Assembly: GCF_000150275.1 (NCBI RefSeq)
Contig: NW_002060968.1
Coordinates: forward strand, 167,797-231,796
Reading direction: 5' to 3'
DNA from: Trichoplax adhaerens
Lineage: Eukaryota; Animalia; Placozoa
Length of the DNA stretch: 64,000 nucleotides
Below are positions 1-64,000 of this stretch, one piece after another. The translations under genes were made by a program, and so were the position numbers. The stretch's first letter is position 1; each line of letters opens with the position of its first letter. The notes beneath the pieces were generated by a model. That model had not been told where the DNA came from. It made no database searches and saw only the letters and a list, made by a program, of their open reading frames with translations.

Positions 1-84
1 TACAATAAGCTCTTCAATACCAGATAACATATCCTTACAACAAGAGAATTTAAAGTACTATTATGCCACTTTTGCGGAAGATTG

Positions 85-863
85 TGTAGTAAAAGGACTA
101 AAAGTAGAGTCCTTTGTAGTTTTTAGTATGTAATTAGTATTATTTTACTATACAAAATACCTAGAAAGTGATAGTGTCTTTAAGTTTTACCCTGCCAAAT
201 CATCATGTCGCCATCTTTTCTTCTTCATTATTTTACAAGGTATTATATAGATTACTATAGAAGTAGCCCTATAGAGCAAATGCCTAATCTAAAGAAAGGG
301 CGTTTGATCGTCTATTCAAATTGTAAAGAAATTTGACTTAGTAGCAAAACCCTATCCTTAGAGTAAGGGAATTTATAACATGACGATAAAGTACTGTAAT
401 GTAGTCTATACTCGTACAGTTACAGTACAATCTGACGCTAAAACATCAACTGTCAATACTCGCGAATACTAAGCGATACTAATGTCAGAAAAGTAGTCGT
501 AATAGTNNNNNNNNNNNNNNNNNNNNNNNNNNNNNNNNNNNNNNNNNNNNNNNNNNGTACTTTACCGTCATATTATAAATCCCNCTTTCTCTAAGGATAG
601 GGTTTTGCTACTAAGTCAAATTCCTTTACAACTTGAATAGACGATCAAACGCCCTTTCTTTAGGTTAGGCAATTGCTCTCGGGTTACTTTTATAGTAATC
701 TATATAATACCTTGTAAAATAATGAAGAAGAAAAGATAGCGACATGATGATTTGGCAGGGTAAAACTTAAAACACTCTCACTTTCTAGGTATTTTCTATA
801 GTAAAATAGTACTAGTTACGTACTAAAAGCTATAAAGTACTCTACTTTTAGTCCTTTACTACA
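85..863. mobile_element. Foldback/MITE-like long inverted repeat (arms ~85-394 and ~557-863) spanning the assembly gap
   Basis: The left arm tgtagtaaaaggactaaaagtagag...tgacgataaagtac is the reverse complement of the right arm gtactttaccgtca...ctctacttttagtcctttactaca, with scattered substitutions and small indels. No transposase ORF and no clear target-site duplication. Confidence 0.7.
507..556. other. Assembly gap (50 N)
   Basis: Run of N at 507-556, between the arms of the inverted repeat. Confidence 0.99.
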
Positions 864-2454
864 ATAGCTTGTCCAACTTTTAGACTAGAAGAATATTTAC
901 AGCCATACTATATCTACTTTGAAAGGTAGAACTTTACATACTTCTCATATTTAAAGAAAATTCAAACGCTTATGTAATTTTTATTATGGCGAGGTGGCTG
1001 TTTAATTAGTCGATTTGATTACACTCTCTTTAATAAGAGCAGATATGTCTACAGAATCAAGTGGGACAAATACTTGTCCTATTCTTACAAATATGAAATA
1101 TTTCCTATGGTAGACGATTTATTATTTTTTTCTCTTTTATCTTCATTATATAAATCGTTTTTGCTTGGATTAAGATCTCATTTACCGACTTACATTGCAC
1201 TTTTATGGATTAAACAAGAATATCTGATTATGCAGAGTGCGCTATATTCGCCTTCATCATATCAAACTAATTGACTAACTAGCAATACATTTTAACATTT
1301 TGCTGCTATTAAAAGATGAACTTAGTGTAATTGTTACTAGGTTAGCATAGTAACAACTAGTCATATAAGAATTCGATTCTCTCATCAAAATAGAATTAAA
1401 ATACAACATTCACTAATAGCATAACAAAAGTAAGATTTTATTATTGAATTTGAAGAAAATAATTAGAGCAAACTCTACAAACGTACACCCTATTGATATA
1501 AAACTTTGTATAGTGTAGATCAGTAATTAGATTTTCAGATCGAAATTATGTTAAAAAAGGCAACTGGTATTAAAAATATAAACAGCAATCAGGATTCAAA
1601 AGTTTTTCATTTAAGGTATCAGACTCGTAAGCTAGAATAATATCCACCATTTTATACTTTGCTATGAAAAAACGAGCAAAGAATTAAAAAGTGGGTAAGA
1701 TAATTATCATTTTTACAAACATTTTAGATATCTAGACTTGTACAATAGTTGATCATACTGTTATGATCTATTTCCATTGCCCATTAAGATGAACCATAAT
1801 TGTTACAGTTTGTATTTCAGGATTATCCGTACAATTTATTCTTAATAATAGACTTACGGACTTTATTACTCATTATATTGATTATGATGCTTCTGCAGAT
1901 TGCGAGTGTAGTGTAACATTGAGGGGAAAAAAGATAAATACGAGAAAAAATGGTCATTAGCATAGTTTTGATTAAGAAACCGGGTTATAACATCCCAAAA
2001 AGATGTAATCTGATAGAATAATGCTAGTAAAGTAAAATAGATAAAGCATACAAGCTTGCTGATTATCTAGCAGAACTAACTAATAAAGTACCAAATTAAG
2101 AACAAGTTTGTCTTGCAATTTAAGAGGTAGATGACTGGAGGTTTGTTTGCAAAGAAGGAAGAACAATTAGGATACAATAGTTTAATTCTATATAATGATT
2201 TCTCTAGGATATAATAAGTTAAAGTGATAAATCAAATTTTACTGAGTAAATTATTTAATTCATGCCATATATCCATGCAATAATGCTACAGCGTAACTAA
2301 AAGTAGCCGATACAGTTTATAATTATTACCAACACATGAAACAAGAAGTCTAAATCTTTTAATCATTATGATTTGTCCAGAACATTATTTAGAAGCTGCC
2401 GCTATGGAATAACAATTTATTCTTAATTGATTTTCGATGACTGACTCATCACAA

Positions 2455-4049
2455 TTAAATCTTGACCATTCTTATACTGCTTTCAACTGGCATGAAACCC
2501 AAATTCTCATTAATTAATAGAACTTTCCCATCAGTATAAAAGCATAGCAACTTTTTACCATCACTTATATTAACTAACAATTGGACTTCGGTCGATTCAC
2601 AATATGGGTGATTTGGGCTATATGGCTCAGAGGAATATATAATAAATTCCCAAAGAATAAAATCTTTGTTTTCTCTATTCCATTTCTTAAAGGTTTCTAT
2701 AACGGTCTTTATATCGTCATTCAGTTTCTGTAAACCACCAATTAATCATTTTAGATCATAAAATGGCCGTGTAAACGACTAAAAGTTCTTATGTTGATCA
2801 ATGGCACTTATTCGAGAGATATTATTACATAGCTAGCAGACTACTACTAAAATCATAACATAAAATATATTTTCGATATACAGAACCATAGAATGATATT
2901 TTGCTATGTTATAATAAGCAGCGTAATAGCTCCAAAAATTTGATTCCATTTACTATATATTTGCAGAATATGATTATAAACCTATTAACCGTCTTTTATA
3001 TTAAATTTAATCTTCCGTAGAAATAATAGTAACAATATATTTACGTACTGTAATAATGAACAGTTGCAGAAAAATTTGACTCCCATAACACAAAATTGAG
3101 CCATTTTTTCGTCTAAATCATTTAGCAAAGGTCTTGTAGCGTCTCTAACTATAACTTGATGATTATTGTAAGACAATAAATAATCGTATATATTCACTGA
3201 TATCGCCATAGTATCTTGTCTTAGTAAGTAAAATACTGCAGATATACCTAACTACTCGGTAGATTATTTTCGTTGTAAACTTACCACAAAGATCAACTCA
3301 TATTCAGATTTCTTTATTTTCTTCATGCACATCATCAATTTGGGATCAGAAGTTAGAATAACCACAGAGTTAGCTATGTCCTCAGATTTGAATATAAATT
3401 GAGCTATGGTTTGATTGATAAATTGGAAATTGATCAGGCTCTGCGTAATAAGAAACTGTTTCAATTCAATTATTAATCTATAGCTGTTAGGAATAGTATT
3501 TACCGCAGCTGGGCTTTTCCTCAAGTTCATCCAATCCTTTAGCATATTTAGCAGTATACGCTGTAAGATGCTTGAAATTAAATTCGTGGTCGCTTTGCGC
3601 TAAGTAATAACCCAGCGAATTAAGATATACTTTTGTTTGGGTGCTGGCAAATTCTGAAACGATATTTTTATCATATCAAGCCACATGTTGCTTAATCAGC
3701 TATTATATTGCAACTGAAATGCACTGAATTCATAAATTCATAATTATACATGTAAGATTTTTCCTAAAAAGTGTAGTATTCAATCTGCCTTCATTTTATA
3801 AAAAGTGCAATTTGAAATGCTGTTGATCATTGTTGACAAGGTATGTTAAATAATACGATTCATCTATATATTTTTAAAGAAATTGAAGGTTACTTGATTA
3901 AAATCAGCAGCAGTAAGAGCAATTTACTATTAATTTAGCCAAATTAGTTACGATTTGCCAAATTAGCTTATCTTTAGAAAATAATGGATCAACTTTTTTG
4001 GGGTACAAACTAAATAGTAAACCAATTTACCTTTAGAAAAATTTTCCAT
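2455..4049 (-). CDS. Paralog A: leaderless beta-trefoil (IL-1/FGF-superfamily-like) protein, 186 aa, 4 exons
   Basis: Exons 4049-4031 (aacaacATG; MENFSK, g|gtaaat), 3653-3504 (phase 1/1), 3403-3285 (phase 1/0) and 2727-2455 (phase 0, TAA). All introns are GT-AG and the 561 nt are fully open: MENFSKEFASTQTKVYLNSLGYYLAQSDHEFNFKHLTAYTAKYAKGLDELEEKPSCAQFIFKSEDIANSVVILTSDPKLMMCMKKIKKSEYELIFVKLNDDIKTVIETFKKWNRENKDFILWEFIIYSSEPYSPNHPYCESTEVQLLVNISDGKKLLCFYTDGKVLLINENLGFMPVESSIRMVKI. The gene model is well supported by its paralogs; the fold call is pattern-based inference. Confidence 0.8.
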
Positions 4050-5984
4050 GTTGTTTAATTTGGTACAGAAAGTAAGCTGATATCAAACCAAGTAAAGTTA
4101 AAGGAGATAGGCGACGAAATTGATCTACTTAACCCGCTAATTAAAATCTTGATTGAAAAGGCAAAATTAGAAAGGAACGACCCTCTATTTATAATAATTT
4201 CATTTCCAAGTATTTCAGTACAAGGCTTTTAAAAGATCAATACGGCAGTAATAGAATAGCATATAATTTTTCAAAATATTTGCGTAACGAAATAATACGC
4301 GTATTATTTTAATAAATAACAAGATATTTTAGAAATTCGTTTGCCTTATTTTAATTTCTTTTCTTCTGGAATAATTTGTATAGTAAACGTAAATAAAGTA
4401 GTTTAGGTGCTAATTTTATTTAATGTTCTAAATATGTCACATACTTGCAAACTACAATGGTCAGAAACAGAGGATATACATCGCATGATAACGTTAAGAT
4501 CGATGATCATTTTAATGACCGACAGCCAATAAATACGGGCGTATGATTATTTCTATTCTACGCTTAACATTGTATCTAATTTAATTGGTTTTATTGAATT
4601 CCTTTTTACGAAGCTGAAAAAAGGCATGTCTATAAAATAATAAAGTTAGGAGAAAAAATCACTGTGAAATGTCGTAATTGTGTCAATATTTCCAAAACTT
4701 AATTGTTTGTAATTAGTCGTAGGCGGTCAATTTTCCCTTTGCGAGTATAACAGCACCTAAAGTTGCTTTAATTTTAATTTAATATAACTATCACTTGATA
4801 CTGAAATAGAATTAGATTAGTATATTTATCCGCATACTGGTTAATCCTATTTTAAGCCAGTAATGAGATCATGATAAGTATAGCAGTGATACAATCCCGA
4901 TTTATGTCAAAAACTGTCGCAAAAATAATGAATTAACACAGACTATGTGAAGAATACTATCTAGCTAGCAGCAAATGGAAAACTGCTGATGATGTATCAA
5001 ACTTCCTCATTAGTAAATAGGAAAATAATTTTCTATAGTCTTAAATGGTCATAGGATAACATCAATTTCATGGTTCGATTGTAAATTAGCTAGATGAATC
5101 ATAACTGACATTAAATATATAGCATATTCAAATTTGGCAAAAAAAGCTATAGGATTTATTATTAGCAGGCGTAGCAGTAAGTTAGTCGGTTACTTTATTT
5201 TCGAAAATAACCTCAATCTGAGAAAGGTATCTAGGGAAGTTAAAAGAATCATTAAATAATAATATAATACAACTCACACTCTATCGTTAATATGGCTAAC
5301 ATTACGTATACTAAAAGCACGTAAAGGAATTTTTTTATCGAGATTAGCATTATCTTCGATATTGCGTACATTTCATCCTTCATTAGATTCTTAGATGAGA
5401 TTTAAAATTAAAGAAAAATGTTTTCATTTAAATTTTCTGCCGCTTTTGGTCTTGTGCAAACAGTTGGCTACCGATGTTTTAAATGGGTAATTACATTTCT
5501 TTTCATCCTTTTAAAACTTTGATCGCTTTATAGGAGAATTATAGATATGTTATTAAAGTTAATGAATGGATTTGCGCAACTAATATGAAGGCATATGGAT
5601 ATATCCTTTAAACGAAGAGAAATAGTGATTGACAGAGAATAAATATAGAGAAAAATGAAGAACGAAAGGAAAGAACTAAATAGGCAAAGATATCGATGAT
5701 GTTGATGGATTTTTTGTTAAATAATTAAATAGTCATGAACAAGCTAATGATTTCAACGCCACTCTCGCTAGATAATCTCCTAGAACCGCTTCTAGTTCAT
5801 AAAGAGCTAGAGGATTCGTAAATATAGACATTGTTTACAGTCAAGTCAACTCAAAATTCATTGGATAGGAAATAAATTAAAAGAGTTGCAATTTAAACTC
5901 CAAATAATTACAAACCTTTTTATAATACTTATGAAAGTTCATCAGGTTCATTTACAGTGAAAGTTAGCTAGATTGATCTATGCA

Positions 5985-6490
5985 TCTACCATAAGAACAA
6001 ATTATATATGTAGTTTATCATTGATGCTATATTTTTGGCTTAAAAGTAGATTAATGCGTATAAGTAAATCATTTATGCTAGGTTTCTTTGCTTAAAGATG
6101 AATTATTGAGGTGAATAATGTAACTAGGATATGGTCAATTGCTAAAAGAACATATAGATCTACAACAGAAACAAATTATTAATGCAAGTAATCACTTATA
6201 TAACTTTTCCTAGCTGATGGAAAAATTGCAAGAGTGAATAATTAGGAACTAGTCTTTATCTAAAGAAACATATAGATCCACAATAAAAAGCTACAGGACT
6301 TGCATTTAATCCTTTTTATGATTTTTTTTTTCTTAAAAATAAACTACAGCGATGAACAATTAGGAAATAATTAATAACAAGACAAATATTTAGATCCACA
6401 ATAATAAACTATGCGTGCAGTTTGATCATTTACGTGATTTTTCCTAGCTTAAAAGCAAACTACAAGGGTGGATAATTGGAAATTGGTCAA
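5985..6490. repeat. Degenerate tandem repeat, ~4 copies of ~120-170 bp, between paralogs A and B
   Basis: Recurring tagatc(c/t)acaa...aa(a/t)ta...tttcctagct...gaataatta(g)gaa blocks near 5985, 6155, 6272 and 6392. Confidence 0.6.
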
Positions 6491-7509
6491 AACTCGTAAC
6501 GTAAGTAAGGCAGGCATCATATAACCGTTACTACATACGAGTATATAAAGTTAATCAGCTTTGGCTGAAATAAGTTAACAGTACCGTCACTATGAATGAT
6601 TTAGTTTGATAGTTAGTATGTGCAATCTTTGCTTTAATAAGTAATATTTTTAATTAGCGGTAATTGTGAACTTGTTTTAAATTAGTTTCTCTCAAAATAT
6701 AATGAAATCTAACATAGTTTACCTAAAAATTGTACAGTAAGTCTATTAAGGCACTAATACAGTTTAACAGAGGACTGTAAGACAAAGTAGGCATTTAAAT
6801 TAGACCCGAAATTTAAAATTTCAATCACACTTTTATTATGTGTACTTCGCAGCATTGAACCATTTTATGATCAATTATAAAAGAAAAACAGAAAGTATTA
6901 CCATGTTTGGAAATTAATTCTAGTATTATGCACAAAAATGCTTCGATTCAACTAAATTTGTAGGCATTTGCTGCCAGTTGAGCAATGTAATTACAAGAAA
7001 TTTAGAGATTTGACTATTAATGTCGGCGCAATAAAATAATGATATTCGATAAAATTTTGTCCACTTTTTATCGTCTGATAGCTTAGGCTACAGGTAGCTA
7101 CGCTAGATAAAAGGAAAATAAATTACAACATTAACAGTATTTTATGGAAAACAACACAGACATTACCGCTTAAAAAATTTTACTCTGAGCCAAATCTTTC
7201 CAGTCAGACCATTCCAGCCTTCTGTTCATTTGCAAGGAACTAGCAGTAAATCTATTTATCTCATAATGGGTGAATTTATTTTATAGAATTGATAATGTAA
7301 ATTTGTAATTAAAATCAAATGTAGATGGTAGAAACTTAAACTATTGCAACGATAATCTACGGCTTCAAGATTTAGTCTGTAATGACCATAAATGAGATGT
7401 AAATGCCGGAAAACTGCAATTCATTGCCTTAATTCCCTGCTGCGAATGATTAAGAGGATATTAGACGCCTCAAGATTTATAGATTAATTGTCATTACTTA
7501 TAGAATGAT

Positions 7510-9082
7510 TTAATCCTCGACCAAATACACTCTACTTTCAGGCGGAAGATAATTATCTTTTAGATTGATAAATTGGACTGTTCCATCAGGATTAAAGCAA
7601 ACGACCTTCTTACTGCCACTTTGTGTTTCGATAAGGTTTAATTCAGTTGATCCATCATCTGATTTGCTGTATTCGAAGATGAATTCCGTGATCAAGTTAA
7701 TGCCAGTTGCTTTTTTTCACTTCCTTCAATTGTTTTGAAAATGATTTCATATCTTCATTGACTTCCTGTATCATAGTAAAAAAATAGAAAGCGATCATTT
7801 AGATTATCTCATTTATGTTATTTCAGCATGAAACTTCCATAATTGGCTTAGATATTTTTTCATTGCATTGCAATATTCTAGTCAAGTACGAAATTAAAAT
7901 TTAAATTTACACGAGCTCTTGATTAAACTGATCTAAATATTATTTTTTATGCAATTTATCTATAGATCAATTAAAAGCATTGAGTGTTAGACTCGCGCAA
8001 ATTATTTCTCTTCTTCTAACTTACCACAAAAAGCAATTCATATTTGTTGCCCTTTATTTCTTTTAAACCAAGTACACGTTTGTTATCAGATAATAAGACA
8101 AGAGCCCAATAGGAATTGTCGTATTCTTCAATTTCAAATTTAGCTGTAAATTGAAAGGACAAAATTTCTGCTTAGTATTTATATGAAATATGTGTAACTT
8201 CCGTCCCAATTTGATTAAAAGTCGAATCTAAAGTACAGTAGAATGATCAATTTCAGATATTTACCAAATTCAGCCTGTCCATCAATGCCATCTAATCCGT
8301 CTATCAGATTAGATTTGTACACAACGAATGGCCCAAGAGTATCCTTTTCACTTTTACTTATTACGTAGCCGCCGATTGATCTCACCAAGAATTTTTTCGG
8401 AGTAACACTGAATCTCTGTACAGCATTGGTATAACCTAAAATTAAAACATTCTTCGTATTAATAACTTATTGCTTTTGAAGTCTACTCTGTTCTCTATTT
8501 TTCTTCATCATTTGATAATGCTACCAATAAGATTAAAAGTTCTTACTCTTGCGAACGATCTTAAAAAAGAGCCTGGAAAATTCAATTATGTTTGCGACAA
8601 TTGTAGCAAAATAATGATGATAATTCTTCCGTTCTGCGTAGAAAAGAAATGGATACTTTAAGAACGAGTTATACAAAGCTATGGCTAATGAGACAACACA
8701 AAATTAAAGGAAGATCAGTTAAATTTCATGATATAGATTGGGACTCATCTTGATTAAATAAAATTGTACTGCTTCCGCTATTTCTGTTTATCTAGTAATA
8801 TCGTACAGTTAAAGCAATCTAAATTTTACTATATTTTTGTAAATATATTAATTTAATTGATTTCTCGTTTAAAACAATTGAAAAGTTTACGCGTATATTG
8901 CATATTTAGTAATTCACTAGAGACATTTAAACACGCAGAAAAAGTATATTTGTCTTCTTCTGTTTTAGACTATCTGAATAGAAGGATAGTTAATTATTAT
9001 TCAGTCGTAGGAGTTAGCTTAAAATTATTAATAATACCTGATATATTATGGATTTACCTTGCAGTACTTGTACGTGGCCCAT
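7510..9082 (-). pseudogene. Paralog B: beta-trefoil IL-1/FGF-like gene with a single +1 frameshift (sequencing error or recent pseudogene); 189 aa if corrected
   Basis: Exons 9082-9058 (MGHVQVLQ, g|gtaaat), 8435-8265 (YTNAVQRFSVTPKKFLVRSIGGYVISKSEKDTLGPFVVYKSNLIDGLDGIDGQAEF), 8143-8025 (119 nt; AKFEIEEYDNSYWALVLLSDNKRVLGLKEIKGNKYELLFV) and 7765-7510 (256 nt). Removing one A from the A7 run at 7711-7717 gives EVNEDMKSFSKQLKEVKKATGINLITEFIFEYSKSDDGSTELNLIETQSGSKKVVCFNPDGTVQFINLKDNYLPPESRVYLVED*, colinear with paralog A. Confidence 0.75.
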
Positions 9083-9547
9083 GGAGATAGAATAGAGTAG
9101 CATTTTTTAATTTAGTGCAATAGGTTAAATTTGGCAATGATCCAAAAATTTGAAGGATACCTGATGATTAAGATTGGATTGGCTTCTAGGAACACTACAA
9201 ATGGAGTTGCAGCCAAATTGAAGAAATGACGATCAGATTGTGCCTTATATATGTTACGGTATATTCAATATACATATTCCAACGACCTTTACATTTAAAG
9301 CGGCATTTTTCTAGTTATCCAAATTTTTGTGAAACAGTTTTATCCTTACCATATTTGGATATCGCTAAGTTGTTCCACCTAAATTCCCAAGGACAAGAGC
9401 AGTCTATTTTAATGGATTGAAACAAAAGACGGATAGAATTGTACTAAGCTGTTAAATTCCATGCATACAGATCTTCTAACGTAAACACTCCGAAAGAAAG
9501 CAAAATTAGGGAGTAACTATAAATTATTATATCTAGAATGGAAATGT

Positions 9548-9795
9548 GTTCTATACATCGAATAAGATTTATCTATGCGTTAGATGTGCGTATGATTATT
9601 AAAATATTACAGAGAACAGGCTCTTTAATAGCTTAATTAAAGTTCTTCTGTGGTAAATACTACACAAGAAAGCAGTATCACGATATTACTATAAATTGTT
9701 ACGTAGATGATTGTAAATTTATTCTATATATATTGCATAAGATCTATCTATGCATCCAATGCGCGTATGATAATCATTGTATTACAGATAATAAC
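9548..9795. repeat. Direct duplication (~70 bp x2) upstream of paralog B
   Basis: ttctatacatcgaataagatttatctatgcgttagatgtgcgtatgat...tattacaga (~9549) versus ttctatatatattgcataagatctatctatgcatccaatgcgcgtatgat...tattacaga (~9722). Confidence 0.6.
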
Positions 9796-12253
9796 CTTAA
9801 TAATTAAAGGTCTACTTAAGATCTTGCATTCTTTCAGTTCCTGAAGAATGAATTCTATAAAATTTAAAAGGCCCCACATTACGCATTCGATTCGTACTAC
9901 TTACTAATATTTCATTCAATCCAACTTACATTATAGAATTCGAGACTGTTGAGCTAACAGCGGTAAATTTGTGAGTAAACAAGAGGATTTCATTCTAAAA
10001 CTATCTCAATACAACCTTGGAAATCGTTAATTGTTGTCATAGCTTTGGTTTACTAAGCTTTTATTGCCACTGAAACTGTTTGTATATGGAATTAAGCAAA
10101 ATTAGGAATCAGAGAGAAGATTGCTGGTGGATTGTCAGTAACCTAATTGAGCACCTGCAGCTCTATCTATAGTTATTAAAATATAAAATGAAAAATTTTG
10201 CAACACTTGCACTACAATAATAAAATATCCAATAGTAACTACATTAATAAAGTCATTAGATTAATTAAGAGTTAATTGATTTCATAACCTAGAGTCTAAT
10301 CCTGTTGCCAAACTTATTACTTTCTTAAGATGGATTTGTTTAAATCTCTATTGATTATAGCTATCAAAATTCCAGCAGCCGCAAAGGGATTACAGCATAC
10401 ACTACATAGATATGATCTTAATCTATGATAGTTTAAACACTCTTTAGTGTATAAGTGTTGGCAGTCTTCAAATATTTAGCAATGTTGAATATCTAAAACG
10501 GACTGTATACGTAAGCAGTTCTCTGTTAATATTTATCAATATCAACTAATGTGCATAAACACTAATACAATGCTAGCGACATTACATGCTATTGGTATAT
10601 TGAACTGATCAGTATGTTTAGTCCTTAATATGGACCCACTGCATTATAATTCTCCCTTAATTATAGCTTGTTTTACAGTTCTCTTCCGCCCTAAAATATC
10701 AACGTAGACTATTGTACTAATTCTCTTTTATCTTACCGTTGCTTTTGTTATCCGATACCAATATGGACTTGCTCACATGTCTTGACCGTATCTATCATTC
10801 CATTGATCAAAATAACATTATCCTTTAACAGCCCATATACCGCGATAATTATTTCATATTGCGCAAATTAATAGCTGTATAACACTACTTTTATCTTTCA
10901 TAGGTGAGTTTGCATTCAAGCTAATGTATATTCATGGATTCAGGGCTATTCTAGTCAACGTGACTATTCCAACCTTAACTTTAGATTACATCATTTGTAA
11001 TAAACAATCTTGTTAACCGCTATTTATACTTCTGGCAATAGTTTTGTCGTTTACTTATTGTGATGCCATCAATTTAATTGTATGCTCTAAATGGCATTGC
11101 TTTTAATTGTCTATTTTACCACAATTAATCAATAGGTTATTATAATACCTTATTCATTATTTTACAGAAAACGCTGATTTACAAGGTCCCAAATCAATTT
11201 TATTAATATCTAAATTTTTCCATTATAGCCCATGATTGGGTTAATGTCTTACGTCTATAAGGAATGATGAAATAGACGTTACAAAGTCCTACCATGCTAT
11301 ACTATTCATTCGAATTCTATTGCTAAACTGATGACAAGGTAGCATTCAAGGTTATAGCTTAGAATTAAGTTATCTACAAAATCTATTTTTAATCAACTGG
11401 AAACAGAATTTTGGATAATATTGTAAATTATATCTGGTAGTTGATAATTAAAAAGGATAAGACGCATAATAAGCCAGGCGCAAGAAAGGCTTAAACAGCA
11501 GTAGTATAACAGCAAACAGTCTACCAAGAAATAGAATGTTATAAAGAAATCAAAACGATAATTAGCTGTCTATAACAATCAGAATATCCAGGTTTAGCCT
11601 GTCGGTTAGCAGAAACTCAACAATGAAACGTTATAATAGATAATATATTCCTTCATGCTTTTGGTTCGACTAAATACAGCAAGCTTGTAGGCTAGAAACT
11701 TTATCCACTGGTGAATAATTCAAAGATAATTATTTATCGATGATGATTTTTCACTTTGGCTATCTTTTCTTGAACCGTAAGTCACATTGATGATATCAGC
11801 GTTAACGTTTTTTCTTCGTGCTTTTTCGTGATATACGTATATAATAAGATTCAGCATGTCAATAATGCATTCGAAAATTCGATTTTGATCATTAGCGCTC
11901 TTGTATTATAGAGCTAACTTTGATATTATTCAGTTAAATTGTTATTTAAAATGAAATTAGGTATAAACTATCATAATCTATTCGAGACTAGATGTAGCTA
12001 TACGTTTTTTAATTTTAAAATAAAGGGTAGGTTATTGTATTTCATTAAAAGTAACAATTAATCTAGAGAACATAATCATTAAACTGGTCGATGACAAATG
12101 CTAGAGTTAACGTCTAGAAATCATTAGATTTAAGCTGTTTTGCAGCCAACAGGTAGTATCATTGCCCTTTGTGTTTTTATGCTCAGAAAAACTGTTTCGG
12201 ATATGAGACTAATTCAATAAATGAATTAAACCTGGATAGAAAGAATTTGCTAT

Positions 12254-13704
12254 TTAAACTGCAGCTAAATTCAATACGCATTGAGTTGCAATTTGACTAA
12301 CAACAAAATCTGATAAATGAGCAGTTGCGTTCTGATCGAAATATACCGAATTTCGAGATGTATGCTGTGATGTATCGCCAACTGTAGAACCATTCACTAA
12401 TAAGCAAACTTTAGTAAAATCAGAATTCGGGCTTGGCGTATATAGCTGGAATAAGCAAATAATATTCATATTAATTTTTTTAATTTCTTTTTCTAAAGCG
12501 TCTTTACTTAGAAATGGAGGTAATTCCTATAAAGAAGCAAAGACGAAAATTTAGATTTAGTATACCAAGAAAAGAAATTTTATTACATGATTTTATAGTT
12601 AATATAGTATAGATTTTTTAACAATCGTTATCTCTTATATTGATTAATCAAATTTTGCTAGACCTCTTTCTTTTCTCAATTATGATTTAATATTATGGGC
12701 AATTTTAATAAGACACACGAACAATAATAGAACAGTATTCGTACATTCTGTCGTTTAACCCAGCCAACCTGTCTTGTAACTTTCAAATAATTATCATTTC
12801 TCTACTAATGCTAGTTTTTGTACTAATATTTTAGGTATTACCATTCCTGTACTGTCTTAGAGACAAGGCTTTTATCAAGTCGTATAACTTTCTTTAGCCG
12901 GTCAGAACTACGACTATAACTACTATTGATGATGATAGCTTCTCCTTATACCAAATAGCAATGTTCTTCTAATTTTTGTAGTACTGTTAGTAAAATTACT
13001 ATTCTGGTTCTTAATTTAGTTTTATTATACACAAAGCATGCTCATATCTCTCATAAAATTAATAATTTTTTATTTAATATGGCTATCGCCACATTGAAGA
13101 TTCCTTATTAAAAATAAATGTATCGCCATAGAATTGAACGTCGGTTTTATTTTTACGATCAGTAAGGTATTATTTTTAACACAAATAGTAGAAAATAATT
13201 TAAAAATATATTATGTTAAAAAACATTATCAGAACTTACTGTAAAGATAATATTAAAATCATCTTTTCCTTTGCGCTCAAGGCCAAAGACTGCTCTTCGA
13301 TCAGATCCCAAAGTAATATAGCTATAAGTATTATCTATGTCCCAAACCTGGTAACGAGCTGATGATTGGAATTTGTAAAGTAAATAATCCTTTCAATATT
13401 AAGATTTTGAATTTGCATTCATACAGTGTATGATTTCCATCTAGATATAACGCCTGTAATTACCGTATCTCTATCTGTTTTACTATATCGCCTTTAGATC
13501 ACCATAAACTGAAAGTGAAGATTTAAGAGATTTGATTATTCTATCAACAGTTCTTACTTTCCGCTAAATTTTGATCCACTTCATCGAAGGATTTGGTATA
13601 AATCGCACTATAAATAATGTACCCATGATCAACGTGAGTATTGCTAGTGCAAGCTATAAATTGACCGGAATTTTCTAATGCGATTCCTTCATATTTAGGA
13701 GTCC
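12254..13704 (-). CDS. Paralog C: beta-trefoil IL-1/FGF-like protein, three core exons (first exon uncertain)
   Basis: Exons 13704-13558 (phase 1/1; TPKYEGIALENSGQFIACTSNTHVDHGYIIYSAIYTKSFDEVDQNLAE), 13358-13240 (119 nt, phase 1/0; RYQVWDIDNTYSYITLGSDRRAVFGLERKGKDDFNIIFT) and 12526-12254 (273 nt, same length as in A; ELPPFLSKDALEKEIKKINMNIICLFQLY...TQCVLNLAAV*). Candidate phase-1 start exons at 15264-15228 (MPTEEDNLPSTT) or 16650-16623 (MNRIVSSKT). Confidence 0.75.
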
Positions 13705-16700
13705 CTAGAATAATTCACATGGTAGAAGCAAAACATATGATATCCACGTTAATAAAGTTTGATTATGACAATGGAGCAGTTATTAATGGCTATAGCAAAA
13801 TAAAAATTAAATTATACGTTGATTAGGTACAGCAGCCGCTTCGCCTTTGGCTGAATGCCAAATTGAAAACATTTAAATATAGCTGTTCATTAAATACCCT
13901 TTAAGCTGGTTATTATATGCAAGTATTTAAAGTAGCCTCGCTACTATATAACTCTTAAAATCATAGATATAGAATGCGATGCTGTCTATCTCTATAATTA
14001 AAAGTACTGTACTTCGATCAAGATATTAGCGTGGAGTGAGAATGCTAATTTGTGCTAGACTGAATCCTACAAGCACATAGTCTAGTGCTTATGTAATACA
14101 TGATTATTAATCAAAGATATCGCGACAAAGCCTTTTGATAAAATTAATATTACTGCAGTTTAGGCTACAAAGCACTTTTTACAAGTATGTTGTTGCTACT
14201 GAAAGAAGCTATAAATTTTTTCTAGTCTAATTTGACTTGATAAAATGATTCTTAATCTGCTATAATTCGATTTTATACTGTTCTAGTATGGTAGTATTTC
14301 GTTGATATTATAAGACATTTTAATATTATGGCAATTTACAAGCATTAATGAATCTAGTGGTAGGCCATAAGTTATTAGTAGATTTCTCGATCTTACTAAT
14401 TTCAACTTCTATCAAACAGCATTTGATAGAGTGAGCAAGCACGGCAATATTCGGTCAATTTAGTGTAGATAAATACAGTCTATTGATGGCTTATCACTCT
14501 ATCATGATTCATCATATACGAAACTGTTATGATGGCATTTCAACGACAACTAAAAGAATGGTGGCCCAAAGATTATTCATTTGTAGACTAACCCTTGATA
14601 TCTTCACAACTACATCCAATAAGATACTGCTTGGTTGAACGAAAAAGTTATATCCCGATATATGTGCGCACACCAATAGACAAAATAAGATTCTTGATAG
14701 CTTTATAACAACATGCGTTCTACAAAATAAGCCTATTATAGCACTTTAGCTACCAACAGGATCAATATTGACTGTATTTTTACCATTTTTAATTTGAAGT
14801 ATGTTAGAGACAGCGACCGGACTTTTTGTGTTATAGACTATTATCAATATTATTGTATTTTATTAATATTCAGTCGCTTAGCGGTAGTGTACGGTTAAAT
14901 TAGACAGATGATAGCAGTGTTCTATTGGGCAACTACAAGATTTATTAGCTAAACGTAAAGAAAATGGTCGTTATGTTAAAATTTGATATAACTGAGGATA
15001 AAAGTGTACATTTAATCAACAGGCTTGACTTGGGCTTTAGTCGCGTTGTATTTTGTTATTACTTGATTATAATGTAATACAGTATCTGACACATCAATTT
15101 CCGGACTAATTCTATTCCCTTTCACAATCGCCGGCGGAACTTTAAATTTTTAAACTGACGAAATTAAATTATTTTGGCATAATTGAGGAACATTTCCCGT
15201 TTCTAGTCAAGCAATAATATCACCTACAAGTTGTTGATGGTAGATTGTCTTCTTCTGTCGGCATATTGGGTAAGAATTTGAAGTTTTCGGAAAGAAAATG
15301 CCACCACCGTTATGTTTGAACTACCTCCTTTAAATAAACGGTAAACTTCAAATATATGGGATTTCGTTATCGTTTGATTTTATAGACATATGCTGATGAT
15401 TTTCTCTTCAAATAATAACATGCATAATCGATTGTACCATTACAGGAGAAAAGAAATATCAACAATAGTTGTAGTGGTAATTGCTTTTATTTATTATAGA
15501 CGATAGAAGAATGTGATTTGCTTTGCATTGTTGGCCGCCAGCGTGTGGTAGCATTGGCTATAGAGCGATTTACCTTTAACATAAGCAAGTATATTCTGTA
15601 AAATGTCGTAGTTATCATAAGCGTTGATTCATTTCTACTTCAATTATTGGAATCATTCCAGATACTATTGCATTAACGATCGGCTTAGTTGTGACGTTAT
15701 GACAATCAGCGTTGAACCTTCTATCACTTTTTGAAGGTAAAAGGCCTTATTAATGTAGGAAAGACTATCGATAGAGCTGTACGGTGCAGTATGCTCTGAA
15801 GGTTTTCATTTTATTACTTCATTAAAGATAGATAATAATTTCCAGTTAATGATGAGTTCCATGTACTATGATTCAATGCAAAATGGTAATTAGCTGACGT
15901 AATTGGTGTATTCGGCATTCTACAAAGGTGATTACTTAATTATATTTTTTTCATTGTATGCATAATAGATCAAACTTTCTAAAGTACAAATTTATTTGCA
16001 TCGTTTATCCTAATAGGATTATCGAAGAACGATTGATGACGAAATACGAGGGTGTGAGTGACATATTTATTTTCCCGTGAAATTAATTATTTACAAAGTA
16101 TTCTTTGTGCTTATCATCGCTGATAGTTGTTTAATATTTATGCTATGACAATAATTAATCAAATGCCTGTATTCAAGTTGGACGGTAAACTACTCACCAT
16201 TGCACAGCTTTTCACATGTCTATTACATATGTTTCTGCTTTATGATAGGTTTAGATTCTTTGCTAAACATAAATCAATAATTATTGTATTGCATTAATGC
16301 CAGAAGCGATTTCAAATGTCATGTTAAATGAACTTAAGATAAATTTCATTTGGTTTTGTTCAACTTCATGAAGAATATCTGTAAAGTAAAAAGTAAATCT
16401 AATCTTTAATACGAATTCCTTCGTATTAACGCTTTTTCCCTTCTAGTAACATTAACGGAACCATAAATTTATCATGGAGAAACTGTATTTAAAAAATATT
16501 CTATTAAACTTTTCCTGACTTAACGCAGTATCTAACATCACCTACAGAGTGTTGGCTGATCGCCACTTCTTGAATTGCGCTTATTTTGGTCTTCTGACTT
16601 TTTCTTATTAGGTTTTTAATACCGGTTTTGGAGGATACAATCCGGTTCATTCTTACGACTTGCTGCAGCTCAAACTTCCTACTTGCGATGCTACATTACA

Positions 16701-17742
16701 AATAAAATTCAAGCTACTCGATGTTTGTTTTTATAAAAAATATTATATAACAACCTAAAGGCTGTATTTTATTATCGGAGAAAAGATAATATTTGCCAGA
16801 TGTAGATTAGCAATTAGTTTTCATACATAACTGACGATAAAAGAAAATAATTTAGTTTATATTGTCAACCAATATGATGAGGTGGCACTTGCTTTATGCT
16901 AACATTGTTTTAGCGCCAATGAGAACTATTTTATGTAATCATTTAGTTACGGCTAATGTTGGTTGATTAATCTATTTTATTTTCGGCACTATTCGACGTT
17001 ACACATTATCAAATAACGATTGATCTACAAGTTCAGCTGTCCTCGCTGAAATCTGTCGTTACTTTATACATAAAATGAAGACCAAGAGTGCTAGATAATG
17101 AGATATTTGGTAATATACTCTGAAAATTTTAATTTTACGACCCAAATAAAGACAGATTGCAAATTTTACAGTCATAAATTCCAAGTGTAGAGAAATTAAG
17201 TGCTAACTAATCAAACTCTGACTCCATTATTCATAATTATTATGTTCTATACTTTATAAAGACCTTTACTCATTTACTGTCATTACTTTTTGCACAATTT
17301 TAAACCCTGCTTAAATTATAATAGATCGAACGTTGACTCATATGCACTAATAACATCTTTATAGGAATATCTAAACATTGGAAAAGCTCATTCGTAGCAA
17401 AGAATCACGTAGGAATAGGATTACAGCAAGGTTTTTATGTTTTGCAGTGAATAAGATTATCTTTAGAATATATGTCAATATTTTATGCTTGCAGTTGCAA
17501 TCCAAATCTACTTGATATATATTCATTCAATGATAGTTGAACTTCTCTACGCTATTGAGAGGGGAAAGAATTCCCTAATAAACAATTTTTCTCGCATCGA
17601 ATAATTCTCAATATATTTATCCTTACTTTGCTTCACGCTGCAATAATTGACGTGATTTCATCAATATTTATTAGCCATTTCCATCCTAAGAGCAATTGCT
17701 AATGATTCAGTATGATTAATTAACAAGATATAATAGTATGAA

Positions 17743-18015
17743 AGGAATGAATTAGAGTAGTATACTACCAGTTCCCGAGTACACGCAATTATCATCCAGA
17801 ATGTATTTTATTGGTATTATTAATTTTTGGCTTTGGGTAATTAAGCAGGGATGTAAAGGTATAAGAATTGTCGAGAGTGTTAAGAAATAATTCGGAATGC
17901 AAACAGTTTTCCTCGATATCTCTCATCTTACTATTCGATGACCGGTAAAAATATTTTTGCTAGCAATATCACGTAGCATAAGATATCAGTATTACGAGAG
18001 ATCAATCTGATGAAA
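17743..18015 (-). pseudogene. Decayed exon-like segment, duplicate of 22693-22990
   Basis: Shares ordered blocks with 22693-22990 (aggaatgaattag, gcaattatcat, ttaatt..tggcttt, gtaatta..cag.gat, tatcagta). Both copies are preceded on the minus strand by a pyrimidine-rich AG acceptor. All frames contain stops. Confidence 0.4.
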
Positions 18016-19100
18016 AGAAAAGAAATAACATTTTATTGTTATACTTTCGGAAGTTTTTATTAATCCTTTAAGGAATAAAAATAGCGATGGAACAACAAAA
18101 TTCTTGTAGTAAAAATGATCATAATCTCCTTGATTTGTCAATAGGTAGTCTTCCATCTTATTAAGATAGAGCATTAAATCTAAATATTTATTATATACGT
18201 CAAGACTAAAGGTGAAAACTGGTAAATTTATTTTTATTGATTTTTCATCTTAAAGTAACAGCATAATATATTTAATTTCTACTAATAACTAGCTCTAAGC
18301 TTTAATTTTCCTAATATCAAGATTTTAAATTACCATGTTACATTGGAACTGACGATGCAATTGAGATTTTTGGGCTAGCACCTTTGAAATAATGAATAAA
18401 TTATCTAGAGTATAAAGAAAGCTTTAGGATGTACACAACTTATCTCGTAACTGCTATATGCAATTCTGCTTCACGGCTCGTAGGACTACCTTCACTTGGC
18501 CTAATGCGTAAAATAAGACAAAGTATCTACAAGAGACCACTAAATTCCAACGAATGCAAATAAATGGAAATTCATTTGAATTATTATACCTATTTTAGTC
18601 GTTATTAACTGTTTATTCCATAGAAATAATCATGGGAGAAAAAATTTTGCAAATAGAATAACTGTAATCTTTTAGACCTGACGATAGCCGATTTTCGAAT
18701 TTCGTTATGATAGAGCTTACTACAGTGTATCTTTAATGCTAGAAATTTTTCAAATAGGCACTCGAAGTAAAATTGATAAATTTTATTAATTTTTGTAGGC
18801 GAAATTACTGGCAATACAGATACATTTAAAGTGATACTAACAACATACTAACGACTGATTTTTTTCTTAATATGTACTTGATTTTATGATTTAAATTATT
18901 GTATTTTATCAGAATTATCGGAAAATATCTAGGAAAATCGTTCCATTCGGGAATAGTACATAGGTTGTGGTTGCAGTCAAGAAAATAATTGGAGCATTGA
19001 ATGATATTTATCAGGGTAGCACTGAACTAAGCTGTCTATATAGCTATAGCATTAACTGAACTTGATAACAGAAACAGGCTTTGTAGACAGATATCGTATT

Positions 19101-21844
19101 TTATACGCTGACTTTAGCTAAATTTAATATACACTGAGTTGGAAGATAACCTATAGGACAATTTACTAGATGAGCACATACTTTATCGCCATCGTTCATA
19201 TTTTCATCATTATCTACATGATCATCAAAACAAACCGTATACTGGATTGACTTATCACCAATTTTTTTTGCCACTCGTAAGCACAACCTTTGAAAATTAG
19301 CGTTACTAGAAACCAAATATAAATCGAATAGGCAAACAAAATTCTTGTCGTTGTTAATTTTCTGGATCTCCTTCAAAACCTCTTTTACACTCGTTTTATT
19401 CAGACGCTGGCGAAAAGCAAGTGTAATATAATTCAGGATGCTAAATGATTCATTTCATTTATTTATTAGAATAAATTATTTAGAGTAGCTGATGCTCTTA
19501 TTCTCATTATTACAGTATCCTATCTAAAGCTTACTACTACCAATTCTTTTATTGGCCTAGTTTACAAATAGCTATTACAGGAAATATAAATTGCATGTCG
19601 ACTCTGTTTTGCTGTCAATAAGCTAACACTCTGTTCAATTTATATAACTGCTATTTAAATATGAAATCGAAGAAGTCTTACTCTAGTCTACGTACCCTAA
19701 ATACTACATCATAATCATCATCTGATCCACCTTTTTTATGTTTAAGACAAAAGATGGCTGGTGGTATTTCTTTATCGGCAATAGATCCAAAAGTAATGCA
19801 ACTTTTCCATGGTGTTTCTTGCATGGATTTATCGTCGACTAGGAATATTTTCGAAATATGGTAACGAGCTGGTAATTAGTAATAGAGAAGAATAATTAGT
19901 GTGATGAGAATGTCAGTTATATACTTTGTACGGATTCATCAGCTTTATAAATATAATTCTGAGATGGTATAACTGTAAGAATTAATTTATGGCTAGGAAT
20001 AAATGATATTTTCAAGCAGTATATTCAACTACCATTATAATACTTACGAAACGATAGCTTTTATGAGTATCTGATATGATATTAATAGCATTTTTCCTAA
20101 CTTTTATACGGTCATTAAAGCCAACTTTTACTGAATTTGACAATATATATGCGTATAATTGTATATAAGTACTACAAGTTGCTTTACGTAATTTTACCTT
20201 AACCGATACACAGCACGAAGTTGATAAACTCATTAATATTAAGCTATGTGTAGATAACCAGTTACTTCTAATTACTATTTAGTATTATATAATTAGCTTA
20301 AATCACTACAAAAATATATCTACTTCTATTAGTTCAGTTATATCAAATATTAAAGTATGTCCAGATGATAATAGCATAGTGATATAAAGAAACTGAATTA
20401 TTCTATCTTTAAGTCTTACTTGAATCAATATTGGCATCCAAATAATCGAAGCGTTTGACATACTTTCCGTGGTAAATACCGTAGGTTCCATTTACTTTCT
20501 CATTGCTGTATGCAATAAATTTACTTGAATTTTGCAAAAGGACTTCCGCATGTTGAGATTTATCTTGGATAGATCGTTGGGATAAATATCAATATGATAT
20601 CAGATTAAAAAATAGATTGGTACAAATGTTATCTGTCAATCGGAAAAGCAAGGTGGTGGTCGATTATTGTGATATGTGTACAGCCTAGCCATTCAGATGT
20701 GTCTCGATCTCGAATCTACAATAGTTGGTTATTACTACATTACAGTACATTTTCAAATGATCATCTATGATATGCTCGTATGTCGGTATTTTAAGTATAC
20801 GTACTACTGCGTCTAGTTTGTAAGAGTATTTAAAAGACCTGAAATCTGAGGTATACTTGTTGCAGTTAAAAAGACATGGAGTAAAAGCTGCATGTCTATG
20901 ATTGAAGCTATAGCTACCATGACCCTTTTTACTTGATGTTATTCGTTGAATTAAAATTTAAAAGTATGCTAAGCTGAATACCGCAAGTGAACTGGTATTT
21001 TCCGGACACCTTTAGAATCTAAGACTAATAAGATTAACTAATTTGACGGTAGTTTACGAGAATAACATAGCAATATTTTAATAGGCATTGTCCGGCTTTC
21101 TAGCATAATAACGGAACAAATATCGATGGATTTAAGTCTTAATTATTGTACAATAGCTTAAATTTATTTCTACTTTGATTGTAGAATTTGTTAGCAATGG
21201 AAGATGCTTAGTTTTATGGAATTATACCAATACGTAAGGATCTGTTGATCAATCATAATTATCAGAAAATGAATTTGAGGTAGATTGGAATATATTATCG
21301 TCAGTTCATCTTTGAGTTTTATTGTACAGCCAAATTGTTATTTTATTGCAATTTATTATTTAATACGAATAATTCCAGATTATTACTGATATTCTTTCAA
21401 TGTTTCTAAAGAACTATAAATTTATCTTGGAAAAATTAAAATCATTTTATTCTATTTTATAATTTTTCCTGTTAAAATTAATATCTAATATAACCTACAA
21501 CTTAATGATTTTGATAATGGCTGCTCTGGCAAGTCCTCGTCTTCTGATCTATGAGAGGTAGAGTCTAATCTTTCATCGGGGACTCCCGCTAGGAAATACA
21601 ACAACATTCTTATAGACTACCACGGGCAACTCCTTCATATCATTTAATTCTTACATTTTTTTTTCAATGTTGTTGACAGAACTGTAAATTTATCTTGGAG
21701 TAGCTAAAATAATCTTAATATATTTTACAAATACCTTCCGTTTAAGTTTAATATATTATATTCCTTACAAGCAGATGTATTTTCCAACGTATTTCCGATA
21801 GAATCTGGTGTGTCATCAGAAGTTTGAGTAGGTGAAGAGGACAT
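19101..21844 (-). CDS. Paralog D: beta-trefoil IL-1/FGF-like protein with acidic N-terminal extension, ~262 aa, 5 exons
   Basis: Core exons 20563-20420 (phase 1/1; KSQHAEVLLQNSSKFIAYSNEKVNGTYGIYHGKYVKRFDYLDANIDS), 19868-19696 (phase 1/0; RYHISKIFLVDDKSMQETPWKSCITFGSIADKEIPPAIFCLKHKKGGSDDDYDVVFR) and 19406-19101 (RLNKTSVKEVLKEIQKINNDKNFVCLFDLY...YLPTQCILNLAKVSV*). Phase-compatible upstream exons 21844-21769 (MSSSPTQTSDDTPDSIGNTLENTSA) and 21588-21499 (GVPDERLDSTSHRSEDEDLPEQPLSKSLS) are less certain than the core. Confidence 0.72.
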
Positions 21845-22692
21845 TCTTACAAGTATGCTGTAGTTAAACTTCTTCCTTACAACTCGTTATAATGATAGAT
21901 AAGGAATAAAATATAAGTCAGTTAAAGTTTGACCTTATAAAAGTTTCTAATGTTTGTTGAAATTATATCCGATTAGATATCTAGGAGAAAAGATAATACC
22001 GAAAAAGCAGAGGATAATAACTGCTTTTCTACATTATCGATGAAAAAAATAATATGATTTACTCTGTGTTGTTGGCTAATATGACGCAGCAGTAATTTAT
22101 GGCAAATTGACTATAATTTAGGCAAGAATTGCTCTGTATAATTCCTCAATTGTGGCTTGTCTTGATTAGTTAATCTATCTCCATTCTTGGAGTTACATAT
22201 TCTAGATATTAATAATTTAACAATTAATCAAACGGTAGCATAGCCAAAATTGGATCTGCTACTCTTTTATATTTAAGGTAGAGGCTATAAATACTAGATA
22301 ATTAGATTTACTCGTTTAGCACATTCTTAAAGATTGTCATTATATTATTAAACCAAATATAGGTAGTAAATTTTTCATCATTATCAATTCTATGCAAAGA
22401 AATTCACTGCCAACTGTTAGGTGTTTGGAATACATGATGTATTCTAAGTGTTATGACTACTATCACAATTATTTTATTTATTATTGTTGATTTTTCCAAT
22501 TTCATTCCACAGTACTATAATACATTAAATTTTTACGAATGATTTTTATTAGCATCTTAATAATAGCATCATTGAATTCGAAAAGCTTAATTACGTTAAT
22601 GCAACATTTCGGAAGAAATACATTAAAATCATAGAGTTCTTATCCTTTAAGAATACAAAATGCAACTAATTATATTGGTGCAACCATGCGGT

Positions 22693-22990
22693 AGGAATGA
22701 ATTAGGGTGGCATGCAAGTTTTCACGTGAATGCAATTATCATTTATTATGCATTTTACCGCTATTTTTAATTGCTGGCTTTAATTGCGTAATTATCCAGC
22801 GATTACCGTATGTAGTCATAAAGAGTATATGTTGTAAGTATTGTTTGGAGTGTCAGCGAAAGTACTTGCATCTACACGATTTTTCTCGTATCTATCATAT
22901 TTCTACCATATAACTGATACGAATAGTTTTGTTCGGATATCATAAATCATATTGTATCAGTACTATGAAAGGCTCTTCTAATTAAAACAC
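22693..22990 (-). pseudogene. Decayed exon-like segment, duplicate of 17743-18015
   Basis: See the partner segment. Multiple stops in all frames. Confidence 0.4.
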
Positions 22991-25900
22991 ATAGAATGAG
23001 CTTAATTCGTATTATTGTACATTCACCGTCCGCTATTAGGGCTATACAGAATAGAAACATTCATGGGAAAAATTCTAGCAGAAGGAATGATAGCAATCTC
23101 CTAGATCACTCGATAAACGATTTTCTATTTTGTTATGATATAAAATAATACAATGCATTAATAATACTAGACGTTTTTCAAACAGCTAGTCAAAGTTAAA
23201 CTTAAATATTGCTAGATTTTATTCTTGTTCATATTTATATCTTAATGTTAACACAAAAATGTTGAACTGTTATCTTATAATTACTTTTAGTCACAATTTT
23301 TTCTATCTTCCAAAGATTTTAAATAACTCTATTTTATCAGAACTGGGTACAAAGCAGGGACATCATCGTTATCATTTCGTTCGAAAATAAGTATAATTGC
23401 AGTTTAGGGCTTGGAATAGTCCAGACATGCATACATAGTTCCAGTATTTACCGGACTTGATTGAATGATGGAATAGAATGAAGATCTTTGCAATAGAACA
23501 AAATGTTGCTATTGCGATATAACATTAGATTTTCTAAATTAATAGAATGCATTCATTTATTTATCATAATATACGTAGTTATGAGTAGTACTAGTAGTTA
23601 ATCTTGCAATGGTCAATACACCATCCCTGATCAAGGAATAGAGCAAATATCACTAGGATTAGATCTTAACTGCTATACTATGACCTAAATTTATACCGAG
23701 CTATAACACTAGTATCTTGCTAGAAATATATGATGTTTACTTTTACGGGCGCTGGCATGAATATAGAGAGATCCGATAATTACCATTGGATTTTTAGTGT
23801 GATTTATAATTTTAACACAGTTATACTATAGAATGCAATAGGATAGAGTGGACAAATACAGTGGTATTGTATAGTCGTAAATCAATTCTACACAAGTGGA
23901 TTTGAACTACTTCATCTAAGTAATACAATATTAAAGAAGGCAGTGTCTTGATTTCAACGATTAGATTTTAGTAAAGTAGTATTATTTTTGGACAAGCTTA
24001 CATAAAGTTGACTTTAATTTTATCGTAGTAAACTTACTGCATAATCGCACACATAACAATATGTAATAGGTAAAATAGTCCGGCTTAAGCTTTAGTTACA
24101 GATCAGATAATGGTACTATTTAACAGTCCTAATATGTAATATATTCAATTTTGGACGCCATACCACACTAAAGGATAAAATTAGTTACATTATATTCGCA
24201 TTGTAATGTTGACTCTGACTTGTAGTCTAACAGAATCTACCGAAACTATATGTCAATACTTAAGATTTCTGATTTAGTGTAAGAAAGATAAAGTGGTTAG
24301 GTTATATTTCAGTTTTGCTACAGTCTATTCTGTTATTATGATAAGAATTTGGTATCTAATATTGTCATTTCTAGATTGATCATATACCCTTTCATGGCCG
24401 TTGACAGGACTATAAAATTTTTCTAATATGTTTTACCAATATTTTTCAATTTCAGTTCAATATCTAATATCGCCTAAAATGGACTATTCATTTACTGTAC
24501 TGTAGAGTGCAAGATATCATCTTTAGCTCCCATTTGAGTTTGATCGCGTCATATCGTGTTATCATTTTATTACATTTCAGTTATTAATACGCGTATGAAT
24601 ATTTCTAAATTTAGAGTTAACACGGATGCTCTTGTTACAATTTTGACCGAATCGGTTTGTGATAGCTAGTCTTACCGCGCTAGTGCGTAGTAATATAGTA
24701 CGTCTGCACTCATCATATTTAAAAACTTGTACAACTTACAGCTGTCTTTTGGTTTTTAGTAATCCCACTGATGCGATTCTAGTCAGTCAACTCATCAGGG
24801 TTGCATTTAGTAGTTACCAGTTACCGGCAATCATAAGTAATTATAATTGCTTGAGAAGTCTAAGCACCATCGTGTGCGCTATTTGATTTAGATACAGTAG
24901 TGAGATCCATCGTAATCTAGATTGCCTCAGTTAGACCCTAAAGTCAAATAATATTCAACGTCGTTTTGGATCATTACTTGGTCTCAAATAAAGAGTAAAC
25001 CTAGGACTAACTGATATCGGTCAGGTATTGATTATTTGCGTAGAAGTAGTCCAATTAGTACATTAGTCGGAGTACCTGGAGAATTTACCGCATCGGCGGA
25101 TGAAATAGTTCTCATACAATACGTTAAAAATACTGAACTGCAACAACCCTTTCAAAATCGCTAACGGAAGTATCGGAACTATAAATTTGACTGGCAGAAA
25201 CTAAAATAATTTTAATAAATATTTCCCTTTTCAATTTAATACCGATTATCATCTACATTTGACATCAATGCAAGACGTCTCTGATACGAGAACATTGTTG
25301 TAAATTGCTGAGATTGAATCCAATGCGCTGCAACTTTGGATTACAACTAAAGTTTGAAATAGTTTACGCTTGGTTTTATAATAATTTATAAAAATCTCTT
25401 CGAACAACAACTAATCATGTAACCGGAAAAGGATAATAGCAAGAATACACTATTAGTGATAGTCTTTTGTCTACATTACTGACGAAAAAGGAATATGATT
25501 AGCCTGATATGATCACACTTGATTGTTGATGCATCGGCTACAATTTAAACTAAAATATTCAATGCAATCTATTAATTATGGCCTATGTTGGCTAATTAAT
25601 CAAGATTGATTCTTGAAAGTATTCTAGGAAGTATTGGAGTTACAACGGATTCATTCGTTGACAAGGTTAAACTTGCCATTATTTCATCCTTGACGTCAGG
25701 GTAGCAAATATCCTACTGGATCTCTAGATATACCCTTTGAAAATATTCTTAATTTATCATTCTGTGCCTAAACTAAAGACAGATAGCCAAATCCTTATCA
25801 TTATGAATTCCATACATAGAGATTCGATGTCAGCTAGTAGTGGGTTGGCCTAATTATTATAATCTATACTTTGTTACATTTATTATTATTTTTCTATTTT

Positions 25901-28651
25901 TCTTCTCTATTTTCATCGCTCTCTTACTACTGTTGATTAGCAAATCTTAACAGGAATATGCAAGAATTGGAAAGTTTAATTATAAATATAGTAATAAAAG
26001 ATTTCAGATGGAGCACTTTGACATCAAGCATGTCCTTAATTTGCTGTCGACACGGTTATATTTGCTGCTTATAATTACGATAGAATCTATCCATAACCAT
26101 TTCTATGATCATTGCATATCATGCGCACTATCGAGAGTGTAGATTACTATTCATATATAGTATAGCTCGTATGGAATTATCGTCGTGATGATTATTTTTG
26201 AAACCGATGTGAAAGGCATACGTTCATATTTATTAATAATGTGCATACTAATAGCGATTTCTAAGAATTCAGCTGGACTATTTATAATGTTGAAGCAATT
26301 TGGAATGAATAAATTGAAGAAGCAAGTAAATTCTCGCGTAAACCCACTCAACATGTAGATTGAATGTTATATGTGCTTATCAAAATTGTTGCTATTCATT
26401 GAATTATTATTTAGTGACTATTCATTAATGTACAATGCATACACACTATCTTGAATCTTTACCAATTTAGAATGAACGGAAATTGAATTATTGTATCTTC
26501 TATAGACTTTGTTTATCCTACGTAGTATAGCAACAACTATAAAACGAAAAATTCCGAAGGAAATGATTATGTATTGCGCACAATAACTCTGTAGCCGATT
26601 TTTTTAGCTTCATTACGACAAAATAGGCAACAATACTGTTAATGCTATTCAATTTTCAAGTGGAAAGTTAGCATTAATCATATCCATTATATTCACTTTG
26701 ATAATTGATTAAAATTAAGATTATTCTGCTTAGTATTAGATTTGAAATTGGTCTTAAGGCTCTGTAGGCAATGTTGGCCTCGGTAATACTTTATGCTTGA
26801 AGTGGACACTATTAAAGCTGTATAATTTAACGTACTCGTGTAAGACATCCTTCAAAAACTAACGTGAGATAGGCAATTTCTCATCATTATAGATTGTATG
26901 TGTAGAGGAGATTCAATACCAACTGGTAGATATTTGGCTTGATTATTATATTCTCCATGATAGAAGAATGATCATCGTACTCTTATTATTATATTGTTTC
27001 TTTATATTTTCGTCATTAAACTTTCAACAGTAATATTCAAGAATTACATTAGATCAATTTTTACTATGGTAATACAACATTTTAGAAGAAATGCGTCACA
27101 ACCATAATGTCATTCCATATTCTGCAGTAATACAATTATCATTCAGGATGGATAATATGTGCATACTGTTTGCCGCGGGGAAACTATCAGATAATTATTT
27201 CCATGATAATGATACAATAAGCGCTAACTAGAGTATACATTACTTCCATTTAATAAATTAATTGAGTAAATTTTCTAGCGTGAGATTATTAATCTTATCT
27301 TTTGACATTGCAAGCATGGACAAATTTTCATGCATTTTGTTACTGGCAACGTGCATGCTACCAGCCGTTTGCAAGAGTTCAACGTAATTTACGAAAATGG
27401 CGCAGCAGGTCGGAAGGGATGAATTAGAATATCATAGAAATTTTTCATACTCTATTTATGCTTTCCATTACCTATATTTATTGGATAGTTATTTAGTAAT
27501 TTTGCATGACTCTCCAGTGCAGCTACACAATCTGGAGTATCATGGAAGCAACGGCAAACTGCATACACAACTTTTCTCGTATCTGCTACTCGTCCGACTA
27601 CTCCGTGACTGATAGGAATCGTTTTACTAGGATAGTACATACGATAACCTACTATACTTGTACCATCCAGGTGTTATTCAAATCAATTCAAGTACACGAA
27701 GTTAATTTGAGTGAATAGACTTTGGTTGATCTTTATTTACCCTACTGCTGCCCTATAAATCGATTTGAAATACTTCTTGAAGAAACGATATCATTCTGTT
27801 GATTACATGATGGATGATAATTATTCAGTTTAGTGAGTTTCTGATGATAGTAGACTATGCGATAGAATATCGTTAATGCCAGGCAATCTTTAATGAAGAA
27901 GTTTACAATAAGAGTAATGATAGCTTAAAATTGATTCCTTATCCGATTCTACAGTCATAGACATTGGCCTGAGTCAGTTCTATCATGGAACAAATAATTA
28001 CAGTGATATATCCGGTCTGTATTTTTTTCTTTTAGCCATGACATCAGTTTTCGACAGTACTCTACACTGTACAGTAATAGTTCTAAATCACTTGACGGAC
28101 GAGTTTAGGCGAGTTAGCGGTTTCCTATCGTATCGTGCTGTACTCAATTGTCGTTCTTACTCTTTAACTTTTAAACAGAAAGTTAAAGCTAATAGTCATG
28201 ATTTCTTGGTTGTAGTTTATTATGCATGTTGATTTCCCTATATTAACCTATCATTAAAGCTAATAGTAATGATGTCGCAACCAAGATTGCAACACCCAAA
28301 TTGACGGGATTCTTTCCTCTACAGTTGTCTTAACGATCTCAGCAACTGACTGTAAACACTCTTTAATCTACCAAAGCCACATTGGAGTCTTAGACGATAG
28401 AATACTCACGCTAAGAATCCAAACTTTATTGTAAAAGCGATAGATTAAAATGATCGATTGAAGTCACAACAGACTATCTACTGCTCATCACTAAGAACCA
28501 TCTGTTATCCACTAACTGATCCACTCGCACCATTTAGAACTTGGAGGCTTTTATATAATCTCACCACCTTCGTTGGTGTAAAAGAAGAATAAATTGATAG
28601 CCAAGTCTACATGCTGAATCTAGCAAGTCTAGTCTCCCAGCCTCTCTATTT

Positions 28652-28716
28652 TTCTCTCTCTCTCTAATTCCGGGATTCTAAAGTAAAAGAGAGAGAGAGA
28701 GAGACAGAGAGAGATA
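28652..28716. repeat. (CT)n...(GA)n microsatellite inverted pair
   Basis: tttctctctctctct, then a ~20-nt spacer, then agagagagagagagacagagagaga. Confidence 0.8.
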
Positions 28717-29196
28717 GATGGTAGAAAAAGGGTTAGGGCTCGACTTTAACCTTAGTCGTCCATGACAACGAGAAGGACTGCGGAGGGACAGAAACGGACT
28801 TTTCATTGACGAAATCAATATTGCCGACCATCGTAGATTGTTGGTCAATGTCCCACTCTCTTCAGTCATCTCTGATACAGTATACTAATGGCCCAAATCG
28901 GACTGCTAAGCTACAGACGTACAGACGTTTAGACCATCCTACAGTATATATATGACATACAGTACAGTACGATACACTGTTGGGTACAGTACAGTACACT
29001 ATTACTATTTAGAGTTCATACTAACAACAGTATTACCTACTACAGTACTGTACTGTAACTGCTAGAGCTAGTAGACTGTCTCATGCCAATGATCGTGGCG
29101 GTAATATTCCATACCAATACTGTGGATCAAGTGGTATAGCCAAGGCGATTGAGCTCAGCACTTGGATAGCAGCGTGGAGTGGACGCCATCTTGAAG

Positions 29197-31326
29197 ATGC
29201 TGGCGTTGAAATGGAGAGTTTGCAACCCTTTAGGTTGGCTGGTGAAATAGTTCAATGGCGATGCAGATGCTTATTGTTGTTGTTATAGGATAGCTGTATT
29301 TTATCAGGTGTAGAAATTGTCTTACTGTGTGTTTTGCTCACTACTAGGTCTGGTTCGGTTAGGTTGGCACCACCTTGCCAACAACCAAAATGGCTTGCCA
29401 ACCACTGCCATCCCGGCGACTTGCAGCTCAATAGAGAGAATCAACAATCGCCATCTCCATACTACATCATCTTGTTGTGGTAAACATTATTTAAAAAAGC
29501 CTATCGAAAGTTATCATGAATCACTGGTCAAATATAAAGTTCAATTTGTACCAACCATTGACAATCGGTTATTGCAAGCCAAATTAGCTGGAGCATTACA
29601 ACATGATTACCTGATCAAACATAAGGCACCACCCAAAGTTGTAAGTAGGATAACTGACATCTTGTTATGGCTTCTTTTCTACCTTGATAGCCATCAACCG
29701 TCAATAAGTCCATTCTCTATATGATGTAGTGGTCGTATTGCAAGTTGTAAACTACTAATATACAAATGGTCAAGAAGGATTCGTTTTAGCAAAGTCAATT
29801 TCCAACATTGACCATCAATGCCATTGCAGCACAATACCTTCGTCATATTCTAGTTGCTTATCAACAACGATCAACTCATTTTTCTATTAAAACACTTTAC
29901 ATGATCCAATTGACTGTTTTAAACCATGACGTATGGACGTCAGACGATTACGAATTGGAGGAAATAAACGATAATGTACCTCGATCTAATTTAGATTCAA
30001 ATATTCCAGTACAGCACATTGCATGTCTATCAAAAATGGAATTAGACCTTAAACCTACGGGAAAGTCAGTAGAGTAGGTACAGTAGTTTAGTTCGAGATG
30101 AAACAAGGAAGTTTCAGGAAATGAGGTTGTAGTACCTTCATTTTAGCGTTACGATGCTTCATCGGACGCATTCTAGTTAGTAATCATGCTGTCGCTAGCT
30201 TTAAAAATACAATTGTTGCCCATAACAGCAGTACTACTACACCCATAAAGTCATCATGGGCTCTCTATTTTCTTGCTCGCACATCTGGATTGTAGTACTA
30301 TATACTGTAATCGTAAATATCCAATTAAAATTGACCACCCGTATCAATAATCAAAACCTATTCTATTCACTATAACCAATGAAATATATTCTTTTACAGG
30401 TGATACATGCCAGTAAACACAATATTAGAGGTAGTCCTAGGAAATTGAACTTATTAGCTAGATTGGTAAGTTGTCCAGCTATTTTTAGCCTTTAGACTAC
30501 ACAATGATAGTGCTGCATTTGCAGCCAATTTAACGAAAAAATCAACGATTTCGGTAATCGATTCTATTGCATACATACTTAATTATTACAGATACGGCGA
30601 ATGCGCGTTGACGATGCAATTGCTCAAATGCAATTTTCACCTAAAAGATTAGCCAAACCAATTTTACGGGTAAGCCATCATATAGAACTACTTGCTGATG
30701 CATATGTTAAGGACATGCGTGATAATTACGCGCGTACAATTACTTCATATGCCAAATCAAAAATAAAATAGCTTGCCCTCCCTAGCATTTTAAACTTTCA
30801 TCACCACTAATTTCGATAGGTTATATTGCAAGCTAAAGAAGAAGCTGCTAAAGAACACAACCTCACTGATCCCAATCAACTATTTGTAGGTAAGGAGCAG
30901 CAAGTTGATCGATTTTATTCCATTTTAATACCGCATTTATAACATAGATGGTCGTTTCTAAATATTAAGCGACAGATTAAACTAATTTCTTTTATCATAT
31001 TCTTCAGTTAAGAATAGCGTTGTACTTGTAGAGTAGAAACTGCCATTGTCTGTCCCTAGTAAATACATTCGATAAAATCGATAACCACTCTCTTCATGAT
31101 TTTTATAGAAGAATCAACCGTTGGCCGAGGCCTAATTTTAAAAGGCGTCCGATATCATGGGAAAGGTAGAGCGGGCGTCCAGCGGACATACTATTGTCAT
31201 TACTTTTTGAAATTAAAAGAAGGCCAACCCCCTAAAGATCCTACAATACCAATAGAACATCGCAGAGGTCATACAAAATGGATGGTAACGAATATGCCTC
31301 CTCCGAAAATTGTCAGCGGACTTTGA
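29197..31326 (+). CDS. MRPL22: Mitochondrial ribosomal protein uL22m
   Basis: Exons 29197-29233, 29348-29640, 30400-30465, 30592-30669, 30820-30889 and 31109-31326 are phase-consistent with GT-AG introns. They encode uL22 motifs [35 protein letters not shown]...LFVEESTVGRGLILKGVRYHGKGRAGVQRTYYCHYFLKLKEG, preceded by a transit-peptide-like N-terminus (RHLHTTSSCC). Confidence 0.92.
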
Positions 31327-32362
31327 CTTGTTACTAGTCCATAACCAAAGATACCCAAACGTCATCCTTGTTATCGCCGCTGCTAAACAATCATAACTAA
31401 TCACTAATTTCAGAAACATTTTTATTTTATAAAATGCTATATTTAAATCGTGACAAATAAACCTGAAATTTTCAAAATTTTTCATACTAGACTAGGAATA
31501 CATTATGCAAAAATTTGCTCTTTTAGAATATCCAAAGTTATCGGCACCTTCGTAACATGTAAAATTTTAAAATGGATCTAATATAAATATATATACAAGC
31601 CGTGTTATTTACATACTTGTAGCAAGTGTAAAGGTATAAAAACTTATGCCTGGCCAACATATCCACAGTAGTATATTACAAATAATAAAGGTCCATGTAC
31701 ATTACAATATCTGTTACATTTCATTTATAAATACTGTGTCATTAAACGTATTAATTAAATAGGCGTATGTAAATGAGATACCAGTAATACAGGTGCATAA
31801 AAACTAAATTTAACATTTTCAAAATAAGAAAATGATTTACCATTAGTACCAGTATAGAGAACTAAAACATAAAAGGAATAAATTCGTAAGTCGGAAAATC
31901 AAACTATTAGCTATAACAACCTTTGGTTGCAGGATAATTTGCGTCACAAAAAAGACTATTTGACAATTTTTCGTTTATGAGTACAACTTTAAACATAAAT
32001 TTCTCAATATTACATTTACTATTTTAGTGCAGATCTGAATCCCCGATAAATCCCTATTTACTAATGATAATAGAGCACAAACGCTTCCTTACATCTACTA
32101 ACATAATCCTTAATATCATAGAAATATGCTCTCTTAAATGTAACTGAAATCTAATTACACTAGTTACATTGGCATGATCAAAATAAGCCATTCATTACGT
32201 AAGGTAGATTACAAATCTATTAAGCAAGAAATTTCAATTTCCATTTTTATCTCAGCCTATCTACGGATCTAATCCACCGATTCTAAATGAAACAGTTCTG
32301 CTATTGCTAAAAATTATTTTCGAACTCAATCTCCGGATAAAACAAATCCTAAGTTAGTAAGC

Positions 32363-35300
32363 TCATTTGCTTTGGCTATTCTTCTTATTATTATCTTTAA
32401 TAATTTCATAGAGAACGAGTGCAACAAATACATCCATTGGATCCAGTAAACCACGTTGCAAGTATTTCGGTATTGTGCTATGGGCATTTTCAAATCCTAA
32501 CTTATTTAAAACCCAATCGATGCCGACAGGGTCAGTTCTTTCTCCTGCCCATGACAGAAATTGAATCTTCGGGTCTAGATACCAGTGACTGCAAGTAAAT
32601 CGACGCATTTGCAGCATTTTTAATGTGTTCTCTGCTCGCTCAAATTTTCTCTCAAAATTTCGATGGGAAACAAATCGCGGCTTATCAGCTTCTAATTGCA
32701 TATACATATTACAGCAATCAGTGAAACATGAAATACAGCGCTACAATAAAAATGCAATAAATTGTACTGCATAAATTAGCGTTGAATTTGTATACCTTGA
32801 TCATCTTCTCCCTTGATATAATTATTAATCATTTGATGCAGAAAGATAAAATGATTAACGTCTTGTGAAAGCCAAATACTATTCTCAAACGTGATATTAC
32901 ATGAGGTATCAATCGTCATTTCTCGGTCATTTTCTAAACAAAAAAATTAATACGATGAAGTTACATATCCATTATAATTAATCATCAAATACTCTTTGTA
33001 CTAGTATCAAATAAAATCGCTAATATAATAAAATCATCTTGCATACCCCCATCCAGATCTCGCAATGTCAGTGCTGGAATGGTATGATTTGTTTCTAATG
33101 TAAGTTTAGTTTCCGGAAACGAAAAGACAGTTTCTACATCCAATTCATAGCGTTCATCTGGCATTAGATATATCCCTCGTAATCTTGATGGTCGCATTTT
33201 ACTACTCATAGTCCCAAATTTTCGCTCTCCAAATCCGCCCATTTGAGGACTGTAGTGCCTTCTCGTAGCACTATCAGCAATTGGTGTTACACAGGCGTAT
33301 ACTAACCAATCTTGTACATTCCCGTGATTCGGTGGACGTTGCTTAAATCGAGTGATGCGACAAACTTTGGCCGTCTGTGATACGCCAGCCAAAGAAGGCA
33401 GAAAAGGTAGGCGATGCATTTTACTATCATCACGTGTAACCTTACTGTTGCCTATATTTACATCTAAACTATGCTTTACACGAGCAATTACTTCTTTATC
33501 ACGTGAAAAGGAAATTGAAGTTACAAAACTTGCTGCAGGTCGTTGCAAATAGAAAAGACTCCACACTTTCTCCGTAAAATTAAGGCCATCAAAGCATGCT
33601 AAAGATATTAAACTTCCATATAAGGAAAAATTTCCTTCAAGATTAACTTTAGCAAGATCCAAGGGAGGAAGGCCAGATTTAAATATAATCTTATTTAACA
33701 CTCTCAACGGTCGAATCCAGTGATGAACAGAGTTTTCCAATGATTGTTCACGATTGCTTGAATATATCGAACTACCGCGCATACGTGATTGACGTCGTCC
33801 TCCTAATGCTCGCTTGCTACTCCGTTGCTGTTTTCTAAAGCATTCTTCAAGTTTAAAGATAATCTTAATGAGATTTGTTGGGCTCGATTGCGAGATCGCT
33901 GCATATAATTCACACCATTGCACATTGCCATGAAGGGTAATTGATGGGGATTCACTGAATTTAATACCCATAGAGCCGATTGAACTAAGTTCTGGATCTT
34001 GCGTGGTAACGATGTTCCATTTATCATATAGGCTAGCCTTAAGATTAGTTAAGTGCGCCATAATGGTAGGAGTACTCATATAATCTAATCTCGCATCTAA
34101 TAATAGCAAACTTAGGGAAATCGCATTTTGCGGCTGCCAATCATAATTGTCACGAAATTGCCCTATTCGTTAAAAAGTTGAATATCGATCATTATACTGT
34201 GCATACAATGAATCTAATTTGAAAATTTGAAATTATCGCTACGTAATTGGGAATAGTAAATTTTTTGTTTAAACCCTTACCAGACACCGAGAATTCCTGT
34301 AATTCTATCAAACCGCCAACGGTACCACTTCGAGAATCTATAGAGCTCCTACCGATTGCGATCTGTGCGTCCAGATTATTGTAACCAGAGTGTCCAACAT
34401 ACAGACACGTGCGACATTTAACTTCATTTGTACTCCAACTAAACACAAATTGGAAAATTTCAGTGTAATACTTAATATAATATCTTGCCGGTTAACTTAC
34501 TTTGTAGGTCCCATAATGCTGCCCATATTTGCGGTTACGACCAACTGCTGTAAATTACAAGCTAATACAAACATTGAGTCATAATCGGTTATACTTTCTG
34601 ATTTCTGCCTTTCAATAGCTGGAACTGTTAACTTAAATTCATTACTATGTTGCCTTTCGAACATTGCTTCCTTGCCATCTTGAAAGAAGCAAAGCACAAC
34701 AATAATCAAACTGCGTTGAATCACCCATTAAATTATCGACAAAATACTAACCAGCCCAATTACTCTGAGGAGTTTCACTGGATCGTGTCTGCGTGTTGCT
34801 GCTGTCACCGACATTACCCAAAAACAGTCGTCTGGCAATAGAATTTCGATACCAAGCTTTGGGAACATCAAGAATTTCAGATAATCCTCTCATATCGTAG
34901 TTGAATTCAGCGCTTTTAATATCGAATAATCCTTGAATACAAAAGAGAAATTATGATGCATATAATAGTTAGTACTTTATTACATACAAAAAAACTGCAA
35001 TAATAATTAATTACCTGCGGTGTGATATTTAACACGAAATTTGTTAGCAGATGGATCCGAAGCTCGACCAAGGTCAGTAATATCAAATTTATTACTGGAC
35101 CGTTCGTTTTGAGATATTATAATCCGCTTTCTGGTAATGCTAACTTTTGCCGATTCCACATGCAAACTTAGAGAATCTCTGCCATCAGTATTGCTACGCG
35201 ACGATGCAAAACTATTATTCCTAGCACGTCCTCCTGGTTGATGCTGACGACCATATGGATGAAATATAGAAAATGAAAAGCGTTCAAGATATCCCGTAAA

Positions 35301-38300
35301 AGATACTGTTGAGCAAGTTCCATGAGGAATATTTTCGGACAGCGATGCTACAATAATAGACATTTAATCGTAATTCATAAAATTTATTTGTAACACTTGG
35401 CACCCTAATATAGGCGATTATTACTAAAAATACTCTTAATTTCTAACCTGATGAATTTCCAGATGATACAGCGCAGCTTTCCAAGCCAATATAAGGAGCC
35501 ATGCTGACTTTCTTCTCTGAATGACTGGTAAACATCAAATCTAACGATGGCAGTTGTAATAAGCACTCTACTCTCGACACAGGCATGCAACTTAAACGAA
35601 TATCGAGGGGTTCGACGCGAACATATACAAATGCATTAACCGGAAAAGAGGTTATATTAGATAAACTCGTTCTGTTTGCTGTCAGGACAGAATTTTCATC
35701 TTCTTCACTCGAAATACTTTCACGTGAGTGTATATCTTGATTGTAAAACATATCAACTGAACTACGCCGAGATAATATTTCTTCAGCTGGAGTTAAATCT
35801 CCAAGTGCTCCTTCAAGAAAGTCAACCAAACTAGGTGTTAAGATGATTTCATCAGCTAAAGAATGAAGGTAGAGCCATAAATGTAAAGTAGCAACAGTTT
35901 TCAACTTTGCAGCTGAAGTTCCAAAAGACTCAGAGCCAGTATCCGCGGATAAACTACTTGGCTAAAAATATGAATTTAGTTTATTTCATATTATTTCGAG
36001 AGAATTGGTATATTATTTAGGTAGTAGTCATGGGGAAAAATAAGTTAAATCAATTACCAGCCGATAACGATTGTATAACTATTGTCATTTCGTAGCATTC
36101 TCGTATTACCTGATACTGCTTATTAGATTCATCTTCATCCTTTTGATTAAGCGTAGTATAGCGTAATTTTATATCGATGTCTGGCATCATTAATATTGTG
36201 CTTTCAAGTTGAGCGGACGAAACAGATCCAATAGCCTTCCTAGACCTCCATTTACTCGACTTTAGATGATCTCTTGTATGCGATCTTTTACGTATCATTC
36301 TAGTAATGACATTAAAGTTTTAAAGTTAAGCGTACTTTTTCATTAAATGAAATTCGTAAATTATTGATCTAATTTTTCCGTACTCATCTGCTTGTTTCAT
36401 AGACTGACTATATAGGGTACATTTTCCTGTATCGGTCTGAAGTACAACATCGAGTTCAAAGTCAAATTTCATATCAGTGGATGATTTGGATTGAGTAAAA
36501 GATCCGGCTACGGATGGAGCTTGGTCGCCTTCGTCATAGCTTAAGTAACATGCCTAAATAATTAAATGAAGGCTGTATGTTAATAACTTCTTACTAAATT
36601 AAGTATGAACACTTGCTGGATATTAGTATTGCTACCGGATCTTCCTTTATTGATACTTTTTTCTTCTTATTTTGAGAATCTGTAGTATCCGGCTGTATTT
36701 CAATAACAGTATCGTTGCCAGATGCTCCAGTTACTACATGACCCGTAAAGTCTTCGTTGCGATTCGTTTCCAACATTTGAGATAACGGTTTACCACTTTC
36801 ACGTTCAATGTCACCATCATAGCCAGACGCTAGCAAACTCATATGTTTAGTTCGCCGGTAGTTAAATATTTTTTTGCCAACTAAATTATTGCATTGTATA
36901 TACAAGATTAGGTCACGAAACTCTGAAATAGAAGTTCAAAGATACTGTGGAATTATCATATCTGTATTACCTGAAAGCCTTCTTCGGTGCTTCTGTATCT
37001 TGGCCGTATCACCTCCTGTTTGACGTTCGAGAGTTGACATTCGATTTCTTCTTTTTTTTTCAAAATCTTTACTTAAATGTGAATGCCGAAAATCTTCGTC
37101 AATTATAGATTGATTAGCTTCAGTATCCCTAAATAGGAGATAATATTATAGTAAGATTAATTCATTATGCTTGCTCAGCTGCGAACATAATAAGCAATTT
37201 ACCATATAGTATGTCTCGGTCAACAGTAATTATTGTTTAAATTGTCAATACAAATAGAAACCTCAATTTATTGATCTTCGAAATTTCTGATCGTTTTTTG
37301 TGATCGCCATAACTTTGCTTAATTTTGATTCTATCCGGAAACTTTTCTGCGTCAGCGATTCTATAGTCAAAATTCTCTTCACTGCTAGTGGAATTATTAA
37401 TATTTCTTTGTCGTCTACTATAAGGTACCAAATGCGAAAGTACATTAGTAACAAGATTTCTAACTTATATCAGCTTAGGAGATGCCTTCTATAAGGTGAA
37501 ACACTTGAAATTATCGTCATATAAAATATATTATGCGTACCGCTCATGTGATATACCCATAATATATTTATCCATAACATCATAGTCTTCGTATCGGTCA
37601 TCAAACGTTTCGAATGAGTCTACAAATTCATCGCTCTCATCAGTGATTGAACCAATGTCTGAAGTTTCATCTGCTTCGTTCATTAATGTTAAAGCATCTC
37701 CAAGAAGTGATAAGTAGCGGCCAATATCTTGGTCAAAGCTCATGTTGATACCAAAGATCCTCCAACAAAATACAACAGACCATTTACCAGCACTTTGATG
37801 AGATTCCCCTTAATAATAATTTTTGCAATCAGATACGACTCTTTCGGTTCCAATGTAAAAAGAACGTAATTTTACCTGATTTATATCGTTCCGACTTTGA
37901 ACAGCACTCATAAGTTCCATCAGGAACAATACCTAGAAGAATGTAATGAAAATCGGAAAATCAGCTTGGTAATACTGCAAGATATATTTACTTACTATTA
38001 ACGTACATGAATTCATAATACAATCTTGATTCAGATTAGGAGCCCAAAATTTGGAATCTGTTCCCATACTATCAGTAAAGCGAATGCATAATGCTTTAAA
38101 ATGCCCTCGAACAGCCAAAGATGTACTATTACATGCTGTAATCAGCATGCTATCAACAGTACATAATAACGCGGGATTGGATTCTACGTAATAGAATAAG
38201 TAATCAAGCTAGATAAGTATTTGCCACTATTTTGTAAAAAGTAAACCATCTATTTTTGCTGGTATTACCGTAATCGCGACTTCGCAAAAATGGGTCAGCA

Positions 38301-41300
38301 GGCTATTATGATAGCATAAATAATAATAAAATTATTTAAAAATAATATATCAATCAACTGGCGTTTTTTCTTGAGTAATTCCTTACCACCGCTGATTTTG
38401 TTAATGGCAAGCATATACCAAAGTTTAATACATTTAGTTGAAGGAAAACAGATGAGGATCTCTCATTATCACCAAGATTTTTAGCTTTCGGTTGTACTTT
38501 CGGACTAATCGTTCGAAACTGTTAAAGATTTAAAGATTAATTTATTTTCTACATAAAATAGAACATTCAAATTAGCTGTAGTTATACTATAATCACCTCG
38601 GAAGCCAACGTGCGTCGTTGTTCCAGCCAATTTTCGTATACATTTTTATAGTTTATGTATAGCATTACGGCTATAAAGGATTTAAGTATTAATACGTATG
38701 CTTAATATAAGCACTTCAATAAGCTTTGAAATAAACCGAATTTTTTAAAGTATTTGCTGAGAAGCAGCATTAAATTGGTATCGAAATAACTATGGTACCT
38801 TTGTTAAAGGCAGCCGATTGTACATAGACCGACGGTCTGATGGCATTTACTAAAAACGTTTCCTTGTTTGCTGACTGTTGTAAAATGCTTTCCTGAAAAA
38901 ATTAAGTAAAGCTGATTAAATGAAACGCAATATACGAAGACGTAATTTTTTAAGAATTGAAGCATTACATGGATTGCGTTTCGAATTTCAACTGAAGTAT
39001 CGAAATACGCAAGTTCGAGCAAATCTTCCGTAGCTTTTAGATCAGTATTTATTGACATGTTATCCACCTATTAAATATAATGGTATCAACTCCGCGGCAT
39101 TTTAAGACTTTAGGAATATAGTAGCATCTTTATTGCATTGTGTCTATTCATACCTTTGACAGCTGGCCTAAAGATAAGCGAATCTTCAATTGTAAAAAGC
39201 CATGCAATTTTCGCCATATTTGCTCTAAATTTAGGGAACATTAAAATTAACCAATTGCGAAGCAATCTAATCTCTTTATTTGGCCAAAGATACCATTCAA
39301 TGCCGATAGTATTACATATATATACATAAGGACAATCACACATTCATACCAATTGTACCATATGTTAATGCGAATGATACTTACTTTTTTTTCTATTTTC
39401 TATAAACAAGAAGTTTGCTATTTCTCCTTCTATTTTTCCAGTATTCAGTCTGACGGCAAAAGCAGTTGCAGTTCTTGCGGTCAAGTTGATCTCCTTTGAA
39501 ATTTGAGAGGAATAATTTATAACGGTTAAAGCTATGCAATGCATACAGTATATGTATAATAAGGTTAATAATAGCAAGAATAATAATAAAAATAATAATA
39601 ATAATATAATAATAATTAATGGGGCTAATTTAACTATAACAAGCATCAAATAATTCATAGTAAGATTTAAATGCTGTAATCTGAAGGGAATCGTTTGCCA
39701 AAAATTTTTAAAAATACGGATATGATCGTAGTTATTAGAGTACCTCCATTTTAAGTTTCACTGAATATAGCAGTAGCTGATTGTCATCCCGTTTATCAGC
39801 TTTCGGGGTAGCTTTTGATGATCCAGTTGATATTAATTGATTATCAGAGTAAACCATACCCAACACTTTATTTATTTCCTAGAGAAGGTATCAATAGGTT
39901 GTTAAATTCGCACATTTTTACATAGTAATTTGATAACTAATATCGTTTCATTTATACTACGGTTGTTTATGCGATTATAGCTATGAGTGTATAAGATGTA
40001 GCAATACATACAATTACCTCTAAAAATGATTTTTGGACAACTAGAAGATACGTCAAGATGTCAAGCATTAATATCTGCTTTACAGTACCAACTCTAACAA
40101 CAATATCAAGTACTTCATTTTTCTTAGCCGGTAAATTAGAATTAATAACTTTCAATCCATATATGTTAATGGTTGGTAATTGAAAAGTAGTTGCAGTTGG
40201 CAAAACCAAATGCGATAAATGAATCGATTGCTCCTAGTATAAAGTTAATATATTTAATTCATTGATAGACTAAAAAGAAGTGGATCAAAAAAAATAGAGG
40301 AAAAATTTGCTAAACTAACTTTCGCCAAAAAGTTAAGACTATGATCCGCAAGTATCATTTTAAACCATTGCTCTTGGCCCCACATTCCTAAACATCTGAT
40401 ATTTTTCATCTACGTATATAAGAGCGTAATATTTAATATGCCAGTTGAAAGAAAACTCGTTAATGTCAAAAACACAGATAAATTTCTACCTTATATTCCC
40501 CGCGTAAAGATGGCAGTAACGCAGCACCGAGCACAACATTGCTAATATTAACCCTAAATTGCCAAGTTTCTATTGGCCATTCACTACTAACTTTGGCATT
40601 TCCTTTTTTAGAATAAGCTGATACAGCACTATGTTCAGTATTTAACTGTTGTGGCGTATCTGTGTGCTTCCTTTGACTTGTAGGTTTGAGGAGTGACCTT
40701 ATATCGTTTGATCTAAAAATATCATGTAAATCATTATTAAAGAAGGCCAAGGATGTCAACATTAGGAAGTAATTATTGATCTTAGTCAAGATCAAACAAG
40801 AAAATTATTGGCTGTAGTATATCAACTAATACGGAATCATTTTATGGTTAATACCTGCTTATTATATCATTCCTATTAGAGGAATAAAATTCTGACATGG
40901 TCTGCGTAATTGTACGAGTACTTCTTTCTACCACATGTTGCAAAGATGCCGGATGTTGTGGAATATCCAGTAACATAGCACCAATAAAAATTATTCCGGA
41001 ATGTTTGTTACGATAGCGAGATTTAGAAACTTTACCAGTATGCGTGATGGACGACAAAAGAAATTTAGAAGCGTTGACATTGCAACAAACAATGATCCTA
41101 TGATGTTCGTGTTCATAAAATTGAAATGAGATAAATCATTTAGTTTAACATGATCGGGTTTCGTAACGTAGACTACCAAAAATGTAAAACATCATAGAAT
41201 TCTTATACTCTTGCTAATTTCGTAACTGATCAGATTTCAAGATATGAAACAAATTTCTATAGATACTATAAACAAAATTGGCGGCGATACTCTCGACTGT

Positions 41301-44300
41301 ATCAATAATTAGACATATTAAGCACAAAACGGTCAAGATATTGATAGACTCTTATTCTAAAGTAAAGTATTATCTTCTATTCGCATATTGTATTGGCTGA
41401 TACCTCTCTTTAGCCTGTTTCTTTTCTAGTTCCAGAAGAAGTATTTCAGTATCTCCCACATTTCCGACAAATGAGGAATGGGTGGAATGCAATAGATCTT
41501 TATGGTAGAAATTTAAATAATTTAGTTTATTTTTAATAAATGGAATGATACGTATGCGATAATAATGGAATAATGTTGTAATATATCTAGAAGACCATAT
41601 TTTATTGTACCATTTCTTGTTTTTGGCTTCTTAACGACACCAATTACGACAGGTTGTTTCATTCGGTAAGTTGCAGAAAAATGACTTCTCGCGATTGTTG
41701 CTTTCAGATGTAATCTTCCAACATTGGCAGTTACACTAATTTCCTGCACTTTAATAACGCAAATCACCGACATTGGATCAACACGTTCGACACCAGCAGC
41801 ATGAAGCTGTCGTAAGTATTGAACAGCTGTAGTTTTTCTACGTTCTGGCATGTCCTCTGCAGCTTCACTAAATAACCGCAATCTTATACCGCGTCTTCGT
41901 ATACTGGCTACATCAGGCGTTTCAGGTACTTTAGTGGATAAACTTGCTGCTCGAAGTCGTTGCTGAAATGTGCCAGCGCCTAATTTAGCCGCTACTTCAG
42001 CATCAGCAGTTCCTTCAGAAACCCCCATAGCGGAATAGCAATCCAATAATTTATACATGGTTAGCCAAACGCGATTTGTGGCTATCCTTCGCAAATTTTC
42101 AACGTTTGTTGACACAATGCTTACACGTTGGTTATTAAGCCTATCTCCCGGCAGCACTGGCGAGCTATCAACAAGATCATCCCATATTTCTTTCCTGTAC
42201 TGTTGTAAAGGCTCAACCATATTTGTTAAATGATGAATAAGACGCAATAAAGATAGATTAAGATCATGTGTTATTCTTTTAGTTTCTAACTTTATTAGCC
42301 AGCGATTCTTTAAGTCCACTTTTTGTTTACCTATAGGATTGCCAGATGTAGACTTGTCAAATTTATTCGCCATACTTGTCTCATATAACGGATTTAAGGA
42401 AACTACCGGATCTTGATGCATAAAAAGGTCTAGAAGAAACTCTTCACAAACAAATACTGACGATACATGATGTGTATGGTCAGTTGGCTCAGTAACGTTG
42501 TCACTATCGTATGATGAAGACGTATTAACATCAAATACTGTATTAGAACTAACAACATAGACACTAAGCAATCTAAGTTCGCCAGATAATGATAAAGTAC
42601 TACGATACGGTTCATCTCTGCAATCGCCTGTATCAATTGCCATACAGCGTAATAGCGAGCGAAATACCACAGTGGCTTCCGTAAGTCGTATTCCAGTTGT
42701 TGGAAAGCTAATTTTTTCATTTATATCTTTCACAGATTGATCATCTTTTGATGCTTCAATATCAGTTTCTTCGTTCGAAAACTTGTCGGCTTCAGTATGG
42801 TGATATTTTCCACTATCTAGAGATCCAAGAGAACTTAAATGTGCTAATTGGCCAGATTTTGATGGAATCCTTGAAATTATATCTTCAGCAGATGATCTTA
42901 AGTCTTCTGAAATACGATGTAAACTAGTAGAAGGTACTGTTTCAAGTGCAGGATTTAAAGGAGTAGCTTTCTCCATCTTTTGTTTTTCCATCGCTAAAGC
43001 GACAAAATTAGCAAATTTATTGGCACCCACAGTAGCCTCGTTTCTGTCATGACTTTCATAATTAGTGGTAGGCCTGCTTGATTCAGCACCATCGTAAAGT
43101 GAAGTAGAACTAACAAAGCTCAATGAAACAGGTGGCATTCCCGAGGAATCAACAGTATCAGTTGCAGGCACTAAACCATATTTTTTACCGGTGGAGTCCA
43201 ATACTTTTTTTCTACACGCTTCTGGGCGTCCAGGTCTCACCAGGATAGCTTTCCATTGGCGTACTAGCGCTAACAATCCACCACGGAGAGTATTTAAGCT
43301 AGGAACATAATCTTCATTTAATGATGTAAGCATACGTTTACTATCAACATCAGGCATGAAATGAATTAGAATATACAATAACTGGCAACATTCATTATCT
43401 TGTAACCAATTTGAGCTTTCAGTTAGCTTTAATCCAGCATACTATAACAAAATCAAAGATAAGATCAATTTATGGCCAGTACAATAAAGTGATATTACAA
43501 TACCTGCATAATTAAACATGAACATACCCTTAGTGGTAAGTATCGTCCAGCTGTTTCTACACATTCTGTCATTAAATAGGCGAATACAGCTCGAATGCGA
43601 CAGTTATAACGTGACAATAATAACCTTATTGAACTTTCTGATATTGATGCTGTACTAATCCAGGCCGATGTAGCTGGAATGACAGTGGTAAGAAGATTAA
43701 ACTGGTGTGACCAATGCAGATTTCGAGGTTGTGTTGGAGATGCAAAATTGAACCAGACATGATTAAGCTGCATTATACCATTTGCTTTGGATGTTAGAAC
43801 GGTTTTAGATGCTTTATCACCGACAGTACCTACATTTTCAGCATCTGACAGATAATCACTGGACGAATAACTATCAAGATTTAAATTGAGCTCTTTATCG
43901 CTAGTACCTATCACCTCACTAACTGACAGACCGAAAATTCGACCACCTTTCGCCGTAAAACCTTCTATACCAAATTCAACCATAATCCATCCATCTCTGT
44001 ACTTGGTTATCTCACTGGTAATTTCTTCGGTATCTATATCAATACCTCGGTTGAAAGAGGGAACAAAATAAACCCTTGAATCATTTTCCGGTATCGCAAT
44101 GATACTTTTAGAGCCGTTGATAATTGCTAAGTCATCTGATGTTCCCACTGGTAAACGACGAAGTTGACAGTGCAAACGGTTAGAGCTAAGCTCTGCAACT
44201 TGTTCCTCTAAAACAATAGAAGGACCGGATAGTGCTTTGGTCTGGTTGTTAACATCTTCATCTGCTTCATTTTTTAAAAAGTCATTATCATTCACGTTGT

Positions 44301-47300
44301 TTACATTAGAATCAACATTACGATTTCGAAGTATATGACTTATTTGTCCTTTCACTCTATCAAAGCTAAGAGCAAGCAGAGATGCACCAGAAGATCGAAG
44401 ACTTTTTGCATGATTTTGATGCAAAGACTCCCTCGCGATAAGTTCTATAATTCAAAATCAAATCCAAAATATCTATGTTTAATACCCTAGGCAATAATAT
44501 CATGAAAATATTAATGACGCCTGTATAAAGTTTATTGAATCTATTGCCTTACGGCAGTTGATTTAAGTTAATGCGAATGTACCTTCAGATAAAGCTATTT
44601 TTTCTGCTAAAAATGCTTGATAAAATGCAATGTCAATTCCTCTTATCGATACAAAGCATTTTAATTGTGTTGCTAATTTATGATCCAAATGTTTCTTTTT
44701 CATTAATGTGTCATTAATACACTTCGAATGTGCTTTATTAAGCACACAACATGGGTGTAAGTTCTGCAACACCGGCACCAACGGTTTTGTATAACTAAGT
44801 CAAAGATTCAGCCGTATTATTTGAAATGTAATCAATCAAGATATAATATACAACATGTTGCGTTAAAGAATTAAGTACAACTTTGATCACTTTCAACGCT
44901 TACCATTCAATGGCTTTCATTACAAATGGTGTGATAAAGATGGAAATAGGTTCAGGAATATCTAGTATGATTGTTGATCTGCTACATTCCGGTTCTAAGT
45001 CAGCTTCTAAGGCGTTTAACATATCGGAACTACTATTATCAGTTATCACCTGCGATTCCTATAGTCAAAGGATAAATTATTATATGTTTGTCAAGTAAAA
45101 TTTGATGATGACGTAGTCCCTTACCTTCGATTCTCGATGAAAGAGTAATGGTATATTAGCTGTACGATCGCCAACAGCTTTGAAGCTATAAGGCTCACCT
45201 AAGCCTAAATCTATGATCTCTTCACCATCAGTATTATCATCTGGCCTGTTACTACAGTTGCAGCTTACAACATAATAATGATAGATAGAAGAAAATGAAT
45301 CTGTTATGTGCCCATCATCTTGTTTTGAATTACTTTTGCTCCGTCGACGAGTTACTCCTTTTCTATCGAAAGATACTGAGTTTACTCCAAATACTACAGT
45401 ATCTTCATTTCCATCAATGTCATCTTCTATTGATTCTTCATGTATTATTTCTGCCTTGATCCTTTCATGTGTTACCGTTACATCTGCAACATCATCATTA
45501 TCATCCATTTGAGCTAGTGATTGTAATGACGAAAACGATGAGGGAGCAGTGCGGAAAGTATCGACAGTAGCAGCTGACAGCGATCTCGCGTGACGGAGAG
45601 TATTTAGACTGTCAGTGTAATCGGCTAAACTTAATGAATCGGAGCCAGAGTCACATGATACGAATGATTCTCCGCGGTTTTTAAGATTAAATTGTTTGGA
45701 AAATGACTGCTCAAAATCAGCAATAATAGATCGCCTATTGGAGAATAAATCTCCCGTATCCGATGTAAAACTAATCTGTTTGTTTAAAGGCCGAAAGGCT
45801 GAACTTTGTGAGTGTTGAGCTTGAGGTTTTTTTCTTTCAAAAGAGACAGAACGATTAACACTTCCATCTGCATTACTGTATCTACTACTTCCTTTTGATC
45901 TATTCAAAGTTTGATACTCATTAGATGCCCTTTTACTGCTACGTAAACTAACTTCGCCACTTTCCGTTTCTGTCTTTGCTGTTACCTCATCACCTGGTGA
46001 GGGTACATTTTTCACTGATGAGCCACTTTCTAAGTCTGCTTTACCGTTATTAGTTGCGGCATCTTCATCTTCATTTACTATCGGATCGATATTAAATCGC
46101 AAAAAGTTACAATTTTTTATATTCTTATCAAAGAACACACAGCCACCTTGACATCCACAGACTTTAATCTTTGTTATGCTGGAATATGACTTGTGCCACA
46201 AAAAATATAATCGCTTTGATTTCCTATCATGTCTTCTTAACCATTTCTCCTGATATGAATTTAGATAACTTTTCGCAATACTTATCGACATGTCAACATT
46301 GATAGGGCCAATGACTACGGTTGCAACTTCTAACCACCATTCATTTTTATCTCGATTTACTGCCTGGGCCACAGCACCATCCATCAATTCAGATCGTAAG
46401 TATTGTTTCAGAGTAATATTTTTAACCACAACACTTCTACCAGTGTTCATATGGGGGCTGTGCAAACTGCACTGGGACAAGCGTAAATGGCTAAGCTATA
46501 ATATAAGAAAGATAATAGCAAATGATTACATCAGCGTAACTATTGCAAAACTCACATGAACTGCAACTGCAAATACTGCTAACGGTAATAGTTTCATACA
46601 AAATCTTAGCGTTCACCATTTACCTGTAGATCACAAATACAGCCAGTTTCTACGAGTTGCACTTGGATTCGATCAATACCTAAGCGTATCATATAATATC
46701 TTAATTCATCTTCTCCAGGGCATTCGAAATCTGACCATTTGCTAGCGTTATCATTTTCGTTGTTATTATTATCTTTATCGCGTTCAACGCAACAAGCACT
46801 TTGTATGCGATCGTGCTGACATAACGATGGAACTGTCGACTGAAGATGATTCTCAGAGTTGCTAAGGAAATGTATGAAAATTTCGAAAAAGCTAACGACC
46901 GATATTGCCTGCAATAGTGAAAGATGCAGATAATAAAGTATTTTAATAAATAATAATCAATATTGTATATATTGTCACTTGAAAATCTTCAGCACACATA
47001 TACCTGAGGTGTAGTTAGTTTACCAGTGATGCTTTCTACCTTAGCCTCTAGCATGAACGCATATTCCGTTGTGGAACTACCTACCGGTCTTCCTTCACCA
47101 GAAAACATGGCATGGACACGCAAATGAAAACCGTTTATACTCAAAAATCCGTGATTCATGTCTTTATAAAGCGAAGGTCGCTAAATTTGTATAGAATCGA
47201 ATTTTTCGTATTAGCATCTCTAAAAATATGCTATTTTTTTAATTTTCAAGAATACAAGCACAAAAATAGTATCAAATTAAATATACCCTAATATTGTTGT

Positions 47301-50300
47301 AATATGTTGTTTACAGAACTACAGACCTGAACATTGTCCGTGACATTAATAATCATTGGCATTGATATTACTTGAATGCGGGTTTCCTTATATTCTTTTG
47401 AAATTTCGACTACAAGTTTACTGATAGTCACTTTAGGAATTTCAGACAAATCTTCACAATACTGCATTAAATTTGATAGCGAACATTATTTGATATTACA
47501 ATTCGTACTTAGCGCATTTATACATATATTGCAACCAATCTAATTGATGATATGATTAGCGACTTTTTTTTAGACAAACAATAAGTAAAAAAACAGAATG
47601 TATGTATTGCATTAGATTAACTTGGTCAGTTGCCAAAAATTGTATGTGGCTTTACCTGAACTAGATCAGCTTCAACATCGTAAATATTTACAGAGCATAA
47701 AACTGTAAAAGGCCGAGAACTGCTTTCAAATGTAAAATTTTCAATATCTTCATCTTCGACATTAAAATATGGATCAAATGGGAAAAATTTCTGATACTGC
47801 CCAAAATAATTTCCCTGTTCAACAGAATAGAAAACAATGATATTTAGCAATGGTAGGTAGACATTGGTAACTGTATTACTACTGTATAGCTATTGTATCT
47901 ACCATTTTATTAATTTTTTTAAGTATTATACTATCTTTTATGCTATCTACCTTAACATTTAACAAAAAGTGAATAAACGAGCCAAATAGTCTGAGCTTTG
48001 ATCCAGTACAATTTTCTGTTCCTGGTTTAATACCACCGATATCAAAAACTATTTTCATGATATTTGGACTTTTATTCATGAAAGATGATAATGGATCAAC
48101 ATTGACATCCGGTTCATTTTCGCTCAATTCGTAGGCTACAAGATTACGAATAGTTAATAACATATCTTTATTAAACACTCGGAATAAATCGCACAAGACG
48201 AGTTACTTACGAAGCCAGTCAGGCTGAATAGGCTCCGGGTGATAAATATAAGAAACGTCAGCAGCCAGTACGGGGATAAACCAGCAATCTATCCAGCCGT
48301 CAGATTTTGTCGCTATTCTACTCCAAATAGATTTACTTTGCATTTCTGTAATAATAAGAAATATTTAAAATAAATAACTTATACAACGGTGAAAATGATA
48401 AGAAATACTTTAAAAGAATGAAATTATCCAACAGTGAAATAATAATAAAACTTATTCGATAATGAAATAATTGTTAAAATTATAGAATACAAACCAAATG
48501 GAAATGCGTCAGAAATGGAGTCACGTGATTTCATAGAATAAAGTTTTTCATAATTATAGGCCAAATTTATAAAGTTACGACGAGATGTGTTACACTCAGG
48601 AATGTAAAGCCTGGCCACAGCATTATCGACCTGTGCGAATTTTATCAAATATAAATATGTGTCAGTATTCATCTGATATCGACAATAATCGATGAATATA
48701 ATAAAATTTACATCTATTGGTATATATATATATATATATACCTGTACTGTAATTCCAATCTGTTGTCTTTCCGGGAGATATTCCGTGAACGGGAGATTCA
48801 TTGATAAATCCATCATTCGACCGCAAATAGCCAGCTCAGCTAGTATTTACGCATAATTTAACCGTATTAGAAGAGTACTACGTATCAATTATAGAACCGC
48901 AATTATTATTATCAATTATTACAGATATGCATAGTTTAGATTTACCGTTTTCTGGAAATTGCGAAAAGCAATCAATCCAGTTATTCATGTTTGCAAGCCA
49001 AATCATTTCAAAGTCTTTTAAGCTTATATTGAGATTCATAGTATATGGTGAAAAGTCGTATAAATCAGGGCATTTCTTTGACGAAAAGTCGCTGATAATA
49101 TCTATCGGCGTGAAAGAAATTGAAGATATAAATAAATTCAAATAAGTACTAAATAGATTATCACCATATAACATAGCATAACATTATGAAAATTATCAAC
49201 CTTGAAAAAATTTCTTATGGGCAAATATAAAATACCAAGTGATCTTATGAAAACCTAAATCGCACGTCCATTGTTGCTCATCATTCCACCATCTTGGAAA
49301 ATGAAAATCGGTACTAAACTGCAAGATACAGAATATTCCAAGAATATTACCATGACATAAGATGGGATAATATTACTACGGTAAATAAGGGTATTCAGCT
49401 ATGGCTTACGTTGAAAATATCGCATTTTAAAAAATTCCTGTATTCCAAGCTAGTATAAACCTCTAAATTAAGAATTGTTCCTTTTGAAATTGTAGAATAG
49501 CCATTATCGGAACAAACTAATGGAATCGAAATAGAAGAACAGGATCCACGCGCAAAACAAAAGTAAACTGCGAATATTTCCTGATAATAAATAAAATAAA
49601 TGATATAAAATTATAATTCAACAATAACGTGCGTTGGGTTTATGAAATACTCACTTCATTCTTTGAGAACAAAACATCCATAGTGGCATCATCTCTGAAG
49701 AATAACCCTATCTCAAATTGTCTAAACGTCCTGTCAAAATGTTTAAAATTTTATCAGACTCTAGCAATTACTACAATAAAAATTGAGCCTATTTTATCTA
49801 ATTAGTTTATAAGATAATTAACCTTATACTGCCTGGCTGATGTTCATTACTAACGGACACCTTTTGGTAATCTTTAGGATAAAAGAAATGTTGCAGCGCA
49901 TCCCTAAAGCAAGTATGAAATATATCCATGTTACAGACATGCAAGATTTGCTCTATTTGCGATTTAGCATATGATTTTTGTATCCTACTTTTGCCTATGA
50001 ACCCACGGCCCATAACGTATAGAGGTATCTTTACCGAATTCGACATCAATACCCCACGCAGGATTACTCCTGTTAGATTCTTCACAACCGTCATATGGGA
50101 CATAACCTAAATATTGCAGATATATTGCTATAAGTAAATCCTTACTGCTGTTAATGAAGTATGAGTCACATGACCACAAAGTTTTATTCTACGATAATTG
50201 GTAGCTAACGACGTACCAGCTTTATCTTGATAATATTTAACCCATATGTCTCGTGTATTGAGAATTTCAAAGCTATTTTCACCCATATTTCGCGGAGGCC

Positions 50301-53300
50301 TGCTCCATCAATAGGCGCGTATAGTTACCGTAATAAAACATACGTAAGGCATCAGTACACAACACTACTTTATTATCAAAATTACTTTAGCTCATGTATA
50401 ATAGTACTACAAAATAAACTGACATCTCTAAATACTCCAAATATTCCGGACTTGGTGAAAACATAACTCTCACAGCTTTTAATTGGCCATTGCAGACATG
50501 AGTATATAAGTCAGAGTTTGATGCAGGCTATAAAAAAATTTGAAATTACAATTTATGGAGATTAAAAGGATAAAATTTTACCTAACTATTATGATCCAGT
50601 GTATAACATATGTTTCTATAATCACTTACCTCCGTTGTAAAATAGACACACGAAGCAGATTCAAATCTAGCATGTAGCGTATAGGGCATTAAATAATTTC
50701 CAAAACTAATTCGTCCCTATCATAATTCCGGTTTGATTTCAAATGTTTATTAATGAAAATTCTTAAATTTAGCTCAAATTGAAGACGCTAAGTAAATAAA
50801 CTTACAGCAGTGATATCGAATTTTATTGCAGGTATTAGATCACGCCAATTAAAGCTCTCTTTGGTACTTTCCAAATTACTACAATAATAGAAATACGTAT
50901 ATACAATATTATCCTACTACACATGCATATATTAACAAAAATTAATGATGTCATTGTATTAATCCTAGTATAGTACTTTAAACACGGTATTAATGCCATA
51001 ATTATATGTGAATTAGTGAAATTTATGTAGTGATTGATTTATGTGAATGAGATTAATTATCAGTACAATTATTTGTTATAGCTTAAGTTACCTTTCAACT
51101 GAACTGTGGTGTGATAGAGTACTTGTTGTAGAGTCTTTATTGCCTGAAAGAGTGATATCACAACATCAGTTTAATACCCTATCTTGTGACATCCTAATCT
51201 TTGTGTATTAGTCGATATTCTTGATTTCATTCTATTTACATTATACTATACAACGAAATACAACCTGCGCCGGTTTCCAGATCATATTGTCTAGTAAACA
51301 ATTTAAACAGTCTATCATATTCGCTGGATCTATTCAGAGATGATTAAAATAATATTGCATAATTAAGTCAATAAAAATTAGAAAAATGGACACTATGTTG
51401 CACTATTTTAGATCAACTACGTGTATTTCTATTTTCTAGCATTGCAGTGCATACAATTCAATCCAAATAGAATTGCATAAGCATAGGTACAGTAGACACA
51501 AAATCAAGTCGCGCAACCACGGTATGAAATTACGTATGATTATTTAATAACTGATAAAATCACTTGTAGATGTTTCTCAATTTGCTAGTTCATCCTCACA
51601 GTACGCGTAAAGGAATAAAACTAGTAGTCAGACTAGGGAAAGAGTTTCAAATTACCTGTTATAGACATGGAACTGAAAACCATTCAATACGACATAAATT
51701 CTCGATTGAGATAAGTCATGTTCTGTTAAAGGATACCAAATGACAAAAATAAGCCCTTGAAAAGCTTCAACTTCATCATAAACTAGTTGCATTAGCCTTA
51801 TTTTACAGTTCAAGGTATAGCTTTATCAGAATCACTTATATAACGATTATATTTGTCATGTTGTATGATATTCATGTTTAGTTGATATTGACATGTCGTT
51901 TTATATTTGCAAAGAAGGATATGAAAAGAACACTTGCCGATAGCACGTATCCCATCAGTAAATTTGTATACTGTAAAACGTCCTAAGACTACTGTACAAG
52001 AAAAAAATTACCATATTTCCTCTCTCTTCTCATTAAGCGAATAAAAGCCCACCATCTAAAAATTATGTATCCATCGACAATTCTAAAACAAGATCGAAAA
52101 GACAAGAATAATATCGATCATTTATGCCATTAAATCTGTAATTTGGGTATACTGTACGTCAACAAGTCAATAGCATTGATAAATCACAACGATTGTTTTT
52201 ACAATAGCATCTTGATCGTGATTAGCACTCTCCTATTTAGCAGATGCATACTACTTTGTGATCATGGTAATGGTGGCTAGTTACTATACTATTACCTAAT
52301 TGAATAGTCCTTGGTAACTAATCGAAAGGCTCGAAACATAATTTTTCCGGAAAGGAATGATACAGAGACAGAACCTGCAATGTAAAAATCAACAACATTT
52401 ACTCAATATCTTGTCAGTATTGAAAATATATCTATCGATTACAATTTCCAATCCTTTATTTTAATAGTTCAAAATTAAAATATTAGTCTAGTCGTAATGA
52501 TTGCAGACGCTAGCAATGTGATGAGTTCGATCGGTACAATAGCTCTGTTCTATCAGTGAGTTGGTTCCATTGCTTGTCTACTGGATATCGATAATCACTA
52601 TCGATATTAAACGTTATTGGATTATAGAATTTCAATTTGCGATGATCCATTTGAACAGTTGAAAATTAAAGCATAGGATGTTATGATATTGCAGATACCA
52701 TCAAAGTCACTGTTGTATTGGTTCAACTTTTTAATCTACTAGATATTGACGATCGGTGTCAATATTAAACGTAGTTGGATTTTAGGCTTTCAATTTATCA
52801 TCATCTATTCGAATAGTTGAAAATTGAAGCGTAGATGTTATGATTGCAGACAGCATCAAAGTCACTGTTACATTGGTCAATTGGTTCACCTGCTTATCTA
52901 ATTGAGAATATCCATTTATAAAGGTTTATGTTAAAGGTTGAAAATTGAAATAGAAGGGGCATGTTACCATTGCGGATGCAATCAACGCCATGAGCTTGAT
53001 ATCCCTACTGTACTTTACATAGACCAATTGATTCAACTGTTTATCTACTAGATATCGATGATCAATATCGAGATTCAATATTATTCGCATTGTGGATATC
53101 AATTTACGATGATCTATTTTAACGCTTGATATAAAAGCATTGATGTTACCATTGCAGATACAAGCAGTGATGAGCTTGATATCCGTACTATTACGTATGT
53201 ATAGACCAATTTGGTTCAACTATTTATCTATCTACTAGACATCGATGATCAGTGTCGAGATTCAATATCGTTCGCATTGAGGATATCAAATTAGGATGAT

Positions 53301-55207
53301 CTATTATAACGGCTGAAAATCGAAAAAGAAGCCGTGATGTTACAATTGCAGATACAAGCAGTGTGATAACTTTGATATCTCTACTATTACGTCTGTATAT
53401 ATAGACCAATTGGTTCAACTCTATATCTGCTAGATATCGATGATCAGTGTCGAGATTCAATATCGTTCGCATTGAGGATATCAATTTAGGATGATCTATT
53501 ATAACGGCTGAAAATTGAAATAGAAGCAGCAATGTTACCATGGCAGATACAAGCAGTGTGATGAGCTTGATATCCCTACTGTTTCCTATATATAGACCAA
53601 TTGGTTCAACTGTTTATCTACTAGACATTGATGATCAGTGTCGACATTCAATATTTATTCGAATTGAAGTTATTCATTTAGGATGATCTATTTTAACGCT
53701 ATGACATCGGTCAATTGATTGCACTGTTTACAGTATCTGCTAGATTTGGATGATTGGTGTCGATATTCAAGCTGGCTTGATTATAGAACGATGCAGATTA
53801 CGTGGTTTACGCCTTAGTACTACATCGACTCCAGCAAGATTTTGGCCACAAAATCCTCTTGAAATGGACTCACCTTGATAGCTTTCGCATTTCAACATCA
53901 TGACTAAGCGTATTCAATGTAGTGCGTTCTGACTAATTTCACTTTGCCAAAGTGCTACCGTACTTACAGCTCCACTATCAATAATATTGACTTTGTATTG
54001 ACACAGCGTACCATCTACGCTTTATTGACATCGGTCGGCATGATCTTGGAGTCAACAAGTTGAGAAGGTAAGTAAATCTTAATCTAGTCAACGATCGGCT
54101 GACGATAGAGATTATATGGATAAAAGGCTCATTTCCTACGGTGTTAATTTCCATTTGGAAGAAAATTTCGAATGGACAGTCAAAGCTGGCGATGAACGTG
54201 ATGTGAAATAGTATGACTGTTACTGTATCATTCCGGCTAAAGTACAAGTGATGTTGATTTGTGTTGAACAAAGATCAATGCTTTATTTCATCGTCTCTCC
54301 CTTTCTGCTTCAATCTTACTTTTATGACTATTGATTAGAGTATGGTCTGGAGTGATCGGATGATGGATTGGATAAATGATCGAAAAAGAAATTGAACGTA
54401 GTTTACTTTGCTAGGACTGTCTATAGCGACTCCTACCACTCAACTCCAGTCGATTACACACTACCTACTATTGCGTGAATTTTTCTCCACCATGTCTACG
54501 TTATATCACTCATTCAATCCAGTACAAGCCTATTTCTAGTCTATCTATTAGCGTGTTGACTTTACAAAGTAATCCTATTTCATCGCCTGTCTACCGATAC
54601 AGTAAGTGATTTTTTTTTTCTCCTTTCAGTCAATTTATAAACAAGGGCCCACTGATGATTGTTGTCCATTGGATGCAGCTCGTCCATCACGGCAAGTTGT
54701 CTTCAAGTACGGCGAGATATTCACGCCGCTAGTCACTTTATTAATCATGTCGATATCAAGATTAACAAAGGTGATGATGGGATTGCAACTGGTTTACTGT
54801 GGACAACATCAATCGACTAAGGCATTGGAACCAGTCGACGAGTGGGGTTATGTTATCCAAAGTGATTGGTGTTGTTGTTGGTTCCATATCGATCCAAGAT
54901 CGATTCAAACCAGACAGGCAAAACAAGATTGAACTACGACAGTATCACACTTGTACGCCTACCATGTATAGTAGTGAGTGATGTTGTACTCCAACTTACC
55001 AATACTAAAATCGCCATAGTGAACTGCTCGATTTAAGATCCAAGTGACGATTAATCCCATCACGCGAGAGTTATAGTAGGAGACATAAATAGTCCAGACG
55101 ATGGTCAAGACGGTGAGGATAACATGGCGAGTATAATCGATGGTCGAATTGGTAGGATCGATGGTGGGAAAAACGGAACCAGTTGTATTGTTATTCATGA
55201 TGTCCAT
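32363..55207 (-). CDS. BLTP1: Bridge-like lipid transfer protein family member 1 (KIAA1109/tweek/Csf1 homolog), large multi-exon gene
   Basis: First exon 55207-55000 has the N-terminal TM helix and the family motif VWTIYVSYYNSRVMGLIVTWILNR...FSIG. The next exon from 52374 reads GSVSVSFLSGKIMFR, followed by GYIIFRWW. Internal motifs include IRYGPWVHRQ/HFFYPKDY and NMNNWIDC. The C-terminus WYLDPKIQFLSWAGERTDPVGIDWVLNKLGFENAHSTIPKYLQRGLLDPMD matches KIAA1109 proteins. Large exons lie at ~46480-45125, 44440-43530, 43440-41610 and 34160-33050. Internal exon boundaries were not all resolved. Confidence 0.93.
39580..39618. repeat. (AAT)n microsatellite in a BLTP1 intron
   Basis: aataataataaaaataataataataatataataataatt; it produces the poly-Leu/Ile stretch of the spurious ORF 39365-39658. 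Confidence 0.85.
52470..53770. repeat. Tandem repeat, ~180-186-bp unit, ~7 copies, in BLTP1 intron 1
   Basis: Recurring ttgcagatacaagcagtg..gagcttgatatcc..tagaccaattggttcaact..ctactagatatcgatgatcagtgtcgagattcaatat..gatgatctatt..gaaaattgaaa. The inner copies are near-identical and the outer copies diverged. Confidence 0.9.
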
Positions 55208-55401
55208 GGGTTGATGGATACATTCGATGATCGTTTAGCTTAATAATGTTTCAACAAGGTACAAAATACTGGCAATAAAGTGAAAATCAAGTTGTTGAAT
55301 GTCTTCATGTCTTGCAAGACAAGTTCCACTCCCCTTCCACTTGAACACGGAATGGATCGCTAATGGCTTGCTCTTCGCTGTCAATCGACGGGTGTAGTTT
55401 G

Positions 55402-55462
55402 ACCAGGGGTGTTCAAACCACACAGGGTGGGCGATCCAGGGGTGTTCAAACCACACAGGGTA
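55402..55462. repeat. Short direct repeat (~34 bp x2) just upstream of the BLTP1 start codon
   Basis: ccaggggtgttcaaaccacacagggt occurs twice in tandem. Confidence 0.85.
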
Positions 55463-55624
55463 GGGGATGGAAACACGGTTTGATTACCATGGTTTCCACT
55501 GCAAGGTCAAGCGTCAGGTGCACCACGCACCCATGGAAGAGGTCAGTTGACAGACGATGACGCTCATCCCTAGTGTCAAGTGTGTCTTGGGGTGTAACGG
55601 GCTGTAGCGGTACTGGTTCTCCAG

Positions 55625-56810
55625 CCTACAGTACTGTACACTGTTGACTCCAGTGGACAGTACTGAGGACCACGACGCAGAGATACTGTACACTGTAGTC
55701 TGAGGAGGGGTAGTGTCACTCAACGACCAAGTCACTTTCACAGTTTCACCCCTGTCGCCCTTAGGTTGCTTTCAACCTACTGCCAAGTCACTTTCTATCC
55801 CGGTCACCCTCGCAGACAACACGCTTTAAGCTTACTGTCGTAGTGTGGAGTGGCTATGGCTCGAGTAAGCCATAGGTGAGAGGGCAACGACAGGAGCAAT
55901 GGCGTAGTCCAATTGCACCCGGTTAAAACTACTATACTAGTGTACACTGTACAGTGTACAGTACTGTATGTAAGACTAACCAGTACTGAGGACCAGGACG
56001 CAGAGATACTGTACACTGTAGTCTGACGAGTGGTAGTGTCACTCAACTACCAAGTCACTTTCATAGTTTCACCCCAGTAACCTGAGGTTGCTTTCAGCCT
56101 ACTGCCAAGTCACTTTCCATTCCGGTCACCCGCGCAGACAACACGCTTTAAGCTTACTGTCCGGAGTAAGTGGCTATGGCTCGTGTCAGCCATAGCGCAA
56201 TAACGTAGTCCAATTGCACCCGGTTAGAACTAACTACAGTACAGTAAGACTAACCGGCTGGTTCTCCAGTGTACGTACACTGTACAGTGCTGAGGACCAG
56301 GACGCAGAGATACTGTACACTGTAGTCTGAGGAGGGGTAGTGTCATTCATCTACCAAGTCACTTTCATAGTTTCACCCCAGTAACCTGAGGTTGCTTTCA
56401 GCCTACTGCCAAGTCACTTTCCACCCTGGTCACCCTCGCAGACAACACGCTTTAAGCTTACTGTCGTAGTGTGGAGTGAGTGGCTATGGCTTGAGTCAGC
56501 CATAGCGCAATGGCGTAGTCCAATTGCACTCGGTTAGAACTAACTACAGTACTGTACAGAGTACAGTGTAGTCTGAGGAGGGGTAGTGTCAGTCAACTAC
56601 CAAGTCACTTTCATAGTTTCACCCCAGTAACCTGAGGTTGCTTTCAGCCTACTGCCAAGTCACTTTCCATCCCGGTCACCCTCTCAGACAACACGCTTTA
56701 AGCTTACTGTCGTAGTGTGGATTGTGTGGCTATGACTTGAGTAAGCCATAGGTGAGAGGACAACGACAGGAGCAATGGCGTAGTCCAATTGCACCTAGTT
56801 AGAACTAAGT
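55625..56810. repeat. GC-richer tandem repeat, ~250-325-bp unit x4, upstream of BLTP1
   Basis: Units start near 55658, 55981, 56285 and 56561 (last one truncated). Each contains tgtagtctga(g/c)gag..gtagtgtc, two copies of ccaagtcactttc, cagacaacacgctttaagcttactgt, a ctatggct..agccatag hairpin and cgtagtccaattgcac. Confidence 0.92.
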
Positions 56811-56929
56811 AAGATGAACAAGCTGGCCAACTATAGTTGACGCTGATTATGTTTTAGTACGTCAAAAAGACATTGAAAATGGCTCCCTAGAGGAGAAAGA
56901 GAGAGGGATAGCAAACGACGATCTTGTCG

Positions 56930-57150
56930 TAAAACCAAGATGGCGTTATTTTCCCTAGTCATTTCACTCTACCGTCAGACTGCAATTTGTAAACTTTACT
57001 CTTGCTCGATGACGTCAGCTTCATCAAGCCGGAAAAGTACCCCTGCAGGCGGGCTTGATCGGCGATTTTGAAGAGTAAATCCCTTCAAAGTTTCGCGCTA
57101 TAACACCGCCATTTCACTCTTTGCCAGGATTTGAATAGAGAGAGTAAATG
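56930..57150. promoter_or_regulatory. CpG-rich promoter-like segment with YY1-, CRE- and ETS-type motifs
   Basis: AAGATGGCG (56937-56945), TGACGTCA (57010-57017) and CCGGAA (57029-57034) cluster in a locally GC/CpG-rich patch. A similar CGCCATCTT motif sits just before the MRPL22 ATG. Confidence 0.4.
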
Positions 57151-57179
57151 AGATCGCACCATCACTATAAAAGAGCAGT

Positions 57180-58330
57180 AAATCACGTAGTACGAGTACA
57201 TGTTGTTGGCCAGTGTTGAACAACGTTTGACAATAGCATCTTGACAGGCCGGCCATTCTACCTATTTATGTAAACATTACCCTTTGGCATTTTGCAGTCA
57301 TACAGTAAGCTCTACTGTATAATTGTAATAAATGCGTCTCACAATAACTATCTTAGTCCAATGGTATTCTCTAAATGGCTCTTATTACAAGGTTTTAGCA
57401 ATAGTAGATCAATAATGAATTACTACAAGAATCTAGCGTAGAATCAAAAGTATTCCGAGCTCAAAGCGAAGTGAAGTCTCATCTCCTCCGTGAACTCATC
57501 TCTGCAGTTCTTATATATGCACATTTTGTTTAATCGATTAATGACAACTTGATTCATCTACAACCAGACATGAGTCATCAAACAAAATAATTTTCTCTAA
57601 TGGTATATCATTATTTTCTACAATCGAAATTATTCTACTTCAGATATCACTACTCTTCTATGAACGTCTAGGCCCTTTCTCCGAAGGGCATCTTAACAAT
57701 TACAGAGTTTCTAGCGACATAAATCTTGTACCATAATGAGTCCACTGGCTACCATTAGTCATCAACCATATTTCTATTAGAGTAGTTATTTATCATCTAA
57801 TATTAGCCTCACGATAATATCGAATCATAATAACTTCATCAAATAGAGCTATCCACATAATGTTTCGAACGACATAAATCTTGTACCATAATGAGTCCAC
57901 TGGCTACCTTCATTCATCAACAATTTCTATTAGAGTAGTTAGCTATCATCTAATATTAGCCTCACGATAATATCGAATCAAAATAACCTCACTATAGCAA
58001 ATAGAGCTATCCGTATAATTAAATATGGGTGCATTACTACAATGATATAAATCACGTCGTACATGTTGCAGGCCAGTCTTGAACAACATGTGACGATATC
58101 ATTTTGAATCTTGACCGATCATTCTCCCTATAGAAACATTGCCTGCCTGCATTTTACATTATGCAAGAATAGACTAAATTCAGCCTTACTGTACTTTATG
58201 ATATCAATCACGTTGTGCTAGTGGCAAGTCAGTGTTGAACAACATTTGAAGAGATCATCTTGACCTTCTAACAATATAAACACTGCCCCTCGGTATTTTA
58301 CATCTTGTAGGAGTACAGCAAACGCAACTT
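57180..58330. repeat. Dispersed and tandem duplications: ~130-bp element x3 (57180, 58050, 58205) and ~155-bp tandem pair (57715-58018)
   Basis: aatcacgt..g(c/t)cagt(g/c)ttgaacaac..tga..at.ttga..aaaca(t/c)t..cc..attt occurs three times. cgacataaatcttgtaccataatgagtccactggctacc...agagctatcc occurs twice. Confidence 0.8.
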
Positions 58331-59599
58331 TAATGTACTGTAAGATCTAGCGCATTGAAAGCAATACTCTACTCCACGACACTCTATGCACTCAACACTT
58401 TCTCGCCATTGTCCAATCTGCAGATAACATCAAAATTATCTATTGTAGACTAATGTTTTATCTATCAGATAAGTACGCGACAAGCTCGTAGAAATGGAAT
58501 GGAAGTACACCGGATCCAAATCAATCATCCGCTATGCATCAACGTGGATCCAGACTATTCATTGAATGCCGTAGTCAATAGGATAAATTAGATCATGCAT
58601 GCCTCACAATAGAGTCTTCGTCAATCAAGGCGAAATAGACTAATCGAATGGAGTAGATTGATGAAATGCTCCGTTGGTGGAGTTCTATAGTGGAAGATTC
58701 ATCTACACCACACCATTTTCTTCTAATCGCCATCAGTTCTTGCCATGATCATGACCATCCAGATCGATGGTACCTGCTGTCATCGTAGACTGTAATAGCT
58801 AATACAGAGCTAAAATGGTCTATCATAGAGTGCACCACTACAATTCTAGCTCATAATTAATTCAGATGCGTCTCTCTTTCCCCCATGCCAATCCAGTCGT
58901 TTAGTAATTGCATTAATTAATTAATCAATTGTATTTTAACGTAGCAAGACTCCTGTTGATTTCGAATTTTTGATATTAAATCATTGTAAGGTCAAAGATG
59001 CAAGATGAGGTCAAGTTGGCAGAAATCAGCGTTCGATCACTCTCTTATCCGCGATACCATGTTACAGGTAATATTGCTTGATATAAAGGTCGACACCTCT
59101 ATCTACCCTTGACAGAAAAGAATGTCACTTGTGGCCATGATTTTGCACTGCATGTGGTTAAATTAAGGATGACAATGCACGTAGGATACAGTATTGCAGA
59201 TAATTTTATCCAGTCTTTCCTACTCGTTAGATAGGCATCATGATATCAGAGGTTATTTTATCTCCAAACTTCGTAATTCTACATCAACCTGTCGCAAAGA
59301 ACGCTGGAGTTAGACAATTTCTATAGTAATCATACTGTGTATAACGATCATGGCTCAGCCAGAGCTGCAACCAGCACGATTTTGTATCGTCTTACTCCTT
59401 AAATCAACACGATTGATTACCGTAACTAATTGAATTCGTAAAATTCTTAAGAGATCAATTTCATACTTGGCAAGCGTATAGGACAAGGCGGGTAGTCTTC
59501 CAAGAGATCCATTTGTTGCAGTTTTTGGCGGCAATAATTATCTTATCGAAGCGCCTTTCCGCAGATCGATTTACTTGCAAGTTTTGCGCCAATGATTTT

Positions 59600-60700
59600 C
59601 TTCTCGAAGGATTCATTTATTTATTTCCTCGCTTCGCGCTAATAATTTGCTTCTCCAATCTCCTTTCTACTGTAGATATCGATTCACTATTTAGCTTTGC
59701 TGTATTAATTATCTCATCGACATAGCTACCATTCTAGATCAATTTATTCACTCACTTTACGCTAATAATTTCCTTCTCAAGTCTTCTTTCTATTGTAGAT
59801 ATCAATTCACTGTCTAGCTTCGCTGTATTAATTATCTCATCAGCTGTACATAGGTACCTTTCTAGATCAATTTATTCACTTACTTTACGCTAATAATTTC
59901 CTTCTCCAATCTTCTTTCTATTGTAGATATCAATTCACTGTCTAGCTTCGCTGTATTAATTATCTCATCAACCGTACATAGGTATCTTTCTAGATCAATT
60001 TATTCACTCATTTTACGCTAATAATTTCCTTCTCCAATCTTCTTTCTATTGTAGATATCAATTCACTGTCTAGCTTCGCTGTATTTATTATCTCATCAAC
60101 TGTACATAGCTACCTTTCTAGATCAATGGATTTCCTCCTTTTATGCTAATAACTTCCTTCTCGGACCCCGTTTCCAGAAATCAATTCATCCTCTAACTTC
60201 GCCCTATATTAATCATCTCATCTACGTAGCTGCCTTTCTAGATTTATTTATTTCCTCGCTTTACGCTAATGATTTCCTTCTCCAAACCCTTTTCTAGAAA
60301 TCAATTCAACCTCTAACTTCGCTGTATTAATCATCTTATCTACGTAGCTACCTTTCTAGATAAATTTATTTCCTTCTCCAAACACCTTTCTAGAAATCAG
60401 TTCATCCTCTAGGTTCGCTGTATTAATTAGTGTATCTTATCTACGTAGCTACCTTTTCTAGATCAATTTATTTCCCTGCTTCATGTCAATAATTTTAGAA
60501 TCCAACTGCCTTTCTAGAAATCGATTCACTTTCTGCCCTTTGAGGAAATCATTTTCTAAAAGTTTATTTATTTCATAGTTTTAGGCTAATAATTTTCTTG
60601 TCTAGGCAACCTTAAATGAGATAATTTTATTTTCAAACTTTGCGATAATAATCTAGTCTAAAAGCTTTTCGAGATATCTATATGAGTATACTGTGTTTCT
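59600..60700. repeat. Tandem repeat, ~120-128-bp unit (two ~60-bp subunits), ~8 copies
   Basis: Recurring gctaataatttccttctccaatcttctttctattgtagatatcaattcactgtctagcttcgctgtattaattatctcatc..ctttctagatcaatttattcac, decaying toward both ends. Confidence 0.9.
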
Positions 60701-61164
60701 GAGCTTGAAGCTAACAATTTTCAGACACAACCTCTTTTCTGAGATCAGTTTACTTCATAGCTTTACTGCAATAAGTTTTCTTATCCAGTCATTTCAAACT
60801 TTGAAAAATTTCTTTTGTTCTTTAAACAGTTGCGGTATGCGTATTCTATATTTTCAATCAATTACAATTAAAAGTAAGAAATTTCACTAAATTATCATAA
60901 TTTGTAGATTCATTTATCCTTAACACGAGCACCCCTTCAGAAATGGGCGTCATAATTACTGTATTTCCACGTCTTATTAGAATACGCTACTTTTTATACA
61001 AATCTAGGCATGCATCTAAGGTATATTTGCATATGCGTTCAGAAATTACATTGAACGTTTAAAACATTCATACGTATAACCATCAATTTTAGCTATTCCT
61101 ATGCAATTGACGACATATTTTCCATTTTGATGATGTCGACTAAAATTGCCTAATCTAACTTTCA

Positions 61165-63930
61165 TACCTGTAGACGGAATACTTTAGATCTGAACATCCA
61201 CGTAAACGTTGATGCGGACAATGTTTCAAACCATTATCAACCTTCAATCACAGATCCAGTAATTTGATCCGTAACTGTATGAGCGTATAAGTGTATTTGC
61301 TATAATCAATTTGTAAGAAATGTTACAAAATATGAGATATAAATATCTAAAGCATGGGAATGAAAGTATCAGCACTTCATCTAATGCACTTTACAAAGTA
61401 CCCAAATTACTGCAGAAATATTATTTATATTAATTAATATAATCCAAATTCAGCAAGTCATCAATACCATGATATTAGAAGAGAATGATTATAAGCCAGC
61501 ATTAATAGATAATGTCATGCAAATACTACCGCCAAGTTTATATCAACGTATACTCGTTTATATGATATATGAATAAGGCCGTAGATAATATGTATGTTTT
61601 ATTGATATGGGAATAATATAGTTGTCATTTCTTTTTGTTTGAGCAAATCAAGTACTGAGAACCATGTATTTATGTTAATGTTAGATAAGTTAATTCAGCC
61701 TTCAATCTAACTTACTCACAGATCTAATAGTAGAAAATAAACGTCAATTTAATTTTTATATTATATATTAAAGTCAGCTTATTATCAAGCAAACTTATTT
61801 TATGGCACGACTCCAAATTTAATTTACTCCATTTCATCCATTATATGATGCTATTGCATAAATATTATTTATTAAGATGGTTATCGGCGCCATAAAGAAA
61901 TACCCATCTAGCAGGTGTAGTAATTCAGTTTATCGTAGCTACTCCTGTAGTCATTACATTGACATAAACTATTTGCTAGAATTCTTTTGTATTAAGTACG
62001 TCTTTCAATGTCATTTAAATTTACTTTATGAATTGAAATTATACAGAAATTAATTATATTACACAGGCTAAACAAAATTGAAACATATTTAAGCTATAAC
62101 AGTAAATAGAGAATAGCAATCCATGTAGAAATTTAAATTCAACATTACTAGCGTTAAAGGCTAGGATTTGAGGCAGAATTTGGTAAAGATAGGTTTGTAA
62201 AGTTATAATTTACTGTCATAATTATTTATTAACTATAGATCTATAACTAATTATAAGCCTAATTTATAATACTTTGGGTAGTGAATGTCCAACTATCATA
62301 CGAGTATACCGTATAACTGTGATATGACTGTACGCGTTAATATCATTAAATGGAATTCAATCTGAAAACAGAGGAAGATAGTTCCTAAAAACTTAAATAC
62401 ATTGTAATATAATTATTCGTACGAGCCAACATCTGATGAACCTTACAATAGACCTGAAATAGCAATTATGGCAATCAAGAATGCCCAGCCGAGGATAATC
62501 TTTATGTTTAGCGTACCGTATCTGGCATAACTAGAATTTCACTTGCTCAAATTTGAAGCTGCCCAACCTAGTAGCATAGCCCATATAATAATAAATACAA
62601 CTTCAATATACTGCAGTACAGTAGCAATAATGGGTATTAAAATAACCTGACAATAATCTTGACTATAAATTATGTTAAATTCTTGGCTTTTTACTTATCC
62701 CATTTAAATAAACTGCTACTATCAGCTGGAAGCAAAATTCATCAAAATCAATAGACATAAGAAAATATCATAAAAGTTTATGTAAGTACATGAAATTATA
62801 AATACTAATGACTATTGCTTTGCAATCTTTCCATACACATGCATACTTAATAGTCGGATAAAACACGTCATTTGATAAATAATACCTCTAATTGTCATCA
62901 ATTCAAAAACGTTTCTATTTATTATGTAAACAGTACTAGTATCCATGAATTCTGTTATTCATTTTTCCATCTATAACATATACACTATGATATTAATAAC
63001 AAAATTGAAGGATTACTTTTGCTATCTACTAAACAATTGACTTATTTATTCATTAATACTATAAAAAATTGATTTATGTCATGAAGTAATTTATAAGAAA
63101 ATGAAAGCGTATATCATGGATGATCAAGCTACTACAATATGGTAATGATAACTGTTTGAAATGTCAATCTACTTTATTGATTGTTACCCTTGTGCTCCCA
63201 TTCCACTTATTACGTAATTAATGACTAGTAACACGTCAAAGTAAACATAGAGGTCGCTTTAGGAACGTGGAATCATAGCTAGGTAATATGATGTAATATA
63301 TGGAGTTGTCTTCATCTTAACTAAATAATCAAACTAAAAAATAAATTATCTAGTAATAGCATATATTCTGGATTAAACTCAATGCTAAAGAATTTTATAA
63401 ATTAACGTAAATCAAATCATAATTGAATTAAATAGCTGATTGGACTAAATAATAAGAATAATAGTATAATCTAAATAAGATTATTAATAACAAAGATAGA
63501 GAAAAAAAGAAATAAGTTTTGTCTTTCAATACTTTTAACAGAATATCCCACATATATTGTAATACCACTTTGCATGGCAAATTAGCAAAAAAACTAATAC
63601 ATATACTATTACTGGTAATTTCTTTTGATATAGTTTATAATTGTTTTATAGAATAATACTGCTATTAGAAATAGGCCATGCTAGCAATCATTTTATTGCT
63701 ATAACATTAATTCTTTGCCATCCATTCACGATATATCATTATTTATCGAAACACTTTATTTTAAAGTATTAATTTTACATCAGCGTATTCGCATATTGGT
63801 ATACAGTAAATATACAATTTTATATTTAAAATATTTCCCAAGGTGTATTGAGCATATAATGCAATAATAAAAGTACCTCTAAATAAATAAAAATATATGT
63901 TTTCCTCCTTCACGCTCTTCGAGTGTGAAG
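61165..63930 (-). pseudogene. Probable decayed adhesion/secretin-family (7tm_2) GPCR
   Basis: Exon-like 62646-62447 (cag|...|gtaagg) reads VILIPIIATVLQYIEVVFIIIWAMLLGWAASNLSK*NSSYARYGTLNIKIILGWAFLIAIIAISGL, resembling class-B2 TM3 (IAxxLxY...WxL) and TM4 (xxLGWxxPxxI). Further hydrophobic fragments lie at ~61850-61930 (WVFL/FMAPITILINN, TM5-like, frameshifted) and ~63830-63930 (TM2-like). There are in-frame stops, e.g. TGA at 62539-62541. Confidence 0.45.
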
Positions 63931-64000
63931 GGAATATGACTAGTATATAATGGCAAATTAATTTCATGAATAATTAAAAATATAGACTTAATTTTCGTCT

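Follow-up and report, generated by a model that had tools for sequence, protein, structure and literature searches.

An expressed tandem family of leaderless, predicted beta-trefoil proteins, probably restricted to placozoans, in Trichoplax adhaerens

Trefoil cytokines of the IL-1 type are found throughout cnidarians and bilaterians and none are found in sponges or ctenophores, according to a study whose main text leaves placozoans unmentioned (Fontenla-Iglesias et al. 2026, PMC13736523). Their invertebrate form, IL-1anc, is defined by an (F/L)ES motif in strand beta-9, usually joined by a PDZ domain at the N-terminus, and further by two central introns whose phases are conserved and by linkage to GCC2, ESD, TRAF3 or IL-1R-like genes (PMC13736523). 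Trefoil ligands also include the FGFs, of which the ancestral gene had two core introns (PMC11733497); the origin of their receptor FGFR lies in Eumetazoa according to Bertrand et al. 2014, as cited in PMC7260276. True Toll-like receptors are reported to be absent in placozoans (PMC6321704).

The window analysed here is a stretch of 64,000 nucleotides of Trichoplax adhaerens scaffold C1389, AT-rich DNA with ~30% GC in a genome of 105.6 Mb. A first-pass annotation, made from the sequence, had proposed that it contains a hidden cluster of four leaderless IL-1/FGF-like cytokine genes. The encoded proteins have in common with the IL-1 superfamily, IL-1anc included, a predicted beta-trefoil and the lack of a signal peptide, an expansion in tandem that is specific to the lineage, introns that interrupt the core of the trefoil, and candidate caspase motifs rich in aspartate. 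The four genes are the following (coordinates are those of the window).

2455-4049, minus strand: gene A (TRIADDRAFT_61702; XP_002117704.1 / B3SBQ8), 186 aa; exons 4031-4049, 3504-3653, 3285-3403 and 2455-2727, intron phases 1/1/0
7510-9082, minus strand: gene B, frameshifted in the assembly under study; exons 9058-9082, 8547-8633, 8265-8435, 8025-8143 and 7510-7765, intron phases 1/1/1/0
12254-15264, minus strand: gene C (XP_002117706.1 / B3SBR0), 191 aa; exons 15228-15264, 13558-13704, 13240-13358 and 12254-12526, intron phases 1/1/0
19101-21844, minus strand: gene D (RDD39292.1, TrispH2_008893, in the H2 annotation), 262 aa; exons 21769-21844, 21499-21588, 20420-20563, 19696-19868 and 19101-19406, intron phases 1/1/1/0

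When the models were rebuilt from these coordinates, all four multi-exon genes proved to be present and every intron of A, B, C and D to have GT-AG borders. The phase pattern 1/1/0, at first ascribed to all four, holds around the core in each of them, B and D having one more 5' exon and thus an extra phase-1 intron at that end. A, B and C do share a middle exon length of 119 nt, both A and C end in an exon of 273 nt, and the identities originally counted between middle exons, 14/39 (36%) for A against B and 10/39 for B against C, were reproduced. Joining the exons gives translations identical to XP_002117704.1 for gene A and to XP_002117706.1 for gene C, and that of gene D equals the Trichoplax sp. 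H2 protein RDD39292.1 except for P29S; at the orthologous position of B, the H2 annotation calls a gene of 218 residues. The placozoan source that had been suspected is thereby confirmed by exact matches to public proteins, and the description of the cluster as hidden and previously unannotated has to be dropped, as A and C are in public gene models and both D and the position of B are called in H2. The public labels read 'uncharacterized' or 'hypothetical' and none of these annotated genes comes with a Pfam domain. Six protein and gene accessions, standing for A and its orthologue in H2 as well as for C, E and an unlinked copy (see below), are named in no paper of the collection searched, and a search on Trichoplax beta-trefoils returned nothing relevant.

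Splicing was followed by comparing Logan contigs, from runs whose RNA nature is a guess, with 6,000 nt covering A and B. Contigs from runs X5, X6 and X9, which belong to three independent studies, skip from 2727 to 3285, from 3403 to 3504 and from 3653 to 4031 in gene A, of which the transcript has its 5' end near 4147. In gene B, contigs from three runs skip from 7764 to 8024 and from 8143 to 8265, and run on past 8435 into the upstream exon. In A every predicted intron, three in all, and in B both core introns are thus absent from contigs. As these intron-less contigs carry CT..AC ends and the 105.6-Mb genome holds no intron-less copy of the genes, they are best explained by spliced mRNA; the same lack of an intron-less copy makes a retrocopy origin unlikely. 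A and B are transcribed and spliced as predicted. For C and D, the support consists of agreement with public gene models.

The open frames attributed to the four genes do not extend to gene B, whose coding sequence in the assembly under study has a length of 1 mod 3 and is disrupted as follows.

7711-7717, minus strand: A7 homopolymer that throws the last exon of gene B out of frame
7697-7699, minus strand: premature TAA caused by the A7, ending translation at ...KKSNWH

An A6 form that restores the frame was seen in contigs of X5 and X9, where linked SNPs at 7551, 7553 and 7557 accompany the missing A, and X6 retains the A7. In the genome of Trichoplax sp. H2, a 1-nt gap in the same exon corresponds to the form that is one base shorter. 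Gene B therefore occurs in an intact and a frameshifted form, which belong to two haplotypes or lineages, and both forms are transcribed.

The four genes turned out to be part of a larger set. When the flanks were searched exon by exon with tblastn and with HMMs, seven further members came to light upstream of them, all on the minus strand, so that the count of four stands for the genes first noticed and falls short for the tandem array, which comprises 11 paralogs on C1389:120,480-189,640 (~69 kb). In addition there is at least one unlinked paralog, on C1414 (TRIADDRAFT_52713). The small contig C977 holds an apparent duplicate of gene F. The added members lie as follows on C1389.

About 149.5, 156.1 and 164.7 kb, minus strand: genes E, F and G, found by tblastn/HMM
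About 120.5, 130.1, 138.5 and 143.3 kb, minus strand: four more divergent members, found by tblastn/HMM

All seven share the family motifs, and their middle exons end in ...[IV]F[VL] followed by GT. BLAST detects hardly any match between genes of the A/B type and those of the C/D type; they share their exon structure, and their profiles align in hhalign with a probability of 98.6% (E 1.1e-15, 163 columns), from which we conclude that both types are homologous and form one family. The tandem copies have diverged to 19-40% identity, bearing out the view of them as fast-diverging paralogs, and orthologues of H1 and H2 are ~99-100% identical. From a set of 1.84 billion representative proteins, a last-exon profile retrieved Trichoplax proteins and three short metagenome ORFs, and otherwise only short matches to long repeat proteins. 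In the metagenome contigs with these relatives GC is ~32% and the arrangement in three exons recurs, which makes another placozoan their probable source. Nothing beyond family members came out of word-index searches for homologues of A or of the family profile, and a placozoan-restricted family is the best-supported reading of these sequence comparisons.

The family consists of small, acidic, single-domain proteins of about 170-260 aa with a pI of 4.6-6.7. On inspection of the N-termini, no hydrophobic segment was found in any protein, in line with the proposed lack of a signal peptide. In A, C and E only 12-20 residues precede the trefoil, and D is the only one in which an acidic, Ser/Asp/Glu-rich extension of ~55 aa stands ahead of the core. 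AlphaFold2 models, built on an alignment of 9 sequences only, reached a pLDDT of 82.5 and a pTM of 0.80 for gene A, and 64.2 and 0.66 for gene C. Both models are 12-stranded beta-trefoils, and the twelve strand segments that had been named in A from its sequence are all beta-strands in its model. An extra helix lies between the second and third repeat, of 14 residues in A (102-115) and at residues 109-118 in C. The predicted fold is accordingly a beta-trefoil with an additional helix of 10-14 residues between repeats 2 and 3, as the first-pass annotation had anticipated for the trefoil itself, and the PDB structures matching the models are exclusively trefoils.

Which trefoils these proteins resemble most is a different matter. 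The ranking obtained in the structure search is flat, some 140 trefoil chains being spread over about 2 Z units, and is headed by Symfoil, an FGF1-derived design (13.0), and a ricin-type CBM (12.9), followed by the heads of Tpp80, Cry35 and BinA (12.4-12.8), HA33 (12.6), FGF1 (12.2; rmsd 2.6 over 122 residues), fascin (12.0), IL-18 (11.9; rmsd 3.8 over 141 residues), IP3R/MIR (11.5) and FGF4, FGF10 and FGF23 (10.8-11.2). In this comparison of predicted models, FGF1 and IL-18 are level with fascin, HA33, modules of the ricin type and the heads of Bin/Cry toxins, and IL-18, IL-33 and IL-1 chains do not rank above other trefoils. The family profile had no meaningful match among PDB sequences, and the ESM Atlas, which contains A as a sequence, offers neither a model nor a usable neighbour for it. 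A Pfam search of every exon and of 9 full family proteins gave no match.

The reading from which this work started is that the array descends from the IL-1 and/or FGF lineage and is highly diverged, encoding leaderless ligands with non-classical release, possible caspase regulation and a surface receptor; we judge it improbable. The array genes have two introns within the core, in phases 1 and 0. Vertebrate FGF genes have a middle exon of 104 nt, which would imply phases 1 then 0 there too and gives a lead, the comparison made with FGF here being one of intron number. That FGF (PMC11733497) and IL-1 (PMC13736523) genes also have two trefoil-core introns speaks in favour of such a descent. Against it, cytokines come out no higher in the structural ranking than the trefoils of lectins, toxins or fascin, and neither family is recognised by Pfam: IL1 (PF00340) had no match at E<=10 in the exons or the 9 family proteins and none in the six-frame genome, the latter being a weak search in which the controls were silent too, and FGF (PF00167) had none in exons, the 9 proteins or the six-frame genome. 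Unlike IL-1anc, the family alignments lack an (F/L)ES motif in the strand that opens the third repeat (beta-9), which reads [IV]-[WCT]-x-F, the sole x-E-S being a P-x-E-S before the last strand, and none of the 9 family proteins matched an N-terminal PDZ domain. Linkage points the same way, since the only match to an ESD-type esterase lies at C1414:4.29 Mb, away from the array, and TIR genes had no match on C1389. Compared with the FGFs, including the leaderless FGF1/2 and FGF11-14, the proteins are acidic instead of basic and heparin-binding, and the helix that separates repeat 2 from repeat 3 sets them apart as well. The Eumetazoan origin given for FGFR in PMC7260276 and the absence of true Toll-like receptors in placozoans (PMC6321704) also weigh against a descent from these cytokines. 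The IL-1/FGF-type identity first assigned to the cluster thus finds no backing in Pfam, structural ranking, motifs or linkage to ESD or TIR genes, and cytokine identity is unproven.

A conserved acidic motif at the end of exon 2, [GS][LF]D[EGY][VLI]D, was recognised in the alignments and by a DxxD scan, and is the best-conserved stretch of the N-terminal third.

3523-3543, minus strand: the motif in gene A, GLDELEE
13574-13585, minus strand: the same motif in gene C, DEVD

E, C and the unlinked paralog have DEVD at this place, two metagenome relatives have DELD, and the remaining forms are DGID (gene B), DYLD (gene D), DELE (gene A) and EEVN (gene F). In the model of A, the site occupies a loop and short helix (residues 45-51) after the first long hairpin. 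DxxD is a motif of the caspase-3/7 type, and judging from the model, cleavage at this position would split the trefoil; IL-33 is inactivated by caspases through such cleavage. This raises the idea that the array is a placozoan branch of leaderless trefoil cytokines in which the internal DxxD (DEVD) loop acts as a caspase switch, by which ligand release or ligand inactivation would be coupled to cell death, an idea that we regard as very doubtful. The conserved DxxD lies within the trefoil and not upstream in a pro-region as in IL-1 and IL-1anc, and the motif could just as well be an acidic turn whose role is purely structural.

Instead of ligands, the genes could encode cytoplasmic defence proteins as in fungi and bivalves, i.e. 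leaderless lectins, toxin-targeting modules or protease inhibitors that are stored in cells and directed against microbes, symbionts or predators. We hold this to be possible, if somewhat unlikely. Its lectin option is weakened by the lack of a sugar-binding motif shared by the three repeats, such as QxW, which is absent from the family alignment, and Pfam Ricin_B_lectin had no match in the 9 family proteins. The lectins and inhibitors that fungi and bivalves possess as leaderless trefoils (ricin-B-like CNL/MPL, MytiLec-type, cospin/clitocypin) differ from the family, which has no internal repeat conservation, sugar-site motifs or Pfam match. Intracellular structural or regulatory trefoils of the fascin, hisactophilin or FHF kind, which never leave the cell, form another reading, which seems unlikely to us: housekeeping types are rarely found in tandem arrays of 11 genes with 19-40% identity and a frameshifted member, and Pfam fascin and MIR had no match in the 9 family proteins. 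Taken together, none of IL-1, FGF, ricin-B lectin, fascin, MIR and Kunitz can be assigned as home family. As to function, we give a binder of the defence lectin, toxin or inhibitor kind a slightly larger share than an intracellular regulator and a secreted IL-1/FGF-like signal a smaller one, and leave what remains to other roles.

The reading that we prefer, and consider rather probable, is that of a placozoan family of leaderless beta-trefoils that undergoes tandem birth and death and supplies soluble binding modules, its function being read solely from the fold, the gene organisation and the divergence pattern. The array would evolve by birth and death in the manner of recognition and defence families. 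Its products would most likely be soluble binding modules, either cytosolic or leaving the cell by a non-classical route, of which the variable hairpins and loops may bind diverse targets and the few conserved surface motifs (G-L-D-E-V-D, P-P-E-S) may contact a shared partner or a processing enzyme.

The locus thus adds an expressed, 12-member family of leaderless predicted trefoils, probably placozoan-restricted and without a Pfam domain, whose annotated genes have stayed uncharacterized. Should the family be unrelated to cytokines, it would caution against recognising IL-1 by a tandem cluster of leaderless trefoils. Should it be a branch of the cytokines after all, the origin of this signalling class would move below Eumetazoa. 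And a role of the family in signalling or defence would give a concrete handle on how trefoils are used by an animal that lacks both true Toll-like receptors and FGFR.

The difference in reading frame in the last exon of gene B, one of the minus-strand leaderless beta-trefoil genes of the window, is a haplotype difference, which comes down to the length of a homopolymer at a single site:

Window 7697-7717, minus strand: gene B frameshift site, A7 versus A6, compared between run contigs and the genome of Trichoplax sp. H2.

The assembly and sequencing run X6 carry the A7 allele. The A6 allele, which goes together with SNPs at positions 7551, 7553 and 7557, occurs in runs X5 and X9 as well as Trichoplax sp. 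H2. Both alleles are transcribed.

The family extends beyond the window, with seven more tandem members upstream on the same scaffold (C1389:120480-165270; loci L024, L010, L013, L011 and L014). Two features concern these upstream paralogs:

C1389:164745-165270: gene G, with an in-frame TAG that only the use of an internal acceptor at 164969 would avoid.
C977:1-2154 (locus L002): apparent duplicate of gene F on a small contig.

The duplicate is about 99% identical to gene F at the protein level across the last exon, and C977 is probably an unmerged allelic contig. Repetition on a smaller scale was found in the 5' part of gene D:

Window about 20560, 21420 and 21700: three copies of a short motif, ccaagataaat...

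These copies are placed at or upstream of exon boundaries, consistent with the duplicated exon-intron modules that the first-pass annotation had noted. The same annotation named BLTP1 as a neighbour, and the Pfam matches bear this out. An inverted repeat is also present in the window:

Window about 32360-46480, minus strand: BLTP1, large ORFs with matches to the N, M and C families of BLTP1 in Pfam.
Window 92-857: inverted repeat, arms 92-367 and 585-857, about 280 nt each.

The arms are 88-95% complementary with an assembly gap (Ns) at about 507-555 between them, and the repeat may have arisen as an artefact of assembly or may mark the two ends of a mobile element. The spliced gene A contig of run X5 runs 1,023 nt past the 3' end of the gene (window below 2440), either as a long 3' UTR or as another, overlapping transcript.

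Within the trefoil, a DxxD motif, often DEVD, is conserved at the end of exon 2:

Window 3523-3543, minus strand: gene A, end of exon 2.
Window 13574-13585, minus strand: gene C, end of exon 2.
L012, about 6300-6330: unlinked paralog.

The motif is a candidate site for caspase cleavage, or else a structural acidic turn. Family members were also found in metagenomes:

ENA contigs ERZ27263980 and ERZ23499115 (loci L015, L016, L020-L022): AT-rich, ~2 kb.

Their genes share the three-exon layout, and the contigs probably derive from a different placozoan in those samples.

Follow-up and report, generated by a model that had tools for sequence, protein, structure and literature searches.

Whether IL-1 and FGF share a common ancestor or arrived independently at the beta-trefoil fold is an old question, which has stayed open because their sequences are uninformative; independent origins have been argued even within the IL-1 superfamily (Rivers-Auty et al., 2018). 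The places of introns, by contrast with the sequences, do not depend on residue similarity and so offer a separate character. The 64,000-nucleotide stretch of Trichoplax adhaerens DNA analyzed here (the window; about 30% G+C) includes four paralogous genes, designated A to D, for which a first-pass annotation had described three introns at the places known from IL-1 genes and, for a phase-1 and phase-0 pair, from FGF genes: a phase-1 intron just before strand 1, a phase-1 intron just before strand 4 and a phase-0 intron at the end of strand 7. These positions had been taken as support for homology with the cytokine trefoils, and it had been proposed that the genes may keep the structure of the IL-1/FGF common ancestor. 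We ask here how far transcripts, predicted structures and further paralogs bear out that proposal.

Gene A (TRIADDRAFT_61702) encodes 186 aa, and the database protein P0002 maps to it exactly in a spliced mapping that yields four coding exons on the minus strand. Coding exon 1 (4049-4031, 19 nt) carries the start codon, amounts to six codons plus one base and ends in a phase-1 donor; transcript contigs extend the 5′ UTR to about 4147. Intron 1 (3654..4030, 377 nt, GT..AG, phase 1) interrupts codon 7, eight residues upstream of predicted strand 1, and is followed by exon 2 (3653-3504, 150 nt), which encodes strands 1-3 (residues 7-57). Intron 2 (3404..3503, 100 nt, GT..AG, phase 1) lies in codon 57 (G|CT, an Ala that precedes QF), two residues ahead of predicted strand 4, and exon 3 (3403-3285, 119 nt) encodes strands 4-7 (residues 57-96). 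Intron 3 (2728..3284, 557 nt, GT..AG, phase 0) comes after codon 96 (..YELIFV|K), at the predicted end of strand 7; the last coding exon (2727-2458, 270 nt, with the stop codon reaching to 2455) encodes a helix and then strands 8-12. The two limits given in the first-pass annotation, 2727 and 3653, are where the last exon and the strand-1 exon begin, respectively. The joints 2727|3285, 3403|3504 and 3653|4031 are found exactly in spliced contigs of three runs (X5, X6 and X7) that come from three studies. A fourth run looks like DNA or unspliced material, because it covers the introns of gene A too and contains none of the splice joints.

Gene B shows the same phases. Its core spans 7510..8435 on the minus strand, with exons at 8435-8265 (171 nt), 8143-8025 (119 nt) and 7765-7510, and the joints 7765|8025 and 8143|8265 are seen in spliced contigs of the same runs. 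A run of seven A within its last exon (7704-7716) shifts the frame in the assembly, with a stop after ..KKSNWH. The seven-A run is also present in runs X1 and X6; the spliced contigs of X5 and X7 are one A shorter and stay open through to ..YLVED. The frameshift is due to a homopolymer error or else marks a null allele that is segregating. Gene B, which is frameshifted and has no database protein, was used in the analysis as separate exon pieces and not as one joined product.

The splice models of A and B are based on RNA, those of C and D on annotated proteins. Gene C (12254..15264, minus strand) is the annotated protein P0001 (XP_002117706, 191 aa), with exons at 15264-15228, 13704-13558 (147 nt), 13358-13240 (119 nt) and 12526-12254; it is interrupted in phase 1 at codon 13 and at codon 62 (A|CT, a Thr that precedes RY) and in phase 0 after codon 101. 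Gene D (19101..21844, minus strand) is an annotation model and corresponds to P0003, a 262-aa protein from Trichoplax sp. H2. Its core exons (20563-20420, 144 nt; 19868-19696, 173 nt; 19406-19101) are separated by a phase-1 intron in codon 104 (Thr, then RY) and a phase-0 intron after codon 161; they are preceded in the annotation model by two N-terminal exons on the same strand, near 21844-21770 and 21577-21500, and the protein has an acidic N-terminal extension. A strand-4 acceptor initially considered for gene D (tcctag|TC) was dropped for the annotated upstream acceptor, which, according to the annotation, gives Thr-Arg-Tyr like gene C.

The phase-1 and phase-0 core introns that had been read in all four paralogs are thus present, with RNA support in A and B and annotation support in C and D. 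The codon at the strand-4 junction is x|CT in every case, Ala in A and B and Thr in C and D, and is followed by QF, KF, RY and RY, respectively. The four motifs placed at the end of strand 7 also stand, all on the minus strand: YELIFV at 3285-3302, YELLFV at 8025-8042, FNIIFT at 13240-13257 and YDVVFR at 19696-19713.

According to the predicted structures, the proteins are beta-trefoils, as had been proposed. The AlphaFold model of C (pLDDT 76.2, pTM 0.74, all five models at 70-76) has 12 strands; the underlying alignment had 13 rows, in which B and a related metagenome contig, L029, were represented by separate exon pieces. The model of A is weak (pLDDT 58, with one of five models above 45, from an alignment of seven sequences). 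The first intron lies in codon 13 of C, where strand 1 spans residues 19-22, and in codon 7 of A, where it spans 15-18. The second lies in codon 62 of C (strand 4 at 65-70), three residues ahead of the strand, and in codon 57 of A (strand 4 at 59-65). The third follows residue 101 of C (strand 7 at 95-102) and residue 96 of A (strand 7 at 90-97), at the end of the strand in both. The two models therefore agree with the first-pass placement of the introns relative to strands 1, 4 and 7, and the layout reads: a phase-1 intron, strands 1-3, a phase-1 intron, strands 4-7, a phase-0 intron and strands 8-12. A helical insert of 10-14 residues separates strands 7 and 8 in the models.

The same exon layout is shared by at least seven copies: the four in the window, two to its left (E and F) and one dispersed on another contig. 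Paralog F (P0010; C1389:149.5-150.7 kb) has exons of 19, 150, 125 and 291 nt and the phases of gene A; the other annotated paralog left of the window, P0005, is at C1389:156.1-156.9 kb. The dispersed paralog lies on the minus strand of C1414:11809500-11818500 (L038), at about 4025-5003 of that piece, and shows the three-exon core, with a phase-0 donor after ..AIFL|gtaagt. Mapping was exact and spliced for A and F and relied on peptide maps for C, D and E. The two core introns are common to all of these copies, and the first intron is present in all except E. The middle exon is 119 nt long in four of them (A, B, C and E) and longer in F (125 nt) and D (173 nt). A local profile scan detected at least four more, weaker copies further left on the same strand (near 120.5, 130.1, 138.5, 143.3-144.5 and 164.7 kb). 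Taken together, the profile hits and the annotated paralogs left of the window suggest that the array on C1389 comprises about eleven genes.

Related genes with the same exon layout were also observed in two environmental ENA metagenome contigs of about 32% G+C (L029 and L033), which presumably represent another placozoan lineage within the sampled material. In L029 (31.6% G+C), the middle exon is 119 nt long, starts with x|CT-RY and ends in ..DILFI|gt. Since the layout recurs in the dispersed, left-hand and metagenome copies, it is ancestral to the whole placozoan family, and its conservation among the four paralogs of the window is no surprise in itself. When 1.84 billion representatives were searched with a profile, and in two further word-indexed searches, only placozoan family members and low-complexity proteins came back. 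The family is placozoan-restricted; its T. adhaerens genes, expressed or annotated, encode small (about 19-30 kDa) single-domain beta-trefoil proteins without a signal peptide.

For the comparison with the cytokine genes, exons 5 and 6 of human IL1B, of 165 and 131 nt, would end within Val40 and after Glu83 of the mature protein, which is directly ahead of strand 4 and where strand 7 ends. In FGF2, one intron interrupts codon 60 and the other comes after codon 94, again at strands 4 and 7. The IL-1beta intron that corresponds to the upstream phase-1 intron lies about 20 residues upstream of strand 1, in a region that cannot be aligned. With the human introns so placed, the core introns of the placozoan family match those of IL-1 and FGF in phase and would lie within about 1-3 residues of them on the structure. 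The middle exon is 104 nt in FGF, 131 nt in IL-1beta and 119 nt in placozoan genes A, B, C and E. As a rough estimate, two introns would fall within 3 residues of given sites in the right phases with a chance of about 1 in 1,000 to 1 in 3,000, if a domain of about 150 residues receives its introns randomly and with ordinary phase frequencies.

Published gene structures bear on the phases. IL-1beta has intron phases II,0,I,I,0 and all 12 strands in its last three exons (PMC4880838), so that the proposed match to IL-1beta holds for the phases 1,1,0 and for the confinement of the trefoil to the three final exons. In FGF5, the coding part of exon 1 measures 364 nt and exon 2 measures 104 nt (PMC2754481), which gives phase 1 and then phase 0, and all amphioxus FGF genes retain two internal core introns that are taken as ancestral (PMC11733497). 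The match to FGF is thus borne out for the phases of the two core introns and fails for the upstream phase-1 intron, which has no counterpart in most FGF genes and is outside the ancestral FGF layout; with IL-1beta, this upstream intron agrees in phase only.

The two central trefoil introns, with phasing conserved from human to cnidarian IL-1, have been used as evidence of a common origin in the IL-1anc paper (Fontenla-Iglesias et al., 2026; PMC13736523), and intron phasing as homology evidence is therefore already known. Neither Trichoplax nor placozoans are mentioned in the main text of that paper, and the placozoan family and its simultaneous match to IL-1 and FGF are not described in the literature searched.

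Ricin-B genes of Trichoplax, a comparison that the first-pass annotation had suggested, provided a control from the same fold. A cluster of ricin-B lectin-domain exons at C1412:626000-656000 is the source of this control. The trefoil exons of these genes are split at another place: they cover about positions 38-89 of the 126-position profile, and the clearest cases (L035 and L036) end in ..NQLW(L/M)H(E)K followed by gt, after the QxW of the middle repeat. The exon end thus follows strand 8, which closes the middle repeat, and comes one strand later than in the placozoan family. Fascin could not play the same role, as a six-frame search of the genome with PF06268 found no match anywhere and is hence uninformative as a control.

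Sequence comparisons provide no link to either cytokine family. Nothing relevant emerged from Pfam scans, whether of single exons or of full proteins, a profile search against PDB sequences yielded chance hits only (E above 0.1) and the ESM Atlas search gave no usable match. PF00167 (FGF) and PF00340 (IL-1) found nothing in a six-frame search of the genome. The family proteins contain neither the FGF signature nor the IL-1 signature pattern searched for, nor the (F/L)ES motif in strand 9. They contain no QxW or threefold repeats and no PF00652 match, apart from a lone Q.W in C. Pfam scans detected no PDZ domain or IL-1 propeptide, and A, C and F have only 6-12 residues ahead of the trefoil exon.

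Structure searches do not favor the cytokines either. Foldseek returned weak E-values only, the best being 3.5e-3. Lectins, Cry35, CWRC, fascin, IL-33 and an FGF-1-derived design lie no more than about 1.5 Z units apart, and IL-33, IL-1alpha and the FGFs at best equal the scores of CWRC, Cry35, lectins and fascin, so that cytokine and lectin trefoils are not separable by these scores. No N-terminal hydrophobic run was found in the family proteins. FGF1/2 and FGF11-14 (FHFs) have no leader; leaderless cytoplasmic trefoil lectins and inhibitors also exist, some of them invertebrate and fungal. The absence of a leader therefore fits IL-1, FGF1/2 and the FHFs, but fits cytoplasmic lectins too.

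Around the cluster, the neighbors are BLTP1, TPR/NPHP3-like, ROC-COR and GPCR genes and Gemin5. No GCC2, ESD, TRAF3 or IL-1R-like gene was found among the long reading frames (at least 90-110 aa) within about 80 kb on each side. A large BLTP1 (Tweek/KIAA1109) gene adjoins the cluster on the minus strand, at about 31000-60000 of the window. In the horse, KIAA1109 and FGF2 lie in one mapped region (PMC8532986). This BLTP1-FGF2 synteny lead found no further support and was set aside: Sprouty, HORMA and annexin, three other markers of the human 4q27-28 region, are on other contigs in Trichoplax. As for receptors, FGFR is held to be of eumetazoan origin and absent from Placozoa (PMC7260276), and placozoans are reported to lack TIR proteins with a transmembrane segment (PMC6321704).

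The most economical reading, to which we give a probability of roughly 0.5, traces the family and IL-1 and/or FGF back to one ancestral "cytokine-type" trefoil gene that already bore these introns. Homology with the cytokine trefoils, as originally claimed, has on its side the phases of the core introns and the fold; the sequences provide no link, and the structure search gives the cytokines no preference. The intron argument is real and moderately strong, yet incomplete. We infer common descent with IL-1 and FGF; what we observe are the gene models and their splicing, the fold, where the introns lie along the strands, and the missing leader. It is reasonable to infer, though it goes beyond the results, that the genes keep the structure of the gene from which IL-1 and FGF arose.

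The reading that comes next, possible but doubtful in our opinion, is an independent placozoan beta-trefoil family, for instance of cytoplasmic lectin-like or inhibitor-like defense proteins, whose introns coincide with those of IL-1 and FGF by chance or by parallel gain. Ricin-B-type lectins have the same fold, with structural scores that are equal or slightly higher, and some of them are leaderless. The lack of any sequence or motif link to cytokines, and of reports of the cognate receptors in placozoans, speaks for such an origin, and fast-diverging tandem arrays and the possibly segregating frameshift of gene B would fit defense genes. The family proteins differ from these lectins, however, by the absence of QxW repeats, of any other threefold repeat in the sequence and of a PF00652 match, and their middle exon ends after strand 7 and not after strand 8, where the ricin-B genes of the same genome are split. 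The double match in position and phase is, in addition, improbable by chance (about 1 in 1,000, by the estimate given above).

Membership of either known family would be a narrower claim. The full 1,1,0 phase series with the 12-strand trefoil in the last three exons as in IL-1beta, the central introns before strand 4 and after strand 7, the missing signal peptide, the acidic N-terminal extension of D, the tandem, lineage-specific expansions and the long insert with a helix that separates strands 7 and 8, at the site of a long loop in IL-1, would all suit divergent IL-1 family members, that is, IL-1anc-type genes whose PDZ domain was lost. Some invertebrate IL-1anc proteins have no PDZ domain either (PMC13736523). 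We nevertheless find this quite improbable, given the absence of sequence similarity, of the strand-9 (F/L)ES motif, of the IL-1 signature and a PF00340 match, of PDZ domain and propeptide, and, among the long reading frames up to about 80 kb away, of GCC2, ESD, TRAF3 and IL-1R-like genes; placozoans reportedly have neither Ig-TM-TIR receptors nor any other transmembrane TIR receptor (PMC6321704), and the main text of the IL-1anc paper does not mention placozoans. We give even less credit to divergent FGF family members, akin to the leaderless FGF1/2 or to the intracellular FHF type. PF00167 is found nowhere in the genome and the FGF signature is absent; the middle exon is of 119-173 nt and not of 104; the upstream phase-1 intron, which is outside the ancestral FGF layout, and the 10-14-residue helix between strands 7 and 8 set the family apart from FGF; FGFR, taken as eumetazoan in origin (PMC7260276), is not known in Placozoa; and the three other human 4q27-28 markers are on other contigs. 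These points outweigh the trefoil itself, the two core introns with FGF phases around a short middle exon, the lack of a leader as in FGF1/2 and FGF11-14 and the BLTP1 gene next to the cluster, the KIAA1109 gene sharing a mapped region with FGF2 in the horse.

If the family does share the ancestral intron-bearing trefoil gene with IL-1 and/or FGF, it would have diverged from it beyond sequence recognition through repeated tandem duplication. The proteins might, speculatively, be made in the cytosol, stored and released unconventionally as signaling or defense factors, as are IL-1 and FGF1/2, and a receptor, if they signal, would have to be other than canonical IL-1R or FGFR. An unlikely but more far-reaching version is that the family is the direct, little-rearranged descendant of a single leaderless trefoil gene ancestral to both IL-1 and FGF, with alarmin-like release in place of a leader. 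The phase-1/phase-0 layout would then predate the split of Placozoa, Cnidaria and Bilateria and both receptor families, and alarmin-like signals would have been released leaderless, for example on cell damage or through gasdermin pores, which placozoans possess.

A third family with the same core introns would date the cytokine-type trefoil gene to the ancestor of placozoans, cnidarians and bilaterians. Such a gene would then be present in an animal reported to have neither FGFR nor IL-1R-type receptors, which raises the question of what the ligands did first. The shared places and phases of the introns hint, without proof, at a common ancestor of the cytokine families that is older than their known receptors. 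At least seven genes of the family are expressed or annotated, with defined exon boundaries that can be projected onto structures, which makes the question testable.

Two further observations concern the surroundings of the genes. Repeated large single-exon genes flank the region (L013, L019, L026 and L027; C1389:87-98 kb and 261-292 kb). They encode TPR/NPHP3-like repeats and ROC-COR domains, and include two 737-aa ROC-COR frames with near-identical Pfam scores. Within the interval between genes A and B (5332-5607 of the window), one X1 contig omits 274 nt. The omitted segment has TT..CC ends and is not a splice; a collapsed repeat or an insertion/deletion variant probably accounts for it.
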